DNA of 64,000 nt, taken from Candidatus Gottesmanbacteria bacterium (lineage in GTDB: Bacteria; Patescibacteriota; Microgenomatia; UBA10105; UBA927). Positions 1-64,000 of this stretch are shown here, piece after piece. The notes under the pieces are model-generated. The model was not told the origin of the DNA. It ran no database searches and saw only the letters and a list, made by a program, of their open reading frames with translations. Positions within the stretch are counted from its first letter, which is position 1, and the number at the start of each line of letters is the position of its first letter. The stretch covers positions 640,696 to 704,695 of the forward strand of contig CAWBPL010000002.1 of NCBI GenBank assembly GCA_963790805.1, written 5' to 3'. The translations under genes were made by a program, and so were the position numbers.

Positions 1-74
1 GTGGGTGGCACGGATTGAAGGGATTGCGACTCGCGCAGATTTGGGTGGATCAGAGTTACCAACATAAACAATCA

Positions 75-220
75 AGCGATTCGACTCGGTAAATATTTTT
101 GAATAAGCGGATAATAGTTAATCGAGCACTGGCGGGAAAAAAATCCGTGACAGGACCCACATCTGTTCAGTTCCTGCGCATGACGGTGCTGCAAAATACA
201 TACCTTTCCGCGCAAATACT
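75..220 (+). repeat. Palindromic (hairpin-forming) intergenic repeat element, copy A
   Basis: The core 172-220 (tcctgcgcatgacggtgctgcaaaatacatacc...ccgcgcaa) aligns by eye at about 75-80% identity with 39901-39948. It aligns almost perfectly with the reverse complement of 59262-59287. The 5' arm cggtaaatatttttg (88-102) is partly complementary to caaaatacatacc (192-204). Confidence 0.6.
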
Positions 221-241
221 ATCTCGTGGTATTATGCAGCT

Positions 242-1882
242 ATGAAACGGTGGATGCAAAGCAAAGCCGTGTACCGCATGGTATGCGGTGAAGCGTTTAT
301 CGTGACTGTCTTTTCAGTTGTCGCCCTTTTGATTGCCGCATTGCCGTGGTTTATAAAATTGTCTTCAGTTCCGGTTGGCCGCGACATGATTCCCGTCCAT
401 AATTCTTTAGGGGATTATCCGTTTTACGTGAGCGTTATTCGACAGGGGATTGATGGAAGTATGGTAGTCTTTGACCGGTTTGCCGTTGAGCCGCACAACG
501 GAAGTCTCATCCATTTTTTGTATCTTGCAATCGGCTGGGCGGCGAGAATCGTGGGAATTCAGAGCGCCAATCTGGCGTATCACCTAAGCCGGTTTGTGCT
601 GGGAGCATTGTGGTGCATTGTCGTCTACTGGTTTTGCGATACGATTATCCGCAATAAATGGGTGAGAATTCTTGCATTTTTCTTTACCCTTTTTTCAACA
701 AGCTTCCCGAAATTTGTGTTCGTCAACGGTCAATGGACAGTTACATGGTTTATGAGCTGGTGGAGCGAGTTGGATCCGACTATCCGTATCGCATTTCTGC
801 CGCACTTCACTCTTGGCCATATCGCGATGGTTGTTGCGTTTATCAGCCTTTTTCGGTACGCTTCTAAACCTTCGCCGAAATGGCTTGTTTTGGGTGGCGT
901 TGCCGGATTTATCGCCGCTTTTGTGCATCCTCCGAGCGCCATACTGCTCTTTATGACGTTGCCGCTCTACGTACTCCTTATACGGAAAAAGCGATGGGTG
1001 GCAAGTGCCGGTGTCATTCTTTTTTTCGCGGGCATTGGACTTTTGATTCTCAATCACCTGTCGAGTGTTTTTCCGTGGAGTTTGGCGAAAGAATTTGAAG
1101 GCTGGTCGTACGCTATACTGATCCCTGAATATTTCTTGGCGCTCGGACCCGTCATTCTTTTTGCCGCAATAGGAGCAGTTAACCGGATTCGGGTACCTGT
1201 AACGTGGTTTCTTTTGTTGTGGATTATTACGTCGATTGTCGCGATTCCGCTTTCAAAGCAAATTCCCTTTAGCCCGATTGCGATGATGAGAGCCCATCCG
1301 ATATCAAATATCAGATTTCTCCAGATGGCCATTTGGCTGCCGCTCGGAGTTCTGGGAGCGTACGGGTTTTTTGATATCTGGAAGCATCTGGGGAAAGCTG
1401 CGGGAGTAATAATACTGACCGTATTTCTTTTTCTTACGTTCGTCGGGTATCCGGCAACGATAAACGAACAGATACATCATATATATTTTACCTACGATTA
1501 TTCGTATCCCAAGAAAGGCTATCTGGAAGCCATAGGGAAGCTTGCCCAGATTACTTCGAAGGATCAAACCGTTCTGTCATTATCACTGGGCGGGATGACG
1601 ATACCTATGTACGTGGATAGAACCAGCTATGTCGGTCAGGTCGTTTATACACCCGATCTTAATGCGAAAATGGCTGCCTCTTGGCAATTTTACAAAGGCA
1701 TGAGTTCTTGTGAAGCATATAAATTTTTAAAAAAGAATCGCGTCGGGGCGGTGCTTTACAGTTTTGATGAACGAAATGCAGGAGATGCCGTGCATTTTTA
1801 TCCGTTCCTGCAATCGTGGAACCGTTATGGCGATACGGAGATTTTCACCGTGGTCCAAAGCCCGCCTGCCGGATGCAACTAA
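242..1882 (+). CDS. Polytopic membrane protein, GT-C-like glycosyltransferase candidate (paralog family A, member 1 of 4)
   Basis: 546-aa ORF with more than 10 hydrophobic segments. The first-loop motif GDYPFYVSVIRQGIDG and the soluble C-terminal tail (YVGQVVYTPDLNAK) are shared with 1885-3495, 4273-6060 and 18863-20518. A TATTAT box lies at 230-235, 6 nt before the ATG. Confidence 0.6.
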   Translation: MKRWMQSKAVYRMVCGEAFIVTVFSVVALLIAALPWFIKLSSVPVGRDMIPVHNSLGDYPFYVSVIRQGIDGSMVVFDRFAVEPHNGSLIHFLYLAIGWAARIVGIQSANLAYHLSRFVLGALWCIVVYWFCDTIIRNKWVRILAFFFTLFSTSFPKFVFVNGQWTVTWFMSWWSELDPTIRIAFLPHFTLGHIAMVVAFISLFRYASKPSPKWLVLGGVAGFIAAFVHPPSAILLFMTLPLYVLLIRKKRWVASAGVILFFAGIGLLILNHLSSVFPWSLAKEFEGWSYAILIPEYFLALGPVILFAAIGAVNRIRVPVTWFLLLWIITSIVAIPLSKQIPFSPIAMMRAHPISNIRFLQMAIWLPLGVLGAYGFFDIWKHLGKAAGVIILTVFLFLTFVGYPATINEQIHHIYFTYDYSYPKKGYLEAIGKLAQITSKDQTVLSLSLGGMTIPMYVDRTSYVGQVVYTPDLNAKMAASWQFYKGMSSCEAYKFLKKNRVGAVLYSFDERNAGDAVHFYPFLQSWNRYGDTEIFTVVQSPPAGCN

Positions 1883-1884
1883 CA

Positions 1885-3495
1885 TTACGGCAGGACTTTA
1901 TAAAGCACCATAAGATCATTTTTATACACGGGAAGCATAAACGGTTTTTGGACAGCCGCCACAGATGCAAATGAAAGAACGTATGTAATTCCGTTATCCC
2001 TCAAAAATTTGTGCATAGCGTTGTCGTCTTCTTTTGCCTCAAAAAAATAATCAGCCTGTTGGATTTTTGCATCGGAATTTATGGTAAGAAGCGGATGCCC
2101 CATGTAGCCGCGCCGGCCCGTGATTGCCGGAAATGAAGCGTCATACGGCCATGTAACCAACACAACATCTTCCATGGTCGTACGTTTTTGGGCTTCTTTA
2201 AATGCATCATAGGCAGATTGCCCGATATAAAGATAGGAATTTGAGGGATTCACGTTTGCCTCGCGCTGGTATTGGGATGCAAAGAAGGGAACAAATATAA
2301 GCATGCCAATTCCCACAATACTCCAGCTGACTATCCGATGAACAGCGCTCTTGCGAATGGGCAGATGGGTGATGAAGTCGGCGGCGATAATGCATATGCC
2401 AAGTGCCGTGAGTGCAGAAAGAAAACGGACGTTTGTGATATGCGCATGTTCGGCAAGTGGTGAAACAAATAATGCGATTGAGGTGAGAAGATAAAAAACG
2501 ATAATTATTCGGGCAAGCGTCATCTTCCGCAAAAAAAGCGGTAATCCAGCTATTGCAAGAAGCGTTACGGGTCCGAATGACATGATAAAGCCCCAGATAT
2601 TTAATGTGACAAGTTGCCAGCTTTCCCATACTGCTAATTGAGAAAATGGAGGAGAGTTAAACAGGCGCATAAGATATACCGTCATCGGCAAACCGGTAAA
2701 GAAAAAAATGACAACGGGAACGAGAGGTTTAAACAACGATGCATGCTTGCGATGAATAAATGAATTCCACAAAAGACTGAGTCCGAGAACAAGGACAACA
2801 AGCAGCCATTGAACGGGATTGATGTTGGCAAGCAATGTTCCGCAAACGGCAAGGATGGCATAGCGGATGTATTTTTGAATTGAAGAGAGAGTATTGGATT
2901 GTAATTGAATGATGATAATGATCGGCGCAATCGTGCAAATCAGGCCGAGCATCTGGTGGGGGACACGGCTGAAGCGCACCATCGGTTCCATAACGTTAAT
3001 AAAAAATGTTTGCATCGGATCGATTATGAATTGTCCGTTTGTGTTGGTGACAGTGGGGAATGCGTTGGCGAAACAAAAGAGAAGAAACGCAATGATTTGC
3101 GCCTGTTTTTCTTTGGGAAAAATCATTTTCAGAAACACCAGCGAATAATACAGAAATACGAAGGTGAAGAGTAAAAGACTCAATTGATACGCAAGGATTG
3201 GAGATACACCGATGAGTGAAAACATGTGGCCCATAAATACGTTCGTTACACCGACGAGCGTGGGATTTGCAGCATCGTGGCTATAGAGATCTATTGAGGT
3301 GAATAATCGGGTTTTCCCTTGGGTAAACTGGGAAAGATAATAAAAATAATCCTGCGGATGATGGACGACACCAAGATATACCAGTCCCTGCGGCGCAGCT
3401 TTTGCTCCCATAATATAACTGGATCCCAACACGAGAGCAAAGAGAAGTGCGAGAATAACCCGCACAGTCCGCATGTTGCTGAAATGCGCTTTCAT
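1885..3495 (-). CDS. Polytopic membrane protein, GT-C-like candidate (family A, member 2)
   Basis: 536-aa multi-TM ORF. The motifs HHPQDYFYYLSQFTQG and GYMGHPLLTINSDAKIQQADYFF align with the other family A members. It is convergent with 242-1882 with a 2-nt gap. Confidence 0.6.
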   Translation of the reverse strand: MKAHFSNMRTVRVILALLFALVLGSSYIMGAKAAPQGLVYLGVVHHPQDYFYYLSQFTQGKTRLFTSIDLYSHDAANPTLVGVTNVFMGHMFSLIGVSPILAYQLSLLLFTFVFLYYSLVFLKMIFPKEKQAQIIAFLLFCFANAFPTVTNTNGQFIIDPMQTFFINVMEPMVRFSRVPHQMLGLICTIAPIIIIIQLQSNTLSSIQKYIRYAILAVCGTLLANINPVQWLLVVLVLGLSLLWNSFIHRKHASLFKPLVPVVIFFFTGLPMTVYLMRLFNSPPFSQLAVWESWQLVTLNIWGFIMSFGPVTLLAIAGLPLFLRKMTLARIIIVFYLLTSIALFVSPLAEHAHITNVRFLSALTALGICIIAADFITHLPIRKSAVHRIVSWSIVGIGMLIFVPFFASQYQREANVNPSNSYLYIGQSAYDAFKEAQKRTTMEDVVLVTWPYDASFPAITGRRGYMGHPLLTINSDAKIQQADYFFEAKEDDNAMHKFLRDNGITYVLSFASVAAVQKPFMLPVYKNDLMVLYKVLP

Positions 3496-4173
3496 TTAAT
3501 TTTGCGTCTGCCAGCTGACGCTGTCGATAATTTTGTCAAATACCGCTGGTGCAAGAACGCCGCTTGCCAGATGAATAATGTACTCGGGATGATCGGGAAT
3601 TTCAAAAAAAACATCATCGTTGGGAGTCAGACCGGAGTTGTCAATATACTTTGCGCGATATCCTTTGAGCCCCTTGCTGTTTGTAAACTGTGTTATGGAA
3701 GACACCCCCTTCAATCCGAATTGCCTCCACCAATCGCGTACGTAATTTATTTTTGATTCCGAGATGTATTGACTTCGGGAGCTGCTGTTTTTGAGATTAT
3801 CGACGCCCACTAAAACATTGGATGAAGGACTTTGACCTTTCCAGTCAATGGCATAAATATCGTATGTGTCATTGGGAAACGTAACGAGTTTTAACGTATT
3901 GGGTACGCTAAAGGAGTACGGGTAAATATTTCCTTTAACGGTATGCCATGGGATATCGGAAGCAACGGAAAATTGATTCGGGTTGACCGGTTGGGTTTGA
4001 TTCGTGTTATTCGATTGGGTGGAATCGACCGCTGAGCTGTCGATTGAGACCGCAATGGGGCTTTGGTGAGCAGAAATCTGATGGTAATGAATTAAGACGA
4101 GAACGGTAAGAATGAGAGTGATTATTCCTCCTATGACAGAAACTTTTATATACGGTGCATATTCGGATTTCAT
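3496..4173 (-). CDS. Membrane-anchored exported protein of unknown function
   Basis: The ORF runs 3496-4191 from a GTG. An in-frame ATG at 4173 gives MKSEYAPY. It has one N-terminal TM helix (VSVIGGIITLILTVLVLI), an S/T/N/Q-rich linker (SSAVDSTQSNNTNQTQPVNPNQ) and a globular part of about 170 aa. No motif was recognised. It directly abuts the start of 1885-3495. Confidence 0.5.
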   Translation of the reverse strand: MKSEYAPYIKVSVIGGIITLILTVLVLIHYHQISAHQSPIAVSIDSSAVDSTQSNNTNQTQPVNPNQFSVASDIPWHTVKGNIYPYSFSVPNTLKLVTFPNDTYDIYAIDWKGQSPSSNVLVGVDNLKNSSSRSQYISESKINYVRDWWRQFGLKGVSSITQFTNSKGLKGYRAKYIDNSGLTPNDDVFFEIPDHPEYIIHLASGVLAPAVFDKIIDSVSWQTQN

Positions 4174-4272
4174 TACCAGACATAGTAGCACAAACGAAAG
4201 CGATGGAAAACGTCAAATATGCAGATAAAAACCACGTTGCGTTTCGCGCTCGAATAGTTACAATAGCACTAT

Positions 4273-6060
4273 ATGCAACGCCGGTGGATCTGGGGATTGA
4301 TTGTCGTATTGTTTGTTCTGTTTTCTCTTGTTCCCACTTTCTATGAAATATCACGAAGAAATGATATTCACCCTGACCGTTATTTTGAATTAGTTCATAA
4401 TTTTTATACTGATTATAATTTTTATCTTTCGCGCATACGGCAGGGAAGGGAAGGGGCGTGGACGGTCCATGAAAAATACACCTCCGAACCCCATCAGGGA
4501 TCCTATATGCAGATTTTTTATCTCCTTCTTGGGAAGATTTCCGCATTTTCCCGAGTTCCGTGGCCCAACAGCGGAGATACGTATCACATGGCGCGCGTAG
4601 TTTTGGCAGCAACTCTGTTATTTGTTTTTGCGTATGCTTCAAAAAGCGTGTTTAAAAATTTTATCTGGCAGGTGTTCGGATTTCTTCTCATAGTGACGGC
4701 AAGCAGCTGGCCGATCCTTGTGTACCATATGGACGAGTGGCGCTTCGGCGGCTACATGCCGTGGTGGACCATCATGGATTCGCTCCAGCGCATTACCTTT
4801 ATTCCCCATATGCTTGCCGGTCAGGCGCTTATTGTGTTTCTTCTTTTGGCAATGGCATCAACCGTTACGATGAAGCGGGCCGGCAACTGGTTATTTTTAG
4901 GATTTCTCGCCTTTGTCTTGGGGGTCATATTTCCGCCTGGACTCACCTTTGTCGCTGTAGCGTACGGCGTATTTGTAGTTATTGATCTTTTGTATCGCTT
5001 GCCGATCAAGACGAAGAAAGACTGGACGGAGTGGGCGATCGTGCGTCTTGCAGGACCAATCGTTGTCGGCGTTATCAGCGCCCCATCGCTTCTGTATTTG
5101 GCTTTGGCACTTCGTATTTATCCATGGAAACGGCTTGTTGATTTTGCTGAATTGCACCCGCAACCGTTTAAATTAGGTGAATATGTATTAGCGGTCGGTC
5201 CTATTCTGCCTCTTGGTGTCATCGGTGCAATTATGGCGCTTGTAAATAAAGAAAAGAAACTTTTGCTGTTTGTTTCATGGGTGATCGCGTGGTTTGCCCT
5301 TATTATCGCATTTCAATATATTCCTCAGGAAAGCCCGCTCCGGTTTACCGAAATGCTTCCGCAGGTGCCGCTTGCAATACTTGCAGTTTACTTTTTTTAT
5401 CATGTTAATTTTTTGGGAATCATCGTAATGCATACGGCGCGGGGCGATAAAAATATATCTGATTCGTTACCCGCCGGCGTAAAAAGTTTTCTGTCCCATT
5501 CCATTGGTCACGCAAAGCAATCCTTACGGATTTGGTCGGGCGTAGGGAACGCGCTTCAATTTTTCTCACTTGGAGTGCCGGCGCTTCTGGTCGTACTCGG
5601 GCTTTGTCAAATGTATTCATCATGGCGATGGCAGGCAGAATTTGTTGACCATAAAATCGTCGCCACGGCGCCGTTAGTACCGACAGAAAGTTATGTGATG
5701 TATCCCTTAAAGGATTTTGTAACCGCTATGATTTTTATACAGGATCATACCAGCCGCGATACCGTCATACTTTCCGAAACGACGGCCGGTAATTATATGC
5801 CGGTATATTCAGGAAATACGGTCTATGTGGGTCACGCCAACACCGTCGACACAGAACAGAAGGAAATTATCGTTGCCGATTTTTTCAGCGGAAGAATGGG
5901 ACCCACAAAAGCGAAAGAATTTTTAACGCAAAATAATCTTCATTATATATTCTTCGGGCCGCAGGAAATGGACGACGGGGGAATAAGCGACCTTACGACG
6001 GCGTATCCCTTTTTAACCGAGATCTATAAAAATACGTATGTCCATATTTATCACTGGTAA
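4273..6060 (+). CDS. Polytopic membrane protein, GT-C-like candidate (family A, member 3)
   Basis: 595-aa multi-TM ORF. It carries the family A motifs YTDYNFYLSRIRQGREG and YSGNTVYVGHANTVDTEQKEIIVADFFSG. Confidence 0.6.
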   Translation: MQRRWIWGLIVVLFVLFSLVPTFYEISRRNDIHPDRYFELVHNFYTDYNFYLSRIRQGREGAWTVHEKYTSEPHQGSYMQIFYLLLGKISAFSRVPWPNSGDTYHMARVVLAATLLFVFAYASKSVFKNFIWQVFGFLLIVTASSWPILVYHMDEWRFGGYMPWWTIMDSLQRITFIPHMLAGQALIVFLLLAMASTVTMKRAGNWLFLGFLAFVLGVIFPPGLTFVAVAYGVFVVIDLLYRLPIKTKKDWTEWAIVRLAGPIVVGVISAPSLLYLALALRIYPWKRLVDFAELHPQPFKLGEYVLAVGPILPLGVIGAIMALVNKEKKLLLFVSWVIAWFALIIAFQYIPQESPLRFTEMLPQVPLAILAVYFFYHVNFLGIIVMHTARGDKNISDSLPAGVKSFLSHSIGHAKQSLRIWSGVGNALQFFSLGVPALLVVLGLCQMYSSWRWQAEFVDHKIVATAPLVPTESYVMYPLKDFVTAMIFIQDHTSRDTVILSETTAGNYMPVYSGNTVYVGHANTVDTEQKEIIVADFFSGRMGPTKAKEFLTQNNLHYIFFGPQEMDDGGISDLTTAYPFLTEIYKNTYVHIYHW

Positions 6061-6065
6061 GTCAT

Positions 6066-6638
6066 ATGAGTTTACTTCGACCGTATATCAATAAACAGGA
6101 AGCGCTTCTTTTGCCGTATCTTGACGGTACAAAACAACTTCTTGATTTCGGATGCGGAGACTTATCGCTCGCCAAAGGATTGAAAAAAGCATTGCCGAAG
6201 CTGAAGATTACGGGTGTCGATGTCGTGGATGCGGGTGTGCGGTCGAAAGAAATAGAATTCAAACTGTATAATGGTCATACGCTTCCGTTTCCCCAAAAAA
6301 CTTTTGATACCACAATTATTTATCACGTTTTTCATCATTGCGATGATCCGAGAGCTGCACTAGCAGAAGTAATGCGCGTAACAAAAAAACAACTGCTCAT
6401 CGTGGAACCGGTCTATCGCTCCTCGCTTGATCTTTTTTTTATGAAAATTCTTGACCGAGTCGGTAACGGGTGGCGCAACGTGACGATTCCCATGCCTTTT
6501 ACTTTTCAAAAAGAATCGACATGGACTGACTGGGCGCGCGAGTTTAAATGGAAAGTTACTGCGACGAGGCATGCAGGTGTGCTTCCCTGTTGGCTGCCGT
6601 TTGGAGAAACAAAACTATTTGTTATTCGCTTTTCCTAA
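6066..6638 (+). CDS. Class I SAM-dependent methyltransferase
   Basis: 190 aa. It has the SAM motif I LLDFGCGDLSLA, then ITGVDVVD and YHVFHHCDDP. It starts 5 nt after the upstream gene. Confidence 0.7.
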   Translation: MSLLRPYINKQEALLLPYLDGTKQLLDFGCGDLSLAKGLKKALPKLKITGVDVVDAGVRSKEIEFKLYNGHTLPFPQKTFDTTIIYHVFHHCDDPRAALAEVMRVTKKQLLIVEPVYRSSLDLFFMKILDRVGNGWRNVTIPMPFTFQKESTWTDWAREFKWKVTATRHAGVLPCWLPFGETKLFVIRFS

Positions 6639-8133
6639 CCATAAGTTCTTTATCATCTCCGACGCGCGCATAATGGTCGCTTATGTACAGTTCAACATCA
6701 TCAGGAAGTAAGGCCCGCGTGTAGTCATCAAGTACCAGATGTTGAAGTTTTTTCTCCTCGAGCATTTGGGTAATAGACGGCAACCGATTCATTATTACTG
6801 GCGGCACATTGCCGATGAAGTACCCAAAAGGGACAGGATAGGAAGGCGGGCGGAACAGATAATTCGGAAACACGCTTTCAGTCGGTGGAATTTGTGCCCA
6901 AACCGTTTCATATCGGGTAATCATGTCGCCGCTTGATATGGTCGAGCGCGTGATGTTATTGGTTACGCCTTCTTTCGCTAAAGCGATATAGATGAAGAAA
7001 AGAATCAGCATTGCAGTTATTTGAAACACTTTTCTCGTTTCGAGCATTGTCAGAAAATCATTAAGAACAACTCCTGCAAACAAAGCAAACATCCAGTTAA
7101 TGAGGAGATAATGCTGTAAAAATACTGATGGCACGTTGAAGACGACGATGAGTTGAGCGATAAGCGTTACACAAAGCATGACCCTGATAGTTTCCGTTCC
7201 GTTCAAACTGTGTTTTGAGATGATTTCCCGAATAACATGGTAGAAACCGGCAAACCCGACAAGCGGCAAGATCCACACATAGATCCACGAAAGCGGCATT
7301 CCCATAGTGCCGTATAAAAGAATATTATTGGGCGCATTAAAGTTGCCAAATGGTATGGGATATCGAAAAACGTTATATGCGGCTCCCGATTCAACGATCA
7401 ACTGCTGGATCATTTCATGCAAAGCTCCGATTGATACGCCGTAGAGCGCAAACAGGATAAAGGGGGCAAGAAATGCAAGCCCCATAGGAAGAAGTGAATG
7501 CATTGTTTTTTTGAAATAACAGTAAATGAAATAGATAAGTATTACGACGCCAACGGCAGGCGCTATTTTCATGAACGTGAGAATCGATAATCCGAAAAGA
7601 AATGCGGAAGCAGCCAGTTCCCTCACGCGTTTACTTTTCATGCCGAAGGACAAAAACATAAGGGCAAGCGTGTACATTGTCATCATGAGATTGTCCGGTC
7701 TGATCTGCATGCCTGAATACACGAGAAACGGGTCGAGAATGAAAAGCGGAAGAAAAAACCACGCCGTGCGCTTCGTAAATACCTGTCGGACAAAAAAATA
7801 TCCGGCGACAAGTCGTACGACAAAAAGAAGCACCATGATATATCGGGTAAATGCAATTGTTGTAAACGAGAACCCAAAAAGTAAAAATGCCGGCATGAGG
7901 ACAAGTTCAAATACCGGCGTGTAGAACGAGTTGTAGATGTCTTTGTATGGTTTATATCCGTGAACATAAAGATACACAAGATTTGCATGATGGAGTTCAT
8001 CGATGTCAAACTGATACCCGTAGCCGCTTTTGAGTACGGACCAAAGGAGCCAGATGCCGATGACGAACGAGGCGGTAACAAGAAGCGTAAGAAGAAATTT
8101 TCCCAACGACAATGCAGGAAATTTACTTTTCAT
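6622..8133 (-). CDS. GT-C glycosyltransferase, PMT/GT39-like (family C, paralog of 24552-26117)
   Basis: The ORF extends to 8193, with in-frame ATGs at 8193, 8142 and 8133, so the start is uncertain. It has more than 10 TM segments. The first-loop motif QFDIDELHHANLVYLYVHGYKPYKD matches RFFDVDEFTHMHWAADMARGQKPYVD in the paralog. It resembles the FDEVHF loop of protein O-mannosyltransferases. Confidence 0.6.
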   Translation of the reverse strand: MKSKFPALSLGKFLLTLLVTASFVIGIWLLWSVLKSGYGYQFDIDELHHANLVYLYVHGYKPYKDIYNSFYTPVFELVLMPAFLLFGFSFTTIAFTRYIMVLLFVVRLVAGYFFVRQVFTKRTAWFFLPLFILDPFLVYSGMQIRPDNLMMTMYTLALMFLSFGMKSKRVRELAASAFLFGLSILTFMKIAPAVGVVILIYFIYCYFKKTMHSLLPMGLAFLAPFILFALYGVSIGALHEMIQQLIVESGAAYNVFRYPIPFGNFNAPNNILLYGTMGMPLSWIYVWILPLVGFAGFYHVIREIISKHSLNGTETIRVMLCVTLIAQLIVVFNVPSVFLQHYLLINWMFALFAGVVLNDFLTMLETRKVFQITAMLILFFIYIALAKEGVTNNITRSTISSGDMITRYETVWAQIPPTESVFPNYLFRPPSYPVPFGYFIGNVPPVIMNRLPSITQMLEEKKLQHLVLDDYTRALLPDDVELYISDHYARVGDDKELMVRKSE

Positions 8134-8183
8134 TGTATTCATAATAGCATAGGGCAGAAGTGAAATATGAGTATCACAAAAAT

Positions 8184-8870
8184 ATGAGTACATTCGTTTC
8201 TATCGTTTCGCCTCTCTATAATGATGCTTCAACGATGCCGTCAGCGCTTCCGCTCCTCGAGCGGCTGGCTGGTTCTCATTTTTCCCGCTGGGAAATTGTG
8301 CTCATTGATGACGGAAGTCAAGATAACGGTCCCGCGTGGATCCGTCGTTACGTAAAAGAGAGAAAACATATTCATGTGTATTTTCATCAGAAAAATCAGG
8401 GAATTGCAAAGACCTATCGGGAGCTCTATGCGCGGACAAAAGGGGACGTCATTGTGCTTTTCAGTCTTGACGGCGGTTGGGATCCCTCCGATGCTGTCCG
8501 TCTTGCTCAAAACGCTATCGATGATCAATTGGATATTGTGGTCGGCGTCCGGAAGAAAAAATCCTATACGCTCTGGCGAAGCGTCGTATCGATTTGCTAC
8601 AACTGTGCGACCAGATTTCTTTTTGGCGTAGATACCAAAGATGCGGGTAGCATTAAAGCAATTCGAAAAGAAGTTATTCAAAAAATACCGATTGTTTCCC
8701 GAGGGGTTTTTGATGAGGCAGAGCGCATTATTAAGGCAAAACGTTTAGGATTCCGCATTGGATATTTGCCTGTTTCCCATTCAGCTTCCCGTGATAAAAA
8801 ACGTCGAGGAATCCGACCACAGCATGTTATCGAAGCTCTTGATGATTTGGTATCAGTACTGAAAAGGTGA
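8184..8870 (+). CDS. GT2 family glycosyltransferase (polyprenyl-phosphate sugar synthase-like)
   Basis: VSIVSPLYNDASTM, VLIDDGSQDNG and FSLDGGWD follow the GT-A pattern. The track ORF starts at GTG 8160, which would overlap the divergent gene. ATG 8184 is preferred. Confidence 0.75.
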   Translation: MSTFVSIVSPLYNDASTMPSALPLLERLAGSHFSRWEIVLIDDGSQDNGPAWIRRYVKERKHIHVYFHQKNQGIAKTYRELYARTKGDVIVLFSLDGGWDPSDAVRLAQNAIDDQLDIVVGVRKKKSYTLWRSVVSICYNCATRFLFGVDTKDAGSIKAIRKEVIQKIPIVSRGVFDEAERIIKAKRLGFRIGYLPVSHSASRDKKRRGIRPQHVIEALDDLVSVLKR

Positions 8871-8871
8871 T

Positions 8872-9882
8872 TTACCAGTTTGTCGTGGGAACGAGTTTGA
8901 GAAGCGAAGACGTATTAGGATATGTATTTTTTACCCAGTTGATATATCGGTTAAGCCCCTCTGAAGCATTGACCATCGGATTGTAGGAGAGTATTTTTTT
9001 CGCTTTCTCGATATTGGCGGCATGGCGCTCAACGTCATTCGGTCTTGGCGGCATCATGACCGGTTTAAATGGAATATCTACTGTTGCGCAAATGATGCGG
9101 GCAAGGGTCGCGACCGGCATCTCTTTTCCATACGCGATGTTGATGGTATCTCCCAATAATGTATCGCACCCAGCTGCTTTAATTACGCCGTCAACGGTAT
9201 CCGTCACATATGTGAAGTCGCGCGTTTGATTGCCGTTGCCGAAGATAAGGGGTTGTTTGCGATTTAAAGCCCTGATGACAAAGCGGGGGATTACTTCGCC
9301 GTAGACGCCGTCGAAATGACTTCGCGGGCCGTATGTATTAAAAGGCCGGATAATAATGGTCGGCAATCCCTGTTTGTCATGAAAGTGTTTTGTGTAGAGT
9401 TCGCCGACGTATTTGCTTGCGCCGTATACTGTCGTCGGCACAATGGGGTGTGATTCGCTCATTTTGCCATCCTGCGCACTTCCATACACCTCGGATGATG
9501 AAATGTATATGAATCGTTTAACACCAGCTTTTTTTGCAGCAAGAAGCGCACCCAGCGTTCCCGTTGCGTTTACATCGTGGACATAGCGTTCATCGGAAAG
9601 CGACAGCCGGATGCAGGCAACGGCGAAATGAAAAACAACATCAATATTTTTCATTGATGCGCTGATTTTTTTCGCATCACGGATATCACCGCGAATGATA
9701 TGTTTGACGCCCATGGTTTTCAGTTCAGCCGTTGTTACGACGGAAGACGTGAAATTATCAAACACCGTTACAGAATTTTCTTTCGCGAGTGATTCAACAA
9801 AATGAGAGCCGATAAATCCGGCGCCTCCCGTTACGAAGATAGTTTTTCCTTTGAGCTGCATGGTTGTAGGTATTGTACTCAA
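8872..9882 (-). CDS. NAD-dependent nucleotide-sugar epimerase/dehydratase (extended SDR)
   Basis: Rossmann motif IFVTGGAGFIGSH and catalytic YGASK (YxxxK). Its 336 aa is typical for the UDP-hexose 4-epimerase / 4,6-dehydratase class. Confidence 0.8.
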   Translation of the reverse strand: MSTIPTTMQLKGKTIFVTGGAGFIGSHFVESLAKENSVTVFDNFTSSVVTTAELKTMGVKHIIRGDIRDAKKISASMKNIDVVFHFAVACIRLSLSDERYVHDVNATGTLGALLAAKKAGVKRFIYISSSEVYGSAQDGKMSESHPIVPTTVYGASKYVGELYTKHFHDKQGLPTIIIRPFNTYGPRSHFDGVYGEVIPRFVIRALNRKQPLIFGNGNQTRDFTYVTDTVDGVIKAAGCDTLLGDTINIAYGKEMPVATLARIICATVDIPFKPVMMPPRPNDVERHAANIEKAKKILSYNPMVNASEGLNRYINWVKNTYPNTSSLLKLVPTTNW

Positions 9883-9967
9883 ATTTATCTATAACTTCAA
9901 AACTTACCGTGATGAACAGATACGTATTGAGTTGCCGGGATAATTGTTTTCCTGTATAACTTGTTTT

Positions 9968-11242
9968 ATGAAGAATCGGGTAAAAACCGTTTTATTGCTA
10001 CTTGCGATTTTTATTCTCGGAATTATATTTCGACTCTGGATCGCTTCGTTGGCGCCGCAGCCGTTTATAAATGATCAAAAAGATTACGAATGGTTTGCGA
10101 CGAAGATTCTTCGGGATCCCCACATGCTTGCGTCACATACGTTTAGAACTTATCCGACGCCACTTTTAAACGCGATTATCTATCGTTTTGCCGGATTCGG
10201 AAATCATACGGCAATTTTTTTCGTTCAAGCCGTTCTGGATAGTTTTGTCTCTTTGATGATCTTTTACATTCTCCGACGCGGATTGAAATTTCGAAATATA
10301 GCGTGGTTAGGCGCTGTTTTGTATGCGGTCAATCCGTTTACCGCCGGATATGTCAATGTGGTATTGTCGGAGATTTTAAGTATCTGGACCGTTGCGGCAA
10401 CAGTATTAAGCGGAATTTTCTTTATTCGGCGTCCGACGATATTTCGCGGTGCATTGTTTGGTCTGATACTTGGTGTGGGGGCGGAAACGCGAAATGCAGC
10501 ATTTTTTTGGGCGATTATCCCGCTCGGATTATTGTTGTGGGTTGTACCGTTTCAAAAGGCAAAATGGGCGTTTGGTGCGGTCATGTTGGGTCTTGTTTTG
10601 GCCGTTCTGTATCCTCTTACGGCAAACTGGCGAGATTATAAAGTTATCAATATTTCTACTGTCGATGATTTTTACGCGAAAGAGCTTTTTAACGGTGCGA
10701 TTATTAAACGGTTGCCGCCGCTTGCGCCGCCATTGCCGCAGGCAACATACCAAATGTATGCTGAATATTATTCTGAATACTGGCCGGAGCGTCAGAATAG
10801 TGCGTACAGAAAAGCCATTGCTATAAAATATTATATGAAAGCATGGAATGTCATTGCCGGTGACCCGTTGAGTTATATAAAAACGTGCTTCGGCAAAATG
10901 TGGTATGTTTGGCAAAAAGAAGCCATTTATGTGTATGTAGAACCGGGGTATGAATCGCACAGGATCTATACGTATATGGCAAATCTTTTCGTGCTTGCTT
11001 TTGCACTTACCGGTTTATTGTTTTTTCCTGTTAGGAAAGGTCAAAAAGGCGTTATAGCCCGATGGGTGCGATGGACGATTATTGGAACGATCCTGTACGG
11101 CACGCTTGCGTTTAGCATAACGCATGCGGAATATCGATTAACGATCCCTTTCTATCCGCTGCTTTTTATAAGCGCGTCGGCTGGTTTTGGATGGGTAGCA
11201 CACCTTGTTCAAAAGATTTTTCGTAAGGAGTCATTACAATGA
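9968..11242 (+). CDS. GT-C glycosyltransferase, GT39/ArnT-like (family B-related)
   Basis: The track ORF starts at TTG 9944. ATG 9968 gives MKNRVKTVLLLL. It is multi-TM. The loop FRTYPTPLLNAIIYRFAGFGNH resembles the RTPVYP/RPPLYP loop of 20503, 27269 and 29519. Confidence 0.55.
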   Translation: MKNRVKTVLLLLAIFILGIIFRLWIASLAPQPFINDQKDYEWFATKILRDPHMLASHTFRTYPTPLLNAIIYRFAGFGNHTAIFFVQAVLDSFVSLMIFYILRRGLKFRNIAWLGAVLYAVNPFTAGYVNVVLSEILSIWTVAATVLSGIFFIRRPTIFRGALFGLILGVGAETRNAAFFWAIIPLGLLLWVVPFQKAKWAFGAVMLGLVLAVLYPLTANWRDYKVINISTVDDFYAKELFNGAIIKRLPPLAPPLPQATYQMYAEYYSEYWPERQNSAYRKAIAIKYYMKAWNVIAGDPLSYIKTCFGKMWYVWQKEAIYVYVEPGYESHRIYTYMANLFVLAFALTGLLFFPVRKGQKGVIARWVRWTIIGTILYGTLAFSITHAEYRLTIPFYPLLFISASAGFGWVAHLVQKIFRKESLQ

Positions 11243-12117
11243 GCAAACATCAAGGTTTTCGATGTTACTTGTGCGGAAGCGCCATGCGCTTTGGATTTTA
11301 CAAAAGAGGATATGAAATCTGGCATTGTGATGCGTGCGGGTTGGGAATGACAGATCTGCAACGGTCGTATCGGCCGTTTATAACCAATTTTTATAACAAG
11401 AGATACTTTACTGGGGGAGATGAGTGTGGAGCGTATGAAGACTACGAAAAAGATAAACCGTTAGAGGTACGGAATCTTTCTGCGATGCTTGATGCCTGCG
11501 GTGAACCAGTAAAAGGCGGTCGGCTTTTGGATGTCGGATGTGCGATGGGGTATTGTATTGCTGAAGCAATGGGTCGCGGCTGGGATTCATACGGAATTGA
11601 CGTATCTTCGTACGCAATTTCCCGCGCAGATGCCGCTATTAAACCGCGAATTCGTATAGCGACGATCGGGGAAATGAAGTTTCCTAAGGAGTATTTTGAT
11701 AGGATTACCATGTTAGACGTTCTTGAACACCTGAAAGATCCCCGTAGAGATTTGATGCGATTGCGGTCTTTTTTAACGGATACCGGAAGATTAGTCATAG
11801 CAACCGGAGACTCGTCAAGCGTATTTGCCCGACTTATGGGCAGCCACTGGATGTTTTATAATCCTCCGCAACATTTGTTTTTCTTTAACAGACCGACGCT
11901 CACAAGATTGCTTCAAGAATCAGGATATGAACCTATACGGTGGTTTAGTGTGGGCAAATGGTTAGGACTGGGATATATTTTGCATTTAGCGGTAACAACT
12001 GGCGATTTTCGGTGGATATCGTTTCTTGACAAAGCAATTAAAAAAACACGATTCAATAGGGTGCCTATCTATGTACCGGTTCTTGATAATATTGTAGTTG
12101 AAGCAAAAAAGAAATAA
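11239..12117 (+). CDS. SAM-dependent methyltransferase with N-terminal Zn-ribbon (paralog of 38940-39803)
   Basis: It has CYLCGS...CDACG (CxxC-x17-CxxC) and the SAM motif LLDVGCAMGY. The C-terminal FYNPPQHLFFF is shared with the paralog's FAHPEHVVLF. There is a 4-nt ATGA overlap with the upstream gene. Confidence 0.7.
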   Translation: MSKHQGFRCYLCGSAMRFGFYKRGYEIWHCDACGLGMTDLQRSYRPFITNFYNKRYFTGGDECGAYEDYEKDKPLEVRNLSAMLDACGEPVKGGRLLDVGCAMGYCIAEAMGRGWDSYGIDVSSYAISRADAAIKPRIRIATIGEMKFPKEYFDRITMLDVLEHLKDPRRDLMRLRSFLTDTGRLVIATGDSSSVFARLMGSHWMFYNPPQHLFFFNRPTLTRLLQESGYEPIRWFSVGKWLGLGYILHLAVTTGDFRWISFLDKAIKKTRFNRVPIYVPVLDNIVVEAKKK

Positions 12118-12132
12118 TCGAAGATTTTACGT

Positions 12133-14271
12133 ATGAAAACAACATTGCGTATATTGCCGGTATTGAGTTATATCGTTATCGTTGTCGGATTATTTTATGC
12201 TTTCTTCACGCCACCCGCGGGTCACATCCTCTTTGGAGATGATTATTTGCAACTCACATATTATCAACGTCTGTTTGTGCGTGAATCGTTGGCGCGCGGA
12301 CAATTACCTCTTTGGGACCCGTATTTGTATGGAGGGGCGCCGGCGCTGGAGCATCCGCAACTGACGTTTTGGTATCCCGTTAATATACTGTATCTTGTTT
12401 TTCCTCCCCAGACGGCATTTCCGGTACATCTGGCAATTCACCTTTGCGTTGCGATGATTGCCATGTACTGGCTTATGCGCCGGTGGGTTAGCCGGTTGCC
12501 TGCGTGGTTAAGCGGCATCGCCTACGGCATGTCGACTTTTTTCTGGTACAGAATTCCTGCGGGACATACAGAAGTCATTGCATCGGCAGCATGGGCACCG
12601 TTGGTGTTTGGACTTTTCTATCGGGTATTTGCAATAGGAAAGCGGCCGAAAGCGGCTGACGTGCGCCTCATCCTCTTTGCCGGTATGGCGTTTGCCCTGC
12701 AGCTTTTTTCGGGATATAAGACTATGGCAATATTTACCGCTGAAGCTGTTGCGATAGCCTGTGTAATCGTGTGTATACGTCTCCGAACGCTGCGACCCAT
12801 TGTTTATTCTGCTGTTGCGGGGCTCATAGGGTTATTACTCGATTCAGTTGAATTGTTGGGAAATCAGCAGTATGTGCATTTGAGTCTTTTTAGCATGAAT
12901 TTGCCATACGCATGGGCCACCGTAGGTACTCCGACAATTAATCATCTACTGGAATTTGTAGACCCGGTAAGTTATTTGTTACGAAACCCCAATGACCTCT
13001 ATCTTATTCACGAACGGGCGGCATATGTCGGCAGCATCTCATTAATTCTCGCGCTTGGCGCCATCATATACGGCTTTTGGCGCCGTAAATTAAAAAATCC
13101 TGAGTATTTGATTTTCACGGTGCTTTGCATCTTGGGCATATGGGTGGGATTTGCCAATCAAATGCCCGTTGATATTTTTGCGTTTTTCAAAAATCACCTG
13201 CCGTGGTATCAGGGTGTGCGGATTCCGACACGACATTTTTTTTGGTTTATTCTTGGGACAGCAGCGCTTGCGGGGTTGGGGGCACAGGTATTGTCCAAAA
13301 AGGTTATTCAGATAATTTTAATTGCCGTACTTCTTTGGCAACTGGTTCCTTTGGCACACTCACAATTTTATCTCACCAATGCACCCGGTACTTCCGATGA
13401 TCAGGAATTGATTTCGTATTTACAACAGAATAGCGGACTTACCAGATTTGTAGGAGTTAATTACGATTTTTCAATTCTTAGAAATGTGCTTCCTCTGAAT
13501 GCACCGAATCAATATCATTTGTATTCGTTATTCGGATATAATTCGCCGCCACTTCGCAACTATATCGAATATGTTCTTGCGGTAAATGGCCTACCGCAGT
13601 CAACAGCATATCAGTATGTTGACTCAACGCCGGTTTATCAGAATTTCAGTTCACGGTATACGGATGCTCTTAATGTCAAATATATTTTAGAAACTATCGC
13701 GACTGATTCGTTAGCCGGTGACATAAGCGGAAAATTCATAATGGTAAAACAGAGTCCGAATGACGGATGGAGACTGTATGAAAACCGTGACGTGATGCCG
13801 CGTTTTTACATGGTTGCGCAGGCCCAAATACTGCCGGATCTGGATGCTGTTTACACGGCAATCAGTAAAGAAACAACAGATCCCCGAACAACAGTTTTGT
13901 TTGCTCAAAACGACATTCATACACCTCTCATAAGCGGTACGTGTCAACAAGGGGATTTGAAAAGCGTTGATGTCTTAGAATATTCTGATACGACGATTCG
14001 CTTGCGGACAAATAATCCTTGTGCAGCGTATTTGATGAGCTCGGAAGTGTATTATCCCGGATGGACTGCGAGTATTGACGGAATATCGACACCGGTTCAA
14101 GAGGGGAACCTCGCATTTCGTGCCGTCTTTGTACCGGCCGGCGAACATACGATTATATTTCACTATGTGCCTAAAATTATCTACGTAGGAATGTTTGTAA
14201 CTTTATTGACGGGACTTGTTTGCGGGGTATGTTTGTGGAAAAGCTATAGAATTTCCGATAAACGATCGTAA
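12133..14271 (+). CDS. YfhO-family GT-C membrane glycosyltransferase
   Basis: 712 aa with many TM segments. The C-terminal extracytoplasmic domain has the YfhO-typical YYPGWTASIDG...FRAVFVPAGEHTIIFHY and a final TM helix. Confidence 0.7.
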   Translation: MKTTLRILPVLSYIVIVVGLFYAFFTPPAGHILFGDDYLQLTYYQRLFVRESLARGQLPLWDPYLYGGAPALEHPQLTFWYPVNILYLVFPPQTAFPVHLAIHLCVAMIAMYWLMRRWVSRLPAWLSGIAYGMSTFFWYRIPAGHTEVIASAAWAPLVFGLFYRVFAIGKRPKAADVRLILFAGMAFALQLFSGYKTMAIFTAEAVAIACVIVCIRLRTLRPIVYSAVAGLIGLLLDSVELLGNQQYVHLSLFSMNLPYAWATVGTPTINHLLEFVDPVSYLLRNPNDLYLIHERAAYVGSISLILALGAIIYGFWRRKLKNPEYLIFTVLCILGIWVGFANQMPVDIFAFFKNHLPWYQGVRIPTRHFFWFILGTAALAGLGAQVLSKKVIQIILIAVLLWQLVPLAHSQFYLTNAPGTSDDQELISYLQQNSGLTRFVGVNYDFSILRNVLPLNAPNQYHLYSLFGYNSPPLRNYIEYVLAVNGLPQSTAYQYVDSTPVYQNFSSRYTDALNVKYILETIATDSLAGDISGKFIMVKQSPNDGWRLYENRDVMPRFYMVAQAQILPDLDAVYTAISKETTDPRTTVLFAQNDIHTPLISGTCQQGDLKSVDVLEYSDTTIRLRTNNPCAAYLMSSEVYYPGWTASIDGISTPVQEGNLAFRAVFVPAGEHTIIFHYVPKIIYVGMFVTLLTGLVCGVCLWKSYRISDKRS

Positions 14272-14276
14272 TAATT

Positions 14277-15284
14277 TTATACGCGTACCGGTTTTCCGCC
14301 CATCCGAAGCGATTTTGTGGCACACGCGAGACACGTTACGACGCTTAGGCCCATGGACCCATCGCTGATCGGCGACGTATTGGTTCGTACGGCTTTCACA
14401 AATTCTTTCGCCACCCCGAAAAGGCCTTCCTCGATATCAATGTGGGGGACGATTGCAGAGCCGCTTCTATAGCCGATGCGCAATTGGTACGATTGTTTTG
14501 GGTCTTTGATGAATGAGATGCCCTTGTCGTAAATTTTCAATTTTTCCGACGGCTCTATGTCATCGAATGTCAGCATTTTTTTCGTTCCCACAAAAATCAT
14601 GCGGCGTATTTTGATAGGGGAGAGCCAGCTGACATGACAGTGGATAAAAAGATTATTATCATAGCGGGCGCCGATGTGTGCGACCGTTTCCTGTTTCAGT
14701 TGCTTTTGGGTAATACCTGTCGCGGAGATGGTTTTCGGATTTTTGCCGAAGAGATAATTCATAATGGCAAAATCGTGAGTCGCGAGATCATAAATGACGT
14801 TTGCGTCTTTTTGAAGGATACCCAGATTGGTTCGTACGCTGTCGACGTAAAAAATATCGCCCAGCGTTCCTTGGTGAATGATGGATTTCAACTTTTGTAA
14901 TGCCGGTGTGTACACGAACGTATGATCGACCATGAGAATTTTTTTCTTCCGTTTGGCAAGTTTGACTAATTCTTTGGCTTCTTTGACCGTTTGGGTCATC
15001 GGCTTTTCGACCAACACGTGTTTGCCGGCCCGAAGGGCAACACTGGCGAGCTTGAAGTGGAGTGAGGTTGGCGTCGCAATGACAATCGCGTCAACTGATT
15101 CATCATTTAATACATCGTGATAACTTTTTGTGGTTTTGATAGCTGGGTATATATGAGCGACACTTGCAAGTACCGCTGGATTTACATCGCAGATCCAAAC
15201 AAGAGAAGCGTCTTTCACGCGGGAAAAATTACGGACAATGTTCGGGCCCCAGTATCCAAATCCAATAAAACCGATGCGGATCAT
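14277..15284 (-). CDS. Gfo/Idh/MocA-family NAD(P)-dependent sugar oxidoreductase
   Basis: The N-terminal IRIGFIGFGYWGPNIVRNF Rossmann motif and the EKPM motif are present. Its 335 aa is similar in size to nucleotide-sugar 3-dehydrogenases. Confidence 0.75.
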   Translation of the reverse strand: MIRIGFIGFGYWGPNIVRNFSRVKDASLVWICDVNPAVLASVAHIYPAIKTTKSYHDVLNDESVDAIVIATPTSLHFKLASVALRAGKHVLVEKPMTQTVKEAKELVKLAKRKKKILMVDHTFVYTPALQKLKSIIHQGTLGDIFYVDSVRTNLGILQKDANVIYDLATHDFAIMNYLFGKNPKTISATGITQKQLKQETVAHIGARYDNNLFIHCHVSWLSPIKIRRMIFVGTKKMLTFDDIEPSEKLKIYDKGISFIKDPKQSYQLRIGYRSGSAIVPHIDIEEGLFGVAKEFVKAVRTNTSPISDGSMGLSVVTCLACATKSLRMGGKPVRV

Positions 15285-15351
15285 AGCGATAAATAGGGCA
15301 GAAGATCTTTTTTAGATGCACCGCTCACATTACACAATGTATGGACAAAAT

Positions 15352-16053
15352 TCAAGTAATGGTGATGTCCTTCTTGTTGAACTCACGGATCATGTCGATA
15401 ATGGTAGGGTAAATGGTCTTAAAAAATTTTCCGCCGGTTGCGCCTTTTGCATGTCGATATTTGTGTGCGATTGCTACTTCAGCAATGTGAAAGCCCTTAC
15501 GTTTTGTTTTAATCGCGAGCTCCGCATCAACGAAAGCGGTATTCGATTGCAGGAAAATACTTTTAATAAGCGATCGTTTCATGAGCCGAATGGTGTTGAC
15601 ATCATGGAGTTTCAGCGAAAAAAATACATTCAAAAGTCCATTGTAAATTTTTGACTGCAGGAGTCTGAGAGTCGGATCGTGACGGTTATTCCGCCAGCCC
15701 AAAATCATATCCGCATGCGCGGCGGCGGGGAGAAGTTTTAAGAGTTCCGTTGCTTCAAATTGATCGTCTCCGGGAAACGAAAAAAGCCAGTCGTATTTTC
15801 CCGACGTATACAATTCTTTAATTGTTTTGCCATACCCTTCGTTTTGTTTATGGGTAATAATCCGAAGAGGAGGAAATCTTTTTCGTAAATTTTTTAGGAT
15901 CACTCCGGTGTTATCGATGCTGGCATCATTTACAACAAGTATCTCCAGTTTGCTGGCAACCTTCCTGCCAACTGCGTATGCATGAGTGACAACAAATTCT
16001 ATAGTGTTTTCGACGTTATAGGCGGGGATAAGAATGGAAAGAGTTGGCTTCAT
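15352..16053 (-). CDS. GT2 family glycosyltransferase
   Basis: LSILIPAYNVENTIE, VVNDASIDNT and FPGDDQF follow the GT-A DxD pattern. Confidence 0.75.
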   Translation of the reverse strand: MKPTLSILIPAYNVENTIEFVVTHAYAVGRKVASKLEILVVNDASIDNTGVILKNLRKRFPPLRIITHKQNEGYGKTIKELYTSGKYDWLFSFPGDDQFEATELLKLLPAAAHADMILGWRNNRHDPTLRLLQSKIYNGLLNVFFSLKLHDVNTIRLMKRSLIKSIFLQSNTAFVDAELAIKTKRKGFHIAEVAIAHKYRHAKGATGGKFFKTIYPTIIDMIREFNKKDITIT

Positions 16054-16065
16054 GGGGTTTGGCTT

Positions 16066-16125
16066 ATTATACGGGTTACCAATGGTTTTTCAATAGCATG
16101 ACTTTTTGATCCGACAGGGTATAAT
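16066..16125. promoter_or_regulatory. Divergent promoter pair with two consensus TATAAT boxes and very short leaders
   Basis: On the plus strand, TATAAT at 16120-16125 lies 8 nt before ATG 16134. On the minus strand, TATAAT (plus-strand attata, 16066-16071) lies 12 nt before the ATG at 16053. It is preceded by TTGAAA with a 16-nt spacer. Confidence 0.45.
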
Positions 16126-16133
16126 AGGTCGAC

Positions 16134-17027
16134 ATGAGACACATCTTGGTAACAGGGGGCAGCGGATTTATCGGACACAATATCGCCGAATCATTGAGTG
16201 GCGAATTTTCTCTTCTGGTTCCTACTCACAAAGAACTTGATTTGGTCGATAGTCAACTTCTTGGCAGATACATGAAAGTTCACAACATCGATACAATTAT
16301 TCATGCTGCAACAGGCGACCGGTTCGGCGGTTTCGGTGACAGTATCAGGATGTTTGCATCTATTCTTGAACAGGGAAAAGCCGTAAAGCAGATTATCCAT
16401 TTCGGATCCGGCGCGGAATACGATAAACGCAGAAATCTTATCCGCGTAAAAGAAACGGAATTTGGCGAACATTTACCGGTGGATGAATACGGATTGGCAA
16501 AATATTTTATGAGTTTGCTTGCGAAGTCCCGTGCGAACATTGTGACGCTTCGGCTGTTTGGAGTTTACGGACCTCATGAGGATTATCGCAGCAAATTTAT
16601 ATCCAATACAATTGCGAAAGAGCTTTTTGGGCTACCTATCGTTATTAAACAGAATGTCGTTTTTGATTATCTGTATATTGATGATTTAACCAAGATTCTT
16701 ACATTTATTCTGAAACGTCCGATGCGGCACGCGGTCTATAACGTAACGCCGGATGAATCGATATCATTGTCCCAAATCGCCGGGATCATTAAGAAAATTT
16801 CAGGTAACAAAACGCCATTCACTATTCTTAATTCTGGTTATAATTTTCAATATACCGGCGATAATCTGCGGTTGCGAAAAGAAATTCCCACATTCAAGTT
16901 CCATACCTATGAGGAGGGAATAGAGAAGTTATATGCCTATTATAAATCCCATAAAAAAGAACTCAGTAAAACAGTATTAAAAATGGATGATTTTTTGGCG
17001 CGTTCTCTGACACGGAAGAACACATGA
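16134..17027 (+). CDS. NAD-dependent nucleotide-sugar epimerase/reductase (SDR)
   Basis: ILVTGGSGFIGHN and YGLAK (YxxxK). 297 aa. Confidence 0.7.
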   Translation: MRHILVTGGSGFIGHNIAESLSGEFSLLVPTHKELDLVDSQLLGRYMKVHNIDTIIHAATGDRFGGFGDSIRMFASILEQGKAVKQIIHFGSGAEYDKRRNLIRVKETEFGEHLPVDEYGLAKYFMSLLAKSRANIVTLRLFGVYGPHEDYRSKFISNTIAKELFGLPIVIKQNVVFDYLYIDDLTKILTFILKRPMRHAVYNVTPDESISLSQIAGIIKKISGNKTPFTILNSGYNFQYTGDNLRLRKEIPTFKFHTYEEGIEKLYAYYKSHKKELSKTVLKMDDFLARSLTRKNT

Positions 17028-17089
17028 TTATAGATATTCCTTGATGATTGTTTTACAATGGAGGCCGAAAAACCGTACCACACAAAATT

Positions 17090-18037
17090 ATGACTCGAAA
17101 AAAACTTATTACCATCGGCATTCCCTGTTTCAATGAAGAGCTTAATGTCATACCCGCATATGAAGCGCTTTTAGACGTTACCAAAAACCTCAAACGGTAT
17201 AATTTTGAATTTATCTTTGTCGATAACGGGAGCGAAGATGGGACCAGAGGCATGATAAAACATGCCGTTGCACGGGACCATCGTGTCCGCGGAATATTTT
17301 TATCACGCAATTTTGGTCCAGAATCATCCTCTCAGGCGGCTTTGGATTTTGCAAAAGGAGACGCATTTATTTTTTACGAGTGCGACATGCAGGACCCCGT
17401 CAACGTGATTCCCAAATTTATCAAAAAATGGGAAGAGGGGTATGACGTTGTTGTCGGAATCCGCACGAAGATTGATGATAATTTCCTTATGACGATTCTC
17501 CGAAAAACGTTTTACCGCATATTCAAATCCGTCTCGAACATTGATGTACCAGTTGATGCAGGGAGTTTCGGGTTATTGAGTAAGCGGGTTATTTCCGCTA
17601 TCCGTGCTCTTCCGGAGCGGTACCGGTTTCATCGGGGTCTTCGTGCATGGGTAGGGTTTAAGCGTGCGTTTATTACGTATGAACGCAGACGTCGCATGCG
17701 GGGACGCAGTTCCTATAATTTGCTGGAATATTTTCACCATGCGGAACGGAGTTTTTTCGGATTTTCATACGTACCGCTTGATATGATCGTGTATCTCGGA
17801 ATTGTTGCAGTGGTTGTGTCATTTTTATTCTTTTTTCTGTACCTTCTTTACTACATATTTTATGATCATTCCCACAGCGCGAACCTCCCGATTATCATTA
17901 TCGGTATAGTTCTTTTATTTAGCGGCGTACAGTTGTTGGCGTTGAGTTTTGTCGGTAAATACGTGCAGGTTATCGTTGAAGAAACAAAAGGACGACCCAT
18001 GTATCTTGTTGAGGAGACTGTCTCACGGGGAGGGTAA
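17090..18037 (+). CDS. GT2 glycosyltransferase with C-terminal TM helices (GtrB/ArnC/DPM1-like polyprenyl-phosphate glycosyltransferase)
   Basis: ITIGIPCFNEELNV, FVDNGSEDGT and ECDMQD are present. Two C-terminal TM helices (IVYLGIVAVVVSFLFFFLYLL and IIIIGIVLLFSGVQLLAL) are typical of the lipid-carrier-charging GT2 subgroup. The track ORF starts at 17048, and ATG 17090 is preferred. Confidence 0.75.
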   Translation: MTRKKLITIGIPCFNEELNVIPAYEALLDVTKNLKRYNFEFIFVDNGSEDGTRGMIKHAVARDHRVRGIFLSRNFGPESSSQAALDFAKGDAFIFYECDMQDPVNVIPKFIKKWEEGYDVVVGIRTKIDDNFLMTILRKTFYRIFKSVSNIDVPVDAGSFGLLSKRVISAIRALPERYRFHRGLRAWVGFKRAFITYERRRRMRGRSSYNLLEYFHHAERSFFGFSYVPLDMIVYLGIVAVVVSFLFFFLYLLYYIFYDHSHSANLPIIIIGIVLLFSGVQLLALSFVGKYVQVIVEETKGRPMYLVEETVSRGG

Positions 18038-18087
18038 TGATTCGAAGACCTCTACAATCGTGATGAGACATTTGGTAGAATTACCCT

Positions 18088-18783
18088 ATGCATTTTGAAG
18101 ACCCAAACGGACTTGCCACACTTGAGAGTATGAGTCAGGCTGTCTGGTATAACCGGTGGACATTTAAAAATTTTTCCCAATTTGTTACCGGTGACATCTT
18201 TGAGGTCGGTTGCGGGATAGGGAATTTTACGTCCATACTTACCGAGTATGGGCGAGTGTGGGCATGCGACATTAAACCATCGTATGTAAAACGGACGAAA
18301 CAACGAGTGGAAAAAAGGGGGGTAATTGGATTGGGGAATATAGAAACGGGCAAACTGTTCTTCGGATCAAAACAATTTAATACGATTGTATGCCTCAATG
18401 TTCTCGAACATATCCGAGATGATCAAGTTGCCATAAAACACATGTATCAACTTCTCAAGCCCGGAGGACATTTGATTGTTCTTGTACCGATTTATTCATA
18501 TCTTTACGGCAGCGTCGATATGGCAATAGGACATTTCCGCCGATACGTTCCATCAGATCTTATGCAAGTCGTTCAAAAAGCCGGATTTCACATCGTGCAC
18601 AAACGAATATTGAATTTTATTGGGGCATTTGCCTGGTTTGTTACGGGAAGTATTTTAAAGCGAAAAACGCTTTCGCGGAAGCAGCTTGCACTTTTTGACC
18701 GGTTTGCGCCGTTTATTTTGCCGCTCGAAGATATTGTCAGGCCACCCATAGGCACCTCTATTCTTCTTATCTTGCAAAAATGA
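18088..18783 (+). CDS. Class I SAM-dependent methyltransferase
   Basis: IFEVGCGIGNFT (motif I), CLNVLEHIRDD and LKPGGHLIVLVP. Confidence 0.75.
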   Translation: MHFEDPNGLATLESMSQAVWYNRWTFKNFSQFVTGDIFEVGCGIGNFTSILTEYGRVWACDIKPSYVKRTKQRVEKRGVIGLGNIETGKLFFGSKQFNTIVCLNVLEHIRDDQVAIKHMYQLLKPGGHLIVLVPIYSYLYGSVDMAIGHFRRYVPSDLMQVVQKAGFHIVHKRILNFIGAFAWFVTGSILKRKTLSRKQLALFDRFAPFILPLEDIVRPPIGTSILLILQK

Positions 18784-18862
18784 GGAGGGTATATTTATCG
18801 AGAAATATTTTTGTTACACTAGAAAATTAGTTGAATAGAATATCGACTAAGGAGTGTACTGC

Positions 18863-20518
18863 ATGATTCGAAAAAGATTCTCATTTTTGTATTCCGATAA
18901 ATTTTGGTGTTTTCTCGCCGCGTTTATTTTAATAGGTCTTTCATATTTGCAGGTTGTGATCAATTTCCAACACGCGCCAAGCGGTGTTCATTATTTGGGT
19001 TTGGCTGACGAATACCCGATTGATTCAACATGGGATTTCGGTTTAATCCGCGAAGGATATAACGGCCATCTTTTTCCATTTCTCAATTTTTCCTCAACAC
19101 TGCCCGACAGCACATCGCTTCTCAAAATTGAATATACAACAGTCGGTTTATTTGCACGGGTTACGCATTTAGATCCCATCGCCGCTTTTTATGTGGTGCG
19201 TTTTGTCTTGTCTCTCGTGTTTCTCTGGATAATATACCGGATAATTTCGTTTATTTTCCGAAGACCTCTTGAGCGGGTTGTTGCATATGTGTTTGTGTTG
19301 TTCGGAGCAAGTGTCACGTTGTCACCCGCCACTGATTTCGTGAAAATAAGCGCCATGGATGCGTTGGTAACGCAACGGTTGACTCTCGCCGCAATTCACT
19401 ATCAGTTGGGCAGTTTATTATCGATAGTATCCCTCTATTTTTTGTCGAGATTTCTCGATAGACCATCGCGTGTTCGCTTATTTCTCGCCGCTGCAGGAAC
19501 CGGAGCTCTTGCTTCTCTTGTGAATGCTCCGGCTATGGCGCTTGTTTTAAGTTCATTACCGTTATATTTTTTAATCGTAGTTATCCGGTTATGGAATCCA
19601 CCAAAAGGAAAATCCCATATAGTATCTCAAGCACAACTATTATTTTCCTATGCAGTTATTACCAGTCTTCCGGTGTTTTATGTGCGCTATGTTACGACGA
19701 CCGTCTGGGGTCCGTATGACTTTAATTTCAGCGAGCAATTAAATCCCTTTCATCTGACGTTATGGCAATATATTCTTGCGATGGGGAGTACGTATCTTTT
19801 ATCTCTTTTCTCCATCCCGCGTATCGTAAAAAACGGGAAGACGCTTTTGCTTCTCTTGGTTGGGTGGATAGTGATGCATCCGATCGGTGAATATGTTATT
19901 CCCGGCATGCTGCACATAAATAACATTCGATATTTTTTTACTCCTTATTTTGTCGGTTTTGGAATATTAGCAACCGTCGGGGTTTGGGAAATTGTTTCTT
20001 TCTCTCAAAAATACATTCGCAAAATCCCTGCCAATGTCATCGTCGGTTGTTTTGTTTTGGTGGTTTTAGGGTCAAGTTACGAAACTTTTTCGGCAAGTTT
20101 CACGCGCGCGGAACTCTGTTTTTGCGATGTTCCGACATCTACATTCGGGTATCCCCAGCAGGATCTTGTCAGTGTTCTTACATGGTTGGGAACGCATTCA
20201 AGCGAAAACGAGATAGTTCTCAGCGGGTTTTACGCAGGCAACTTAATACCGGTATTTTCAGGGAACAGAGTATATACCAGCTGGTGGCAGAGACTCATGG
20301 AACCCGCAGGGCTTTATGACGTGCGTATGAGCATGGAATCTTTTTATCTGGGCAAAATGACAGATGATGAGGCTGCAATGTTTGTTCACACAAACAATAT
20401 CCGCTGGGTGCTTTATTCACCGACGGAACATATAAATCCGGCCTTTCAAACGCTTCCGTACTCATTCCTTACCCTCGCACGTCAAACAGGAGATACTCAA
20501 CTCTATAAAGTTCGATAG
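18863..20518 (+). CDS. Polytopic membrane protein, GT-C-like candidate (family A, member 4)
   Basis: AAGGAG lies at 18849-18854, 8 nt before ATG 18863. The track ORF begins at GTG 18854. It is multi-TM. The motifs WDFGLIREGYNGH and FSGNRVYTSWW align with family A. Confidence 0.6.
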   Translation: MIRKRFSFLYSDKFWCFLAAFILIGLSYLQVVINFQHAPSGVHYLGLADEYPIDSTWDFGLIREGYNGHLFPFLNFSSTLPDSTSLLKIEYTTVGLFARVTHLDPIAAFYVVRFVLSLVFLWIIYRIISFIFRRPLERVVAYVFVLFGASVTLSPATDFVKISAMDALVTQRLTLAAIHYQLGSLLSIVSLYFLSRFLDRPSRVRLFLAAAGTGALASLVNAPAMALVLSSLPLYFLIVVIRLWNPPKGKSHIVSQAQLLFSYAVITSLPVFYVRYVTTTVWGPYDFNFSEQLNPFHLTLWQYILAMGSTYLLSLFSIPRIVKNGKTLLLLLVGWIVMHPIGEYVIPGMLHINNIRYFFTPYFVGFGILATVGVWEIVSFSQKYIRKIPANVIVGCFVLVVLGSSYETFSASFTRAELCFCDVPTSTFGYPQQDLVSVLTWLGTHSSENEIVLSGFYAGNLIPVFSGNRVYTSWWQRLMEPAGLYDVRMSMESFYLGKMTDDEAAMFVHTNNIRWVLYSPTEHINPAFQTLPYSFLTLARQTGDTQLYKVR

Positions 20519-21879
20519 GCTTTTTGCTGAAGTATTTTGATCTTTTTACCGATAAACAGGATAAAAGATTTCCACCAATAGAGACAGAAGAATGTTAGAG
20601 GTACAAAGTAAACGGAAAGGTATCTGCCTCGGGCATCGGTTTGCTGAACAGGAAAAATTACGAGAAGCTGCAAAACGGCGAACGTGCCGCAAAAGAGAAT
20701 TATTGATTCCAAGAGGCTAGTTTTTTTTATCAGGAACCGAATAAGTGCGAACGGGAAGAACACCAGTATTCCATACGATAGATTCTGCACAATTTCCATA
20801 GGAATGAATAGTAAGCGGAATATCGTACCAAGAGCGGACTGCGATCTGAAAAGCACAGCTATATCTTGGGTGTCTGTAAGCATTACAGGAAGTCTTTTAA
20901 ACGATTGTAGTATGAAGTACGGCAGTTGCGAACCGATGACAATGGTATTAAACATCTTGATTTCATTCATGTATGATGGGTCGTTATAGTTGGTGATATT
21001 GAAATATTGAAAAAACGTGAACGGCTCCTGATGATTGGAACTCATTCGAAACTCTTTGACCTCGCTATAGAGTGGTGCCATGGTTTTCGCGGCTTCTACA
21101 GGAATTCGTTCATAAAGAATTTTTCCGAAAAGTCCGAGCGGTGCCGTTGTCTGGATTTCAAAAAATCCGTAATTTTGTTCGACGATTTTGGAATACACAA
21201 GTGGCGTTAACATGCAGATTGCACAGCACGCTATTGATACAACCGTAACCCGAGCTTTTTTGTGGTGCCATAGAACAATGAAAAAGATTCCAAGAGGAGC
21301 AAGGACAAATGCAGGGCGAAGAAGAAATTCTAGAATACAAAGGATAGTGATAAGAATAAATGATCCCGTAGTTGGGCGTTTGAGCAAAGCAATCCCCACG
21401 CAAACTGTAAGTATTTCAAGTGATATGGCTATGCTTTCCGTTAATATAACCCGCTCCCATACGAAGAGCAGGGGATTAATCATCTGGAGGAGACAAAATA
21501 CGAAGGAAAAGGCAAATGAAAAGTTACTGTTGCACAATGTAAGAAATAATACTGCAAGGCTTATGATTGCAAGTACCGACTGAATAATCCCGATGATTTG
21601 CATCGTATTTCCAAATTCTTTGGTACCTGTCTCCTCGGAAGCATGACCGGTAATAGACGCTATTGATGCGATAAATACGGGGTACACCGGTGTGCGGTAT
21701 GGATTGATTATCGTTTTTACACTCGGATGCGAAAGTATGTTTTGACCTATGTGAAGATACCCGACCGTGTCTTCAACAGATGAAACGGGATTCAGATTCG
21801 CGTATCCTATGCGTACAATAATTCCTATTATGAGCAAGATACTACACAGCACTGTGGCTCGGTATTTTGCAAAATTCAT
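20503..21879 (-). CDS. GT-C glycosyltransferase, GT39/ArnT-like (family B, member 1 of 3)
   Basis: 458 aa and multi-TM. It shares IINPYRTPVYPVFIASIASITGH with 27269 (WINPFRPPLYPIFLNAIVAATGH) and 29519 (NNYRTPGYPIFLALIMFLSGH). The overall length and TM pattern match. Confidence 0.6.
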   Translation of the reverse strand: MNFAKYRATVLCSILLIIGIIVRIGYANLNPVSSVEDTVGYLHIGQNILSHPSVKTIINPYRTPVYPVFIASIASITGHASEETGTKEFGNTMQIIGIIQSVLAIISLAVLFLTLCNSNFSFAFSFVFCLLQMINPLLFVWERVILTESIAISLEILTVCVGIALLKRPTTGSFILITILCILEFLLRPAFVLAPLGIFFIVLWHHKKARVTVVSIACCAICMLTPLVYSKIVEQNYGFFEIQTTAPLGLFGKILYERIPVEAAKTMAPLYSEVKEFRMSSNHQEPFTFFQYFNITNYNDPSYMNEIKMFNTIVIGSQLPYFILQSFKRLPVMLTDTQDIAVLFRSQSALGTIFRLLFIPMEIVQNLSYGILVFFPFALIRFLIKKTSLLESIILFCGTFAVLQLLVIFPVQQTDARGRYLSVYFVPLTFFCLYWWKSFILFIGKKIKILQQKAYRTL

Positions 21880-23525
21880 ACGCCGTAAAGAGAGACTTGG
21901 ATTCCCAATTCGGTAAACACTTTAGAATCTATGCGCTTAAGGGATGGATTTTGGGCGGTCTCGTTGACTTCAAATTGGACCCATTCGTTGAAGATTTTAT
22001 ATTCACGGGTATAATACCGTGACGTGGGTAGAACTGTCAGAGTAACATAATATTCTTTATAGGGAAGATTTTTGGGTGTTGCGTGGTCTTTTCGGGTTAA
22101 CAGCGATACCAGAAAGTACGGCGGTGATATTTCCGTTAATCGTCCGCGAAGATTTACCGCTTTGGTGACATCAATCCGGTTAAATATCCAATCAAGGACA
22201 TCTTTGGGATTTTCTTTTGAAAGAGCGGGGGAGAGTACCCCCCACGTGGCGGTATTGTAATCAAACCACGTCGTGTTGACATCGAGCTGATTAAACGCGA
22301 TGGCGTAGATGGTTTTTGTACCCACGTCATACACACGTGTTGGGAGATTTGAAAGGTTGAGTATTACATGGATGCTTAGGCTCACTACCAGTATCCAGAT
22401 GATGCTTCGTATCAAGAGAGGAGAGCTGAGAGAGCGCCGAACCGTATCAACTAACACGATTGATGCAAGAATTAACACAAGAGGGCCGACGGGCGCGATG
22501 TAACGTGCTTGTACATTATTCATGTGGGGAGTCAGGAAAATGAAGTAAGTGACAACTGAAAGCCACAAAAGACGCGGACCAAGCGTGCGTATATATTGGA
22601 TTCCCAGTATGAGCGATGCTATAAGAATGATTCCGACGGGAATGGTGATGCCGTACATGTACGCGATGGATTTTGGATAGAAAAAAATGTAGGTTGGCAA
22701 ATCCCATCCGAGCATCAAATTGGGGATCTCCTGGTTCAAAATTGTATAGGTAAACTGGCTAAATCGGGTAATACTTGTGCCAACCCATAAGAAAGCAGCG
22801 AGAAAAACCGGGAGTACGATAAGAAGATGTGAGGTTATTACATTGATTCGTTGCTGCTTTTTTTTTGCTGAAAACAGCGCGATGCAGCCTTCTATTCCAA
22901 ATACAGTTAAATTCATGATACCGTACGGGTATTTTGTCAGAAATGATAATGCCGTCATAACACCGGCGATACAATACCATCGGAGTTTGCGGGTGGATCG
23001 CGCGGCAAGATACGAAAGAATGCCGATAATGGTCAGCGTGATTACCATAGATTCCTTGAGGATGACCGTGTGTAAATAGATTAATATCGGTGAGGTCACG
23101 AATAGAAAAACACTGAGTAACCCGATGATTTTAGGGATTTGCTTTTTGGAGGGAAAGAGCGACTGGCCGATTTGAACGCTCAGGATATACATGCTGATGC
23201 CCGTTATGATAAGAAAGAGCATCTGAACGATTCGCGCTTTTTCTATACTAAATCCGATTGCCGCGAGAATGGGCGCTAATATGGCATATTGGAAAGCCGC
23301 GTAACCTATCTGTCCGTAGAGTTGCGTTGCAAGCGCGTTCCACTGGTGAAGTTGTATGGGCTTTACCGTCCAATAGGTTTGTAAGAGAAATTCGCCCTCA
23401 TCCCATAAGACTGATGCGTACGGCATAATGCGGGTAATGATAAATATACACATGGCGAGAAGAAGCAGGAGCGAAAGAAGAAAATAAGGTGAACGGAAAG
23501 CTTGACGCATGGGTTTATTATACAA
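21876..23525 (-). CDS. GT-C glycosyltransferase, GT39-like
   Basis: 549 aa and multi-TM. The first loop carries LWDEGEFLLQTYW (an acidic DE motif). There is a 4-nt overlap with the downstream gene 20503-21879. Confidence 0.55.
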   Translation of the reverse strand: MYNKPMRQAFRSPYFLLSLLLLLAMCIFIITRIMPYASVLWDEGEFLLQTYWTVKPIQLHQWNALATQLYGQIGYAAFQYAILAPILAAIGFSIEKARIVQMLFLIITGISMYILSVQIGQSLFPSKKQIPKIIGLLSVFLFVTSPILIYLHTVILKESMVITLTIIGILSYLAARSTRKLRWYCIAGVMTALSFLTKYPYGIMNLTVFGIEGCIALFSAKKKQQRINVITSHLLIVLPVFLAAFLWVGTSITRFSQFTYTILNQEIPNLMLGWDLPTYIFFYPKSIAYMYGITIPVGIILIASLILGIQYIRTLGPRLLWLSVVTYFIFLTPHMNNVQARYIAPVGPLVLILASIVLVDTVRRSLSSPLLIRSIIWILVVSLSIHVILNLSNLPTRVYDVGTKTIYAIAFNQLDVNTTWFDYNTATWGVLSPALSKENPKDVLDWIFNRIDVTKAVNLRGRLTEISPPYFLVSLLTRKDHATPKNLPYKEYYVTLTVLPTSRYYTREYKIFNEWVQFEVNETAQNPSLKRIDSKVFTELGIQVSLYGV

Positions 23526-23594
23526 CAGGATTTCGGCTAAACAGCTGTTGTTTTTATCAATACCTCTGGTATGATGGCACTAAGGTTTGTGACT

Positions 23595-24530
23595 ATGGAT
23601 CCCTCATCAACAGTTCTTCTCACCGGTGCGACCGGACTCATCGGACAATTTTTACTGGAGTATTTAGCGAACTATTGCAGAGTTGTAACCCCTACCAGAC
23701 ATGAGATGGATATTGTGAATAAAGGTGAGACCCGCTCTGTGATTCATCAGTTGAAACCCAGCGTTATAATTCATGCTGCGGCATTTACCGATAATACGAA
23801 AGCAGAGAGCGAGCGGGGGAATATACAAGGGCTTTGTTGGCAAACAAACGTTGAAGGAACGCGGAATATTTCAGAGGTAGCAGAAAGCGTCGGCGCGTAT
23901 GTAATTTTTCTTTCGACGGGATCGGTATTTGCGGGTAGCATTGACAGTCCCGGTCCGTTTACGGAACGCGATTTGCCGTCAGCTCAGGAAGACCTTTCAT
24001 GGTACGGTTGGACGAAAGCGCAGGCGGAGAAGAAAGTGAACGGAGCAATCATCAGGCTTTCCCATCCGGTAAAAAAAGCAGATGTCTTTGACATTCCGCA
24101 GCAGGATACTGTACGTCAGGAACCCAGACGATTGGATTATATTCAAAATTTCGTCACGCTTTTTGATCATGATGCCCTGTATCCGCTTTTCACCGATCAG
24201 CATTTTTCGCTCACGTACCTTGATGATGTTGTTATAGCAATTAAACAATTATTGGAAATGAAACAAAAGGGTATATTCCATATTGTCAGTTACGATACCG
24301 TGACGCCGTTTGAACTTGCATCGTATGCCATATATAAAGCCAGACATGTACAACCGGCCCTCAAATCAATTTCCTTTCAATCATTCATAAATACTCAGCC
24401 GTTACCGAAACGATTCACCCAATATTGCGCCATAGACGGAAGTATTACTCGGGAGCAACTGCAGCTTCCTGCACGCACGTGGAAGGGAATTGTTGATTGT
24501 CTCTATCCTGAAATAGGAAAAGCAGATTAG
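23595..24530 (+). CDS. SDR-family nucleotide-sugar reductase/epimerase (RmlD-like)
   Basis: VLLTGATGLIGQ lies near the N-terminus when the start is ATG 23595. YGWTK (YxxxK) is present. A TATGAT box at 23569-23574 argues against the upstream ATG at 23571. Confidence 0.6.
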   Translation: MDPSSTVLLTGATGLIGQFLLEYLANYCRVVTPTRHEMDIVNKGETRSVIHQLKPSVIIHAAAFTDNTKAESERGNIQGLCWQTNVEGTRNISEVAESVGAYVIFLSTGSVFAGSIDSPGPFTERDLPSAQEDLSWYGWTKAQAEKKVNGAIIRLSHPVKKADVFDIPQQDTVRQEPRRLDYIQNFVTLFDHDALYPLFTDQHFSLTYLDDVVIAIKQLLEMKQKGIFHIVSYDTVTPFELASYAIYKARHVQPALKSISFQSFINTQPLPKRFTQYCAIDGSITREQLQLPARTWKGIVDCLYPEIGKAD

Positions 24531-24551
24531 TACTATACTATTTTTTATCGT

Positions 24552-26117
24552 ATGAAATTGAATGTAAAATTACTTCTTCGGACGGTAGAATTTCTTGCGC
24601 TGTTAGCGCTACTCGGATTTTTATTTTACTGGCGTTTTCAGGTAAGTGAGACGCGGTTTTTTGACGTTGATGAATTTACACATATGCATTGGGCGGCCGA
24701 TATGGCTCGCGGGCAAAAGCCGTACGTCGATTTCTTCACATTTTTTACACCGGGATTTTACTGGATGCTTATGCCGCTTTTCTGGTTATATTCCCGAAAC
24801 CCCATGATATTTTTGGCGGCACGGATGTCTATGTTATTTGTATTTGCAGGTACAGTTTGTCTTATCGGCATATTATTTGCGCTTCTTCGGTCACGCCGGT
24901 ATGCGCTCCTTCCTATGGTTCTTCTGGCGTTTCTCCCGATGCCCTATGATAAATTTCTAGAGATTCGACCGGATAACGTTGCTACTTTTTTAGGTCTTGC
25001 CGGAGTCGTGGTTCAAGTGTATGCGATGCTCAATCGCGGGAAAAAAGATATTCACCGATGGTGGCTGACTGCAGGCATATCCTATGCTTTATCACTTGTC
25101 GTATTAGTCAAAACACTGCCCTTTGTCGTTATGGGAGTAATTATCGCTTCAGTAGATGCGGGTTTTTGGGAATGGGTGAGCGATTGTTTCCGCCGAAAAC
25201 GCATCATTCATTATAACCTCGCCCTGCCATATAAAATGTTTATCCTCGGACTCGCTGGTGTGTTAGGGATATTCGTTCTCTGGCTTTTATCGCTTGGTCA
25301 TTTGTCGACCGTCTGGTATTCGCTTACCAAAATGGCATTCGAAGCAAATACCGTGGGTCAGCTGTATTCGATGGAACCGAATCTGTTTTTTTTCCCGAAT
25401 GTTTCCTTTTACGGCGATTGGGGAATTACCCGGCCGCTTATAATTAATCACACGATCTGGATAGTCGGTGTTATCGCAGGAACATACCGCTTAGTGACAC
25501 CATTTCTCACCGCGGATGGGAAACGTGAGAGGGTATTAAGCGAACTCTTGGTTTCTTCAATTTTTATACTGTCGGTTATCGGATACGTCATGTTTTTTCC
25601 TTTAAAGCACAGCCAATATCTTATTCCTATCGCGATATTTATTGTTTGGTTTGCTGCTGATTTTTGTATTGAAGTATTGCGCTTTTGCCGGAAGAATTTG
25701 TTTGGGGACATATCGGTAGTCATTCTTATTCTTCTTTTTTCCTATGTACTGGCGAAAGAGACCGTTCATGTGAATGCGTTAAAACTTATTACTTCCAACA
25801 CTGTTCAGTTGACTCAGACGAATCAACTTCTCACGATGATCGGTCCCAATGGAACCGTACTTGATTTGGATGGACGGCTGATTTTCTGGAAGGACCCGTA
25901 TTATATTTGTTGTTTGCCATTCGGCACATTTGAGCAGTATCTTTCACACAAACCTCCGTCGCTTTCAGATGCTTTGGAATCAGAGCGTATCCAGTATATT
26001 TTTCAGGGAGACAGCGGAAGGCTGGGACAACTGTGGAGTGATTTGCCCTACATAGAATCGCATTATACGCGCGTGCCCGGATGGGGTGACGCACTCTGGA
26101 AACGAAATGATTTGTAA
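24552..26117 (+). CDS. GT-C glycosyltransferase, PMT/GT39-like (family C, paralog of 6622-8133)
   Basis: 521 aa and multi-TM, with the loop motif RFFDVDEFTHMHWAADMARGQKPYVDFFTFFTPGFYW. Confidence 0.6.
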   Translation: MKLNVKLLLRTVEFLALLALLGFLFYWRFQVSETRFFDVDEFTHMHWAADMARGQKPYVDFFTFFTPGFYWMLMPLFWLYSRNPMIFLAARMSMLFVFAGTVCLIGILFALLRSRRYALLPMVLLAFLPMPYDKFLEIRPDNVATFLGLAGVVVQVYAMLNRGKKDIHRWWLTAGISYALSLVVLVKTLPFVVMGVIIASVDAGFWEWVSDCFRRKRIIHYNLALPYKMFILGLAGVLGIFVLWLLSLGHLSTVWYSLTKMAFEANTVGQLYSMEPNLFFFPNVSFYGDWGITRPLIINHTIWIVGVIAGTYRLVTPFLTADGKRERVLSELLVSSIFILSVIGYVMFFPLKHSQYLIPIAIFIVWFAADFCIEVLRFCRKNLFGDISVVILILLFSYVLAKETVHVNALKLITSNTVQLTQTNQLLTMIGPNGTVLDLDGRLIFWKDPYYICCLPFGTFEQYLSHKPPSLSDALESERIQYIFQGDSGRLGQLWSDLPYIESHYTRVPGWGDALWKRNDL

Positions 26118-26126
26118 CTTCATCAT

Positions 26127-26156
26127 TTGACAGACGTGAAATTTCGTGGTTATACT
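26127..26156 (+). promoter_or_regulatory. Sigma70-type promoter
   Basis: TTGACA (26127-26132), an 18-nt spacer, then TATACT (26151-26156). The predicted TSS is near 26163, at the start of the structured leader motif. Confidence 0.55.
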
Positions 26157-26162
26157 CACGTA

Positions 26163-26252
26163 ACTCAGGATTGCGACGTACAGGTTACTCAGTATATACC
26201 TATCTAATCAGTTTTTTCGCTTAAGAAAGCTGCAAACCTGAGTAAGATAGGT
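26163..26252 (+). ncRNA. Structured leader-like RNA motif, copy 1 (unclassified)
   Basis: An extended hairpin spans 26198-26252. The outer stem is ACCTATCT/AGATAGGT and the inner stem is TCAGTTTT/AAACCTGA. The apical stem GCTT/AAGC has an AAGA loop. The 5' ACTCAGG (26163-26169) is complementary to CCTGAGT (26237-26243). It is homologous to 30944-31031, with compensatory pair changes between the two. Confidence 0.5.
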
Positions 26253-26274
26253 GTAACTCCAATCAATCAATTGT

Positions 26275-26760
26275 ATGTCATCACTCGTTTATACTGTCGG
26301 AATATTTCTCGTCATATTTATTCTTCATAGTGTATTGCATCAAATTCTCAAACTTTTTGGTGTCGTAACATTTAAAAGCATGGTTGTATATGTGCTGGGA
26401 TTCCTTCCGCTTATCATTCTTTGGAAAGAGGGATTTCTTGTAATCCCGATGTCCTCATGTATTTTCTATATATTATTGGTTTTTGTTGTTGCGCCGTATT
26501 ATTTGGCGGTGACGCTCGAAGGGGAGACGCCGGCAGCGATGATTCTTAAAGCATTTTCCCTGAAAAAAATGTGGACAGTTAAAGAGCTCATCAGTTTATT
26601 TACGGTTCAGGGATTGTTGTGGGATCGCATAAACAAACTTGAGTCAACCGGTTTAATCCGCAAACGGAAAGAACACTTTATCGCTACATCAAATGGTCTT
26701 CGTGTCGTCGCATGGATAGAATGGTACAGAAAGTTATTTCATCGGTCCGTTTCGGGTTAA
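26275..26760 (+). CDS. Small membrane protein with C-terminal winged-helix-like domain
   Basis: 161 aa with three N-terminal TM helices. The soluble tail (TVKELISLFTVQGLLWDRINKLESTGLIRKRKEHFIATSNGLRVV) follows a helix-turn-helix plus wing pattern. Confidence 0.4.
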   Translation: MSSLVYTVGIFLVIFILHSVLHQILKLFGVVTFKSMVVYVLGFLPLIILWKEGFLVIPMSSCIFYILLVFVVAPYYLAVTLEGETPAAMILKAFSLKKMWTVKELISLFTVQGLLWDRINKLESTGLIRKRKEHFIATSNGLRVVAWIEWYRKLFHRSVSG

Positions 26761-26764
26761 GGAT

Positions 26765-27280
26765 ATGGATACTCTTATACTACTTTATACTTTGTTTAGT
26801 TTCTCGATATTTTTTGCAGCGCAGTTTATTGTATTTCGTTTTATCGATGAAGATAGGGCGCTCATGTGGCTTGTTAAGCTTTACTTTCTTATAGAGGGTG
26901 TTTCGCTTATTGTGGGTTTTGCGGTATTGCCTTCCGAGTCATATGTCATGATTGCAGTATGGCATTTTGTGATATTTACCTTATTGGTCGCCGCGTATAT
27001 GGCAGGCATTTTCAGTTTTACCGAGGCCTCCATTACGATACAGCTGTTAACCCAAATTGCCAAAGGCGGAAAAAAGGGTTTAACGAAGGCGCACATTCTT
27101 CAATCATATAATCCGAAAATGATCGTTCAGAGAAGATTATCTCGATTTATTGCAGGGGGAGATATCGTGCGTCAGGGGTCTTCGTATCGCTGGCGGAGCG
27201 TCTTTTCGCCGTTTATTCTGCGCGAACATGCCTTCTTTGTATTCCAGATTTTTTTCCCCCGCATGACGTCACTGGGATAG
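26765..27280 (+). CDS. Small membrane protein with C-terminal winged-helix-like domain
   Basis: 171 aa with 3-4 TM helices. The tail is ITIQLLTQIAKGGKKGLTKAHILQSY...RLSRFIAGGDIVRQGSSYRW. It starts 5 nt after the previous gene. Confidence 0.4.
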   Translation: MDTLILLYTLFSFSIFFAAQFIVFRFIDEDRALMWLVKLYFLIEGVSLIVGFAVLPSESYVMIAVWHFVIFTLLVAAYMAGIFSFTEASITIQLLTQIAKGGKKGLTKAHILQSYNPKMIVQRRLSRFIAGGDIVRQGSSYRWRSVFSPFILREHAFFVFQIFFPRMTSLG

Positions 27281-28639
27281 CGTGTAGAAATGCCGAAACC
27301 ACGTCCGCAGGTGTTTTCCTATGATCACCCACCAATAGAGTGAGAAGAGCGTTAAAAACGGTTGAACAGTGCTATAAAACCGTGCATAGTCATAATATCC
27401 GGTTCCGGTAAGAACATAGAGAACGACAGTACCGTATGAAAAAGTGCCAAGAAGGGTAATTCCCGCTTCTTTCCGTGATATTTTTTTGAATAAAAGCCGT
27501 ATCCACGCCACAAGAATAAATGGAATAGAAGTTATATAGATATATTGTGTTAATCGAAATACGATTGAGAGAGCATAGAATATTGATCGCACGATGTTTG
27601 TTGGGGCAAATGCGTAATGCTCATCAGTGACAAGAAATGACGCTGGAATATCGGCGAGCCCATGAAGTGCGTAAGCGAATGGATATGCGTTGATTATTGC
27701 CATATCGAATTTTCGCAGTATGATAATATTTTGAGTTGAGCTGTACGTATCAACGTTATATGTATTAAGAAAAATCCAGACATCGGGTTTGTTCGTTGAG
27801 ACTGTGTATGCTTTCACCTGATCGTAGAGCGGCTGGAAGTTTTTTGCGGGTGTCAGAGGAAGTCGGAATTGCATAATGCGCGCGAGCATATTGATGTCGC
27901 CGCCATTTTGTATGCCGAAGTACCCCCAGTTCATTTCGTTGATTTTTGCATAGCCAAGAATAAAAAGAATAAAGAGACCGCCGGCGACGATGCATCGAAG
28001 AAGTGCTGGAAGTTTTTTGTGATAATAGGCGATAAACGGAAATATGATGAATGGATAAATTATCGTTGCCGGTCGGAAGAGAACGCCGATGATTGAAAAA
28101 AAAGTAATGAAAAGTACGGTAAGCCACGTTGGGGAGGTGAGTGCATATATCATAAGAAACCCCATGATAAAGGTAATTGGTATTGAAAAACTTTCCGATA
28201 ACACTGATCGTTCCCATATAATGGCATTTATACTTATGGCCTGAAAAATACTCATGCCGAGTATGACCAAGCGCGATGTAAAGAGTTTACGAAGCATGAA
28301 ATAGAAAATAATGATTCCGATAATATTTACTACCGTCTGTATAAATCCGATATACTGTTCACCGATAAAATATTCCGGCGATACCATGCGTACGCCGAAA
28401 TGTCCGGTTGCCGCGACAATAGCGTTAAGAAAAATCGGATACAACGGCGGGCGGAAAGGATTAATCCATGATCGCAGCGAAGGTGATCGGAGCATATTTT
28501 GTCCAATTTCGTAATACCCGTATGTATCAGGGAAAATATTGAGATACGGATGGATGACCAGATATCCAATCCGAATAAGTATTGCAACGCCAAGAAGAAT
28601 AGCCAGATCTATGAAAGTTTTTTTATTTTTCAGCAGCAT
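27269..28639 (-). CDS. GT-C glycosyltransferase, GT39/ArnT-like (family B, member 2)
   Basis: 456 aa. See the family B motif above. The N-terminus DLAILLGVAILIRIGYLVIHPY parallels the other members. Confidence 0.6.
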   Translation of the reverse strand: MLLKNKKTFIDLAILLGVAILIRIGYLVIHPYLNIFPDTYGYYEIGQNMLRSPSLRSWINPFRPPLYPIFLNAIVAATGHFGVRMVSPEYFIGEQYIGFIQTVVNIIGIIIFYFMLRKLFTSRLVILGMSIFQAISINAIIWERSVLSESFSIPITFIMGFLMIYALTSPTWLTVLFITFFSIIGVLFRPATIIYPFIIFPFIAYYHKKLPALLRCIVAGGLFILFILGYAKINEMNWGYFGIQNGGDINMLARIMQFRLPLTPAKNFQPLYDQVKAYTVSTNKPDVWIFLNTYNVDTYSSTQNIIILRKFDMAIINAYPFAYALHGLADIPASFLVTDEHYAFAPTNIVRSIFYALSIVFRLTQYIYITSIPFILVAWIRLLFKKISRKEAGITLLGTFSYGTVVLYVLTGTGYYDYARFYSTVQPFLTLFSLYWWVIIGKHLRTWFRHFYTLSQ

Positions 28640-28767
28640 ACCGTCGGTAAGAGGGAATATGACAATAGTATAAATTATAGAGGTTTGACTTTCTACCTTA
28701 AGATATTCATGGTGTTCAAGTACAGCAGTCTTGAGTTTTATACATGTTCGCCTATAATGCGAGGGCT

Positions 28768-29553
28768 ATGAAAACAGTGATTCTTTGCGGAGGAATAGGA
28801 TACCGGTTAAAAGAAGAAACGGAATTTAAGCCGAAACCCATGGTCCTCGTCGGCAATAAACCGATACTCTGGCATATCATGAAAATTTATGCTCACTTCG
28901 GATTTAAAGAATTTATTATCGCTCTCGGGTATAAAGGCGAGTACATAAAAGATTATTTTTTGAATCAGAAATATTTTCTCCACGATTTTACACTCCACAC
29001 CAAAAGCGGACATACAACGATTCATCGGGTATCTGATGATCATCTGACGATGGATGATTTTACCATTACGTTTGTGGATACTGGGCAGGAGACATTACCG
29101 GGTGAAAGGATTCTTCGCGTCCGTGATTTTATACCCAAAAATGATGATGAATTTATGGTTACCTATGGTGATGGGTTGGGAGATGTTGATATAAAAAAGC
29201 TCATTGCTTTTCATCATAAACATAAAACAATAGGCACGCTCACAGGTGTCCATCCGCGCAGTAAATTCGGATTAGTGCGCCTGAATACTGAGAATAAAGT
29301 AACGGGATTTTTAGAAAAACCGTCGCTTAAGGAATGGGTGAATGGGGGATTTATGATATTTAACAAGAAATTTTTTAAATACCTAAAACCCAATGAATAT
29401 GAACATGTTGCTATCAATCGGCTGGTTCAAGAAGATGAGCTTTCCATCTATACACATGAGGGATTTTGGCATTCGATGGATACTTATTCAGATGTCGAGA
29501 GTCTCAATAAACTTTGGGTCACGAACCCGCTTTGGAAGATCTGGCACGATTAA
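28768..29553 (+). CDS. rfbF: Glucose-1-phosphate cytidylyltransferase
   Basis: MKTVILCGGIGYRLKEETEFKPKPMVLVGNKPILWHIMKIYAHFGFKEFIIALGYKGEYIKDYF is the characteristic RfbF N-terminus. A TATAAT box lies at 28753-28758. An alternative ATG exists at 28744. Confidence 0.85.
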   Translation: MKTVILCGGIGYRLKEETEFKPKPMVLVGNKPILWHIMKIYAHFGFKEFIIALGYKGEYIKDYFLNQKYFLHDFTLHTKSGHTTIHRVSDDHLTMDDFTITFVDTGQETLPGERILRVRDFIPKNDDEFMVTYGDGLGDVDIKKLIAFHHKHKTIGTLTGVHPRSKFGLVRLNTENKVTGFLEKPSLKEWVNGGFMIFNKKFFKYLKPNEYEHVAINRLVQEDELSIYTHEGFWHSMDTYSDVESLNKLWVTNPLWKIWHD

Positions 29554-30901
29554 CGTGTGGATGGATAATCTGTGCGATCCAGAAGAACGAAAAAAGATAA
29601 AAAACCGTTTGTCCTGCGCCTACCAACCGTCCCCATTCACCGTATCCATACACAAGCGTGACTCCAATTTGATATATCGAAAGCAAGCCGAGAAACATAA
29701 GCGCCGCAACGCGAAAGTTTTTCCGTGAAAAAAATGAAGCGAACGTAATGGGAAGGAATACAAAAATAGCAAACGTGACGTATTGCATGTATTTGTAGAC
29801 TGTAAACAGTGAAGTAAATACCGCGCGAAGCGGAGGCGATTTGATTGATCCGATAGGGAGAAGATCGTCAGCAGGCGTATCCGTGAGTGCATGAGGCAGG
29901 TCGGTGAGTACAGAGCCGAAGTATTGAGGGAATGTCCCGATCATAACCTGTCGGGTGAATTTTTGAAGGTCATTCATGCGCCCGGAGTTATAAAACATCG
30001 AAGGGTCGTAAAAACTCAAGTACCAATAGGGCATTTGGGTGTTGCCGCCGCGGGCTCGGTAGTCATTGACAGTTGTATAAAAAAACGGAACATCGCGACC
30101 GGATTCCACTGGGATATTAAAGCGCAAGATTCTTCCCATAACATTAATATCAGCAATTTGTGTGACACCGGCATAATTGTGAATTGTCACATTTTTGTAG
30201 ATATACAAACCCGGTATGAGAAAGTAGACGATGAGTATAATTACCGTAAACCATGTAACCCAGCGTTTTTTGTGGTAGAGGGCAATAATGGGAAGCAAAA
30301 GAATTGGTAGCAGTACATATGATGGCCGTACAAAAAATCCGATGATAAAGAGGACGAGTACGGCGAGAAATTTTTTCCATGACGGATTTTTCAGCGTAAT
30401 AATGTAAACGAACACAAGAAGCATAAGCCAAAAGGTGGTTATTGATTCAGTAAGGATCGTCCGTTCTTGCCAAAACAGCATAATATCCATGCCGATAAAC
30501 AGGCAACAACAATATGCCCATACGTTTCGTATCTTGAGTTGTCGCAACGTTATATAGAGAAGTGGTATTTCAAGAACTCCAAGAATTGTTTGGGTATAGA
30601 CGACAATATTTAATCCCTGATAAAACGATCTGCTGTAAAGTGCTGCGTTGAAATGCCCCGATAAAAACATAATAAGAGCGAGGAAAATTGGGTATCCGGG
30701 AGTCCGGTAATTATTAAAAAAATATGCAAGAAAGTTGTCGGTAAACAGATGGTTTGCGTAGTAATAATAATTCCCGCTGTCATCAGTGAATATCGGATAC
30801 TGCGTTGTACTCATATAGAGAATCCGGATTCCCAAAACGATAAGAACAATGACTGGAATTACGATCCATGGAGTTGAAAATCGGGAGATAATTTTTTTCA
30901 T
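29519..30901 (-). CDS. GT-C glycosyltransferase, GT39/ArnT-like (family B, member 3)
   Basis: 460 aa with the family B motif. Its 3' end overlaps rfbF by 35 nt (convergent). Confidence 0.6.
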   Translation of the reverse strand: MKKIISRFSTPWIVIPVIVLIVLGIRILYMSTTQYPIFTDDSGNYYYYANHLFTDNFLAYFFNNYRTPGYPIFLALIMFLSGHFNAALYSRSFYQGLNIVVYTQTILGVLEIPLLYITLRQLKIRNVWAYCCCLFIGMDIMLFWQERTILTESITTFWLMLLVFVYIITLKNPSWKKFLAVLVLFIIGFFVRPSYVLLPILLLPIIALYHKKRWVTWFTVIILIVYFLIPGLYIYKNVTIHNYAGVTQIADINVMGRILRFNIPVESGRDVPFFYTTVNDYRARGGNTQMPYWYLSFYDPSMFYNSGRMNDLQKFTRQVMIGTFPQYFGSVLTDLPHALTDTPADDLLPIGSIKSPPLRAVFTSLFTVYKYMQYVTFAIFVFLPITFASFFSRKNFRVAALMFLGLLSIYQIGVTLVYGYGEWGRLVGAGQTVFYLFSFFWIAQIIHPHVNRARSSKAGS

Positions 30902-30943
30902 GACGCGTGTGAAATGATTTAATTTCTATTATATACCGCAAAA

Positions 30944-31031
30944 ACTCAGGTTTGTAATTAAGTTTTTGAGTATAGACCCATCTAATCAGATTTTTCGTCC
31001 CAAGAGACTGTAAATCTGAGTAAGATGGGTC
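30944..31031 (+). ncRNA. Structured leader-like RNA motif, copy 2 (unclassified)
   Basis: The hairpin spans 30975-31031. The outer stem is GACCCATCT/AGATGGGTC and the inner stem is TCAGATTT/AAATCTGA. The apical stem GTC/GAC sits in an 18-nt cap, as in copy 1. The 5' ACTCAGG lies at 30944-30950. Confidence 0.5.
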
Positions 31032-31103
31032 TACATATCCGGTCGATTGTTTTTTGTAACTGCTGACGTATAATGTGAACACCTTCTGAAACTGCCCCGC
31101 CGA

Positions 31104-32075
31104 ATGAATGATATGGCACGAAAAACTCGATTAGCTGATAAAACAATTCTGGTTACCGGCGGTACCGGATTTGTGGGAAGTCATTTGGTTGAGAAATTAT
31201 GCGCTTCCGGCGCTCGCGTTGTTGTTCCCTATAGAAGCGTTGATCCAAAGAGTTACTTCGCCATACAAAAACTTCAAACAAAGGCCGTCATGACCATTGC
31301 AGATCTTAAGAATTACACAAGAGTTCTTGATATCGTGACAAAGTATGAAATTACGCACATTTTTCATCTTGCAGCGCAGCCCATTGTAACAACTGCATAT
31401 ATAAATCCGCTGGAAACCATGGCGTCAAATGTTATGGGGACTGCTCATATACTTGAAGCCGCGCGGGTGTCCGGCGTCAAAGGCGTTATCATAACGTCTT
31501 CAGATAAGGCCTACGGCAAAAGCAAAAAACAGTATGAGGAAACTGATCCTTTAAGAGGTGATCATCCATACGAGGCTTCCAAAAGTGCGGCTGATCTTCT
31601 CGCCCATTCGTATTGGAAAACGTATCGTTTGCCGGTCGTCGTTACACGGTTTGGGAATATTTATGGACCCGGAGACCTTAATTTTTCCCGTATTGTACCC
31701 GGCATCATGAAAGCCATTTTTGATAAAGAGGTATTGCATCTTCGAAGTGACGGGACGTTTGTCCGTGATTATGTCTACGTCGGGGACATTGTGTCGGCGT
31801 ATATGTGGATACTCGATCATTTCGATTTGGTCCGTGGTGAAGCCCTCAACGTAGCATCCGATACATCCGTATCTGTGTTGGATCTCATTAAAAAGTCCAA
31901 ATCCATTCTTCATAAACCGATCCGCTATTCGATTGATAAAACTGAGGTCAACGAGATTACGTATCAACATTTGTCGTACGAAAAAATAAAAAAGCTCGGC
32001 TGGCGGCCGCATATTTCTCTTAAACAGGGTTTGACGCAAACGTATAAGTGGTATAAAAAATATTCGCGAACCTAA
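31104..32075 (+). CDS. rfbG: NDP-hexose 4,6-dehydratase, probably CDP-glucose 4,6-dehydratase
   Basis: ILVTGGTGFVGSH, NVMGT, SSDKAYG and YEASK (YxxxK) are present. Its position between rfbF and rfbH supports a CDP-glucose substrate. A TATAAT box lies at 31069-31074. Confidence 0.6.
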   Translation: MNDMARKTRLADKTILVTGGTGFVGSHLVEKLCASGARVVVPYRSVDPKSYFAIQKLQTKAVMTIADLKNYTRVLDIVTKYEITHIFHLAAQPIVTTAYINPLETMASNVMGTAHILEAARVSGVKGVIITSSDKAYGKSKKQYEETDPLRGDHPYEASKSAADLLAHSYWKTYRLPVVVTRFGNIYGPGDLNFSRIVPGIMKAIFDKEVLHLRSDGTFVRDYVYVGDIVSAYMWILDHFDLVRGEALNVASDTSVSVLDLIKKSKSILHKPIRYSIDKTEVNEITYQHLSYEKIKKLGWRPHISLKQGLTQTYKWYKKYSRT

Positions 32076-32141
32076 ATTATTTTATATTGACAAGATTGTA
32101 ATTTCTGTTACAGTTTTTGTTGTGTCAGTAAATATACATAT

Positions 32142-33929
32142 ATGAAACTATCAGATTATCTAGCGGAGTTTTTGGTCAAAGAGGGGATTCATCACGTTTT
32201 CCAAATCATTGGCGGGGCATCGGTTCACATGGTGAACTCGCTTGCCGATGCAAAAGGCATGCAGTATATCTGTGTCCAGCACGAGCAGGCGGGCGCAATG
32301 GCTGCCGAAGCGTATTCACGGATAACGAAAAATATGGGCGCTGCGATGGCAACCAGCGGCCCCGGCATGACGAATCTTATAACCGGTATTGCGTGTGCGT
32401 ATTTTGATTCAATTCCGACTCTCTATATCACCGGTCAGGTCAATACGTTTGAATCGAAAGAGGGCAGAAAAGTCCGTCAGGTCGGGTTCCAAGAAACCGA
32501 TATTGTTGCCGTCGTACAATCTTTGACCAAATATGCGGTACGGGTAGACAATGCTTCGGATATCCGCTACGAACTTGAAAAAGCTGTGTATATCGCAAAA
32601 TCAGGGCGCCCCGGCCCCGTTATAGTGGATGTTCCGATGAATATTCAGCGGGCCGACATAAAGCCCCAAACACTCAAACGGTTTGATCCGAAAGAGTATG
32701 TGCCAGATGTTGATGCGGCTTCTTATGTAAAACAAAAAATCCATGATGCATGGAAAAAACTTGCTCAGGCCAAGCGCCCAGTCCTTATTGCCGGTGGAGC
32801 TATCCGCTATGCAGATCAAATACAGGTGTTTGAAGATCTCGTGAACCGTTTGGGAATTCCGGTTGTATCTACATGGAGCGGCATTGACGTACTTCCCCAT
32901 GACCATCCCCTCTATCGGGGACAGATGGGTGTCTACGGTAACAGGGCAGCCAATTTTACGATCCAAAATAGCGATTGTATTCTGAGTATCGGCAGCCGTC
33001 TGGATACGCGCATTACCGGCGGAAAACCGGAAACATTTGCCCGCGAGGCGTTTAAGATCGTTGTTGATATTGACCGGGCCGAGATCTACAAAAATCGGGG
33101 ATTCAATCCCGACATCGGCATCTGTGCGGATGTACGCGATGTGATTCCATTGTTCCTTAAAGAAGTAAAAACATCTCATGAAAAACAAGCAGACTGTTCT
33201 TCTTGGGTGAAAAGTACGAAGACGTGGACAGGTGAGTTTCCCTCAGTATTGCCCGAGTGGCGCAAGCGTACCTCACTGGTTGATCCGTATGTTTTTATTG
33301 AACGGCTTTCCGAGCTTTTGCCGTCGAACGCTACAGTTGTTACCGATTGTGGGGCAAATCTAACATGGACCGTACAGGCCTTTCATGTACGCCGCGGCCA
33401 GCGGCTATTTTCCGCGATGGGAAATTCTCCCATGGGGTATGCATTTCCGGCGGCAATCGGAGCCTCAATTGCATTAGGCAACAAACCGGTTATCGGGATT
33501 ATCGGTGACGGGGGAGTACAGATTAACATTCAGGAGCTCCAGACGCTTGTCCATTACAAAGTGCCGGTCAAATTATTTATTCTTAATAATCACTCGTATG
33601 GTATCATCATGCAATTTCAGGAGATGTATTTTAACGGTAAATACGAGGCGACGATTCCGCAAAAAGGGTACAGTATGCCGGATTTTCTGGCGCTTGCAAA
33701 AGCCTACGGGTTGCCGTCAGTAAGCATATCAACCCACAAAGAGCTGGACCGGAAAATAAAAGCAGTCCTTGCGATGAAGGGACCGGTTGTTTGTGACGTT
33801 CATCTGCCTACGCATGCAAAGCTTATTCCTAAATTGTCTTTTGGTAACCCCATCGAAGATCTTTCGCCGGCGCTTTCCGATGAAGTATTTAACAGGCACA
33901 TGCTTATTGCAGCATTACCACGAAAATGA
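32142..33929 (+). CDS. Thiamine-diphosphate-dependent enzyme, acetolactate-synthase-large-subunit family (YerE-like branched-sugar synthase candidate)
   Basis: 595 aa with the three-domain AHAS-like layout. The ThDP motif IIGDGGVQINIQELQTLVHYKVPVKLFILNNHSYG (GDG-x24-NN) is present. The N-terminal GPGMTNLITGIA is typical of the family. Confidence 0.75.
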   Translation: MKLSDYLAEFLVKEGIHHVFQIIGGASVHMVNSLADAKGMQYICVQHEQAGAMAAEAYSRITKNMGAAMATSGPGMTNLITGIACAYFDSIPTLYITGQVNTFESKEGRKVRQVGFQETDIVAVVQSLTKYAVRVDNASDIRYELEKAVYIAKSGRPGPVIVDVPMNIQRADIKPQTLKRFDPKEYVPDVDAASYVKQKIHDAWKKLAQAKRPVLIAGGAIRYADQIQVFEDLVNRLGIPVVSTWSGIDVLPHDHPLYRGQMGVYGNRAANFTIQNSDCILSIGSRLDTRITGGKPETFAREAFKIVVDIDRAEIYKNRGFNPDIGICADVRDVIPLFLKEVKTSHEKQADCSSWVKSTKTWTGEFPSVLPEWRKRTSLVDPYVFIERLSELLPSNATVVTDCGANLTWTVQAFHVRRGQRLFSAMGNSPMGYAFPAAIGASIALGNKPVIGIIGDGGVQINIQELQTLVHYKVPVKLFILNNHSYGIIMQFQEMYFNGKYEATIPQKGYSMPDFLALAKAYGLPSVSISTHKELDRKIKAVLAMKGPVVCDVHLPTHAKLIPKLSFGNPIEDLSPALSDEVFNRHMLIAALPRK

Positions 33930-35125
33930 AAAAACAATTATCCCGATTTACTCTTGCTGCGCGCACCAATGTTCTTGCTCCCGAAGGGGCGTATTTTATG
34001 TTAACGCAGGCGACCGCCTTGGAAAGAAAAGGGATATCAATCGTACATTTTGAAATAGGTCAACCCGATTACCCGACGCCGGCACATATAGTTGAAGCGG
34101 GGGTGAGAGCTCTCCACGAGGGTAAAACCAAATATACGCCACCATTAGGAATTTATGAACTTCGTGAAGCTATAGCCACCCGTATAACTAAATCCCGTGG
34201 AATTAAAACCGTTGCCGAAGAAGTCGCTGTGACCCCAAGCGGCAAGACTGCTCTATTTGCTGCAATGGCAGCAGTGTTAAATCCGCGGGATGAAGTATTA
34301 TATCCTGATCCGGGGTTTCCGACGTACCGGACGCTTATAGATTTTTTGGGAGCAGTAGGCAAGCCGGTGCCTCTTCGCGAGTCGCGCCATTTTAGTTTTG
34401 ATCTGGATGTGTTTGCGAGGCAGATCACCAAAAAAACAAAACTGGTTATATTGAATTCTCCCAGTAACCCTACCGGCGGGTATATACCGCGCGCGGATAT
34501 TCGGCGCATTGCATCACTTGTAAAAAAGACAAATGCATGGGTTATGACTGATGAAATGTACAGCGACTTACCATATACCGACGAGCCGTACGCAAGTATT
34601 TATAGTGAACCCGGCATGAAGGAGCGCACCATCCTCGTTCACGGATTTTCAAAAACGTATGCCATGACAGGGTGGCGACTTGGCTATCTGGTTGTTCCGG
34701 AAAGAATAATACATATTATTGATTATTTACTGACACATACAGTCGGATGTACTGCGAGTTTCACACAAGAGGCGGGTATTGCAGCTCTTCAGGGGACGCA
34801 AAAAGATGTGAAAACTATGGTTTCGAGTTATCACAAACGCAGAGATTATATTGTACGCGTACTGAATGAAATACCGGGAATTCACTGTGAAGTACCGCAA
34901 GGCGCATTTTATGTATTTCCGAATATTTCATCCTTTGGCCTGTCCTCTCAAAAACTTGCACTCTATTTACTTCATGAAGCGCACGTGGCATTATTACCCG
35001 GAACAGCATTCGGGTCGTACGGAGAAGGATACGTCCGCATTTCCTACGCGACGAGTATGTCCCAACTCAAAGAAGGTGTCCGTCGAATTGCGTTGGCACT
35101 TGCCAAGCTGTCACCCAAGCGCTGA
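33926..35125 (+). CDS. PLP-dependent aminotransferase, class I (AspAT-like)
   Basis: SKTYAMTGWRLGY (PLP lysine motif) and NSPSNPTG. 399 aa. There is a 4-nt overlap with the upstream gene. Confidence 0.8.
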   Translation: MKKQLSRFTLAARTNVLAPEGAYFMLTQATALERKGISIVHFEIGQPDYPTPAHIVEAGVRALHEGKTKYTPPLGIYELREAIATRITKSRGIKTVAEEVAVTPSGKTALFAAMAAVLNPRDEVLYPDPGFPTYRTLIDFLGAVGKPVPLRESRHFSFDLDVFARQITKKTKLVILNSPSNPTGGYIPRADIRRIASLVKKTNAWVMTDEMYSDLPYTDEPYASIYSEPGMKERTILVHGFSKTYAMTGWRLGYLVVPERIIHIIDYLLTHTVGCTASFTQEAGIAALQGTQKDVKTMVSSYHKRRDYIVRVLNEIPGIHCEVPQGAFYVFPNISSFGLSSQKLALYLLHEAHVALLPGTAFGSYGEGYVRISYATSMSQLKEGVRRIALALAKLSPKR

Positions 35126-35158
35126 TATCTAAAGAGCTTTAGAATAACAGATACCGCT

Positions 35159-36028
35159 ATGAAACAGTATTCCTTCAAGGAACTTACAACTATTGCCCGA
35201 GAGGTGAGACGCGAGATTCTATCCATGAGTTATCGTGCGCAAAGCGCTCACATGGGCGGATCACTTTCCTGCGTTGAAATTCTTGTTTCGTTATATTTTT
35301 CCGTCATGCACATTGATCCCAAAAAACCGGAAGATCCAAAGCGCGACCGGTTGATTTTCAGCAAAGCGCATGATGCAAAAGCGCTGTATGCGGTACTGGC
35401 ACGGCGGGGATTTTTTAGCCGGAAATTTCTTGAGAGATATGAACTCGATGGGGGAAAGCTTCCCGGACACTCGACGCGTCACTGCGTGCCGGGAGTGGAA
35501 GCTTCAGCGGGGTCGCTGGGACACGGACTTTCCATGGCTGCAGGAGTAGCTTTTGCGTTGAGATTGGCTCGGGATAACAAAATTTTTCTTAAGCGATCAG
35601 CGAAAAATGTATTATCCTTCGGCTTTCCTCGGGTTTTTTGTATTCTCTCTGACGGCGAATGCGATGAGGGGTCGACGTGGGAAGCCGCGTTATTTGCCGG
35701 ACATCACAAACTTGAGAACCTTACCGTCATCGTCGATTACAACAAACTGCAGGGATTCGGATGTACGAAAGATATTCTTGATTTGGAACCGTTTGCGGAT
35801 AAATGGAGGGCTTTCGGATTTTCCGTACGGGAGGTCGAGGGGAATTCGTTTGGGCAGTTAACGCAAATCCTTTCATCCGTGCCGTTTGCAAAAGGAAAAC
35901 CGTCAGTCGTTCTCGCCCATACGATAAAAGGCTTGGGCGGGCCGAAGCGGCATATCAATCAGATATCGTCACAATACAATCCGCCGACAAGAGAAGAATA
36001 TGAAGCGCTCTTAAAACAATTATCATGA
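35159..36028 (+). CDS. Transketolase, N-terminal (ThDP-binding) subunit
   Basis: GHSTRHCVPGVEASAGSLGHGLSMAAG and LSDGECDEGSTWEAALFAGHHKLENLTVIVDYNKLQ (GDG..EG...N motif). Confidence 0.8.
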   Translation: MKQYSFKELTTIAREVRREILSMSYRAQSAHMGGSLSCVEILVSLYFSVMHIDPKKPEDPKRDRLIFSKAHDAKALYAVLARRGFFSRKFLERYELDGGKLPGHSTRHCVPGVEASAGSLGHGLSMAAGVAFALRLARDNKIFLKRSAKNVLSFGFPRVFCILSDGECDEGSTWEAALFAGHHKLENLTVIVDYNKLQGFGCTKDILDLEPFADKWRAFGFSVREVEGNSFGQLTQILSSVPFAKGKPSVVLAHTIKGLGGPKRHINQISSQYNPPTREEYEALLKQLS

Positions 36029-36939
36029 GAACGACATTTGCACAAACATTATTGCATCTTGCACATAAAGATCCGCGAATTATGCTTCTGACCGGAGATT
36101 TAGGATATGCCGTTTTTGAATCTTGGCAACGGGAAATTCCGAAGCAGTTATTGAATATGGGCGTTGCTGAACAGAATATGACAGGAGTTGCCGCAGGACT
36201 CGCGATGGAGGGATTGAGGCCGGTTATCTATTCTATAGTACCGTTTGCGACCATGCGGAATTTTGAGCAAATACGAAATGACATTTGTTACCAGAATTTG
36301 AACGTAAAGATTGTCGGCGTGGGCGCTGGTTTTTCGTATGGTCCGTACGGTCATACACATCACGGTCTGGAAGATATTGGAATTCTTCGGACGTTACCCA
36401 ACATTGTCATCCTTGCACCGGGTGATCCGGTTGAAGCTGAATTAGCCACAAAGGCCATGATGGCGCATCGTGGTCCCGTGTATCTGCGACTGGGGAAGGC
36501 GAGTGAACCCGTGTTATACGAAAAGAATCCCGATTTTCGCATCGGAAAGGGGATTCTTATGAAGGAAGGCCACGATGTGACGCTTATTGCTGCATCAACG
36601 ATGCTTGAACACGCTGTTGCAGCCGCTGATTTTTTACGTACAAACAATGTGAGCGTCCGTCTGGTGAGCATGCCCTCAATAAAACCGTTGGATGAAGTAA
36701 TAATTTTGGATTCAATGAAAAAAACCCGCGTGATGGTTACGGTTGAAGAACATAGTATTATTGGGGGATTGGGGAGCGCCGTCTCTGAAGTCGTTGCCCA
36801 GTCCGGCAGGGGAGTGACGTTTAAGCGAATTGCCGTACCTGATCGCATTACCAAAGGCATGGGACGGCAGGAATATATGCGCGAGCAAAGCGGGCTTATG
36901 GTAAAACAGATTGTACAGACAATTCAGACATTGGTATAG
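36025..36939 (+). CDS. Transketolase, C-terminal (pyrimidine-binding) subunit
   Basis: NMGVAEQNMTGVAAGLA, FATMRNFEQIRN and GPYGHTHHGLEDIG. There is a 4-nt ATGA overlap with the N-terminal subunit. Confidence 0.8.
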   Translation: MRTTFAQTLLHLAHKDPRIMLLTGDLGYAVFESWQREIPKQLLNMGVAEQNMTGVAAGLAMEGLRPVIYSIVPFATMRNFEQIRNDICYQNLNVKIVGVGAGFSYGPYGHTHHGLEDIGILRTLPNIVILAPGDPVEAELATKAMMAHRGPVYLRLGKASEPVLYEKNPDFRIGKGILMKEGHDVTLIAASTMLEHAVAAADFLRTNNVSVRLVSMPSIKPLDEVIILDSMKKTRVMVTVEEHSIIGGLGSAVSEVVAQSGRGVTFKRIAVPDRITKGMGRQEYMREQSGLMVKQIVQTIQTLV

Positions 36940-36949
36940 AATACAGTTT

Positions 36950-37618
36950 ATGAAGAAAATAACAAAAAATTTCCCGAAGCACGTCCGCGCCGTTTTATTT
37001 GATTATGACGGCGTCATTGTCGACTCCATGGAAGATAATTTTCACGCATGGGAGCGCGCGTTTGCTGATTATCACGTCGCCATTGCCAGAAAAAGCTTTT
37101 TTCCGCTTGAAGGCATGAGTCCGTTTGGCATAACTTCAGCGTTGGGTCAACAGTATCATGTACCAAAACGCCATTATAAAACCATTTCAACGGCTAAAGA
37201 TGCGTATTATTACAAATATCATGTATTCCGGTTATTTCCCAACGTTACGGAAACGTTAGAGACATTAAAACGCTGGGGAATAAGAATAGGATTAGTGACC
37301 GGTGGCATACAAGAACGCCTTTTGAAGGCCACTCCAGAGGCTGTATTGGCACTTTTTGATGTTATTGTGACGAGTGAAATGGTTACCAACACAAAACCGG
37401 ACCCTGAACCGTATGCAAAAGCGCTTGAACTTTTATTCATTCCGCCAACCGAGGCGCTGGTTGTTGAAAATGCCGTACTAGGTGTTATGTCAGCTCAAAC
37501 TGCGGGTATCTATTGTTTAGCCGTGCCGACCACGTCTCCCTGCAGCAAACTTGATGCGGATTATTGCATGAAATCCATTTCAGAAATACCTGCTCTTATA
37601 ACTGCGCACAAAGGATAA
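36950..37618 (+). CDS. HAD-superfamily phosphatase/phosphomutase (beta-PGM-like)
   Basis: Motif I is AVLFDYDGVIVDS (DxDG), followed by VTGG and ENAVLGVMSAQTAG. ATG 36950 follows the upstream stop at 36939. Confidence 0.7.
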   Translation: MKKITKNFPKHVRAVLFDYDGVIVDSMEDNFHAWERAFADYHVAIARKSFFPLEGMSPFGITSALGQQYHVPKRHYKTISTAKDAYYYKYHVFRLFPNVTETLETLKRWGIRIGLVTGGIQERLLKATPEAVLALFDVIVTSEMVTNTKPDPEPYAKALELLFIPPTEALVVENAVLGVMSAQTAGIYCLAVPTTSPCSKLDADYCMKSISEIPALITAHKG

Positions 37619-37621
37619 CGT

Positions 37622-38923
37622 ATGATTCCAAAATCATTGGAAAAACAAATAAAGGCATATTACAAAAAGACCTTTGGGAAACGATTGTTTATCGCCGGCA
37701 AATCCCACGTACCTGTTTCAGGTAAAGTATTTGACGAGGATGAGCTTATTGCCGGTACAGAATCGATTCTTGACGGCTGGTGGACCGAGGGACGGTTTGC
37801 CGAGAGTTTTGAGCGTGAATTCGGTAAATTTTTGGGCGCTCGCTACGTCAGCCTCGTGAATTCCGGATCGTCGGCCAACCTCATAGCTCTCACGGCTCTC
37901 ACATCGTCTGTATTTGGCAACAAGGCGCTTCAGCCGGGAGACGAAGTGATAACAGTCGCGACAGGTTTCCCGACAACCATTAATCCGATTCTGCAAAACC
38001 GCGCTATTGCCGTACTTCTCGATAATGATCTTGTTACCAAAAATGTTCGCCCACGCGATGTAGCCCGTGCGATCACCAAAAAAACCAAAGCAATTATCAT
38101 GGCCCACACGCTTGGCAATCTTATGCCTATTGATGAAATCTTGGAGCTTGTTAAACAACACAACCTCTGGTTTATCGAAGATTGTTGTGATGCGTTGGGA
38201 AGCGAATATAAAGGCAAATTAGCCGGTACATTCGGCCATGTCTCGACGTTTTCGTTTTATCCGGCGCACCAGATTACCATGGGGGAGGGGGGAGCCATTG
38301 TTACCAATAACCCCTTGATTCATAGGGCAATCCGGCAGTTCCGCGATTGGGGACGCGATTGCTGGTGTGACACAGGGAAGGATGATACGTGCAATAAACG
38401 GTTCGGCTGGAAGATGGGTGAGCTGCCGTTCGGGTATGATCACAAATATATTTACTCGCAGATCGGCTATAATTTGAAACTCACCGATATGCAGGCGGCA
38501 TTGGGTTTAGCCCAGCTTGGCAAGCTTCCCGAATTTATCAAAAAGCGGCGGGAGAATTTTACCGCTCTGTCAGAATTTTTCCAGCAATACAAAAAATATT
38601 TTATCCTCCCCGAAGCGTTGGGGGGCGCTCGTCCCAGCTGGTTTGGATTTCCCTTAGTTGTCGCCGATGGAGCACCATTTACCAAACTCGAGTTTGTGCA
38701 ATATCTCGAAGGCAAAAAGATCGCAACCCGAAGCATCTTCGGCGGCAATTTGGCGCGTCATCCGGCATATCTTGGTAGAAAAGACATCCGCATTATCGGC
38801 AAACTAACCAATTCGGACAAGCTTATGCGTGACGGCTTCTGGATTGGCGTGTATCCCGGAATTACCAAACAAATGCTTGCGTTTGTTCAAGGTTCCATAA
38901 CAGCGTTTATGAAGAAATGGTAG
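37622..38923 (+). CDS. rfbH: CDP-6-deoxy-L-threo-D-glycero-4-hexulose 3-dehydrase (E1; RfbH/DdhC), PMP- and [2Fe-2S]-dependent
   Basis: It is collinear with RfbH as I remember it: GSSANLIALTALTS, GDEVITVATGFPTTINP and LWFIEDCCDALG. SFYPAHQITMGEGG has His in the aminotransferase Lys position. RDCWCDTGKDDTC keeps the C-x1-C-x7-C cluster ligands. Confidence 0.85.
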   Translation: MIPKSLEKQIKAYYKKTFGKRLFIAGKSHVPVSGKVFDEDELIAGTESILDGWWTEGRFAESFEREFGKFLGARYVSLVNSGSSANLIALTALTSSVFGNKALQPGDEVITVATGFPTTINPILQNRAIAVLLDNDLVTKNVRPRDVARAITKKTKAIIMAHTLGNLMPIDEILELVKQHNLWFIEDCCDALGSEYKGKLAGTFGHVSTFSFYPAHQITMGEGGAIVTNNPLIHRAIRQFRDWGRDCWCDTGKDDTCNKRFGWKMGELPFGYDHKYIYSQIGYNLKLTDMQAALGLAQLGKLPEFIKKRRENFTALSEFFQQYKKYFILPEALGGARPSWFGFPLVVADGAPFTKLEFVQYLEGKKIATRSIFGGNLARHPAYLGRKDIRIIGKLTNSDKLMRDGFWIGVYPGITKQMLAFVQGSITAFMKKW

Positions 38924-38939
38924 GATTATTGCAGAATCT

Positions 38940-39803
38940 ATGGGAATTATAAAGAATCCATCATGCGTATTGTGCGGGGGGGGTGAATTTACCATACTTT
39001 TTTCCCATCACAATAACTGGAAGATGGGGAAATGCGCGACGTGCGGACTTGTGCAGATAACCCCCATGCCCGGTAAAAAAGAGATTGCCGAATTGTACCA
39101 TGAGGATTTTGATCATTTTGACCCCTATATTGAACAAAGTGAGGTGCACCATACATATTTTCGGCAGAAACTTGGTGAGCTCAAGCGCAATCTTCACGAT
39201 CTGAAGCTTCTGGATATCGGCTGTCTCACCGGTATACTTCTTATCGAAGCGAAACGAAAGGGTATGAGAGTGGTTGGTGTTGATATTTCAGCGGATGCGG
39301 TGAAGTATTGCTGCAGTCAAAGGTTGAAGGTATTCAATGGCACCGTGCAGTCGATTGAGCGGACGTTAAAACCGAAATCGTTTGACGTCGTTACTGCATT
39401 TCAAGTAATAGAACATGAGCGTGATCCTCTAAAGATGATGAAAAGGATATATTTGTTACTCAAAAGGAATGGTACCGTGATGATGGCGACACCCAGCTAT
39501 GGAGGGTTCTGGAGAAAGCTCATGGGCAAGCGCTGGTTCGGATTTGCCCACCCTGAGCATGTTGTTCTTTTTGATTTTGCTACCATGCGGATGCTTCTTG
39601 AGAAATCCGGCTTTCGGGACATAGAAATTCGCGCCGACAGCCCGCGTCCGTTTCCGTTGTCGTTTGCATTTACGCGCGGTGCCGATTATTTTCCATGGCT
39701 TGGGTGGGCGCTTAAGCCGATCGGCAAGCTTCTTGACCCGTTCGATATCAAAAATCCCGTAAACCCGTGGGATGATATGCTCGTTATCGCAAGGAAAAGA
39801 TAA
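38940..39803 (+). CDS. SAM-dependent methyltransferase with N-terminal Zn-ribbon (paralog of 11239-12117)
   Basis: It has CVLCGG...CATCG and the SAM motif LLDIGCLTGILL, followed by AFQVIEHERDP. Confidence 0.7.
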   Translation: MGIIKNPSCVLCGGGEFTILFSHHNNWKMGKCATCGLVQITPMPGKKEIAELYHEDFDHFDPYIEQSEVHHTYFRQKLGELKRNLHDLKLLDIGCLTGILLIEAKRKGMRVVGVDISADAVKYCCSQRLKVFNGTVQSIERTLKPKSFDVVTAFQVIEHERDPLKMMKRIYLLLKRNGTVMMATPSYGGFWRKLMGKRWFGFAHPEHVVLFDFATMRMLLEKSGFRDIEIRADSPRPFPLSFAFTRGADYFPWLGWALKPIGKLLDPFDIKNPVNPWDDMLVIARKR

Positions 39804-39804
39804 A

Positions 39805-39948
39805 ATGCACGTTGCACTTCGGTCGGTATGCTTTTTGTCGCACCCGTCAAGAAGGCTTGAGTCTTTTGTGAGCCTACGAGCCAAAGCAAGTTTGTTGAGA
39901 TCCTGCGCGTGACTGTGCTGGCAAAAAGCATACCAACCCGTGCAACAC
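39805..39948 (+). repeat. Palindromic (hairpin-forming) intergenic repeat element, copy B
   Basis: The 5' arm GTTGCAC-ttc-GGTCGGTATGCTTTTTG (39811-39837) is complementary to CAAAAAGCATACCAACC-c-GTGCAAC (39922-39946), with one mismatch. The stem continues inward as GCAC/GTGC and GTCA/TGAC. The core is shared with copies A and C. Confidence 0.65.
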
Positions 39949-39990
39949 TACATCTTGTCTTCTTGACTCACCTTTCAAAACAGTATACAA

Positions 39991-41001
39991 ATGCTTGGGA
40001 TGAAGCCCTATCTTTCCATCATCATCCCTGCCTACAACGCGAGCGTTTCCCTGAGTCGTTTGCTTGAGTCATTGAAAAAATCATCGTTTCGAAGTTTTGA
40101 AGTGATCGTCGGCGATGATGCATCAAACGAACAATACCTCGTGGGGAAGGGGATCAGGATTGTCAGATTGACGCGCAATAAAGGTCCGGCTGCGGCCCGT
40201 AACGCCGCAGCGAAACGCGCAAACGGTCAGGTATTGGTGTTTCTTGATAGCGACGTGACGGTCTATCCAGATACGCTTGCCAAAATTGCCGCGAAATTTA
40301 AAGAAGATCACGATTTGACCGCAATAACAGGCGTCTGGGATAAACATCAAAAAACCAAAGCTTTTTTCCCTCAATTTAAAGCAATCCGCGACTGGAGCTA
40401 CTGGACAAACGAACGGGAGCGGGATGGTTATTATTATCTTTTCAGCACCAGAATTGCCGCTATACGCCGCGAAGTATTTAAGCGGCTTGGAGGATTCAAT
40501 GAAGCATTCCGTCAGATGGAGGATGTAGAGCTAACCTACCGCATTGCGAAGCGGTACGCCATCATTTTTGCGCCTGATGTACGGGTACATCATGAATTTG
40601 AAGGATTCTGGGCTGTCGCTCGAAAATATTTCTGGCGAAGTTACTATTGGACAAAGCTGTATAAAGAGCGTAAAAAATTTGATCCGGTTGCAACCACCGT
40701 CTGGGAAAGCGTCGCTGCGGTATCGGGAGTTGGAGCCGTCGCGTGTGTCGTTGTCGGCATCATCGTCTTTTTCTTTCTTCCTTTAGCGTGGGTAAAACTC
40801 GTTACTCTGGTGAGCGCTGTCATATTGCTTCTTGTCCACATATTTCTGCTTCAAAAATTCCTGCGGTTTGTGTATAAAGAAAAGGGATTGGTATTTACGC
40901 TGAAGGCGCTGGGAACAGGACTTGTTTTGTACTGTATTATTTTGGGAGGATCTCTCTATTATTCCGTTCGATCACCAACACCCCGTGGTATGATACAGTA
41001 A
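39991..41001 (+). CDS. GT2 glycosyltransferase with C-terminal TM helices
   Basis: LSIIIPAYNASVSL, VGDDASNE, FLDSDV and QMEDVEL are present. There are 3 C-terminal TM helices. Confidence 0.75.
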   Translation: MLGMKPYLSIIIPAYNASVSLSRLLESLKKSSFRSFEVIVGDDASNEQYLVGKGIRIVRLTRNKGPAAARNAAAKRANGQVLVFLDSDVTVYPDTLAKIAAKFKEDHDLTAITGVWDKHQKTKAFFPQFKAIRDWSYWTNERERDGYYYLFSTRIAAIRREVFKRLGGFNEAFRQMEDVELTYRIAKRYAIIFAPDVRVHHEFEGFWAVARKYFWRSYYWTKLYKERKKFDPVATTVWESVAAVSGVGAVACVVVGIIVFFFLPLAWVKLVTLVSAVILLLVHIFLLQKFLRFVYKEKGLVFTLKALGTGLVLYCIILGGSLYYSVRSPTPRGMIQ

Positions 41002-41007
41002 TTAATT

Positions 41008-42591
41008 ATGAGCGGCGTGAAACGGATTTTTCCTATACCCGTATTGCTATTTTTTCTGGTCGTTGCCATCGGCGTACTGCTCATTCCCTCCATCGGCCCT
41101 GCGTGGGATGAGCCGGACAACATGTTTGCCGGCGGGGTCTACTGGAATTTTTTTGCAAAAGGTTTTGATCAAAAAGTATTTACGAATACTTCTGACAATG
41201 CCTCGTCGTACTTTGGGGAGCAGGTGTTTCCGTTGGATCGGTTCATATCCCATTTGCCTCCTGTTTATAACTATATCGGCACAGTATTTGCTGTGGCGGC
41301 GGAGCATTTTGGCGCTCCGCTGGCGGGCCGAACAGTTATTATCGCATATCATTTGATGACCGTATTGTTTTTAGCGCTTTTAGTGGTTATGACGTATGAG
41401 TTCGGAATACTACTCGGGTTGGAACCGCTCTGGAGCGTCATTGCGGCCATCAGTACCTGTTTGTATCCGACGGTATTTGGACATGGCCTCTCTAACAGCA
41501 AAGATACCGCCCAGTCAGCTCTTTTTATCACAAGCCTGTATTTCCTTGTCCGATCGGTAAAAAGATCTCGACCGGCGGATTTGATCATCGGCGCCGTTAT
41601 CTGGGGACTGGGACTGGCAACCAAATTTAACGCAGTGTACGTACCGATTATTTGGGGTATTTGGTCCATGATATATAGCTTTGGGAAAACGCCGCGACCC
41701 GTCATCGGCAAAAAGATTATTCAAATTATTCTTTCACTTTTTATTATTATCGGGTTGGGAATTCTCGTTGCTATTGCCGTGTGGCCCTATTTGTGGTTTG
41801 ACACTGTCAACCGAATTCTCGAAGTCGTGCGGTATTTTACGTCAGTAGGGCAGGGGTACAGGTTTTTTTGGAATGGACAGCGGTATCAAAGCGGACTTGG
41901 GATTTCATACTGGTGGTATCCCTTGGAAAGTTTTGTGTACCAGACGCCGTTGCCGCTTTTTTTCATAGTTCTTTTGGGGATTGGAGAAATATTGCGTTCG
42001 TTTAAGCGATACCCCGAACGGTTGCTTTTAGTTATCTGGATCGTTATCCCGTTTCTTCGCGCTTTCTGGCCGTGGGCAAGTTTATATGATCAGTTACGGC
42101 ATTTTATCGAAACGATTCCGGCTTTTCTGTTAACGGCAGCAATCTTTCTTCAATCCATAAGCCGCGGGAAAACACGTTTTTTTGCCTACCTGTTTGCGGA
42201 GATCATCGTTATACACCTTCTCTATATCAATGTTACGTATTTTCCCTACGCGGCCGGATATTACAATATACTGGCCCGAAATCCCAATACGGGATTTGAC
42301 CGTGATATCGAGTCGTTAACGATAAAGGAGGCGGTGGATTATATTCATACCAGTTACGGCCCGACGACCATTTGGGCTCCGCTTGGAGGTCATTTATCAT
42401 GGTATTATATGACGAAAGGCGATACCTATGTATATAACGCTCCGGATGCGAAGTTTATAATTCTCATTAATAAATCCTCCCATTTTACTGAACACGAGTT
42501 TTATGCCGGCATCGCCGATTCCTATATGTATGATCACATGATTACCCGAAACGGTAACATATTTGCATGGATTTATAAACGAATATATTAA
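41008..42591 (+). CDS. GT-C glycosyltransferase, GT39-like
   Basis: 527 aa and multi-TM. The first loop is GPAWDEPDNMFAGGVYW, and the C-terminal domain is soluble. Confidence 0.55.
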   Translation: MSGVKRIFPIPVLLFFLVVAIGVLLIPSIGPAWDEPDNMFAGGVYWNFFAKGFDQKVFTNTSDNASSYFGEQVFPLDRFISHLPPVYNYIGTVFAVAAEHFGAPLAGRTVIIAYHLMTVLFLALLVVMTYEFGILLGLEPLWSVIAAISTCLYPTVFGHGLSNSKDTAQSALFITSLYFLVRSVKRSRPADLIIGAVIWGLGLATKFNAVYVPIIWGIWSMIYSFGKTPRPVIGKKIIQIILSLFIIIGLGILVAIAVWPYLWFDTVNRILEVVRYFTSVGQGYRFFWNGQRYQSGLGISYWWYPLESFVYQTPLPLFFIVLLGIGEILRSFKRYPERLLLVIWIVIPFLRAFWPWASLYDQLRHFIETIPAFLLTAAIFLQSISRGKTRFFAYLFAEIIVIHLLYINVTYFPYAAGYYNILARNPNTGFDRDIESLTIKEAVDYIHTSYGPTTIWAPLGGHLSWYYMTKGDTYVYNAPDAKFIILINKSSHFTEHEFYAGIADSYMYDHMITRNGNIFAWIYKRIY

Positions 42592-42601
42592 AACAAATTT
42601 C

Positions 42602-44482
42602 TTATGGCATGAGGGAGGGGACCGCACGCGGGGAAGATGCTGGCGATCTGGCTTTCGTGGTTGGTATCGTCGAGCTCCCTGTTGCGTCTTTTTCCAATGC
42701 GTTAAGCTGTTCTGATACGATTTCGTAGTCGTTGGATGTTTTGTCAACGTAGACCTCGGCTTGCTGCATGGCTGAAATGGATTGAGTAATATCATTATTC
42801 AGATGATAGGCATTTGATAGATTGTAGTAAGCATTTGCATAGTTCGGTTTTAATGCGGCCGCCCGTTCAAACTCCGTAATGGCGTTTGCATATTTGTTAG
42901 TTTTTACGTAGACAGAACCCAATTCCAGATGTAATGATGGATTGGTCGGGTCAAGCAATATCGCTTGCTGGAAGCTCGCAACAGACCAGTCGGCGGAGCC
43001 CTGCGCGACATTAATGAGCTGCTGGTAGATTCGCGCGAGATTTTCCCAGCCCAGCACATTTGACGGATTGAGTTTGACGGCAATTTTTGCTTCGGAAATA
43101 GATTGCTGGATAAGCTGCGCTACGAGATTTCTGTCTTTGTTGAGTTCATCCGCTGACATTTTGCTGGCTTGAGAAGTGCTTATAGTGCTCGCGAGTGATG
43201 CCGCCAGTGCAATATTCGTCTGGCTGAATGTTATATGAAAGCGGGTAAGGTTAGGATTGAGCTTTAACGCATTCATCTGCGTCGTGTACGTGGCCGTTCC
43301 GTTATTTTCCTGAGACAATACCAACGATTGGTAGAACGTCAACTCTGCAGCGTACGTCCTGCCGGTAAAATACAGTCCGGTGCCGATAACAATGCAAAGA
43401 ACGGCGGTTATAACAGTTCTCGGAACGATACTTCGCGGCACTTTTATCGTCAACGGCTTTGCGTGGTCGCCGGCAAGTATAAGAAGTATGGTAATCGTAA
43501 TGAGAACCGTTACATTTGGCGGGGTCAGAAGAAAACTCATAAGTCCTAAAAGCAGGCTGAGTGGCATAACACCCCGTTTTGAGAGAATCAGACTTTTTCC
43601 AAATAAAAAACTTGCGGCTGCACCAAGAAGTCCGTAAATGGTTATAAGGTGAAAAAGCATATTGGCATTCGTCGTAAACCTGATGCTCCACAGCGGGCTT
43701 ATGTTCATGATCTGCGGTCGGCCTGCTGAGAACGCGGCCAGGAAATTTTCCGCTCCGACGCCGACAATCGCGTGTTTGGGGTTTTTGAGAACCTCAAGCA
43801 TCATGCTCCAACCGGTGTTTAACGGCAGGAGTGTACCGTTTATCCGCGGTACGAGTTGCCAAACGGTAATAACAAGTCCGGTACATACCGCAAGAGACAT
43901 AAGAGCAAGAAACGAAAGATGCATTTCATTGTTTGTTTTCCATGCGGTATATGTGTGAGCGATGAAAATCGGGAGAAATATGACGAAGAGGGAAAGCGAC
44001 GCGATTGTTGATCCCGTGGGCGTCCATAAAGGATCAGAGAGATAGGTCAGCTTCGGAAACATAACTTTTCCCATACCGAAGAATTGATAGATCGCAATGA
44101 GGGCTATAAAGGTAATACTTATCTGAAGAAGCCAGAAAAGTCTGTTTGTCCATTTTGAATCGAATACTGTCGGCAGAAACGCAACAAGGAGAGTAAGAGC
44201 CAAAAATGTCGCAGGACCGAAAGGTGACAGCAGTGCTTCAACTTTATTGGTTGAAGCAAATGCTAAGCTTGCAAGAGCCGCTATCGTGATACTTCCAAGT
44301 CCTATTACAGCTTGAGACCGTGAGATCATGAAAACGGATTGGCGAAGACTTCTGTAAAGCCATACGGCGAAGCTCGCGAGGGCTATTATAATAAGAAGCG
44401 TCCATTTATTGGTGTCATAGAAATCCTGTGTAACAGGAAGAAAAAGAGAGGGAGCATTCCCAATGCGACAACGATGATCCAT
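42602..44482 (-). CDS. O-antigen ligase (Wzy_C)-like polytopic membrane protein with C-terminal TPR repeats
   Basis: 626 aa with about 12 TM segments. The periplasmic-loop region TNANMLFHLITIYGLLG resembles the Wzy_C HNxxLxxLxExG motif. The C-terminus has at least 3 TPR units (NLARIYQQL..., LELGSVYVKTNKYANAITEFERAAALKPNYANAYYNLSNAYHL...). Confidence 0.6.
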   Translation of the reverse strand: MDHRCRIGNAPSLFLPVTQDFYDTNKWTLLIIIALASFAVWLYRSLRQSVFMISRSQAVIGLGSITIAALASLAFASTNKVEALLSPFGPATFLALTLLVAFLPTVFDSKWTNRLFWLLQISITFIALIAIYQFFGMGKVMFPKLTYLSDPLWTPTGSTIASLSLFVIFLPIFIAHTYTAWKTNNEMHLSFLALMSLAVCTGLVITVWQLVPRINGTLLPLNTGWSMMLEVLKNPKHAIVGVGAENFLAAFSAGRPQIMNISPLWSIRFTTNANMLFHLITIYGLLGAAASFLFGKSLILSKRGVMPLSLLLGLMSFLLTPPNVTVLITITILLILAGDHAKPLTIKVPRSIVPRTVITAVLCIVIGTGLYFTGRTYAAELTFYQSLVLSQENNGTATYTTQMNALKLNPNLTRFHITFSQTNIALAASLASTISTSQASKMSADELNKDRNLVAQLIQQSISEAKIAVKLNPSNVLGWENLARIYQQLINVAQGSADWSVASFQQAILLDPTNPSLHLELGSVYVKTNKYANAITEFERAAALKPNYANAYYNLSNAYHLNNDITQSISAMQQAEVYVDKTSNDYEIVSEQLNALEKDATGSSTIPTTKARSPASSPRAVPSLMP

Positions 44483-44701
44483 GATATACCTGTTGTTATC
44501 GGGGGACGTGATTTCATAACTGTTTTATCATAATTGATATGGGAGCTATGGTAAAGTAAGGAATTAAAATTATATAGTAATTTATAGTAATATATATAAA
44601 GATATTCATTATTATAGAAAATATCATATTAGTACTACTTATATATTTATTAAGCTCAAACAGCATCAAATATATTCATTATTTCAGGGTTATTCATCAA
44701 G

Positions 44702-44730
44702 TTGCATTTTACGTATTCCCTTGTCATACT
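44702..44730 (+). promoter_or_regulatory. Candidate promoter of the pilin genes
   Basis: TTGCAT (44702-44707), a 17-nt spacer, then CATACT (44725-44730). It lies 16 nt before ATG 44747. Confidence 0.35.
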
Positions 44731-44746
44731 GGACGAAAGATCGTCT

Positions 44747-45442
44747 ATGACACATCGTTCTTGCCCTATTGTGAGTAAGAAGGGATTTACGCTCGCCGAA
44801 CTTCTTATTGTTGTAGCCATTCTTGCCATTCTCCTTATCATTCTATTAGTGAATCTTCGCACACAGATTGCGCGAGGTGATGACATCAAACGAAAAGCAG
44901 ATCTTGCCAAAATCCAAAAATCATTTGAGGAATATTATAACGATAAGCAGTGCTATCCGCCGACTGCCATAATTGCAAACTGCGGAAGCTCTGACTTAGC
45001 TCCGTACCTGAATCAGGTCCCGTGTGATCCGACGACGAAAAAACCGTATTTGTATGTCACAGGAACGCCTACTGCGTGTGATGGCTATCATCTTTGCGCA
45101 AAACTTGAAGATCTCAGTGATCCTGAGATCGTACGAATTGGTTGCAGTCCTCAGGGGTGCGGTTGGGGAGCGGGGTATAATTATTGTGTTGCGGTGGGTT
45201 CCAGTGTCACGGCTCCCGACTATGTTCCATCAAACGGTACAGGTCCGGAAGAAACAGGTGCGGGTGGTTCTCCAACTCCTACGCCAATTCCAGGTCAGTG
45301 GGCGTGTACGCCTGCAGGCGATTGTGATTCATATGCAAACCCGCAAGGAGCAAATTGTCCATTTACCTATCAGCAGTTCGGATGTATATATAATGGAGTA
45401 TATCAGTGTACCACCGTGGCTAACAGATGTAAAAATTACTAG
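44747..45442 (+). CDS. Type IV pilin-like protein (class III signal peptide), Cys-rich C-terminus
   Basis: MTHRSCPIVSKKG|FTLAELLIVVAILAILL carries the prepilin G|FTLxE motif followed by a hydrophobic helix. The C-terminal part is P/T/G-rich with 8 or more Cys. The track ORF begins at TTG 44702. Confidence 0.8.
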   Translation: MTHRSCPIVSKKGFTLAELLIVVAILAILLIILLVNLRTQIARGDDIKRKADLAKIQKSFEEYYNDKQCYPPTAIIANCGSSDLAPYLNQVPCDPTTKKPYLYVTGTPTACDGYHLCAKLEDLSDPEIVRIGCSPQGCGWGAGYNYCVAVGSSVTAPDYVPSNGTGPEETGAGGSPTPTPIPGQWACTPAGDCDSYANPQGANCPFTYQQFGCIYNGVYQCTTVANRCKNY

Positions 45443-45454
45443 GCACAGCGATGT

Positions 45455-46000
45455 ATGAATAAACAGAAAACTCAGCGGGGTTTTACGCTTATGGAATTAC
45501 TTATTGTGATCATTCTTTTGGGGATTCTTATCGCCGCCGGAATAAGCAGTTTTACGTCATCACTCAAAAAATCACGTGACAGCAGACGCAAAAATGATTT
45601 ACGGCAAATCGCAATATCTTTGGAGACCTTTAATAATGATAATGGACACTATCCTTTAAGTAACGCTGAGGGTCAAATATTGGGGTGTACGGATGGAGTG
45701 AGTATATGCACGTGGGGCAATAGTTTTCAGGATGCAACAACGATCTACATGATTCAGCTTCCGGCCGATACCAGCATCTCGCAGCGGTACTTTTATTACA
45801 GTCCGGACGGGACGTATTTTCAGCTTTTTGCACGGCTGGAGAATACGCTGGACAGTGATGTGCCCAAGAATGGACAGAATCAGGCGCGTGAATTTGGCGA
45901 TCTGAATTGCGGAACCGATACGACTTCGCTATATTGTAACTATGGGGTTTCAAGCGCCAATAAGCTGTTGGAAGCGGGGCACACGGTACTATATGAATAA
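45455..46000 (+). CDS. Type IV pilin-like protein
   Basis: MNKQKTQRG|FTLMELLIVIILLGILIAAGI. Confidence 0.8.
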   Translation: MNKQKTQRGFTLMELLIVIILLGILIAAGISSFTSSLKKSRDSRRKNDLRQIAISLETFNNDNGHYPLSNAEGQILGCTDGVSICTWGNSFQDATTIYMIQLPADTSISQRYFYYSPDGTYFQLFARLENTLDSDVPKNGQNQAREFGDLNCGTDTTSLYCNYGVSSANKLLEAGHTVLYE

Positions 46001-46493
46001 AAAGCAGGGTTTTACGCTTCTTGAGCTTCTCGTTGTGATTGCAATCATTGCTGTCATCGTGGCGTTTGCCGTAACGAATTTTGTCGGAGCGAGGCAGCGG
46101 GCGCGCGATATCCGGAAAAAAGCGGAACTGCAACAACTCCAGTCTGCACTCCGGCTTTATTATAATGATTACAATACGTATCCCGGACCGGCGTCAACGA
46201 TTTCAAATGACCTTAACGGGTGCGGGAACGCCACGCCTCCCACGGCCAGCTGTGTTCAGAATTGCGCCGGACAATTTGCGGTTGGAGGAACGGGATGTAC
46301 CAATGTATATATGAAACTGCTGCCAGAGCCGACGGATTACAGATGGAGTTATGAGCAGGTTGCCGGCGGGGATAATTTTTGTTTATGGACGGCGCTTGAT
46401 AACACCTCGGATTCGGAAATAGCGAAGTCACAGGCAAAATGTAATCAGGTATGCTCAGTTCCTTCATCGGACTACGTAATCTGTGCAGATTAA
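45993..46493 (+). CDS. Type IV pilin-like protein
   Basis: The internal ATG 45993 gives MNKKQG|FTLLELLVVIAIIAVIVAFAV. There is an 8-nt overlap with the upstream pilin gene. The track ORF starts at 45942. Confidence 0.8.
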   Translation: MNKKQGFTLLELLVVIAIIAVIVAFAVTNFVGARQRARDIRKKAELQQLQSALRLYYNDYNTYPGPASTISNDLNGCGNATPPTASCVQNCAGQFAVGGTGCTNVYMKLLPEPTDYRWSYEQVAGGDNFCLWTALDNTSDSEIAKSQAKCNQVCSVPSSDYVICAD

Positions 46494-46500
46494 ATTTCCT

Positions 46501-54231
<7,731 letters not shown>

Positions 54232-55340
54232 TAAAAGCCTGATAATCAGATAAATTAGATAACATTAGACTGTCCATATATATACTTAACCTTATATATA
54301 ATAAGCGTGTCAATAGGTTTGTTGATATATTTAAGTACTAATCAGATATGGTACTCAAAAGCATGGATTGTGGAATGTACTATCAATAATAGGGATATTT
54401 CACGAATTACCGCATAGATATAAAGAAGGTATTAATAATATTATTAATATTTTTAATCAATAGATATTGATTAAAAAAAATGAATATACTGTAATTATTT
54501 CCCGCGACCAGAGTTTTACAGTTTATTGAGACAAACGCGTGAAAAGGCGATAGAGTAACCTAAATTATCTTTATGACCTGTAATGATTAGTTTAATCACC
54601 TTATAGTAAAATCAGCTTTGGAACACTCATTATTGATACTCTCAGATATGTAATTAGTCAATATATATTGATATATGGACTCTTAGCATTCTTAACAGTT
54701 TTGTGCTATTAGTAATTTTGCTTATTGTATTGCCCTAAAACGATCATCACATTAACACACTTTTCAGTTTATATTGTTATAAGTCTTTGTTCGGTTTTTT
54801 GTAATAATACTCAAAAAATGTTGAAGCTAAATAATCGTAAGAAATAGGGGTTGGCAATTACATTCTATGAGTGCCATTATTGTTTTAGCTTATATTTTCG
54901 TGCCAAAAATGATTTGTTATACCCTAGAAGAAGTGAGGCGAGGGTAAAATATAAGACATAGAAATTTATAAGGAATGAGGCAAGGCTATTCGCAAACAGC
55001 ACTCCTAAAGTGCTTATTGGTTTAGATTGATCTAACGTTGTTTTATTGTGTTACATTGAATGAAAATTTATAAAACTGATCATACATGAAGTTATAAGCA
55101 CTCTTTCAAGTTTGGATTGTTATAGTAATATATCGGTATTTATTCGTTTATAATTATAGGTTTATAAAAACTCATATTAACCTCTTTGTTGTATTTGAAT
55201 ATCCCGTAGTTAGTAAAACGGTTTGCGTGAGATATGCGTGTGAAAATATTGGTTTAGCTACCGTATTTTTAGGTCACTGGAATGACCTACAAGGGGCAAT
55301 AGAAAGTAAAGATGTAAAATTGGTACGTATATAATATATA
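54232..55340. other. 1.1-kb AT-rich non-coding region between the giant gene and leuS
   Basis: No ORF of 60 aa or more occurs in any frame. The region is visibly AT-rich. It contains a perfect 18-nt palindrome ATTAATAATATTATTAAT (54431-54448). It also contains the inverted repeat AATCAATA-ga-TATTGATT (54455-54472). Confidence 0.7.
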
Positions 55341-57892
55341 ATGAAGCGCATGAGACAGTCTTCGTATCCACATAACGAGATAGAAAGAATGGCAGAACGC
55401 TTGGGAAAAGGCGAGAGTTGATATTGTTGATATAACGAAAGCCAAAAAACCTTTTTATAACCTCATGATGTTTCCATATCCGTCAGCTGAAGGGCTTCAC
55501 GTTGGAAACATGTATGCATTTACCGGATCTGATATTTATGGTCGATTTAAACGGATGCAGGGCTACGATGTCTTTGAACCAATCGGGCTTGGATGGATTC
55601 GGAATTCATAGCGAAAATTATGCTTTAAAAATCGGGCGGCACCCTATGGATCACGCAACGATAACGGAAAAAAATTATTATAATCAGTTGCATAAGATCG
55701 GTGCGATGTTTGATTGGACCCGGACAGTGGAGACATATGATACAGATTATTATAGATGGACACAGTGGCTGTTTGTTCAGATGTTTAAGCATGGTTTAGC
55801 TTATCGCAGCAAGGCGGAAGTTAACTTTTGTCCGAGCTGTAAGACGGTATTGGCAGATGAACAGGTGATTGATGGAAAGTGTGAACGATGCGGTAATATT
55901 GTAGAGAAAAGATTGTTGGAACAATGGTTTTTTAAGATTACCGCATATGCGGGGAAACTGCTGGAAAACTCATTTAGCCTCGATTGGTCGGAAAAAGTAA
56001 AAGTGGCACAAAAAAATTGGATCGGGAAAAAAGAGGGGATAGAAATTACTTACCCGGTAGTTGATGAGAAAAATAATCAAATAGGAAACGTAACATGCTT
56101 CACAACTCGGCCTGATACGAACTTCGGTGCCACATTTGTTGTCATTGCGCCCGAACATCCTTTTGTCAGTCAAGCACTTAAAGTGACAAAAAATGAACAG
56201 CGCGTCAAAATAACCAAATACGTTTCCGAAGCAAAAATGAAATCAGAAGACGATCGGATACAGGAAGGAAGAAAGAAAACTGGGGTCGATACAACGCTCT
56301 ATTGTGTTAATCAGCTCAACGGAACGAAGATGCCGTTGTATATTTCTGATTTTGTGCTCATGAATTTTGGCACCGGAGCGGTTGTCGGCGTGCCCGGACA
56401 TGACATGCGCGATTTTGAATTTGCGACAATGTTTCATATTCCCGTCATTCGAGTCGTTGTCGGTTCGGATGGTGATAAAAGCCCAATTACAAAAAAAGAG
56501 CAAGTGCAGGAAGAAGAAGGCGTCATGATCAATTCTGAATTTTTAGACGGCAAAGATATTCATAAAGCGACCATTGAGATGATGGATTATTTGGAGAAAA
56601 AGGGTTGGGGGAAGCGCGTTACGACGTACCATTTGCGCGATTGGCTTATTAGCCGCCAGCGCTATTGGGGACCGCCGATACCGATGATTTATTGTTTGGA
56701 ATGTGAAAAAAGAGGTAAGGGTGAACGAAGTGAAATGCAGGGTTGGTACAGCGTGCCGGATAAAGATCTTCCCGTCGTATTGCCGAAAATTGAAGATTAC
56801 AGGCCGGGAAATGACGGTATAGCGCCCTTAGCAAAACATAAAGATTTTTATAATGTGGCATGCCCTGCGTGCGGTAGGTAGCGCGACGGGAAACTGATGT
56901 TTCCGATACATTTCTGGATAGCTCATGGTATTTTCTTCGCTATCCATCTGTTGGCAATGCTAAGGTCTCCCGCCAGCGCGGGATCCCCGCATTGCCTTTT
57001 GATCCAGCGATTACGAAAAAATGGCTGCCTGTCCATATGTATACCGGAGGCGCGGAGCATAGCGTATTGCACCTTATGTACAGCCGTTTTGTGACCATGG
57101 CGCTCAAAGACTGGGGATATATCAATTTTGAGGAACCGTTCAGCACGTTTTTACGCACATGGATTGGTGATTAAAGATGGTGCAAAAATGAGCAAAAGCA
57201 AGGGGAATATCGTTAATCCGGATGAATATATCGCTCTCTATGGCGCCGATGCGCTTCGCATGTATCTTATGTTCATGGGGCCGTTTGATCAGGGCGGTGA
57301 TTTTCGTGATGCCGCAATGGAAGGGATGAGCCGCTGGGTCGGCCGGGTATGGCGTCTGGGAGAGGCTGTCCGGACAAAGAAAGCGAGCTCATCGGTTAAA
57401 ATTCATGGAGCATTGCAAAAACTGATTAAAAAAGTGACGGATGATCTGGAAAAACGCCGCTACAATACCGCAATTGCTTCGATGATGGAATTTACCAACC
57501 TTGTTGCGGATGAATCTGACGCGATAAGTACCGACGACTATACAACGCTTCTGCTTCTTATGGCGCCCTTTGCGCCGTATATCACTGAGGAGCTTTGGCA
57601 AACAATGCATAATAATAATTCTGCTAAAGAATTTCAGGCGAACGATTCTATTCATCACCACGCATGGCCTGCGTACGATCTTACCGGTATAAAAGAAGAA
57701 GAAACGGCATTTGTGGTGCAGGTAAACGGGAAGCTTCGGGATACCATGACGGTTTCTGTTGAAAAAAGTAAGAATCAAGGAGAAATGGAAGCATTGGCGA
57801 AGGCGTCGGAACGGATTAAACGATATATTGCCGATAAAAAAATTATAAAAGTCATTTTTATATCCGGCAAGCTTCTCAATTTTGTTGTTTAA
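55341..57892 (+). pseudogene. leuS: Leucyl-tRNA synthetase gene interrupted by four frame changes (pseudogene or locally error-rich assembly)
   Basis: LeuRS sequence is recoverable only by joining frames. Positions 55341-55388 read MKRMRQSSYPHNEIE. Positions 55390-55590 read WQNAWEKA...MFPYPSAEGLHVGNMYAFTG...EPIGL. Positions 55592-56878 read DGFGIHSENY...CPACG. Positions 56878-57150 read VARRETDVSDTFLDSSWYFLRY...EEPFSTF. Positions 57152-57892 read YAHGLVIKDGAKMSKSKGN to the stop. Confidence 0.8.
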
Positions 57893-57981
57893 CCCTGAGC
57901 CTGTCGAAGGTTTATCTTGAGCTTGTTGAAAGGGTTTTCATGTAAGACGGTTTACAGACTTTTGTTCCCCGTTGTGGTGAA

Positions 57982-58713
57982 ATGCCTTCAATGGACCTCC
58001 TGCCGGTCGAAGAAAACCCGTCAGATTTGCTCGAAATCTGGAAACAATACAAGATTCCTGTGGTTTTGGGTGTGGGAAGCGTTGTGTTGGCGGTGATTTC
58101 GATATTTCTTCTTGTCAAATCAAGCCAAAGTGCAAATCCCATTCAATTTTCTCATACGAATTCGGCGCAAAATACGGATACAGCAGGCTCGTTTGAATCA
58201 AGCACTCTAGGGAGTCAGTCTGCTAATTTGGGGGGTATTACGGTGGACGTGGAGGGAGCGGTGGTAAAACCAGGTCTTGTGACACTACTATCGGGTAACA
58301 GAGTGGAGGATGCCATCGTGGCAGCTGGAGGATTGAGACGTGATGCAGACGAAATATTTGTTGCGCAAAATATCAACCGCGCAATGAAACTCGTTGACGG
58401 CATGAAACTGTATATTCCGAGTGTCGGAGAAGACCAGACGTCGTACAATCCAAAGCTAAATGGTTCTATAGATGAGACGTCGCACAATTTTAGCGCCGTT
58501 GTTGCGAAGCCGGGCGCGTCTAGCCAAAATGGTGCCTTCGTTTCTATAAATATGGCTTCAAAAGATGATTTAGATTCGCTTCCGGGCGTTGGCCCAGTCA
58601 CGGCGCAAAAAATTATCGACAATCGGCCGTATGCAAGTCTTGACGATCTGGTGACGAAAAAGGCAATCGGGCCGTCATTGTATGCAAAACTCAAAAACAT
58701 GCTGTCACTGTAA
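57982..58713 (+). CDS. comEA: Competence protein ComEA (membrane-anchored helix-hairpin-helix DNA receptor)
   Basis: It has an N-terminal TM helix (IPVVLGVGSVVLAVISIFLLV) and a SLBB-like middle region (ITVDVEGAVVKPGLVTL). The C-terminal tandem HhH is INMASKDDLDSLPGVGPVTAQKIIDNRPYASLDDL. Confidence 0.85.
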   Translation: MPSMDLLPVEENPSDLLEIWKQYKIPVVLGVGSVVLAVISIFLLVKSSQSANPIQFSHTNSAQNTDTAGSFESSTLGSQSANLGGITVDVEGAVVKPGLVTLLSGNRVEDAIVAAGGLRRDADEIFVAQNINRAMKLVDGMKLYIPSVGEDQTSYNPKLNGSIDETSHNFSAVVAKPGASSQNGAFVSINMASKDDLDSLPGVGPVTAQKIIDNRPYASLDDLVTKKAIGPSLYAKLKNMLSL

Positions 58714-58754
58714 TGACCTAGGACGGCTTTTCTTTTTGGGTCCGTATCGATTCT

Positions 58755-59831
58755 ATGACGTTGGATTTGTTTACAGGGCTTATTAACGGTCTGTTGCCGG
58801 AACCTCATGCCGGTTTATTAAACGGAATTTTATTTGGTGTCAAGACGACATTGAATCCGGATCTTCAACAATCTCTTTTAAAATCCGGTACATCATATAT
58901 TTTAGCGCACTCTGGTATGAATATTTCCATCCTCGTTGGTATATCAAATCTCCTACTTCTTCGCTTTGTTCGTAGACCTATAGCAAATTTGGTTTCTGTG
59001 ATAATCATTATAGGGTATGTTTGGTTAGTGGGAATAACACCGAGCGTACTTCGTGCGGCGCTTATGGCCGCGATATCTTTGGCAGCCGTATCATTGGGTC
59101 GTCAAAACTGGACTCTATTAAGTTGGGTATTGGCGGTCGGTATTATGCTTATTATTAATCCCCTGTGGATCGGCGATGTTTCATTTCAGATTTCAGTCAT
59201 GGCCACCTTAGGGATAATTGTGTTTGGAGGCAAAAAATCTCACGCGGGGAGGCTCACAATTTTGAGCACCGTCACGCGCAGGAACTCCACGTCAGCAGGC
59301 TCTTTACCAATGCGCGCGCAGGTCACAAACGAAAATTTAGACGCATCTTCAGTTTCTCTCGTGAACTCAGCTCCAACTCTTCATACGTTGGATTCTCACT
59401 CGCAAAGTGAAGCTGCGCAAAATTTTGTTAGCTCCCCGCGCGGGAGGGCTTTTTCGCGTCCACATCATCCACCAATCTTAAGCCTTCTTGACGGATACGC
59501 AACAAATTGCGCGCCGACCAAAGCGATTGCAAAATTTATATGGTCTTTGATCGCAGATGACCTTCGGGTTACCCTCGCCGCTCAAGCGTTTACGATTCCC
59601 ATCATCATCTTTCAATTCCATCAGATATCGCTTGTCTCTCCCCTTTCGAATATCCTTATTGGCTGGCTGATTGCGCCGGTTATGGCTTTGGGCTTTGCGC
59701 TCGTCATTGGTGGTCTTTTGTGGGCGCCGATCGGTATGATATTCGCTTGGATTGTTTTTGTCCCGTTGTCATACATCATTCTTGTTATTGATTTGACGAG
59801 CAAACTGCCGTTTGCAAGTTTGTCGTGGTGA
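58755..59831 (+). CDS. comEC: ComEC/Rec2 competence channel, membrane (competence) domain part; carries an in-frame repeat-element insertion
   Basis: LPEPHAGLLNGILFGVKTTLNPDLQQSLLKSGTSYILAHSGMNISIL is the ComEC signature region. The ORF ends at TGA 59829-59831, which is in frame with the next ORF. Confidence 0.75.
   Translation: MTLDLFTGLINGLLPEPHAGLLNGILFGVKTTLNPDLQQSLLKSGTSYILAHSGMNISILVGISNLLLLRFVRRPIANLVSVIIIIGYVWLVGITPSVLRAALMAAISLAAVSLGRQNWTLLSWVLAVGIMLIINPLWIGDVSFQISVMATLGIIVFGGKKSHAGRLTILSTVTRRNSTSAGSLPMRAQVTNENLDASSVSLVNSAPTLHTLDSHSQSEAAQNFVSSPRGRAFSRPHHPPILSLLDGYATNCAPTKAIAKFIWSLIADDLRVTLAAQAFTIPIIIFQFHQISLVSPLSNILIGWLIAPVMALGFALVIGGLLWAPIGMIFAWIVFVPLSYIILVIDLTSKLPFASLSW
59240..59535 (-). 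repeat. Palindromic repeat element, copy C (composite, about 290 nt), inserted in-frame inside comEC
   Basis: The reverse complement of 59262-59287 (gttcctgcgcgtgacggtgctcaaaat) is nearly identical to 170-196. Positions 59480-59494 (aagccttcttgacgg) are an exact reverse-complement match to 39844-39858. An internal inverted duplicate pairs 59242-59270 with 59412-59443. Confidence 0.65.
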
Positions 59832-59843
59832 GTTTATGAGCGT

Positions 59844-60740
59844 ATGAAATTGCGAGTCGGATACCTTATCTGCGGAATTACTACAGGGTTGATTATCCTT
59901 ATTGGATTTATATGGACTCAGCCCGACGGGTTGCTCCATATTGTTTTTTGCAATGTCGGCCAAGGCGATAGCGCGTATGTCCGTTTTCCGGACGGGCGCG
60001 ATATGCTTGTTGATGGTGGTCCGGATAACGGGTTAGCGCTTACCTGCCTTGGTCGCCATATGCCATTTTGGGATAGGCATATCAATATTGTCGTCATGTC
60101 GCATCCGCAGGCTGACCATATGGGAGGGCTCGTTGAGGTTTTTAAGCGGTTTTCCGTTGATTATTTTGTGCGAAGTGATGCCGACAATAATACTGATATT
60201 TACAAAAGCCTTCTTACCGCCGTGAATGAACGGCATGTACCTGTCCGGTACGTAACTGCCGGAGATCAAATTGCAATTGGATCCACTTCCCTTCTGATGA
60301 TTTGGCCCTCTTTTGAACAACTTGCGCGTGCTAAACCTACAGCTGAGACAGTGGCTCATGTGGGTGTTGCAGTCGGCAACCTGAACGACGACTGCCTGGT
60401 TTTTGTGTTGCGGTATGGAAATTTCGATGCAGTTTTTCCGGGAGATGCAGACCGTGATGTTGAGGCTAATTACACCGGACTACAGGTCTTTCACAATCCT
60501 GTAGAAATTCTTAAAGTGCCGCATCACGGAAGTAAAACCGGTATGAATTTAGCTTTTATTGACTGGCTAAAACCACAATTAGCAGTAATCTCGGTCGGGA
60601 AGAATACATACGGTCAGCCTGCAAAAGAGGCTGTTGATATGCTCCAAAACGTTGGTTCACGCGTGTTGCGGACTGATCAAAAAGGCGACATAGAAGTAAC
60701 AAGCGACGGAATACGTTGGTCAGTAAAAACGGAAAAATAG
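59844..60740 (+). CDS. comEC: ComEC C-terminal metallo-beta-lactamase domain part
   Basis: It has a TM helix followed by FCNVGQGDSAYVRFPDGRDMLVDGG, SHPQADHMGG (HxHxDH-type) and LKVPHHGSKTG. Confidence 0.8.
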   Translation: MKLRVGYLICGITTGLIILIGFIWTQPDGLLHIVFCNVGQGDSAYVRFPDGRDMLVDGGPDNGLALTCLGRHMPFWDRHINIVVMSHPQADHMGGLVEVFKRFSVDYFVRSDADNNTDIYKSLLTAVNERHVPVRYVTAGDQIAIGSTSLLMIWPSFEQLARAKPTAETVAHVGVAVGNLNDDCLVFVLRYGNFDAVFPGDADRDVEANYTGLQVFHNPVEILKVPHHGSKTGMNLAFIDWLKPQLAVISVGKNTYGQPAKEAVDMLQNVGSRVLRTDQKGDIEVTSDGIRWSVKTEK

Positions 60741-60798
60741 TAAAATCATATGCACACATTTTCTTGTACCGATCGTTTCGTTGGTCTACACTACAAGT

Positions 60799-62133
60799 AT
60801 GCCGAGTGATACTGCCCTTACTTCACCCGATCTTGTTATAGTGTTTGCCCAAGCACTTACCGGCTTGGGGCACTTGCGCGTCAGTCATGCGCTCTATCAC
60901 GGGTTGCCGCCGGGGGTCCACGCTCTCCTTCTCAACTCTCAGGATGAAAGTATTAACTCGATATACAAAGTTATGAGCGTCAATCCTGCTCTTCGAAACG
61001 TTATGGAATTTGCACAACAGGGATTGCCGGAAGATATATCTACCATCCTTTTGCGATGGTATTTTCGAAGAAATACGAGACTCATCGCCGAACAACTGCA
61101 GACCATTTTGGAGCAGCACGGTGCGAAACCAAAAACTCTTTTAGTTATTGCGACACACACCTTTCTGGGTCATGAGCTTGCGGCGATCAAAGAAAAGTTT
61201 AGCCGAACCAACAAAGTGCATGTGGTGCTGGTTGTCGTGGTCACTGACGACAGTCCGCAACACATATGGTCTGTGGGCGGAGCCGATTTGGTATTTGTAC
61301 CTAGCGAGTATACCAAGGGTCAGCTTGAATCATATCATCGTTCGCATCGCCGTATGGCTCCGACGACATATGTTGTTGCACCGTATATGGTAAGTCCGGC
61401 ATTGGGTATGGAGTGTTCTGAAATCCAGTACAGTCGTCGTATTCAGGAATTGGATCCCGGACGCCTCGCGAGTATTCATATGGCGATTCCTATATCAGGC
61501 GCTTCCGTTCAGTTGTTGTATCTTGAAAAACTCATACGGGAGTTGAAGCGGTTGTCTGATCGCTTTGTGTATCAGGTCATTTCGCAGCATTCTCCTTCAA
61601 CGAATGCGTTTTTACGCATGATGATCGGGAAACGGAATGTCCGGCTTCATGTTTCGTATTCGTATCGTGAAGTTGTCGATTTGTATGAACAGGTCTACGA
61701 GCGTGAAGTTATCGCGCTTGAAGTGACCAAGCCATCCGAGCAATCGTTTAAAGCGCTTCTCAAGCCCCGGCAGCGCGGCGGCGCAATTCTTCTGTTTTCC
61801 CAACCGGTGGGTCGTCAGGAGCGGGATAATCTTCGCTTTCTTATCCGGCACAATCTCCTACCGACCACTCAGGAACAAAAAACGCTATGGCGATTGGCTA
61901 TATCCAACAAGCCTCCGAGCGAAAGTATTCTCGTTCATGCTCGGTGCTGGCGGGGGCTTCGACTTCCGGTTCATTCCAAAGCATCAGCACAATTTATCTG
62001 GTGGGCCCATGAACACAAGCTCTTTTTGGCTATGGCGCATTTTGCAGGGTTTCCCCAGAGTTCAGAGCTCGGCAGTTATGGTGTAACGACGTTCTGGAAA
62101 ACCGTAAATGAATATTTAGAGCATAATAAATAG
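60799..62133 (+). CDS. Hypothetical protein; weak resemblance to the MGDG-synthase/UgtP-type GT-B N-terminal domain
   Basis: The track ORF starts at TTG 60781 and the first ATG is at 60799. IVFAQALTGLGHLRVSHALYHGL and VVVVTDDSPQHIWSVGGADLVFVPSEY loosely follow the G-x-G-H...TD...W...D-x-y-x-V pattern. No confident motif was found. Confidence 0.3.
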   Translation: MPSDTALTSPDLVIVFAQALTGLGHLRVSHALYHGLPPGVHALLLNSQDESINSIYKVMSVNPALRNVMEFAQQGLPEDISTILLRWYFRRNTRLIAEQLQTILEQHGAKPKTLLVIATHTFLGHELAAIKEKFSRTNKVHVVLVVVVTDDSPQHIWSVGGADLVFVPSEYTKGQLESYHRSHRRMAPTTYVVAPYMVSPALGMECSEIQYSRRIQELDPGRLASIHMAIPISGASVQLLYLEKLIRELKRLSDRFVYQVISQHSPSTNAFLRMMIGKRNVRLHVSYSYREVVDLYEQVYEREVIALEVTKPSEQSFKALLKPRQRGGAILLFSQPVGRQERDNLRFLIRHNLLPTTQEQKTLWRLAISNKPPSESILVHARCWRGLRLPVHSKASAQFIWWAHEHKLFLAMAHFAGFPQSSELGSYGVTTFWKTVNEYLEHNK

Positions 62134-62149
62134 CTTTTATTTTGGGGTA

Positions 62150-62178
62150 TTGACAAGTATGTTTTAGAGTAGTAAACT
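62150..62178 (+). promoter_or_regulatory. Sigma70-type promoter of the argS leader
   Basis: TTGACA (62150-62155), a 17-nt spacer, then TAAACT (62173-62178). Confidence 0.55.
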
Positions 62179-62204
62179 AATTTTTCTTAACATTTAAATA
62201 TATG

Positions 62205-62497
62205 TGGCGTTGAAGGAGAAAGTCCGATCAGATCGGACCTCGAGCTCCTTTACCCTGATACTGTTCCTAGTGAAGGGCGAGCCGGTTTCCGAAAAAATCT
62301 TTACCCAGAGCGAAAGCTAGGGTACAGGAAAGTAGGAAACATAAATGAGCTAATTGCAACTTCTGTCAAGGCATTTACAGGAGTTTTGTTTGTCCCCGTG
62401 ACAAGCGATTAGAAATGAAGGTGGCACCACGGTTTTAAACCGTCCTTTTGAGCCTCCTACCCTCTTTAGGGTACGAGGCTTAAGCGGACGGTTTTTT
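62205..62497 (+). promoter_or_regulatory. T-box riboswitch leader (tRNA-sensing transcription attenuator) upstream of argS
   Basis: The T-box sequence is AAGGUGGCACCACGG (62418-62432). It forms a canonical antiterminator: A1 AAGG/CCUU, a 7-nt bulge UGGCACC, A2 ACGG/CCGU and the loop UUUUAAA. A competing terminator follows. The 5' UGAAGGAGAAAGU is a K-turn/S-turn-like element. Confidence 0.8.
62437..62497 (+). terminator. Intrinsic terminator of the T-box leader
   Basis: ACCGUCC (62439-62445) pairs with GGACGGU (62486-62492). Inside it are the helices GAGCCUC/GAGGCUU and UACCCU-cuuu-AGGGUA. A U6 run follows (62492-62497). Confidence 0.75.
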
Positions 62498-62677
62498 GGT
62501 GGGAATTTTGCGATCCGCCAGCCGGCGGAGAGCTTAATTTCCGATCAATCCGCCGAAGCCTTAGCGAAGGTGGATTGTGGGAAAAAGTATTTTCTCCTGT
62601 AGTATGTAAACTACCGGAAGAGGGTATTGGTACTTGATGTTTTATGATCTACTTTATTGAGTCAAAATAGTGGTATT

Positions 62678-64000
62678 ATGGAGAAAACTATGAAAAATGA
62701 AATTCAGGTATTTATTGCGGGAATCGTCCAATCATTGGGGATTAATCCCGCAAGTATTGTCATAGAAGCGCCGGAAAATGCAGAACACGGTGACTATACG
62801 ACGAATGTTGCGATGACGCTCGCGGGGCATCTAAAGGCTCCGCCGATGAAAATAGCTGAAAAAATTGTTGATGCCATCAAAGAATATCAAAAAAAATCAC
62901 CTCTTGAGTGGTTGGATAGGGTAGAGATAGCCCCTCCGGGCTTCATAAACCTGTTTCTCTCCGAAGCTAGTCTCAGCACTGAGCTTGCCGAAGTGCTAAA
63001 AGAAAAAGAGCGCTACGGCCGGACGCGTTATACAGGTATTACACAGTTCGGCGTGCCAAAAAACGGCCAAAAAACGGCTCGTGCCACATCACTAAAAAGT
63101 ACACAAGAACAGAATGGGAAAATACCTGAAAAATCACCCCAAAATCACAGCATAGTTCAGCCTTCAACATTCACGCATGCGGAAAAAACAGCAGAGAAGG
63201 GCAAAATAGCCTTATTCGGGAATAAAAAAACGATCATGGTCGAGTTTGCCCATCCCAATACTCATAAAGCATTTCACATCGGACATCTTCGCAATATCAC
63301 GACAGGCGAAAGCGTCGTCCGATTACTTGAATCGCAGGGATATTGCGTAATTAGAGCGAACTATCAGGGTGATGTGGGCATGCATATTGCTAAGGCATTG
63401 TATGCCCTGTTAAACGTTTCCCCATTTAAAGAGGAAGTATCGAAGGTTACTGGTATAAAAAACCGCGTAGAGTTTTTAGGAAAGGCGTACGCCGCCGGCA
63501 GCAAGGCGTTTGAAGAATCGGAAGATGTAAAGAAAATTATTGGTGATATCAATATAAAAATTTATGCAAAAGATCCTTCCGTCTATCCTGTATATCGTGA
63601 AACACGGCAATGGAGCCTTGATTACTTCGAAACCATTTATAAACTCGTAGGAAGTCACTTTGACCGGTATTATTTTGAAAGTGAAACGTACGAAACGGGA
63701 AAAACGTATGTCTTGGAAGGGTTAAAGAAGGGGATTTTTGAAAAAAGTGATGGAGCAATTATATTCCCCGGTGAAAAATACGGACTTCATAATCGTGTTT
63801 TTGTTAACTCAGAGGGCAACGCGACGTATGAAGGGAAGGATATGGGTCTTGCGCGTCTGCAATTTGATGAGTATAACCCAGAGGTCATTGTTCATTGTGT
63901 GGGACCCGAACAGGCAGGCTACTTTCAGGTGATGTTCAAAGCGCTAGAATATCTTTTTCCCGATACAAAAGGCAGGGAAAAGCATCTCATTTACGGCTGG
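62678..64000 (+). CDS. argS: Arginyl-tRNA synthetase (5' part; continues beyond the window end)
   Basis: The frame is open from ATG 62678 (second ATG at 62690) to the window edge, 441 codons. It is absent from the ORF track because no stop codon lies in the window. The N-terminal Add-1-like region carries GDYTTNVAM. The HIGH motif is AHPNTHKAFHIGHLRN, followed by ANYQGDVGMHIAK. Confidence 0.9.
   Translation, partial: MEKTMKNEIQVFIAGIVQSLGINPASIVIEAPENAEHGDYTTNVAMTLAGHLKAPPMKIAEKIVDAIKEYQKKSPLEWLDRVEIAPPGFINLFLSEASLSTELAEVLKEKERYGRTRYTGITQFGVPKNGQKTARATSLKSTQEQNGKIPEKSPQNHSIVQPSTFTHAEKTAEKGKIALFGNKKTIMVEFAHPNTHKAFHIGHLRNITTGESVVRLLESQGYCVIRANYQGDVGMHIAKALYALLNVSPFKEEVSKVTGIKNRVEFLGKAYAAGSKAFEESEDVKKIIGDINIKIYAKDPSVYPVYRETRQWSLDYFETIYKLVGSHFDRYYFESETYETGKTYVLEGLKKGIFEKSDGAIIFPGEKYGLHNRVFVNSEGNATYEGKDMGLARLQFDEYNPEVIVHCVGPEQAGYFQVMFKALEYLFPDTKGREKHLIYGW

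Follow-up and report, generated by a model that had tools for sequence, protein, structure and literature searches.

Three sites in the 64,000-nucleotide stretch of Candidatus Gottesmanbacteria DNA analysed here (the window) carry a GT2, a SAM methyltransferase and a GT-C-like protein gene side by side. This raises the question of whether each trio is a self-contained module that adds a different, possibly methylated, sugar, as the initial annotation proposed.

Composition of the glycan island

A glycan island of a Microgenomates-type (Gottesmanbacteria-like) CPR genome takes up the first ~44 kb of the window, and the 37 genes of this island include 14 for polytopic GT-C-like proteins, 4 for GT2s and 4 for methyltransferases (Table 1). 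Gene-order permutation within the island gave a mean of 1.0 GT2/methyltransferase/GT-C triads against the three observed, with P(≥3) = 0.09 and P(≥2) = 0.27, and the same permutation over all 47 genes gave P = 0.03; at the island value, the number of triads is by itself not convincingly above chance. The threefold adjacency reported initially was seen again, but it does not represent three occurrences of one module, as the gene combinations differ between the trios, which are not copies of one another (methyltransferases 23–28% identical, GT2s ~25%, GT-Cs from different families). Wzy was not detectable by Pfam within the window; nor was a flippase (GtrA, SMR, MATE or Wzx), so that the proposed glycosylation pathway is incomplete as drawn and the description of the trios as self-contained does not hold.

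Table 1. Genes of the three trios and of their surroundings, with coordinates in the window.
Feature	Coordinates	Strand	Remark
Family A GT-C paralogue	4273..6060	+	5-bp gap to 6066, same strand
Small class I methyltransferase, 190 aa	6066..6638	+	Domain search
PMT_2-type GT-C	6622..8193	-	PMT_2 31.8 bits; convergent with 6066, divergent from 8160
Soluble GT2, 236 aa, no TM helix	8184..8870 (ORF 8160)	+	Weakly like ArnC N-terminal part, PpgS, AglJ
GT-C-like 9944, zinc-ribbon methyltransferase 11239, YfhO-like 12133	9944..14271	+	Fourth methyltransferase context, no GT2
Soluble GT2, 233 aa	15352..16053	-	Divergent to 16134 unit; retained beside family A in related loci
SDR epimerase, 297 aa	16134..17027	+	Pfam Epimerase E 1.4e-22; opens co-directional unit
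GtrB/CsbB/ArnC-type polyprenyl-phosphate GT2	17090..18037	+	Profile and structure matches; two predicted C-terminal TM helices
Class I SAM methyltransferase, 231 aa	18088..18783	+	Between GtrB and family A GT-C
Family A polytopic GT-C-fold glycosyltransferase, C-terminal extracytoplasmic domain	18863..20518 (ORF 18854)	+	Predicted fold, profile comparison
Methyltransferase, N-terminal CxxC...CxxC zinc ribbon + Methyltransf_23, 287 aa	38940..39803	+	Conserved partner of GT2 39991
GT2, C-terminal TM helical bundle, not GtrB-type	39991..41001	+	Profile and structure comparison
Polytopic GT-C-like protein	41008..42591	+	Weak PMT_2 match; starts 6 bp downstream of GT2 39991
11-TM membrane protein, C-terminal TPR repeats	42602..44482	-	Conserved convergent neighbour of 38940–42591 trio
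Three pilin-like genes (+) and 2576-aa collagen-repeat (GPT/GST/GAT) giant protein (-)	44702..54231		Beside 38940–42591 trio, conserved

Gene order around the 17090–20518 trio

The trio flagged initially, 17090–18088–18863, belongs to four co-directional genes with an operon-like layout (16134–20518, gaps of 20–80 bp); a divergent pair of promoter-like sites, one per strand, was found at 16066–16125, and no terminator-like site was found between the genes of the unit. Domain, profile and TM evidence bore out the gene types assigned to 17090 and 18088. The ORF of the GT2 opens at 17048, with M15 at 17090 as the likely start, where the orthologue alignment begins, and the protein matched NCBIfam PgfS (226 bits) and ArnC over the full length and Synechocystis GtrB 5ekp with E 5.5e-58. 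The CsbB/GtrB-type GT2 plus GT-C logic invoked for the trios therefore fits the co-directional genes at 17090–20518; GT2 39991 is not of this type.

Family A 18863, with AAGGAG upstream of its ATG, had no match in Pfam or NCBIfam; the family is large (5513 representatives at E ≤ 1e-3), and none of 10 sampled members had a Pfam match. About 9–11 TM helices are predicted; the invariant residues are R175, H182 and D57, the last in an 'EYPxD' loop that follows TM1. The hhalign comparison with the PMT_2-like paralogues of the window gave a probability of 92.5%, and the top 24 Foldseek PDB matches of the AF2 model (pLDDT 76, pTM 0.79) were all GT-C proteins (STT3, AftA, DPY19, PglB, ArnT). By predicted fold and profile comparison, family A 18863 is a GT-C, as annotated initially. 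In the proposed mechanism, the epimerase would make a UDP-sugar, the GT2, as a member of the GtrB family, would load the sugar onto undecaprenyl phosphate at the cytoplasmic face, and family A, judged from its fold, would pass the flipped lipid-linked sugar to an extracytoplasmic acceptor.

The family A comparison covered three loci (L011, L012 and L013), and the 18088-type methyltransferase was absent from all three; the GtrB–methyltransferase–family A trio was also not present in L012 or L013. The closest relative (L011/L015) has a GFO oxidoreductase and a 242-aa GT2 ahead of its family A orthologue (56% identity), and its epimerase (61%) and GtrB (75%) lie two genes off family A, beside PMT_2 and without a methyltransferase. 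The epimerase–GtrB pair of L014/L015 adjoins PMT_2 as well, again without a methyltransferase, and orthologues of the two genes adjoin in L011, L014 and L015. Among 41 loci with GtrB relatives, an adjacent methyltransferase occurred in 6 and the strict trio in 1, and none of these methyltransferases was an 18088 orthologue; they were mostly of a 350–410-aa, KijD1/TcaB9-like type and lay amid DegT, TPP and epimerase genes. A DegT aminotransferase was the immediate neighbour of the GtrB relative in 12 of the 41 loci, with polytopic proteins following. Both L011 and L012 have an orthologue of the soluble GT2 15352 (61–64% identity) beside family A, and the cassettes between these two genes differ among the window, L011 and L012. 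Judged from gene order in these relatives, the epimerase–GtrB pair is the only conserved unit within 16134–20518, and the trio at 17090–20518 is a recent local rearrangement rather than a conserved module. Since GtrB, 18088 and family A are tightly co-directional in the window, their separation elsewhere leaves room for coupling in this lineage, where the three may be functionally coupled.

Methyltransferase 18088 and its homologues

Methyltransferase 18088 matched Methyltransf_11, 12, 23 and 25, plus NodS at 38 bits (cut-off 24). The search found 548 homologues, the best 120 of which are 48–58% identical and come from Microgenomates. All six homologue neighbourhoods examined were of the Wzx/Wzy type, with the methyltransferase (MT) beside soluble 240–260-aa GT2s, GT1s, Wzx or Wzy_C, in the order Wzx–GT2–MT–GT2–GT1 or as Wzy/GT2 | unknown–MT. 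From gene order in relatives, 18088 was added between GtrB and family A in this lineage specifically. SAM is cytoplasmic, and 18088 must therefore work prior to flipping; its substrate would most likely be a hydroxyl or amine on a lipid-linked or nucleotide-linked sugar.

These six neighbourhoods favour the possibility that 18088 methylates the cytoplasmic lipid-linked oligosaccharide repeat unit of soluble GT2/GT1s in a Wzx/Wzy-type pathway, and that it stands beside GtrB and family A through rearrangement only. The soluble GT2 15352 just upstream in the window, in divergent orientation, and the precedent of AglP, a methyltransferase of a lipid-linked oligosaccharide pathway (PMC3871713), point the same way. 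However, the window lacks a Pfam-detectable Wzx or Wzy, and homologues at 48–58% identity may differ in specificity, and we regard this possibility as tentative.

Conservation of the 38940–42591 trio

The adjacency claimed initially was kept in related genomes for the trio 38940–42591, but not for that at 17090–20518. The gene types again agreed with those first assigned: a methyltransferase for 38940, a GT2 with C-terminal TM helices for 39991 and, for 41008, a polytopic protein whose PMT_2 match (23.9 bits) falls under the 26.1 cut-off. Of 15 informative loci, 14 had an orthologue of methyltransferase 38940 at most one gene from the GT2; an orthologue of GT-C 41008 adjoined in 12 of 16, with the order swapped in L085/L086 and the GT-C inverted in L100; at one more distant locus (L093, 54% identity) the methyltransferase was missing. 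GT2 39991 is highly conserved (64–82% identity), and the relatives with the conserved trio are fairly close (65–82% in the GT2), so the conservation of the trio may partly be inherited synteny. The DegT/sugar genes upstream are swapped for others in L080, L085, L087, L099, L100 and L101 while the methyltransferase stays with the GT2, and this variable upstream context argues that the linkage exceeds simple inherited synteny. On these gene orders, no trio other than 38940–42591 behaves as a module.

Assignment of GT2 39991 to the CsbB/GtrB type was rejected, as it matched PgfS (26 bits) and ArnC (25 bits) in the N-terminal part only. Its best profile matches were EpsD/MftF-like, and its best full-length structural match was PcManGT 6yv7 (TM 0.50), against 0.40–0.44 for GtrB/ArnC; these comparisons did not place it among the polyprenyl-phosphate glycosyltransferases. 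Of the conserved neighbours, 42602 showed no detectable PMT_2 likeness in its TM part, and the giant collagen-repeat protein carries 30 GPT triplets; from their conserved co-location, this protein and the pilins may, speculatively, be candidate acceptors.

A gap of 16 bp separates methyltransferase 38940 from the DegT aminotransferase upstream, and 38940 closes a run of sugar enzymes at 31104–38923 that includes aminotransferases, TPP enzymes, a dehydratase and a HAD enzyme. It shares with 11239 an N-terminal Cys4 ribbon and a weak match to the NDP-sugar 3-C-methyltransferases KijD1/TcaB9 (E 1e-7), the type to which most methyltransferases adjoining GtrB relatives belong. These features suggest that the methyltransferases C-, N- or O-methylate NDP-sugars in neighbouring precursor pathways and are not specifically linked to the GT2 or GT-C. 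This explanation remains doubtful, since 38940 (287 aa) has no counterpart of the C-terminal domain found in the 416-aa TcaB9 family, 18088 shows no KijD1/TcaB9-type similarity of the kind seen for 38940 and 11239, and in relatives the methyltransferase keeps to the GT2 though the upstream genes are replaced.

The third trio and the origin of the adjacencies

The gene types of the 6066/6622/8184 trio stood as annotated, but its genes are not co-directional, running +/-/+ with 6622–8193 on the minus strand, and no TM helix is present in its GT2 8184. The succession of family A and methyltransferase recurs in L013 (12086–14363), an orthologue of methyltransferase 6066 (64% identity) lies directly upstream of a 39991-type GT2 in L085, and the 6622 orthologue in L012 adjoins a YfhO-like gene and no GT2. 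The partner of methyltransferase 6066 is more likely the upstream family A gene 4273.

It is unlikely that each trio is self-contained, with the GT2 making an Und-P-sugar, a dedicated methyltransferase methylating it and the GT-C transferring it outside, for three sugars in all. The co-directionality at 17090–20518, the conservation of 38940–42591, a further methyltransferase–GT2–PMT_2 operon in L002 (9715–12634) and the known modification of Und-P-sugars by cytoplasmic auxiliary enzymes (PMC11127046) are consistent with such modules. Against them stand the absence of the first trio from every examined family A locus, the non-GtrB type of GT2 39991, the mixed strands and TM-free GT2 of the third trio, the GT2–PMT_2 pairs of L006 and L008, which have no methyltransferase, the lack of a Pfam-detectable flippase in the window and the non-significant triad count. 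It is very improbable that the methyltransferases target non-glycans (quinones, proteins such as pilins, or RNA) in coincidental adjacency, which the triad count and weak generic matches to UbiE/UbiG, PrmA and others would allow, because those matches fall far under the curated cut-offs (UbiE/UbiG, of the quinone class named initially as the counter-case, in all four methyltransferases, e.g. 42 vs 378 bits and 62 vs 103 bits), the homologues lay in glycan clusters in every neighbourhood examined, and the 38940/39991 pairing is conserved.

Most likely, lipid-linked glycosylation modules are shuffled here as cassettes, with cytoplasmic methyltransferases as optional accessories. The island would be a hypervariable cell-surface glycosylation region assembled from four kinds of cassette, namely nucleotide-sugar enzymes, lipid-carrier-loading GT2s, GT-C-fold transferases (~14, from at least four families) and four class I SAM methyltransferases that are unrelated to one another. 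The explanation as a whole, in which the island is shuffled, the 17090–20518 trio is a local rearrangement and the 38940–42591 trio is a module, is favoured with moderate confidence.

Comparison with known glycosylation systems

GtrA/GtrB/GtrC of Shigella and Salmonella phages, and CsbB/YfhO and GtlA/GtlB of Firmicutes, likewise combine a GtrB-type GT2 with GT-C-fold membrane proteins, as at the flagged locus, and PgfS/PgfE/PgfM1/PgfM2 of S. mutans has an epimerase directly upstream of the GT2, as at 16134–18037. ORF15/14/12 of C. youngae form a three-component glycosylation system, and auxiliary cytoplasmic enzymes that diversify the lipid-linked donor are documented for epimerases (PMC11127046). 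Unlike three-component systems, the window has no Pfam-detectable flippase gene, a methyltransferase stands between synthase and GT-C, the family A GT-C has no existing model, and relatives do not share the arrangement. The literature searched contained no account of a SAM methyltransferase between a GtrB-type synthase and a GT-C.

The Arn pathway comprises the DegT aminotransferase ArnB, the GT2 ArnC, the deformylase ArnD acting on the Und-P-sugar, the GT-C ArnT and the flippase ArnE/F, and ArnD gives a precedent for modification of a sugar while on the lipid carrier. GT2 17090 resembles it in the full-length ArnC match, as do GtrB relatives in their DegT neighbours, whereas a methyltransferase takes the place of the deformylase as auxiliary enzyme, and no ArnA, ArnD or ArnE/F homologues were present. 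To our knowledge, CPR bacteria lack LPS, so the acceptor cannot be lipid A, unlike in Arn.

GT2 39991 aligned with MftF over the catalytic and C-terminal regions and has, like MftF with MftM, a class I methyltransferase partner. Its score of 97.8 bits is, however, far under the cut-off of 280, the MftM matches were generic (E 1e-3 to 6e-5), and the context consists of GT-C, pilin and surface-protein genes with no mycofactocin genes. Actinobacterial protein O-mannosylation uses the GT2 Ppm1 and the GT-C Pmt, and the collagen-like GPT repeats of Bacillus BclA are O-glycosylated with methylated sugars. In P. aeruginosa, the GT-C TfpW glycosylates pilin (10.1101/2020.04.19.049825). The window shares with these systems PMT_2-like GT-Cs and small soluble GT2s, and with BclA and TfpW the pilin genes and GPT-repeat giant protein adjoining the 38940–42591 trio, a link of conserved co-location only.

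The Agl system of Haloferax volcanii, which is archaeal and is likened here by its components rather than by sequence, includes the GT2 AglD, the flippase AglR, the Dol-P-Man transferase AglS and the SAM methyltransferase AglP (PMC3871713). It likewise has a SAM methyltransferase in the same surface-glycosylation pathway as a lipid-phosphate sugar synthase and an extracytoplasmic transferase that depends on a lipid-linked sugar; AglP acts in the assembly of the oligosaccharide bound to dolichol phosphate and not on the separately delivered mannose (PMC3871713).

Trios of gene types in a glycan-dense island

ORF listing together with Pfam and NCBIfam scans indicated that window bases 1-44,500 are densely packed with surface-glycan genes; this island holds 37 genes, among which 14 encode polytopic membrane proteins with ~7-13 predicted TM helices each, four encode GT2 glycosyltransferases and four encode class I SAM methyltransferases. 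The remainder are mostly nucleotide-sugar enzymes, namely SDR epimerases/dehydratases, an RmlD-like protein, an NTP-transferase and GFO/IDH/MocA oxidoreductases (GFO), with further sugar enzymes comprising DegT and class I/II aminotransferases, an ALS-like TPP enzyme, a split transketolase and a HAD enzyme. Three pilin-like genes, a collagen-repeat protein gene, and the LeuRS, ComEA and ComEC genes lie 3′ of the island. Named homologues of the window proteins were from Gottesmanbacteria, Daviesbacteria and 'Patescibacteria group', which points to a CPR bacterium of the Microgenomates type as the source; most of the polytopic proteins were grouped by all-against-all BLAST (see the table). The unbroken sugar-modifying run upstream of methyltransferase 38940 suggests that an unusual sugar, branched or amino, is made; homologues of its DegT, its TPP enzyme and the halves of its transketolase are again found beside GtrB relatives in other CPR genomes.

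Features of the window discussed in the text (genes are named by ORF start; empty cells, nothing reported)
Position	Strand	Feature	Remarks
242, 1885, 4273, 18854		Family A	no Pfam match; four paralogues within one 20-kb stretch (242-6060, 18863-20518)
9944, 20503, 27269, 29519		Family B	BLAST group
6622, 24552		Family C	BLAST group
21876, 41008		PMT_2-like	no significant BLAST match to other window proteins
12133		YfhO-like protein
6066	+	Methyltransferase, third trio	5 bp after family A gene 4273, same strand
6622-8193	-	GT-C, third trio	5′ end overlaps that of 8160-8870 by 10-34 bp as listed
8160-8870	+	GT2, third trio	no TM helix
11239		Methyltransferase	between GT-C-like 9944 and YfhO-like 12133
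16066-16125		Divergent promoter-like pair	ahead of the flagged unit
16134-17027		Epimerase (SDR)	flagged unit
17090-18037		GT2 (GtrB-type)	flagged trio
18088-18783		Methyltransferase	flagged trio
18863-20518		Family A (ORF 18854)	flagged trio
26275-27280	+	Two tandem small membrane proteins (26275, 26765)	161 and 171 aa; no Pfam match; 3-4 N-terminal TM helices and a soluble C-terminal part
31104-38923	+	Sugar-modifying run	4,6-dehydratase-like SDR, ALS-like TPP enzyme, class I/II aminotransferase, split transketolase (35159/36025), HAD, DegT aminotransferase
38940		Methyltransferase	trio 2
39991		GT2	trio 2
41008-42591		GT-C	trio 2
42602-44482	-	TPR-bearing membrane protein	11 TM, C-terminal TPR repeats
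46501-54231	-	Giant protein, 2576 aa	collagen-like region with 30 GPT, 18 GST and 15 GAT triplets; one TM segment; 14% Thr, 11% Ser overall
54231-55465		1.2 kb between giant-protein gene and LeuRS	about 34% GC; no ORF ≥60 aa
55465-57892	+	LeuRS	at least four frames: 55465-55611 (HIGH region), 55502-56881, 56992-57174, 57128-57892
58755-60740	+	ComEC	Competence-domain ORF (358 aa) and metallo-beta-lactamase ORF (298 aa), 12 bp apart

The initial annotation had read three adjacent sets of a GT2, a methyltransferase and a GT-C gene as three occurrences of one module. The gene types are present at all three places, but the third set runs +/-/+ and its GT2 is without a TM helix; at the overlap of its divergent GT-C and GT2 ORFs, the true start of one is probably further inward. 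Copies of a single module were ruled out by the all-against-all BLAST, as like components share 23-28% identity and the GT-C families differ. Furthermore, random gene orders gave a mean of 1.0 trios and P(≥3)=0.09 (permutation, given the island composition); three trios are not significantly above this expectation, and the trio count by itself is weak evidence.

The LeuRS reading-frame breaks are more likely assembly indels than signs of a pseudogene, given an essential gene on a contig that is one 1.22-Mb piece. Similar indels may also have shifted ORF boundaries elsewhere in the window; the trio gene lengths match those of their orthologues. The split ComEC may be natural or another frameshift. 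Rfam gave no match at the gathering threshold anywhere in the window, the ORF-poor stretch upstream of LeuRS included.

The flagged trio combines a GtrB-type GT2 with a GT-C-fold protein

The identities proposed for the flagged genes, a GT2 with two C-terminal TM helices, a class I methyltransferase and a family A protein, were borne out. GT2 17090-18037 matched GtrB sll0501 (5ekp; E 5.5e-58, residues 21-323 against 28-328) and, in a full-length alignment, ArnC (E 2e-26, residues 19-325), and hydropathy peaks at 246-264 and 282-300 mark its TM helices. Against NCBIfam PgfS it scored 226 bits (positions 3-305 of 308), which is under the 500-bit cut-off for equivalogs and marks it as a relative within the family rather than a PgfS orthologue. 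In sequence and TM topology the protein thus conforms to the GtrB/CsbB/ArnC polyprenyl-phosphate glycosyltransferases, and its predicted activity is to make an Und-P-monosaccharide from an NDP-sugar.

Neither Pfam nor NCBIfam gave a match for family A ORF 18854, and the protein could therefore not be placed in PMT_2, YfhO, ArnT or another described GT-C sequence family. Three lines of evidence indicated that family A nevertheless has the GT-C fold. In an alignment of nine sequences (18863-20518, five database homologues and three window paralogues), D57 of an 'EYPxD' motif in the loop after TM1 was invariant in 9/9, distant paralogues included; this conserved acidic residue of the first extracytoplasmic loop would be a candidate for a catalytic role. 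By hhalign, family A matched the window PMT_2-like proteins with 92.5% probability across the TM core. Supportively, when an AlphaFold (AF2) model (pLDDT 76, pTM 0.79) was compared with the PDB by Foldseek, the top 24 matches were all GT-C enzymes (STT3, AftA, DPY19, PglB, ArnT; E 9e-8 to 2e-4, TM about 0.5), with the next matches at E>0.1. On sequence and model evidence, family A is thus a predicted GT-C-fold protein. An exhaustive profile search of a 50%-clustered library returned 5513 cluster representatives at E≤1e-3, of which 1568 reached E≤1e-30, and all ten sampled relatives were without a Pfam match; family A thus represents a large GT-C family that is undescribed and lacks a sequence model.

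The flagged trio is a lineage-specific juxtaposition

In the window, the epimerase, GtrB, methyltransferase 18088 and family A genes are co-directional with gaps of 20-80 bp, downstream of the promoter-like pair and with no intergenic terminator-like site, and they are probably co-transcribed. Orthologues of family A gene 18863-20518 turned up in only a few genomes, and each gene of the three readable neighbourhoods (L011-L013) was compared with those of the window. In L011, the closest relative, a GFO gene (69% identical to 14277) and an orthologue of the soluble GT2 15352 (64%) come first, and after them a second GFO gene, a 242-aa GT2, family A (56%), a family B gene, the epimerase (61%), GtrB (75%) and a PMT_2 gene (66%, orthologue of 21876); no methyltransferase is present in this neighbourhood, and the epimerase and GtrB adjoin another GT-C. 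In L012, family A directly follows the divergent 15352 orthologue and is itself followed by orthologues of 23571, 24552 and 27269, with the epimerase, GtrB, methyltransferase, 20503 and 21876 all absent. The arrangement in L013 differs again. Between GT2 15352 and family A, different genomes thus carry different cassettes.

The two other members of the trio led to the same picture. The methyltransferase 18088 family is abundant, with 548 homologues, the best 120 of which are 48-58% identical. Each of six homologue neighbourhoods examined had one of two gene orders, either Wzx, GT2, an optional methyltransferase, the homologue, GT2, GT1 and further genes, or Wzy_C/GT2, an unknown 366-375-aa protein, the homologue, GT1, GT1 and GT2; in none of the six was the homologue flanked by a GtrB-type GT2 on one side and family A on the other. 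For GtrB, one genome was scanned per species, and 41 loci had full-length relatives. A DegT aminotransferase was the immediate neighbour in 12, and TPP-enzyme and epimerase genes were often near, mostly upstream. Polytopic proteins adjoined GtrB in 11/41 loci and lay within three genes in 22/41, the corresponding counts for methyltransferases being 6/41 and 10/41, and the strict trio occurred only once (L030). None of the methyltransferases near these GtrB relatives is an 18088 orthologue (≤37 bits), most being 350-410 aa proteins related to 38940 and 11239. Repeats sought around 18088 and around the epimerase-GtrB-methyltransferase cassette as insertion scars were short and at chance level only. 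Collectively, the flagged trio is real but is a lineage-specific juxtaposition in a cassette-shuffled glycan island, and the conserved unit at this locus is the epimerase with GtrB.

The trio at 38940-42591 is a conserved cluster

For GT2 39991, a metagenome scan, three contig look-ups and a tblastn table together gave 21 loci with orthologues 54-82% identical. A 38940-type methyltransferase lay at most one gene from the GT2 in 14 of the 15 loci where that side was visible, and the 41008 orthologue adjoined it in 12/16. In these relatives the TPR membrane protein 42602 comes next, convergently, and longer contigs continue with three pilin genes and the gene for a giant protein. Gene order varies: in L085/L086 the GT2 comes first and the methyltransferase second, ahead of the GT-C, L100 has the GT-C turned round, and L084 and L101 carry insertions of a family A gene and a 214-aa ORF, respectively. 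Upstream, the window has DegT, L085/L087/L089 have a family C GT-C, and L090/L099/L101 have a soluble GT2. Because the members stay together despite changed order and upstream context, this persistence argues for functional linkage. Two points temper this: the relatives are all fairly close (GT2 65-82% identical), and L093 (54%), the single more distant locus, is without the methyltransferase. The adjacency claimed in the initial annotation is conserved here and not at the flagged locus. The observation was confirmed in part and its interpretation supported in part.

GT2 39991 is the most conserved member of this trio, with 64-82% identity across >120 clusters, which suggests a core role. The earlier assignment to CsbB/GtrB-type enzymes, upheld for 17090, failed for 39991 despite its C-terminal TM helices: it scored 26 bits against PgfS and 25 bits against ArnC, over the N-terminal part only, no GtrB or ArnC match was found by phmmer at E≤1e-5, and the best models were EpsD/MftF-like. 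Its predicted structure was slightly closer to PcManGT, a membrane GT2 (TM 0.50), than to GtrB/ArnC (0.40-0.44), a gap too small to tell the two acceptor classes apart.

The TPR-bearing protein 42602 showed no similarity to the window PMT_2-like group (hhalign probability 1.6%), and its PDB sequence matches covered the TPR part only; in L100, a 900-aa PMT_2+TPR protein lies beside its orthologue. The ORF N-terminus of the giant protein (8-96) matches Phage_int_SAM_1, and giant proteins of 2966 aa (L099) and 3907 aa (L101) occupy the same position in relatives. Bacillus BclA is an O-glycosylated collagen-like protein, and by this analogy the giant protein is a possible O-glycosylation target. 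From its position beside the pilins and this protein with its GPT triplets, it may be speculated that trio 2 serves protein O-glycosylation. We consider it unlikely that 38940-44482 is a dedicated CPR system that makes a methylated lipid-linked donor, with methylation on the polyprenyl-phosphate carrier, and O-glycosylates the type IV pilins next to it, the giant protein or both, with family A as a parallel GT-C family of its own donor and acceptor specificity.

Methyltransferase genes move among glycosyltransferase contexts

The only related contig for the third trio, L012, ends inside the 6622 orthologue. The pairing of methyltransferase 6066 with a family A gene is repeated in L013 (544 aa, then 218 aa), and a 6066 orthologue, 64% identical, lies directly upstream of a 39991-type GT2 in L085. 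Together with the setting of 11239 between two other membrane proteins, these differing contexts indicated that methyltransferase genes move among GT2 and GT-C contexts. In L099, the closest relative, a 238-aa methyltransferase (13848-14564, minus strand) separates the TPR membrane protein from the pilin genes, a position that holds no gene in the window; it is distantly related to 18088 (55 bits in L079) and is another case of methyltransferase cassettes moving within the island.

As to function, the initial annotation had named non-sugar enzymes such as quinone methyltransferases as an assignment that would count against its reading, and this assignment did not hold. All four window enzymes scored far below the cut-offs (18088, 42 against 378 bits for UbiE and 38 against 103 for UbiG; 38940 and 11239, 62 and 40 against 103 for UbiG; 6066, 33 against 158 for MenG/UbiE), and their homologues were always in glycan clusters. 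Methyltransferase 18088 is a generic class I enzyme with a NodS match above the Pfam cut-off, resembling NodS and generic enzymes. Methyltransferases 38940 (287 aa) and 11239 (292 aa) have an N-terminal CxxC...CxxC (Cys4) zinc ribbon and a SAM domain, and this type matched KijD1/TcaB9 weakly (residues 28-231 against 52-251, E 1e-7); they were rejected as NDP-sugar 3-C-methyltransferases of the TcaB9/KijD1/TylC3 type (about 416 aa), as the C-terminal sugar-binding domain is absent. Since SAM is cytoplasmic, a methyl group on a GT-C-delivered sugar must be added before flipping, and the candidate substrates would be an NDP-sugar, an Und-P-sugar or a cytoplasmic lipid-linked oligosaccharide.

Discussion

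CPR (Patescibacteria) cells are mostly uncultured, the cultivated ones live attached to other microbes, and this contact is attributed to surface glycans and pili. About 44 kb of this 1.2-Mb genome is given to lipid-linked surface glycosylation, ~14 GT-C transferases included, and the island differs cassette by cassette among close relatives. The more solid gains are family A as a large GT-C family without a sequence model, the methyltransferase-GT2(TM)-GT-C-TPR cluster by the pilins as a defined, conserved experimental target, and the lesson that 'recurring triads' in gene-dense islands need synteny tests rather than counting. If the methyltransferases do modify lipid-linked donors, methylation would join epimerisation and deformylation as a means of donor diversification, and the enzymes would be useful for glycoengineering.

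Three-component systems consist of a synthase, a flippase and a GT-C enzyme, and auxiliary cytoplasmic epimerases act on the Und-P-sugar (PMC11127046); in the Haloferax Agl pathway, AglD, AglR and AglS are combined with the methyltransferase AglP (PMC3871713). In our literature search, no publication turned up that directly describes a methyltransferase within a bacterial GtrB/GT-C three-component system, or GT-C expansions in CPR; published work gives the concept of auxiliary enzymes, not this methyltransferase case. No flippase family (GtrA, SMR, MATE or Wzx) was found by Pfam among the 47 window ORFs of at least 100 aa. The tandem small membrane proteins 26275 and 26765 are kept beside GT-C genes in relatives (L011 14740-15734, L012 11083-12106, L014/L015) and could be accessory or flippase-like components. 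What the flagged locus shares with three-component systems is a lipid-sugar synthase (17090-18037) and a GT-C (18863-20518), both by prediction, encoded together and co-directional. Methylation on the polyprenyl-phosphate carrier, if it occurs, would add a new auxiliary enzyme class to such systems, beside the epimerases and deformylase.

Follow-up and report, generated by a model that had tools for sequence, protein, structure and literature searches.

In the yersiniose A pathway of Yersinia pseudotuberculosis (DdhA/B/C/D, YerE, YerF), a cytidylyltransferase, a CDP-glucose 4,6-dehydratase and the 3-dehydrase E1 work with the reductase E3/DdhD, a ThDP-dependent carboligase (YerE) for the 4-keto-3,6-dideoxy sugar, and a side-chain reductase. 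The erwiniose, caryophyllose, and gastriose clusters (ErwE, MMAR_2332, MyGE) pair a YerE-like enzyme with cluster-encoded makers of a functionalized 2-keto-acid donor; in the erwiniose cluster, an aldolase and an acetaldehyde dehydrogenase flank the YerE-like enzyme (Steitz et al. 2022, PMC9306805). In addition, a role in hydroxyacetylating keto-sugars has been proposed for the split-gene transketolases of the miharamycin and amipurimycin pathways, with 13 Streptomyces homologs (PMC12247030).

The locus analyzed here shares with the yersiniose A pathway the cytidylyltransferase, the CDP-glucose 4,6-dehydratase, and E1, together with a predicted YerE-type carboligase and a candidate side-chain reductase. 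It differs in that the window (the whole 64-kb stretch of DNA that was analyzed) is without E3/DdhD, in that an aminotransferase is coupled to the ThDP gene, in the presence of a transketolase-like (TK-like) enzyme, a HAD phosphatase, and a methyltransferase, and in being carried by a CPR bacterium rather than a proteobacterium. Based on homology and gene context, we propose that the operon would make one or several 3,6-dideoxyhexoses with a C-branch, destined for a surface glycoconjugate, a reading to which we assign a probability of about 0.6. The same evidence supports an earlier reading of this DNA from its sequence alone (the sequence-only reading), which suggested a yersiniose-like branched or further-elaborated CDP-sugar as the product.

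The host is a CPR/Microgenomates-type bacterium with a tiny genome. Many glycosyltransferases are encoded in the window, and frameshifts occur elsewhere in the assembly. Positions 31104-42591 form one co-directional operon in which genes overlap or are separated by very short gaps, with the cytidylyltransferase gene just upstream (Table 1). The genes named in the sequence-only reading (rfbF, a 4,6-dehydratase, an AHAS-like ThDP enzyme, a class-I aminotransferase, a split transketolase as a second ThDP enzyme, a HAD phosphatase, and an E1-type 3-dehydrase) were all found within a few codons of the positions given there. Because the same gene modules were seen again in dozens of independent loci (L numbers below), the arrangement is not due to chance.

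Table 1. Features of the locus, in order of position in the window
Feature	Coordinates	Strand	Support or remark
Short SDR, candidate YerF-like side-chain ketone reductase	16134..17027	+	outside the coordinates of the sequence-only reading
Glucose-1-phosphate cytidylyltransferase-like NT	28768..29553	+	PF00483, TIGR02623
CDP-glucose 4,6-dehydratase-like SDR	31104..32075	+	opens operon; TIGR02622 is the top NCBIfam match
YerE-like ThDP carboligase, DC superfamily (595 aa)	32142..33929	+	three TPP domains
Class-I aminotransferase, AspAT-like, subgroup Ib	33926..35125	+	PF00155; 1j32 AspAT, 276 bits
TK-like N-terminal (PP-domain) subunit	35159..36028	+	PF00456; 6yak split TK, 198 bits
TK-like C-terminal (Pyr + C-domain) subunit	36025..36939	+	PF02779, PF02780; 6yaj, 217 bits
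HAD-IA phosphatase, beta-phosphoglucomutase-family hydrolase-like	36950..37618	+	PF13419, DYDGV
E1/RfbH/DdhC, PMP- and [2Fe-2S]-dependent CDP-4-keto-6-deoxyglucose 3-dehydrase	37622..38923	+	NF011936, 3bcx
Class-I SAM methyltransferase	38940..39803 (alternative start 39024)	+	PF13489
GT2 glycosyltransferase	39991..41001	+	PF00535
PMT_2-like (GT-C type) membrane glycosyltransferase	41008..42591	+	closes operon; weak PF13231

The ORF of the cytidylyltransferase opens at 28744 (28744-29553), and its profile match begins at residue 9, which corresponds to nucleotide 28768. This protein scored 272 bits against TIGR02623 (glucose-1-phosphate cytidylyltransferase; cutoff 300), and in 24 loci the TK-like and YerE-like genes are accompanied by an ortholog of it (58-71% identity). 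The SDR that opens the operon scored 187 bits against TIGR02622 (CDP-glucose 4,6-dehydratase; cutoff 278) and carries GxGxxG, YEASK, and the triad S133-D134-K135, which aligns with TSDKCY in 1rkx and 1wvg, two CDP-glucose 4,6-dehydratases of solved structure, rather than with the epimerase motif. Because both proteins score below their NCBIfam equivalog cutoffs, the nucleotide and the substrate are only predicted.

E1 scored 634 bits against NF011936 (RfbH; cutoff 423) and matched Yersinia E1 (3bcx) with an E-value of 1e-149. Realignment retained the diagnostic His and the [2Fe-2S] ligands described in the sequence-only reading: His216, within SFYPAHQITMGEGG (aa 211-224), aligns with His220 of Yersinia E1 (3bcx), and the cluster pattern is C189-x57-C247-x-C249-x7-C257, with its later cysteines in DCWCDTGKDDTC (aa 246-257). 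The absence of an E3 gene was likewise borne out, as no E3-type or other reductase for E1 was found in the 64-kb window, there being no FNR or Fer2 domain in the scanned ORFs of ≥150 aa, and no ferredoxin motif (plant-type 2Fe-2S or 4Fe-4S) was found in its credible ORFs. SpnQ-type 3-dehydrases draw on general cellular ferredoxin/flavodoxin reductases. The locus resembles the SpnQ system in encoding an E1-type enzyme without a dedicated E3 partner (here, within the window), but SpnQ itself is an actinomycete enzyme with a TDP-2,6-dideoxy sugar as its substrate.

The 595-aa ThDP enzyme carries the HEQ glutamate and GDG-x24-NN (aa 455-483). Its top PDB matches were a JanthE-like enzyme and PpYerE rather than AHAS (8rph, 376 bits; 5ahk/PpYerE, 360 bits; any AHAS, ≤309 bits), with ∼37% identity to the solved YerE-like enzymes. 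In a neighbor-joining tree, it grouped with JanthE-like and erwiniose-context homologs, away from Escherichia coli IlvB/IlvI (100/100), so that relative to YerE and true acetolactate synthases this enzyme, earlier called AHAS-like, falls on the YerE-like side. No ilvN, ilvC, or ilvD gene was found beside it. The gene context was read for eight CPR relatives, and each of them lies in a nucleotide-sugar locus. From these scores, the tree, the absent ilvN/ilvC, and the sugar-locus relatives, an ilvB/ilvG-type AHAS identity was rejected. Distant relatives (35-39% identity) lie with a DmpG/DmpF-like aldolase-dehydrogenase pair; those in L009, L010, L011, and L045 (36-39% identity) are flanked by a DmpG-like aldolase and an acetaldehyde dehydrogenase, the pair found in the erwiniose cluster.

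The two TK-like genes share a 4-nt overlap, and their products resemble canonical transketolase, including the split enzyme of Carboxydothermus hydrogenoformans (6yaj/6yak), in fold, two-subunit split, ThDP/Mg2+ ligands, cofactor-activating Glu, and most active-site histidines. The N-subunit keeps the equivalents of yeast His30, His69, His103, Asp157, and Asn187, the C-subunit keeps those of the cofactor Glu and His481, and the ThDP-activating residues are conserved across the relatives. Unlike canonical transketolase, the pair scores far below the NCBIfam transketolase cutoffs, has SDG in place of GDG (as do 73 of 74 relatives), and shows the changes His469 to Gly, Asp477 to Tyr, Ser386 to Ala, and Arg528 to Lys; His263 is probably replaced as well, its column holding Gln. 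At least 55 of 60 relatives, and about 140 of 150 cluster representatives, likewise have other residues at the His469/Asp477 positions (replacements seen: His to Gly, Asp to Tyr or Leu).

Among 27 well-flanked loci of TK-like relatives, an SDR or DegT-family gene lies within three genes in 24, and the cytidylyltransferase is present in 14; 16 of the 45 DegT-family neighbors are His-type 3-dehydratases, eight of them E1-type. The SDR type usually found 5' of TK-like genes (INTGSSSEYG) was not found in the window. Since canonical substrate-binding residues are replaced and sugar-gene neighbors are conserved, a housekeeping identity was rejected; the view that the pair is not the pentose-phosphate enzyme is borne out by its pocket residues and its SDR, DegT, and E1 neighbors. 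The TK-like enzyme belongs to a large family found in sugar gene clusters, and the alignments and neighboring genes identify the pair as a specialized sugar-locus paralog with a predicted remodeled substrate pocket. The likeness to the miharamycin and amipurimycin transketolases is one of layout and context (a split transketolase whose genes adjoin those for oxidoreductases and sugar tailoring, and whose presumed acceptor is a keto-sugar), whereas the present family comes from CPR and other phyla, where it occupies primary cell-surface glycan loci rather than Streptomyces-type antibiotic clusters.

Candidate tailoring genes accompany these enzymes. The short SDR at 16134 is 35-42% identical over ∼290 aa to an SDR family whose members adjoin YerE-like genes, TK-like genes, or both in L006, L008, L013, L026, L030, L033, and L045, and in L096 a relative lies directly 3' of the ThDP-aminotransferase gene pair. 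Relatives of the methyltransferase adjoin TK-like genes in L067 and L070. The PMT_2-like protein scored 23.9 bits against PF13231, under the cutoff.

We infer the chemistry of every step of the following route, of which the first three enzymes (NT, SDR, and E1) are assigned by homology. The cytidylyltransferase would make CDP-glucose, the S-D-K-type SDR would convert it to CDP-4-keto-6-deoxyglucose, and E1, with electrons from a reductase encoded outside the window, would remove the 3-OH to yield CDP-4-keto-3,6-dideoxyglucose. The aminotransferase would deaminate an amino acid; the YerE-like enzyme would decarboxylate the resulting 2-keto acid and attach its acyl-anion equivalent at the C-4 ketone, giving a tertiary alcohol with an acyl side chain. 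The TK-like heteromer, whose pocket no longer appears to hold the residues for binding sugar phosphates and the 2-OH of the acceptor, would act as a second ThDP carboligase, transferring a two-carbon unit (hydroxyacetyl, possibly acetyl) to a keto-sugar. Its acceptor could be the 4-keto intermediate that the YerE-like enzyme also uses, in which case a second sugar would result, or the ketone of the newly made side chain. The SDR at 16134 and the methyltransferase may then tailor the branch before the GT2 and GT-C enzymes transfer the sugar. Points against this route are the lack of a reductase for E1 in the window, the below-cutoff scores of the NT and the SDR, the missing INTGSSSEYG-type SDR, the unconserved HAD gene, and the frameshifts elsewhere in the assembly.

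It is possible, although we consider it doubtful, that two parallel pathways leave the common CDP-4-keto intermediate, the YerE-like enzyme and aminotransferase giving an acyl-branched sugar and the TK-like enzyme a two-carbon-branched sugar, with no sequential double elaboration. The modules do occur independently, as a YerE-like gene is present in only three of 27 TK-like loci and L002, L096, and L097 have a YerE-like gene without TK-like genes, and the window is rich in glycosyltransferase genes. However, both modules are contiguous in a single operon in the window and in L023, and there is a single set of NT, 4,6-dehydratase, and E1.

For the proposed donor supply, the position of the aminotransferase is informative. 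This protein retains the Lys in SKTYAMTGWR and the α-carboxylate Arg in RISYA. Its gene and the ThDP gene share a 4-nt overlap in the window, L002, and L096, and in L023 it lies directly 3' of the ThDP gene. At least three loci thus show translational coupling of the two, suggesting that the donor is not pyruvate. Among the CPR loci, L097 has a PanB-like keto-acid gene in the slot held by the aminotransferase in the window, L002, L023, and L096. Since the aminotransferase takes the slot of this gene or of the erwiniose-type (ErwI/ErwJ-type) aldolase and dehydrogenase, it probably supplies the 2-keto-acid donor of the YerE-like enzyme. Aminotransferase AruH, feeding the AHAS-like decarboxylase AruI in Pseudomonas (aruH/aruI), is a donor-side precedent. 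An unlikely alternative is that the aminotransferase acts after branching, converting the side-chain ketone to an amine and giving a 4-C-(1-aminoalkyl) sugar. The same coupling would suit this role, and the retained carboxylate-binding Arg cannot separate the two because glutamate would also be a substrate; transaminases are, moreover, listed among acetyl-branch tailoring enzymes (PMC9306805). Against amination, DegT-family enzymes, of which these loci have many, are the ones that normally aminate sugar ketones, and the protein belongs to the typical AspAT-like transaminases of amino acids and keto acids.

The HAD phosphatase scored 102 bits against TIGR02009 (cutoff 153), with its DxDxV nucleophile motif present as DYDGV. 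We judge it improbable that this enzyme and the TK-like enzyme act on small metabolites, building or trimming the donor rather than modifying the nucleotide sugar. Small sugar phosphates are the native substrates of transketolase, the HAD gene adjoins the TK-like genes, and donor-supply genes are known in YerE-like clusters. Yet no HAD homolog was found in the 93 other sugar loci L002-L094, so the gene has no conserved association with the YerE-like or TK-like module. In addition, most TK-like loci have no YerE-like enzyme for which a donor would have to be made, and two of the three phosphate-binding positions (Ser386 and Arg528) are altered, with Arg359 retained.

Very improbable is a housekeeping mosaic in a glycan island (acetolactate synthase, general aminotransferase, and pentose-phosphate split transketolase), since, although the top NCBIfam models are AHAS and transketolase (each under its cutoff) and small CPR genomes mix functions within operons, the ThDP enzyme is set apart from AHAS by PDB ranking and tree, the ilv genes are absent, the His469/Asp477 equivalents lost in the TK-like family are kept in the real split transketolase 6yaj, and the sugar-gene synteny is conserved over dozens of loci.

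The most valuable lead from this locus is the widespread transketolase-like family.

A single glycan-biosynthesis island spans ∼6 kb to 42.6 kb of the window and contains genes for four GT2 proteins, three PMT_2-like proteins, one YfhO-like membrane protein, four methyltransferases, four SDRs, and one UDP-GlcNAc 3-dehydrogenase-like protein. A sequence-only reading had proposed that a CDP-3,6-dideoxyhexose pathway is joined here to two ThDP-dependent enzymes, possibly to make a branched sugar, and all of the genes that it listed were found in the window. The genes between 31104 and 42591 are co-directional and separated by overlaps or short gaps, with 4-nt overlaps between the ThDP enzyme and aminotransferase genes and between the two genes of the split transketolase-like (TK-like) pair, TKN and TKC. 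A search for contigs encoding the operon returned one, a 21.9-kb Logan contig that carries a copy of it; promoter and terminator scans of the 28–45-kb region found no more sites than in shuffled sequence. The genome is of the CPR/Microgenomates type, and the closest named relatives of the 595-aa ThDP protein come from Gottesmanbacteria, Levybacteria, and "Patescibacteria group" bins. Interleaved with the sugar genes on the opposite strand are three ORFs of 456–460 aa that fall in no Pfam family. The first and second are paralogous, and one of the three sits between the cytidylyltransferase and 4,6-dehydratase genes.

Beyond the island, a giant ORF adjoins three small genes with a prepilin N-terminal methylation motif (PF07963), which together may form a type IV pilus-like or surface-protein locus. 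The ∼1.1-kb AT-rich segment between the giant ORF and leuS has a GC content of 0.34, compared with ∼0.45 elsewhere, and contains no credible ORF. The leuS gene is split among at least four pieces that alternate in reading frame, reflecting either assembly indel errors, a pseudogene, or a recoded gene. Since indel errors are thus possible, single-gene calls in the window need caution. The ComEC competence and metallo-β-lactamase domains lie in two adjacent ORFs, a separation that may be real or due to a further frameshift.

Coordinates of the features discussed (window positions unless a compared locus is named)
Feature	Position	Strand	Detail
SDR, side-chain reductase candidate	16134-17027		
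456–460-aa ORF, first	20503-21879	-	
RmlD-like SDR	23571-24530		
456–460-aa ORF, second	27269-28639	-	
456–460-aa ORF, third	29519-30901	-	
4,6-Dehydratase-like SDR	31104-32075		
YerE-like ThDP enzyme	32142		595 aa
Class-I aminotransferase	33926		
TKN	35159		N-terminal gene of pair
TKC	36025		C-terminal gene of pair
HAD phosphatase	36950		
E1 (RfbH/DdhC 3-dehydrase)	37622		
Methyltransferase	38940		
Prepilin-motif genes	44702-46493	+	three genes
Giant ORF	46501-54231	-	2576 aa
Ferredoxin-motif match	47515		antisense inside giant ORF
AT-rich segment	54232-55380		
leuS	55384-57889	+	55384-55608, 55469-56878, 56878-57171, 57095-57889
ComEC and metallo-β-lactamase domain ORFs	58755-59831, 59844-60740	+	
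E3-like gene, locus L010	5913-6986		
PanB-like gene, locus L022	7256-8173	+	PF02548, 350 bits
PanB-like gene, locus L097	6975-7907	-	

In the predicted CDP-sugar pathway, the 3-dehydrase E1 scored 634 bits against the RfbH model NF011936 (cutoff 423) and matched Yersinia E1 (3bcx) at 1e-149 over residues 10–427. In line with the sequence-only reading, His216 of this protein aligns with His220 of E1 at the position of the aminotransferase Schiff-base Lys, and the [2Fe-2S] ligands are kept on realignment (C189-x57-C247-x-C249-x7-C257). Judged by homology, the E1 assignment is unambiguous. The cytidylyltransferase scored 272 bits against the glucose-1-phosphate cytidylyltransferase model (cutoff 300), and the 4,6-dehydratase-like SDR scored 187 bits against the CDP-glucose 4,6-dehydratase model (cutoff 278), with an epimerase as its top PDB match. 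The S-D-K triad of this SDR, which also has a YxxxK motif (YEASK), aligns with the "TSDKCY" of two solved CDP-glucose 4,6-dehydratases (1rkx and 1wvg) and with the "STDEVY" of dTDP-glucose dehydratases; the epimerase motif does not align.

The reported lack of E3, the DdhD/AscD-type reductase partner of E1, also held across the 64 kb. Pfam scans of ORFs 150 aa or longer, which took in all but the 2576-aa ORF and a few that overlap others, detected no FNR or Fer2 domain, and scans for 2Fe-2S and 4Fe-4S ferredoxin motifs yielded no credible match. The sole ferredoxin-motif match is antisense and inside the giant ORF. When the compared loci L002–L094 were scanned for the motif, an E3-like gene was present in L010 alone.

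The ThDP enzyme has the three-domain DC architecture (PF02776, PF00205, and PF02775), with the catalytic Glu in an HEQ motif at aa 46–48 and the predicted GDG-x24-NN motif at aa 455–483. Among solved structures, it matches 8rph (376 bits) and 5ahk (360 bits) best, ahead of plant AHAS (309 bits) and E. coli AHAS I (272 bits). The 5ahk entry, titled "acetolactate synthase II, large subunit," is presumably PpYerE, in keeping with a review's mention of a PpYerE structure. Because of its CDG motif, 8rph is assigned to the JanthE type (PMC12247030). In a neighbor-joining tree, the ThDP enzyme clusters with its CPR homologs, a JanthE-like sequence, and distantly related proteins of other phyla, and its split from E. 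coli IlvB/IlvI has 100/100 bootstrap support. All eight CPR contexts read for its relatives are nucleotide-sugar loci, and none of the eight has ilvN or ilvC neighbors. The ThDP gene shares its locus with genes for making the predicted acceptor, CDP-4-keto-3,6-dideoxyglucose (cytidylyltransferase, 4,6-dehydratase-like SDR, and E1), E3 being absent from the window. Structure ranking, tree, and context agree in placing this protein with the YerE-like carboligases and not with AHAS. In two CPR loci (L002 and L097), the YerE-like gene adjoins a nonulosonic-acid cluster that contains NeuB, a UDP-GlcNAc 2-epimerase-like gene, a CMP-transferase, and a HisF/HisH-like pair.

The neighbors of the YerE-like gene bear on the source of its donor. 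In distant relatives (36–39% identity) from Verrucomicrobiota (L009), Mucilaginibacter agri (L010), Capsulimonadaceae (L011), and an unlabeled metagenome contig (L045), this gene is flanked by a DmpG/HMGL-type aldolase and an acetaldehyde dehydrogenase; L010 and L011 additionally carry the cytidylyltransferase, SDR, and E1 genes. The aldolase and dehydrogenase genes ErwI/ErwJ have the same arrangement in the erwiniose cluster, whose ThDP enzyme, ErwE, uses a 4-hydroxy-2-keto acid produced by an aldolase (PMC9306805). An aminotransferase gene comes directly after the ThDP gene in the window, L002, L023, and L096, with a 4-nt overlap in all of these except L023; elsewhere the neighboring slot holds the aldolase/dehydrogenase pair or, in L097, a PanB-like ketopantoate hydroxymethyltransferase. 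Because the aminotransferase shares its slot with genes that make 2-keto acids, we infer that its product, a 2-keto acid derived from an amino acid, serves the ThDP enzyme as donor. It is possible that the aminotransferase instead aminates a side-chain ketone. The protein is a typical subgroup-Ib AspAT-like enzyme (best match 1j32, 276 bits) that keeps the Schiff-base Lys and the α-carboxylate Arg, and we judge that retention of this Arg does not discriminate between the two roles. In addition to the PanB-like gene adjoining the YerE-like gene in L097, one lies inside a TK-like sugar locus (L022); such an enzyme could provide a hydroxymethylated 2-keto-acid donor for branching.

The second ThDP enzyme, the split TK-like pair, has as its best curated transketolase models NF004559, with scores of 205 and 209 bits (cutoff 488). 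When the TK-like family was aligned with the split transketolase of C. hydrogenoformans and with human transketolase, the ThDP/Mg2+ ligands, the activating Glu (Glu418), and His30, His69, His103, and His481 (yeast numbering) were found to be kept. The first Gly of the GDG motif is Ser in 73 of 74 members, giving SDG. In the window pair, His469, Asp477, Ser386, Arg528, and His263 are replaced by Gly, Tyr, Ala, Lys, and Gln, respectively; across the family, 57/60 members have Gly in place of His469, and 55/60 have Leu or Tyr in place of Asp477. In canonical transketolases (yeast and human), the replaced residues bind the sugar phosphate and the acceptor 2-OH. Among the best 150 cluster representatives from 1.84 billion searched, Gly was present in 127 and the Asp was kept in 8, with canonical residues appearing only toward the bottom of this list. 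The presence of the signature in most of these representatives points to a large, distinct family, and at least ∼140 clusters (50% identity) carry the combination of SDG, His469→Gly, and Asp477→Leu/Tyr/Ala. The division into two genes is conserved across all related loci. On these residue patterns, the split transketolase is a specialized paralog and not a canonical transketolase.

A metagenome scan with the TK-like N-subunit returned 80 loci, and tabulation of their gene order revealed a recurrent core of SDR-TKN-TKC-(DegT or E1), often with a cytidylyltransferase and a 4,6-dehydratase upstream. Flanking sequence of 3 kb or more is available on each side in 27 loci; an SDR or DegT-family gene is found no more than three genes from the pair in 24 of these, a DegT/E1 gene in 20, and a cytidylyltransferase in 14. 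The DegT-family neighbors (n = 45) include 8 of E1 type and 8 of His type without the Fe-S motif, indicating that 3-deoxygenated 4-keto sugars may be frequent co-substrates. Across the TK-like loci (L015–L094), 14 DegT-family proteins have His at the position of E1 His216 and lack C-x-C-x7-C, and 8 of them are encoded within two genes of the pair; the 14 look like ColD-type 3-dehydratases. Pairing of YerE-like and TK-like genes recurs in L023, L030, L033, and L045, and the family of the methyltransferase that follows E1 in the window also adjoins TK-like genes in L067 and L070. The other 93 loci (L002–L094) yielded no homolog of the HAD phosphatase.

Split transketolases have been proposed to hydroxyacetylate keto-sugars in miharamycin and amipurimycin biosynthesis, without in vitro proof, and 13 more are listed, all from Streptomyces (PMC12247030). 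Like these, the window pair is split and lies in a sugar-tailoring cluster beside an oxidoreductase. A 2025 review describes keto-sugar branching by transketolases as still unproven, with examples from Streptomyces clusters only. An identical MT-TKN-TKC-DegT module is part of the wps-2 EPS cluster of Actinoplanes missouriensis, for which no function was proposed (PMC13390465); apart from this cluster, a literature search for transketolases in O-antigen or rfb loci returned nothing relevant.

Two SDR types recur beside these enzymes. One has a member in the island (the side-chain reductase candidate in the table), and its family (35–42% identity) adjoins YerE-like genes, TK-like genes, or both in seven loci and comes right after the ThDP-aminotransferase pair in L096. 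Of the SDRs considered as a YerF-like side-chain reductase, this one is the strongest candidate, fitting better than the RmlD-like SDR, a rejected candidate with no relatives beside ThDP or TK-like genes. The second type ("INTGSSSEYG") is immediately upstream of TKN in ∼20 loci, directly behind the ThDP gene in L097, and after the aminotransferase in L002; the window lacks this type. A housekeeping role for the two ThDP enzymes, as an AHAS and a pentose-phosphate transketolase, was rejected on PDB ranking, tree, residue signatures, and synteny.

Based on the above observations, we propose a pathway in which CDP-glucose would be converted to CDP-4-keto-6-deoxyglucose and then, by E1 and a reductase not found in the window, to CDP-4-keto-3,6-dideoxyglucose. 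The YerE-like enzyme would add an acyl group at C-4 from a transaminase-derived keto acid, the TK-like enzyme would move a two-carbon unit onto a keto-sugar, and reduction and methylation would precede glycosyl transfer. Homology supports the first two steps; what happens chemically at each step, which branching reaction comes first, and which donors are used are inferred. More broadly, the TK-like family may be the enzyme that generally attaches two-carbon C-branches to nucleotide keto-sugars in the surface-glycan loci of CPR, Actinomycetota, and other phyla; here it would be paired with an aminotransferase-fed YerE-like enzyme to yield an undescribed, doubly elaborated, amino acid-derived, higher-carbon 3,6-dideoxy sugar. 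We give this tentative reading a probability of roughly 0.3. The YerE-like part is a new example of a known enzyme type, and nothing in the locus is categorically new; what sets the whole apart is the aminotransferase as putative donor supplier, the recurrent TK-like pairing, and the breadth of the TK-like family beyond Streptomyces.

Branched-chain sugars are rare, antigenic, and chemically hard to detect, and their prediction from sequence is a stated aim of recent work on YerE-like enzymes. The locus suggests a new acyl-donor route, amino acid transamination, and exposes a large TK-like family with a remodeled pocket and nucleotide-sugar enzyme neighbors. As soluble two-subunit enzymes, its members provide many new candidates for keto-sugar branching and possible new biocatalysts for tertiary alcohols. 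For the organism, the locus carries YerE-type logic into CPR bacteria, about whose surface glycans almost nothing is known.

Follow-up and report, generated by a model that had tools for sequence, protein, structure and literature searches.

Frameshifts in leuS of a Candidatus Gottesmanbacteria contig: probable consensus errors over a strain-polymorphic patch

The gene for the bacterial-type leucyl-tRNA synthetase (LeuRS), leuS, occupies positions 55341–57892 (+ strand) of the stretch studied here, and its full-length product of 850 aa can be obtained only by changing the reading frame four times. The question is whether such a gene is decayed, is decoded in an unusual way, or is only recorded incorrectly. 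The stretch, called the window below, comprises 64 kb of a 1.22-Mb (1,222,826 bp) contig of a Gottesmanbacteria (CPR) genome from NCBI/ENA. A sequence-only reading of the window had considered two origins for the frame changes, a recently decayed pseudogene of an essential gene and a locally low-coverage or strain-mixed consensus.

Reading frames of leuS in the deposited window

The pieces of the gene were delimited from the map of open reading frames and a three-frame translation of positions 55300–57900. Frame 0 gives MKRMRQSSYPHNEIE, from the ATG at 55341; frame 1 continues with KEWQNAWEKA ... EPIGL and frame 2 with DGFGIHSENY ... CPACG; frame 1 is then used again, for VARRETDVSDTFLDSSWY (VARRETDV) ... 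EEPFST, and frame 2 again for the last piece, FYAHGLVIKDGAKMSKSKGN (FYAHGLV) ... NFVV*, with the stop at 57892. The frame changes are thus +1, +1, −1 and +1, at about 55385, 55588, 56876 and 57148. This translation confirms that LeuRS is readable only across four frame changes, and it bears out the observation that the four sites have no slippery motif in common and shift in both directions.

The joined window protein is 850 aa long and has no in-frame stop. In an alignment with 15 homologues, the LeuRS of Candidatus Gottesmanbacteria and other Patescibacteria, it is colinear and gap-free at all four junctions, with 69–76% identity. The best 120 LeuRS homologues listed are all full length (821–971 aa), none of them sits on a contig of 1,222,826 bp, and the closest among the 80 GTDB representative loci returned is 72% identical. 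The annotation of the MAG records leuS as fragments of 48, 411 and 241 aa. Scored alone against NCBIfam TIGR00396 (leuS_bact), the window fragments give 432.4 and 196.6 bits, under the equivalog cut-off of 548.4 bits. Within the 64-kb window we found no second leuS, no tRNA genes and no Rfam families.

Comparison with a second assembly

The Logan contigs of run ERR11594402, an independent k-mer assembly that carries the same proteins as the window, were used for comparison over 61,568 bases (61.6 kb of the window). Between these assemblies, 36 positions are different in all, and 35 of them lie within 3,112 bp (54211–57322), a clustering with a chance probability of the order of 1e-46. Three Logan loci from two contigs of the same run serve as the baseline: one is 100% identical to window positions 31008–52591 (L082), one shows a single difference over 14551–30988 (L083), and the third shows the same single difference over 2133–24272 (L085). 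The Logan contigs break inside the repeats of a giant gene, at 52592–52872.

An 18-kb Logan contig (L081), which also carries the downstream comEC, covers window positions 52873–64000. Its flanks, 52873–54210 and 57323–64000, are 100% identical to the window, and its 27 mismatches and 7 indel events (8 gapped positions) all fall in 54211–57322. Here leuS is uninterrupted (L081:2468–5020) and encodes a protein of 850 aa (P0129) that has all LeuRS domains, is colinear with the joined window protein and scores 846.7 bits against TIGR00396. The editing domain CP1 (PF13603) and the anticodon-binding domain (PF08264) were matched in this intact allele and in all homologues.

Each of the four frame changes in leuS is an indel relative to this allele, referred to below as allele A. 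At the first site (55383–55390, + strand) the window reads GAAAGAATGG against GAGAATGCATGG (EIENAWQ) in the intact allele, or, in the tabulated form, GAGATAGAAAGAATGGCAG against GAGATAGAGAATGCATGGCAG (EIENAWQ). None of the 15 homologues has a gap here, and the difference is complex, with a net shortfall of two bases in the window, not the one-base slip in an A-rich tract that had been proposed. At the second site (55584–55592, + strand) the window has ATCGGGCTTGGAT against ATAGGG-TTGGAT, that is, an extra C, which adjoins a synonymous C/A difference. At the third site (56876–56883, + strand), where the window reads GGT-AGGTAGCG against GGTCAGGTAGCT, the window lacks one base, and a synonymous difference lies 7 bases away. 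The fourth change (57145–57152, + strand; window AGCACGTTTTTAC against AGC-CGTTTTTAC) had been placed in the T5 run, but this run is common to both alleles, and the extra base is an A at 57145, as in AGC[A]CGTTTTT.

Three further indels lie upstream of leuS. An extra T at 54211 is a fifth frame-breaking indel and cuts the first 22 codons from the neighbouring 2576-aa gene on the − strand. At 54487 the window reads GAATA-TACTG against GAATACTACTG, and at 55325, 16 bases before the start of leuS, it reads TTGGTACGTAT against TTGGT-CGTAT; both are single-base indels in the spacer. Because of these three indels, we regard the defect as a property of the 3-kb patch, not of leuS alone. The sequence-only reading had counted four indels in 1.8 kb and none in the other 60 kb: the clustering stands, the "none" does not, given 54211, 54487 and 55325. 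Its argument that such a density is unlike uniform sequencing error holds as well, with 35 of the 36 differences in about 5% of the sequence. By direct reading, five of the seven indel events relative to allele A are single bases outside any homopolymer, which would be untypical of replication slippage.

The neighbouring giant gene (46501–54231, − strand; 2576 aa in the window) is transcribed divergently from leuS and has a Phage_int_SAM_1-like domain at its N-terminus, followed by collagen triple-helix repeats. It looks intact in the window solely by virtue of an in-frame TTG restart. With its true start, which is cut off by the extra T, the gene spans 46501–54277 (− strand).

The spacer between the two genes (54278–55340) is a non-coding stretch of 1,063 bp with a GC content of 29%, against 44% for the window, and is unusually long for a compact CPR genome. 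It contains no convincing open reading frame and no T-box, leader or other Rfam family (one chance-level match). The promoter and terminator scan of the spacer gave nothing meaningful, promoter-like hexamers occurring at the rate of shuffled sequence. This 1.1-kb spacer, expected to be the fastest-evolving part of the region, has zero substitutions and indels alone, so the indels reach beyond the truly divergent tract.

The only difference between the assemblies outside the patch is in a run of G at 22223–22227, with five G in the window and four in Logan (at 22227). It falls in the open reading frame at 21876–23525 (− strand), which with G5 encodes an intact 549-aa PMT_2-like glycosyltransferase adjoining the next gene and with G4 only 451 aa. 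At this position it looks as if the window is right and Logan wrong, or as if the length of the poly-G run truly varies. Between 35159 and 36939, the N-terminal (289 aa) and C-terminal (304 aa) parts of transketolase are encoded by neighbouring genes with a 4-base overlap. Both assemblies agree exactly on this arrangement, which has the appearance of a natural split and not of a frameshift.

In another Logan run (ERR12035932), gene calling divides a Gottesmanbacteria-type leuS on a 2.1-kb contig (L084, positions 1144–2142) into a fragment of 162 aa and, after it, a second product of 129 aa; leuS genes called in pieces are thus met repeatedly in raw assemblies of such samples. A 162-aa cluster-mate (P0133) was rejected, being the leuS of another organism from another run.

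Two leuS alleles and the origin of the frame changes

All substitutions in the patch lie inside leuS, the first at 55388 and the last at 57322. The divergent tract (55385–57322, + strand) holds 27 of them (1.4%), mostly synonymous. At the codon level, 19 differences from allele A are synonymous and 9 non-synonymous, and two junction codons are ambiguous. The dN/dS ratio on the joined frame, a check named in the sequence-only reading, was 0.12 by the Nei–Gojobori method (21 synonymous and 10 non-synonymous changes; dS 0.041, dN 0.005), i.e., purifying selection, and the synonymous excess over neutrality is significant (p = 2.5e-8). Because sequencing error cannot yield a synonymous bias, the window follows a genuine second allele of leuS (allele B) that evolved under purifying selection, and not noise. 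The sampled population thus contains at least two haplotypes over the first 2 kb of leuS, A as assembled by Logan and B as in the window.

The replacements between A and B are conservative (R/K, D/E, K/R, I/V, Y/F) and fall at positions that are variable among the homologues. Of the 364 alignment columns without variation among the 15 homologues, 363 are unchanged in the joined protein, and the one exception, V27, is common to allele A. No stop has arisen by substitution. Selection and the kept residues together leave the indels as the sole damage to leuS.

The divergence between the alleles has a sharp end at 57322 and leaves the upstream spacer untouched, and the background is identical over about 58 kb. 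Two leuS alleles in an otherwise identical background suggest, as far as the sequences can tell, a short homologous-recombination tract within a conserved gene. A 33-base exact-DNA pattern specific to B had no match in the JGI metagenome contigs scanned, and in a protein search a 187-aa segment spanning the third and fourth sites found a best match of just 79% identity. The 90% cluster of the intact LeuRS consists of the Logan protein and the MAG's own fragments, and nothing else.

Judging from the second assembly, we consider it very probable that the frameshifts are errors of the deposited consensus over this strain-polymorphic patch. The indels are confined to the only patch with two detectable haplotypes, and two genes and the spacer are affected, in line with the strain-mixed or low-coverage consensus put forward in the sequence-only reading. 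The frame breaks are all among the 35 differences absent from the Logan assembly. Indels in the N-terminus of the neighbouring gene and in the spacer are what a poor local consensus predicts and what the decay of one gene does not. The intact single open reading frame that was to speak against a pseudogene has in substance been found, in a second assembly in place of a read pile-up.

Over about 3 kb (54.2–57.3 kb), the contig would have been built from minority or mixed reads, and single-base indels would have survived polishing. Two routes to this outcome are conceivable. In the first, reads of A and B would have been mixed in polishing and multi-base differences between the alleles only half applied; TTG and CTT, both Leu, would then give CTTG, and CGT-TTT with ACG-TTT would give ACG-TTTT. 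The second, third and fourth sites could accordingly each be derived from allele A by adding just one member of a compensating pair of indels (TTG to CTT, CAG to AAG, and CGT-TTT to ACG-TTT). In the second, the assembler would have taken the path of the minority allele B for about 3 kb, and the reads there would have been too few to yield a clean consensus. The half-applied model is consistent with the sequences of these three sites, and a low-depth consensus of allele B is equally so.

Three points tell against an origin in the consensus. The Logan assembly is itself not error-free, as the shorter frame produced by its G4 at 22227 shows. If both assemblies used the same reads, the differing choice of allele lacks an explanation, and with no intact copy of B found, the window could in principle report B faithfully.

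According to published work, predicted proteins are truncated by indel errors in metagenome assemblies from long reads, and strains that are similar enough are merged into a single consensus (PMC13087279, PMC9262707). The patch resembles the IDEEL-type consensus errors of long-read or strain-collapsed MAGs in that single-base indels split a conserved gene and are gone in another assembly, here too coinciding with strain polymorphism. It differs from them in that the errors are packed into a single patch of 3.1 kb, with the rest of the 61.6 kb identical, and are not dispersed genome-wide.

A real and very recent pseudogene, in which a strain carrying allele B has four indels in leuS and a cut neighbour and relies on a second leuS elsewhere in the 1.22-Mb genome or on a host, is in our estimate very unlikely. 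The deposited consensus does show the indels, and no intact allele B was recovered by the contig scan or the protein search. Moreover, relative to a hypothetical in-frame B, each of the four could be a change in the length of a short run, namely A5 to A3, G to GG, AA to A and T4 to T5. Length change of short runs is the commonest natural frameshift. Against this, four to five frameshifts with no other decay, at a dN/dS of 0.12 and with the invariant residues kept, are an implausible ratio, and there is no sign of relaxed selection. Within the same 3 kb, the spacer and the neighbouring gene carry indels as well, and 58 kb elsewhere is free of them. LeuRS is an essential enzyme whose gene is normally present once, particularly in a CPR genome of 1.2 Mb, and no second gene appeared in the window or, among the best 120 homologues, on a contig of the same length as the window's. 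The disruptions are not reproduced in the independent assembly, where an intact allele from the same population lies between identical flanks (L081). The proposal of a decayed pseudogene of an essential gene is thus left unsupported. Genuine pseudogenes of reduced symbiont genomes are similar in showing multiple frameshifts in a recognisable gene beside intact neighbours; here, in contrast, selection is not relaxed, no invariant residue is lost, no stop has arisen by substitution and an intact allele exists.

Plain platform error in a single haplotype, i.e., homopolymers miscalled at random or systematically and no mixing of strains, appears extremely improbable. The indels do lie in or beside short runs, and there is the further homopolymer discrepancy at 22227. 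Yet the 27 substitutions with their strong synonymous excess indicate two haplotypes, and uniform error cannot place 35 of 36 differences in 5% of the sequence.

Programmed recoding, with the ribosome changing frame four times to make the full-length and fully conserved protein that does assemble across the shifts, has practically no likelihood, given shifts in both directions with no common slippery motif, 15 aligned orthologues that are gap-free at the junctions, 120 listed homologues that are full length, and a co-existing allele that is one uninterrupted 850-aa frame. The LeuRS of Aquifex aeolicus is naturally split into two subunits encoded by two genes with their own starts; leuS of the window is like it in having more than one reading frame or piece and unlike it in that its five pieces are out of frame and have no starts, while the orthologues are single open reading frames.

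The HVGN motif and the LeuRS of this organism

The HIGH motif of the window leuS (55492–55503) reads HVGN, its last His being replaced by Asn. The sequence-only reading had read the motif correctly and listed it beside the possible decay of the gene; as a hint of decay it fails, since HVGN is fixed throughout the clade of these LeuRS and is therefore uninformative on this point. It is found in all 15 aligned homologues and in 20 of 20 close Gottesmanbacteria-type loci, while 59 more distant LeuRS, from other CPR, Chloroflexi and Clostridia, have HxGH (79 of the 80 fetched genome loci had a readable motif). The KMSKS motif is present.

The closest solved structure is the LeuRS of Thermus thermophilus (PDB 1H3N), with which the intact allele is colinear over its full length (E = 1.9e-196). 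Opposite HMGH of that enzyme stands HVGN, and opposite GWDAFGLPAE stands GLDGFGIHSE; the latter replacement is fixed in the Gottesmanbacteria-type clade, as HVGN is. Being conserved, HVGN is presumably functional, and together with GLDGFGIHSE it possibly represents an undescribed variant of the catalytic core. A literature search returned no paper that mentions HVGN together with LeuRS.

It is highly unlikely that one strain truly has a freshly inactivated leuS together with a giant surface-type gene truncated at its N-terminus, and persists alongside another whose allele is intact. Were this so, the strain would need a second LeuRS, or a CPR cell would be doing without its own by an unknown route. 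Almost certainly, the broken leuS does not exist as a biological feature. In a CPR genome of one contig, an essential gene found broken could pass for host dependence or decay, and caution is needed in this respect. It is advisable to regard the deposited leuS as intact despite its annotation in fragments of 48, 411 and 241 aa, and the start of the neighbouring 2576-aa gene needs correction. The biological content that remains is minor: two coexisting leuS alleles (dS about 0.04) and the occurrence of HVGN throughout the LeuRS clade. Taken together, the sequences lead us to conclude that the organism would have a normal, single and functional bacterial-type LeuRS with the HVGN motif typical of its clade.

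Follow-up and report, generated by a model that had tools for sequence, protein, structure and literature searches.

Palindromic repeats which enter protein-coding genes have been described from several systems. According to two accounts (PMC10969869, PMC3733652), the Rickettsia palindromic elements (RPEs) of Ogata et al. (2000) are repeats of about 100-300 bp which belong to several families and lie both in intergenic DNA and in frame within housekeeping genes. Each family carries its characteristic peptide, the insertion sites are ones which the fold tolerates, and a transposase dedicated to them is not known. Di Nocera et al. (2013, PMC3733652) pointed out that RPE sequences end in CGTC, and the CGTC REPs treated in the same paper are mostly head-to-head dimers able to form long hairpins, some of them intragenic and without a dedicated transposase. 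In-frame fusions with host ORFs are also made by some of the ERIC, BOX and Anabaena MITE elements (PMC10969869). A last example is given by organelle genes with coding palindromes or clusters of GC-rich palindromes, such as those in Nematomorpha mitochondria (PMC6649704), where long inverted repeats lie in protein genes and both arms are translated. No description of such elements in CPR or Gottesmanbacteria was found in the literature.

Here we analysed 64,000 nucleotides of DNA from a Gottesmanbacteria genome (this whole stretch is called the window below), in which the gene of the ComEC channel carries an extra segment. The original prediction saw in it a selfish palindromic element, inserted in frame in the manner of an RPE, and this reading gains support from formal alignment, from further copies, from folding and from orthologues whose site is empty. 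We consider it likely that the segment arose when a palindromic mobile DNA element, non-autonomous and able to form a hairpin, inserted once into the part of comEC which codes for a loop between two membrane helices. The features of the window are the following:

134-222, forward strand: intergenic partial copy, the 3' part of the 'B' core (…GGGAAAAAAATCCGTGACAGGACCCAC) and then the A right arm (nhmmer, alignment)
39806-39950, forward strand: intergenic copy of A only, both arms with a short unrelated centre (nhmmer, fold)
57982-58713: comEA, upstream of the ComEC ORF (match to HHH_3/SLBB)
58755-59831, forward strand: host ORF with the ComEC 'Competence' channel domain, 358 aa (ORF list, Pfam)
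59232-59287, reverse strand: right arm of the A element (TTCCTGCGCGTGACGGTGCT-variable-CCTCCCCGCG; nhmmer, E=2e-6)
59241-59537, forward strand: insert in comEC, 297 nt or 99 codons (orthologue alignment, frame, AF2)
59307-59453, reverse strand: D hairpin repeat inside the A arms (GCGGGGAGC.AA.AAAATTTTG..CTTCACTTTGCGAG…GAGAGAAACTGAAG…TCTAAATTTTCG…; blastn, alignment, profile)
59463-59525, reverse strand: left arm of the A element (…GGTCGG-variable-CCGTCAAGAAGGCTT; nhmmer, E=5e-7)
59844-60740: metallo-beta-lactamase domain as an ORF of its own (match to Lactamase_B)
Paired ends of the element family at large: GCTGAGGTCG…CTCCCCGC and GCGGGTGAC…CAGGACCCGC

The insert is a composite in which the arms of the palindrome A enclose a second hairpin repeat, D, whose termini resemble those of A in inverted order. 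The core TCCTGCGCNTGACNGTGCTGCAAAA occurs three times in the window, with zero occurrences expected. The nucleotide similarity on which the original prediction was built holds in formal alignment, both by shuffling and by an nhmmer profile whose seeds were six intact copies from other organisms only. This foreign-copy profile matched 59463-59525 (5e-7), 59232-59287 (2e-6) and 140-219 (1.6e-10), and further 39816-39862 (E=9e-4) and 39901-39945 (E=6e-3); the copy at 134-222 had E=5e-11 in nhmmer and E=1.6e-10 with the foreign-copy profile. The left A arm, which pairs with the right arm in a 12-copy consensus fold, shares an exact 15-mer with the intergenic copy, and the reverse complement of 59480-59494 is indeed identical to 39844-39858 (15/15). 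For the reverse complement of 59262-59287, in the right arm, the similarity to 170-196 is genuine, since none of 2000 shuffles scored as high, but it amounts to 23/24 positions plus one 1-nt gap and not to the predicted 26/27; the same arm matches 39894-39950 at 39/54 positions. The adjoining comparison, of the reverse complement of 59495-59530 with 39807-39843, came out lower than the 75-80% that had been estimated, at 23/34 (68%), and is marginal when taken alone (101/2000 shuffles as high). This stretch is a covarying helix with variable sequence. An internal inverted duplicate had also been noticed, 59242-59270 against 59412-59443; it aligns at 24/28 with 0/2000 shuffles as high and is explained by the nesting of the repeats, A arms around D. 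The centre of the insert (59288-59462) matched at least 11 other loci by blastn, with E values from 1e-17 (L124) to 1e-5; in the census made with the D profile, the window copy was itself among the seeds. The 64-kb window holds three copies only, all of them degenerate or partial. The copy at 39806-39950 has a methyltransferase gene (38940-39803) on one side and a GT2 gene (39991-41001) on the other, and it forms a single long hairpin (DNA fold -30.4 kcal/mol, z=-3.55).

The search for copies which the original prediction proposed was productive, as they were found in coding and non-coding DNA of this genome and of its relatives. The same A(-)/D(-) layout is intergenic in another organism (L212:3998-4270; 72% identity across 215 nt, E=9e-26), and the A/D composite can therefore be regarded as a unit. 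In intact relatives the core is the 81-nt 'B' or the ~170-nt 'B-long'. An assembly of the same genome which extends the window, L211, has a B-long at 14434-14606 and a D at 16495-16610, both intergenic, and further intergenic copies are, besides the two of the window (39806-39950 and 134-222), those in L126, L187 and L212. In-frame copies were found in LeuS (L122, L139, L157), Tgt (P0121), TsaD (P0126), DinB (P0127), a Mur ligase (P0128), a radical-SAM protein (P0129), glycosyltransferases (P0122, P0125, P0131, P0132) and an unknown protein (P0123), and the DNA was confirmed for eight of the in-frame protein copies outside LeuS and ComEC. Seven more D copies lie in large ORFs 5' of comEC which we take to be LeuS, those of L001 and L124 being the only ones translated. 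The hosts thus comprise intergenic DNA and at least 10 unrelated protein families, with both orientations and at least four reading frames in use. Judged by these sequence matches, A, D, B (81 nt) and B-long (~170 nt) are a superfamily of nested modules spread across Gottesmanbacteria/Microgenomates genomes. An exhaustive protein search with the insert peptide, which is short and degenerate, gave only two matches at E<=1e-3, each of them informative, and a scan of genome contigs with the 19-nt core TCCTGCGCRTGACNGTGCT gave, among the matches listed, only single chance matches in GC-rich genomes. Viral contigs contained no match to the 22-mer of the B apex and six to a 16-mer of D; none of the six fits the D profile and we therefore take them as chance matches. 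The elements are not evidently phage-borne.

The folding of the copies, another point which the original prediction wished to see examined, revealed long and very stable hairpins with compensatory changes. In the 12-copy consensus fold the A arms form 27 pairs, 18 of them with double compensatory change, and in B 91% of cells are paired, with 11 covarying pairs, a result equalled by none of 500 shuffles. A purine-purine mismatch and an AGG bulge are conserved. In B, the apical sequence hardly varies whatever the organism or gene in which a copy lies, and a 6-bp helix is hypervariable, differing in almost every copy and complementary in all. The conserved apex together with the variable helix is not expected if dead copies simply decay and hints at a constraint on both structure and sequence. 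It might be thought that the 6-bp helix is copied from the flanking target DNA, but the flanks are unrelated on inspection. The B helix CCCCCAAGAA/TTCTTGGGGG covaries; an alternative apical pairing of GGGGGACCCC with GGGGTCCCC showed one-sided changes only, no compensatory ones, and was rejected. Nor did the A arms prove to be head-to-head dimers of small REP hairpins, as they pair mutually and not internally. The arms measure ~50 nt and whole elements 81-290 nt. Their termini, GCTGAGGTCG … CTCCCCGC in A/D and GCGGGT … ACCCGC in B, are those of a non-coding element with terminal inverted repeats, and a CGTC motif is present: CCGTCA/TGACGG occurs at the inner end of either A arm, and the first bases of B are GGGTGAC (GTCACC when read from the opposite strand). 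One strand, that with more G.U pairs, folds better in 6/6 copies of A+B, 13/13 of genuine B-short, 5/6 of B-long and 11/12 of D.

Could the elements be functional structured RNA or single-stranded DNA which serves the cell or its own propagation, perhaps as ribozymes, regulatory hairpins or guide-like RNAs, so that the copy in comEC matters as nucleic acid? The strong helix covariation, the conserved mismatch and AGG bulge and the near-invariant apex of B would agree with such a role, and so would the better folding of one strand in nearly all copies, although this strand bias is no independent evidence, since the copies inherited it from a common ancestor. Also in agreement, genes begin directly downstream of two of the window's three copies, one of them at 242 after the copy at 134-222. 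However, Rfam 15 gave no match to the window at the gathering threshold and no relevant family at E<=1 for 11 loci with intact copies, short or long. The copies run either with or against the transcription of their hosts, their positions are unrelated, and those of the window are degenerate or partial. We regard a function as structured nucleic acid as unlikely.

More questions concern the protein. The Pfam family PF03772 (Competence) matches the 358-aa ORF in two stretches (E=2.4e-41), and among 446 ComEC homologues all named ones belong to Gottesmanbacteria. Orthologues without the insert have 258-286 aa, and in alignment the window ORF is longer by ~99 codons. The extra stretch that had been noticed is therefore real and lies between two membrane helices. 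The inserted peptide runs HAGRLTILST...APTKAIAKF and includes VTNENLDASSVSLVNSAPTLH and VTNENLDASSVSLVNSAPTLHTLDSHSQSEAAQNFVSSPR; the GC content of the insert is 51% against 43% in the flanks. AF2 gave residues 162-250 a pLDDT <50 and no secondary structure, and placed them between the helices 142-158 and 254-287, whereas the ComEC flanks had a pLDDT of 80-97. The insert is thus predicted to be a disordered loop joining two membrane helices. An independent short-read assembly, L211, has 99.69% identity to the window across 11.1 kb and encodes an identical 358-aa protein, so the insert is no assembly artefact. The window assembly does have indel errors elsewhere, in LeuS, and we attribute these breaks to the assembly because LeuS is intact in L211.

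The predicted open frame is there: the frame used has no stop in 99 codons, and the other five frames have 3-6 stops each. As the number of its nucleotides is divisible by three and no stop codon intervenes, the ribosome would read on through the insert, and we infer that it is translated. The intragenic copies give recurrent family peptides, FPPRTPTRGPLLGGPPTRVTR, GGPPRRGPLVGVLGGK and GDARRGTPKKGSPCG, and B-short has exactly 81 nt, or 27 codons. It may still be that the insertion abolished the function of ComEC, as the original prediction allowed, or impaired it, and that the gene is now a pseudogene or codes for a non-conducting protein. About 99 residues, predicted to be disordered, between the membrane helices of a channel could have this effect; a frameshift within the element cuts short one related ComEC, P0124, and broken genes do occur elsewhere in the window assembly. 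Against this, the sole open frame is the one in use, the flanks, modelled with confidence, share 67-69% identity with orthologues which lack the insert, and the LeuS breaks are assembly errors. Dozens of orthologues have inserts of 30-100 aa at this loop and none with a stop was seen; the same holds for every related ComEC locus in which both loop anchors were located. Inactivation is therefore not favoured and appears quite improbable. The ComEC protein with its insert most likely still works, the loop tolerating the additional disordered residues.

Inserts in the same loop are common in the ComEC of Gottesmanbacteria. Copies of the element stand there in minus orientation in the window, L001, L143, L154 and L140, and in plus orientation in L127, L142, L124 and P0025, and their insertion points vary by ~5-20 nt. 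In a rough tree of the ComEC flanks, the presence and the orientation of the insert are interspersed, and the closest clade includes empty sites. Insert-free orthologues are thus among the closest relatives, as the original prediction would have it, but the insert is not confined to this lineage. The loop is probably a hot spot, struck repeatedly in different lineages and in both orientations, in which old copies decay in place. The segment could instead be an old lineage-specific protein loop, with a function at the protein level and a merely secondary likeness in DNA. Two orthologues, P0004 and P0010, share peptides at the ends of the window insert (AGR..TVTR, SSLLDG), and inserts in the loop are widespread. 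But intergenic copies and copies in other genes keep the same nucleotides, as do copies which are reversed or read in other frames, and so the shared peptides reflect conserved element DNA and not selection on the protein; they do not refute a mobile element in the sense of the original prediction. The insert sequences are unrelated between many lineages and are predicted to be disordered, and 19/38 long ComEC loops match DNA outside ComEC. An old protein loop is very improbable.

Some organelle systems bypass or excise GC-rich palindromes in coding regions. With this precedent and the very stable hairpins in its favour, one could suppose that the element never reaches the protein, being excised in the manner of an intron or skipped by translational bypass. 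This is extremely improbable, since selection would then not keep the frame open, and yet every copy in a gene is in frame, B has exactly 27 codons, and stops occur in all frames of the window insert but the one in use. In addition, no intron or ribozyme family matched, and Pfam found PF03772 only, with no intein domain, in the 358-aa protein.

We return to the insertion of a mobile palindromic element. Its mobility is deduced from the distribution of the copies, because neither a consistent target-site duplication, nor a target motif, nor a transposase was found. In ~0.63 Mb of related DNA and ten screened window ORFs there was no transposase or autonomous partner, and no ORF in the ~0.63 Mb was flanked by a pair of element ends. 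The ten ORFs, small or unannotated, were methyltransferases, glycosyltransferases, a pilin-like protein or without match, and a RAYT gene (Y1/HUH transposase) was not among them. The target-site duplications which the original prediction proposed to look for were not consistently present at the flanks of the copies: around B-only copies the sole direct repeat was CGAG in L198, and an element of 81 nt without duplication accounts for the 27-aa inserts in TsaD and the Mur ligase. The left flanks have no constant target tetranucleotide. By analogy with systems of the REP/RAYT or IS200/IS605 type, the elements might possibly move via a single-stranded hairpin intermediate, with an enzyme acting in trans and no target-site duplication. 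We also put forward, tentatively, a joint reading in which A, B, B-long and D form an undescribed nested superfamily that is a general source of extra loops in housekeeping proteins of Microgenomates/CPR. Such elements would spread through a strand-specific single-stranded hairpin, of DNA or RNA, without duplicating the target, and would favour the tips of existing palindromes and A-rich DNA coding for loops. The 6-bp helix of B would then be functional, rewritten or selected in each round as part of the mechanism and not a product of decay.

These observations offer a concrete origin for lineage-specific inserts of CPR proteins, and annotators should be aware that such inserts derive from repeats. 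The ComEC loop, with its empty, plus, minus and decayed states, is a natural series for studying how selfish DNA becomes protein sequence. How does the element compare with the systems described above? With the coding palindromes of organelles it shares long inverted repeats embedded in protein-coding genes, but those of organelles are of an unrelated kind, whereas the elements studied here are discrete repeats found also between genes. Like MITEs, the elements are small and non-coding, have terminal inverted repeats and occur in frame in host ORFs; in contrast to them, no target-site duplication was found here and, in the ~0.63 Mb of related DNA and the ten window ORFs, no related insertion sequence, and in-frame insertion looks frequent rather than occasional. 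The CGTC in the A arms and in B recalls CGTC REPs and REPIN-like dimers, although a 4-nt tag is weak evidence; the units are far longer, and the arms pair together instead of each having a conserved REP hairpin of its own. By analogy, we would place the element among the RPE-like in-frame palindromic repeats, an assignment based on behaviour and not on homology to RPE-1 to RPE-10. Both are palindromes of ~100-300 bp in several families, intergenic and in frame in unrelated genes, with family peptides and at sites which the fold tolerates, and for neither is a dedicated transposase known. They differ in their hosts, CPR/Microgenomates here and Alphaproteobacteria for the RPEs, in the nesting of modules (B or D within A) and the extra domain in B-long, in the loop of one gene being hit in both orientations across lineages and in the hypervariable complementary helix of B. 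Translated in-frame palindromic repeats have been regarded as a peculiarity of Rickettsia, apart from scattered intragenic REPs; the same behaviour now appears in a free-standing branch of the CPR, in several related families and at least 10 host protein families, the essential LeuS, TsaD and Tgt included.

The ComEC channel protein of the window is about 99 residues longer than its insert-free orthologues (258-286 aa), and orthologue alignment places the additional residues between the conserved ..LGIIVFG.K and DDLRVTLAAQ, in agreement with the original prediction of an extra stretch. We consider it likely that this stretch belongs to a family of palindromic mobile repeats, as a copy that lies in frame and is read through by the ribosome. 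The frame is indeed open across the insert: its 297 nt lack stop codons in the comEC frame only, each of the five other frames containing 3-6. The identical 358-aa protein is also encoded by L211, a separate short-read assembly from this organism or from one almost identical to it (99.69% identity over 11.1 kb), so neither the insert nor its open frame is an assembly artefact. Judged by the names under which homologues of the ComEC ORF are deposited, the organism is a Gottesmanbacteria-like member of the Candidate Phyla Radiation (CPR). The split arrangement of ComEC is also present in relatives. The source genome contains five family loci within ~70 kb, the comEC insert included; the profile matching the window arms was built solely from six foreign A+B copies.

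The comEC gene, its insert and the other family copies of the source genome (window coordinates unless L211 is named; A, B-long and D are repeat modules)
58755-59831: ComEC channel ORF ('Competence', PF03772; 358 aa), with comEA upstream and a separate metallo-beta-lactamase ORF downstream
59232-59287, minus strand: A right arm of the comEC insert (foreign-copy profile, E=2e-6)
59307-59453, minus strand: D within the comEC insert, between the A arms
59463-59525, minus strand: A left arm of the comEC insert (foreign-copy profile, E=5e-7)
39806-39950: A-only copy (profile matches 39816-39862, E=9e-4, and 39901-39945, E=6e-3)
134-222: partial copy (foreign-copy profile match 140-219, E=1.6e-10)
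L211:14434-14606: B-long, intergenic, just past the window end (E=5e-23)
L211:16495-16610: D, intergenic (E=5e-27)

The reverse complement of 59262-59287 does match 170-196, at 23 of 24 positions plus one gap and not at the 26 of 27 first counted, and 59480-59494 is, as proposed, an exact match (15/15) to the reverse complement of 39844-39858. The outer flank, 59495-59530 against the reverse complement of 39807-39843, reached 68% and fell short of the predicted 75-80%. The window contains three occurrences of a 25-nt core, where none is expected. The internal inverted duplicate (59242-59270 against 59412-59443) was recovered at 24 of 28 positions and is accounted for by the composite build of the insert from A arms and D. 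Since another organism has an A/D composite ordered internally in the same way, intergenic and in an unrelated context (L212:3998-4270; 72% identity over 215 nt, E=9e-26), the comEC insert is most simply explained by a single insertion of a composite unit.

The family was traced by motif scans of 80 related metagenomic ComEC loci, followed by profile searches. The window copies are degenerate members of this family, which when intact takes the form of a strongly structured ~190-nt palindrome. Module A consists of two arms, each ~50 nt long. Their conserved blocks are GCTGAGGTCGG … CCGTCAAGAAGGCTTGA in the left arm and TTCCTGCGCRTGACGGTGCT … CCTCCCCGCG in the right one, and each arm contains a sequence-variable stretch which pairs with that of the other. 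B-short is an 81-nt core (GCGGGTGAC … GGGGGACCCCCAAGAAGGGGTCCCCTTGTGGGTGTTCTTGGGGGAAAA … GRCAGGACCCGC) found alone or at the centre of A; B-long (~170 nt) has the same ends and an additional internal domain. D is a hairpin of ~125 nt whose termini match those of A in inverted order.

Do such copies also lie in frame within other genes? In relatives, LeuS carries in-frame A (L122), B-short (L139) or B-long (L157), and B-long lies upstream of comEC in L144, L145, L151 and L155, where position suggests LeuS as a putative host. D was found in seven loci of relatives, within large ORFs upstream of comEC that are presumably LeuS. Using six-frame translations of the element as protein queries, we found further in-frame copies in Tgt (P0121), three glycosyltransferases (P0122, P0125, P0131), TsaD (P0126), a Y-family polymerase (P0127), a Mur ligase (P0128), a radical-SAM protein (P0129) and an unknown protein (P0123), and an exhaustive search with the window insert peptide added D in a fragment of a further glycosyltransferase (P0132), where the frame is that used in comEC. 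A clean B core was present in the DNA of each of the eight such hosts retrieved, the hosts use four or more of the six B frames, and the TsaD and Mur ligase inserts are exactly 27 residues long. The original prediction of an RPE-like element, resembling the Rickettsia palindromic elements, is thus supported by family copies both intergenic and in frame in unrelated genes. The Mur ligase gene bearing a B insert is adjoined by a gene with 23S_rRNA_IVP/bAvd domains (L201:1634-2017), as in the accessory proteins that accompany diversity-generating retroelements.

The ComEC loop appears to be a repeated target. Its length ranges from a basal ~12-20 aa to ~115 aa, and its frame is open in every related ComEC locus where both loop anchors could be located. 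Element-derived inserts lie in minus orientation in the window, L001, L143, L154 and L140, and in plus orientation in L127, L142, L124 and P0025; because arms and core are reversed together, these are whole-element insertions and not inversions of the centre. When the flanking protein sequence was placed on a rough neighbour-joining tree, the window's clade proved to mix loops in the minus, plus, other and empty states. Empty sites are A-rich runs of Lys codons and the insertion points lie ~5-20 nt apart, a pattern that suits repeated insertion into a permissive AT-rich stretch of loop-coding DNA better than a single precise target. In the ~0.6 Mb sampled, 19 of 38 long loops match DNA outside ComEC loops, and these matches include additional repeat families. 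Families other than A, B and D occur both in ComEC loops and elsewhere, several of them in the region upstream of comEC that holds LeuS: the loops of L123 and L126 match L155:3312-3435 and L122, that of L131 matches L133:182-291, L118 matches L124:1953-2071 and L130 matches L150:3854-3949. The peptide motif VEDRRSKID..N.SSIFHL, for example, occurs in both ComEC and LeuS. In LeuS itself (L122, L139, L157 and others), variable inserts occupy three or more distinct sites (CxxC…G to GWYPVP, YPS to LPWDP, and after SPEHEF) with repeat modules differing by species. The empty ComEC site of a close relative of the window (L153:2939-3022) contains a small perfect palindrome, CCTGGAG-TTGATAT-CTCCAGG, which could be a footprint or another mini-element.

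Other repeats were also seen in the window. One, which has internal inverted symmetry and no kinship with the A/B/D family, is present as two 72-nt intergenic copies (26184-26255 and 30962-31033; 75% identical), both of which closely precede a gene (26275 and 31104). Three small clustered genes (44702-46493) have a repeated 5' segment in common (direct repeat family D5), and the one ORF scanned, 44702-45442, has a type IV pilin-like N-terminal methylation motif (PF07963). A giant 2576-aa ORF (46501-54231, minus strand) contains 9-nt-periodic collagen-like (Gly-X-Y type) repeats at ~52280-53400.

The original prediction allowed that the insertion had inactivated comEC. An AlphaFold2 model (26 orthologues) gives residues 162-250 a pLDDT below 50 and no secondary structure, while helices 142-158 and 254-287 and the remaining channel score 80-97; the flanks share 67-69% identity with their nearest insert-free orthologues. 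Together with the open frame, this supports a tolerated, predicted disordered loop rather than a destroyed gene. On the other side, P0124, a 228-aa ComEC from ENA closely related to that of L127, ends early because the B core is frameshifted, whether by true disruption or by an error in sequencing the G/C runs; such insertions can therefore harm or be mis-sequenced. The window LeuS (55000-57892) is itself in at least three frame pieces, with switches near 56880 and 57130 and the N-terminus in another frame. As LeuS is a single intact 850-aa ORF in L211 and eight gap openings separate the assemblies over 11 kb, the window assembly contains indel errors.

The copies fold as hairpins, with compensatory changes. 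Intact copies form long rods (L126, -85.7 kcal/mol, z=-4.4; opposite strand, z=-6.0), and in every module one strand is more stable and has more G.U pairs in nearly all copies. Of the 27 consensus pairs in the A arms, 18 carry one or more double compensatory changes (12 copies, both window copies included). For B (14 copies), 91% of cells are paired and 11 pairs covary, with none of 500 shuffles as good and slid controls at ~50%; covariation backs the helix CCCCCAAGAA/TTCTTGGGGG, and a competing apical pairing lacked such support. No relevant Rfam family matched the window at gathering threshold or, at E<=1, 11 loci with intact copies. In B, the invariant ends are separated from the nearly invariant apical part by a 6-bp helix, which adjoins a conserved purine-purine mismatch and an AGG bulge and differs in sequence in almost every copy (ACGGGT, AGGCGT, GCGCGT, GGGGGC, GCACGC, CCGCGT, GGACGT, GGGAGC and others), as seen in the B-short copies of L001, L126, L127, L139, L143, L154 and L198-L204. 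It is complementary in nearly every copy: at its five variable pairs both partners have changed (22 cells), a single G.U occurs at one pair, and a few cells lack pairing. We found no relation between this helix and the DNA flanking the copies. The simplest reading is that propagation needs a free-sequence helix beside sequence-specific parts and that the copies come from many diverged master elements; the helix may also be rewritten at each transposition.

The elements are a hairpin-structured repeat family with intergenic and in-frame copies, in both orientations and nested. Consistent target-site duplications, which had been suggested as a check, were not found at the family copies. We infer that the elements are non-autonomous mobile DNA, of which stop-free in-frame copies in tolerant loops survive selection and get translated. 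Perhaps, though we think it rather unlikely, they spread by a duplication-free mechanism, in which movement would pass through a single-stranded hairpin intermediate and leave the target unduplicated. The missing duplications, strand-asymmetric hairpins, CGTC at the inner arm ends and nesting at palindrome centres recall REP/RAYT and IS200/IS605-type systems and CGTC-tagged REPs, a resemblance and not a demonstrated membership. CGTC-tagged REPs include some RPEs and likewise have no known transposase (PMC3733652). The present family behaves like the RPEs, which are palindromic repeats in frame in many unrelated genes (PMC10969869), and intragenic REPs and MITE fusions are already known (PMC3733652, PMC10969869). 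Our literature search turned up no description of elements of this kind from CPR, Patescibacteria or Gottesmanbacteria. What distinguishes the present family is its nested modular architecture, a recurrent hot spot used in two orientations and the hypervariable helix.
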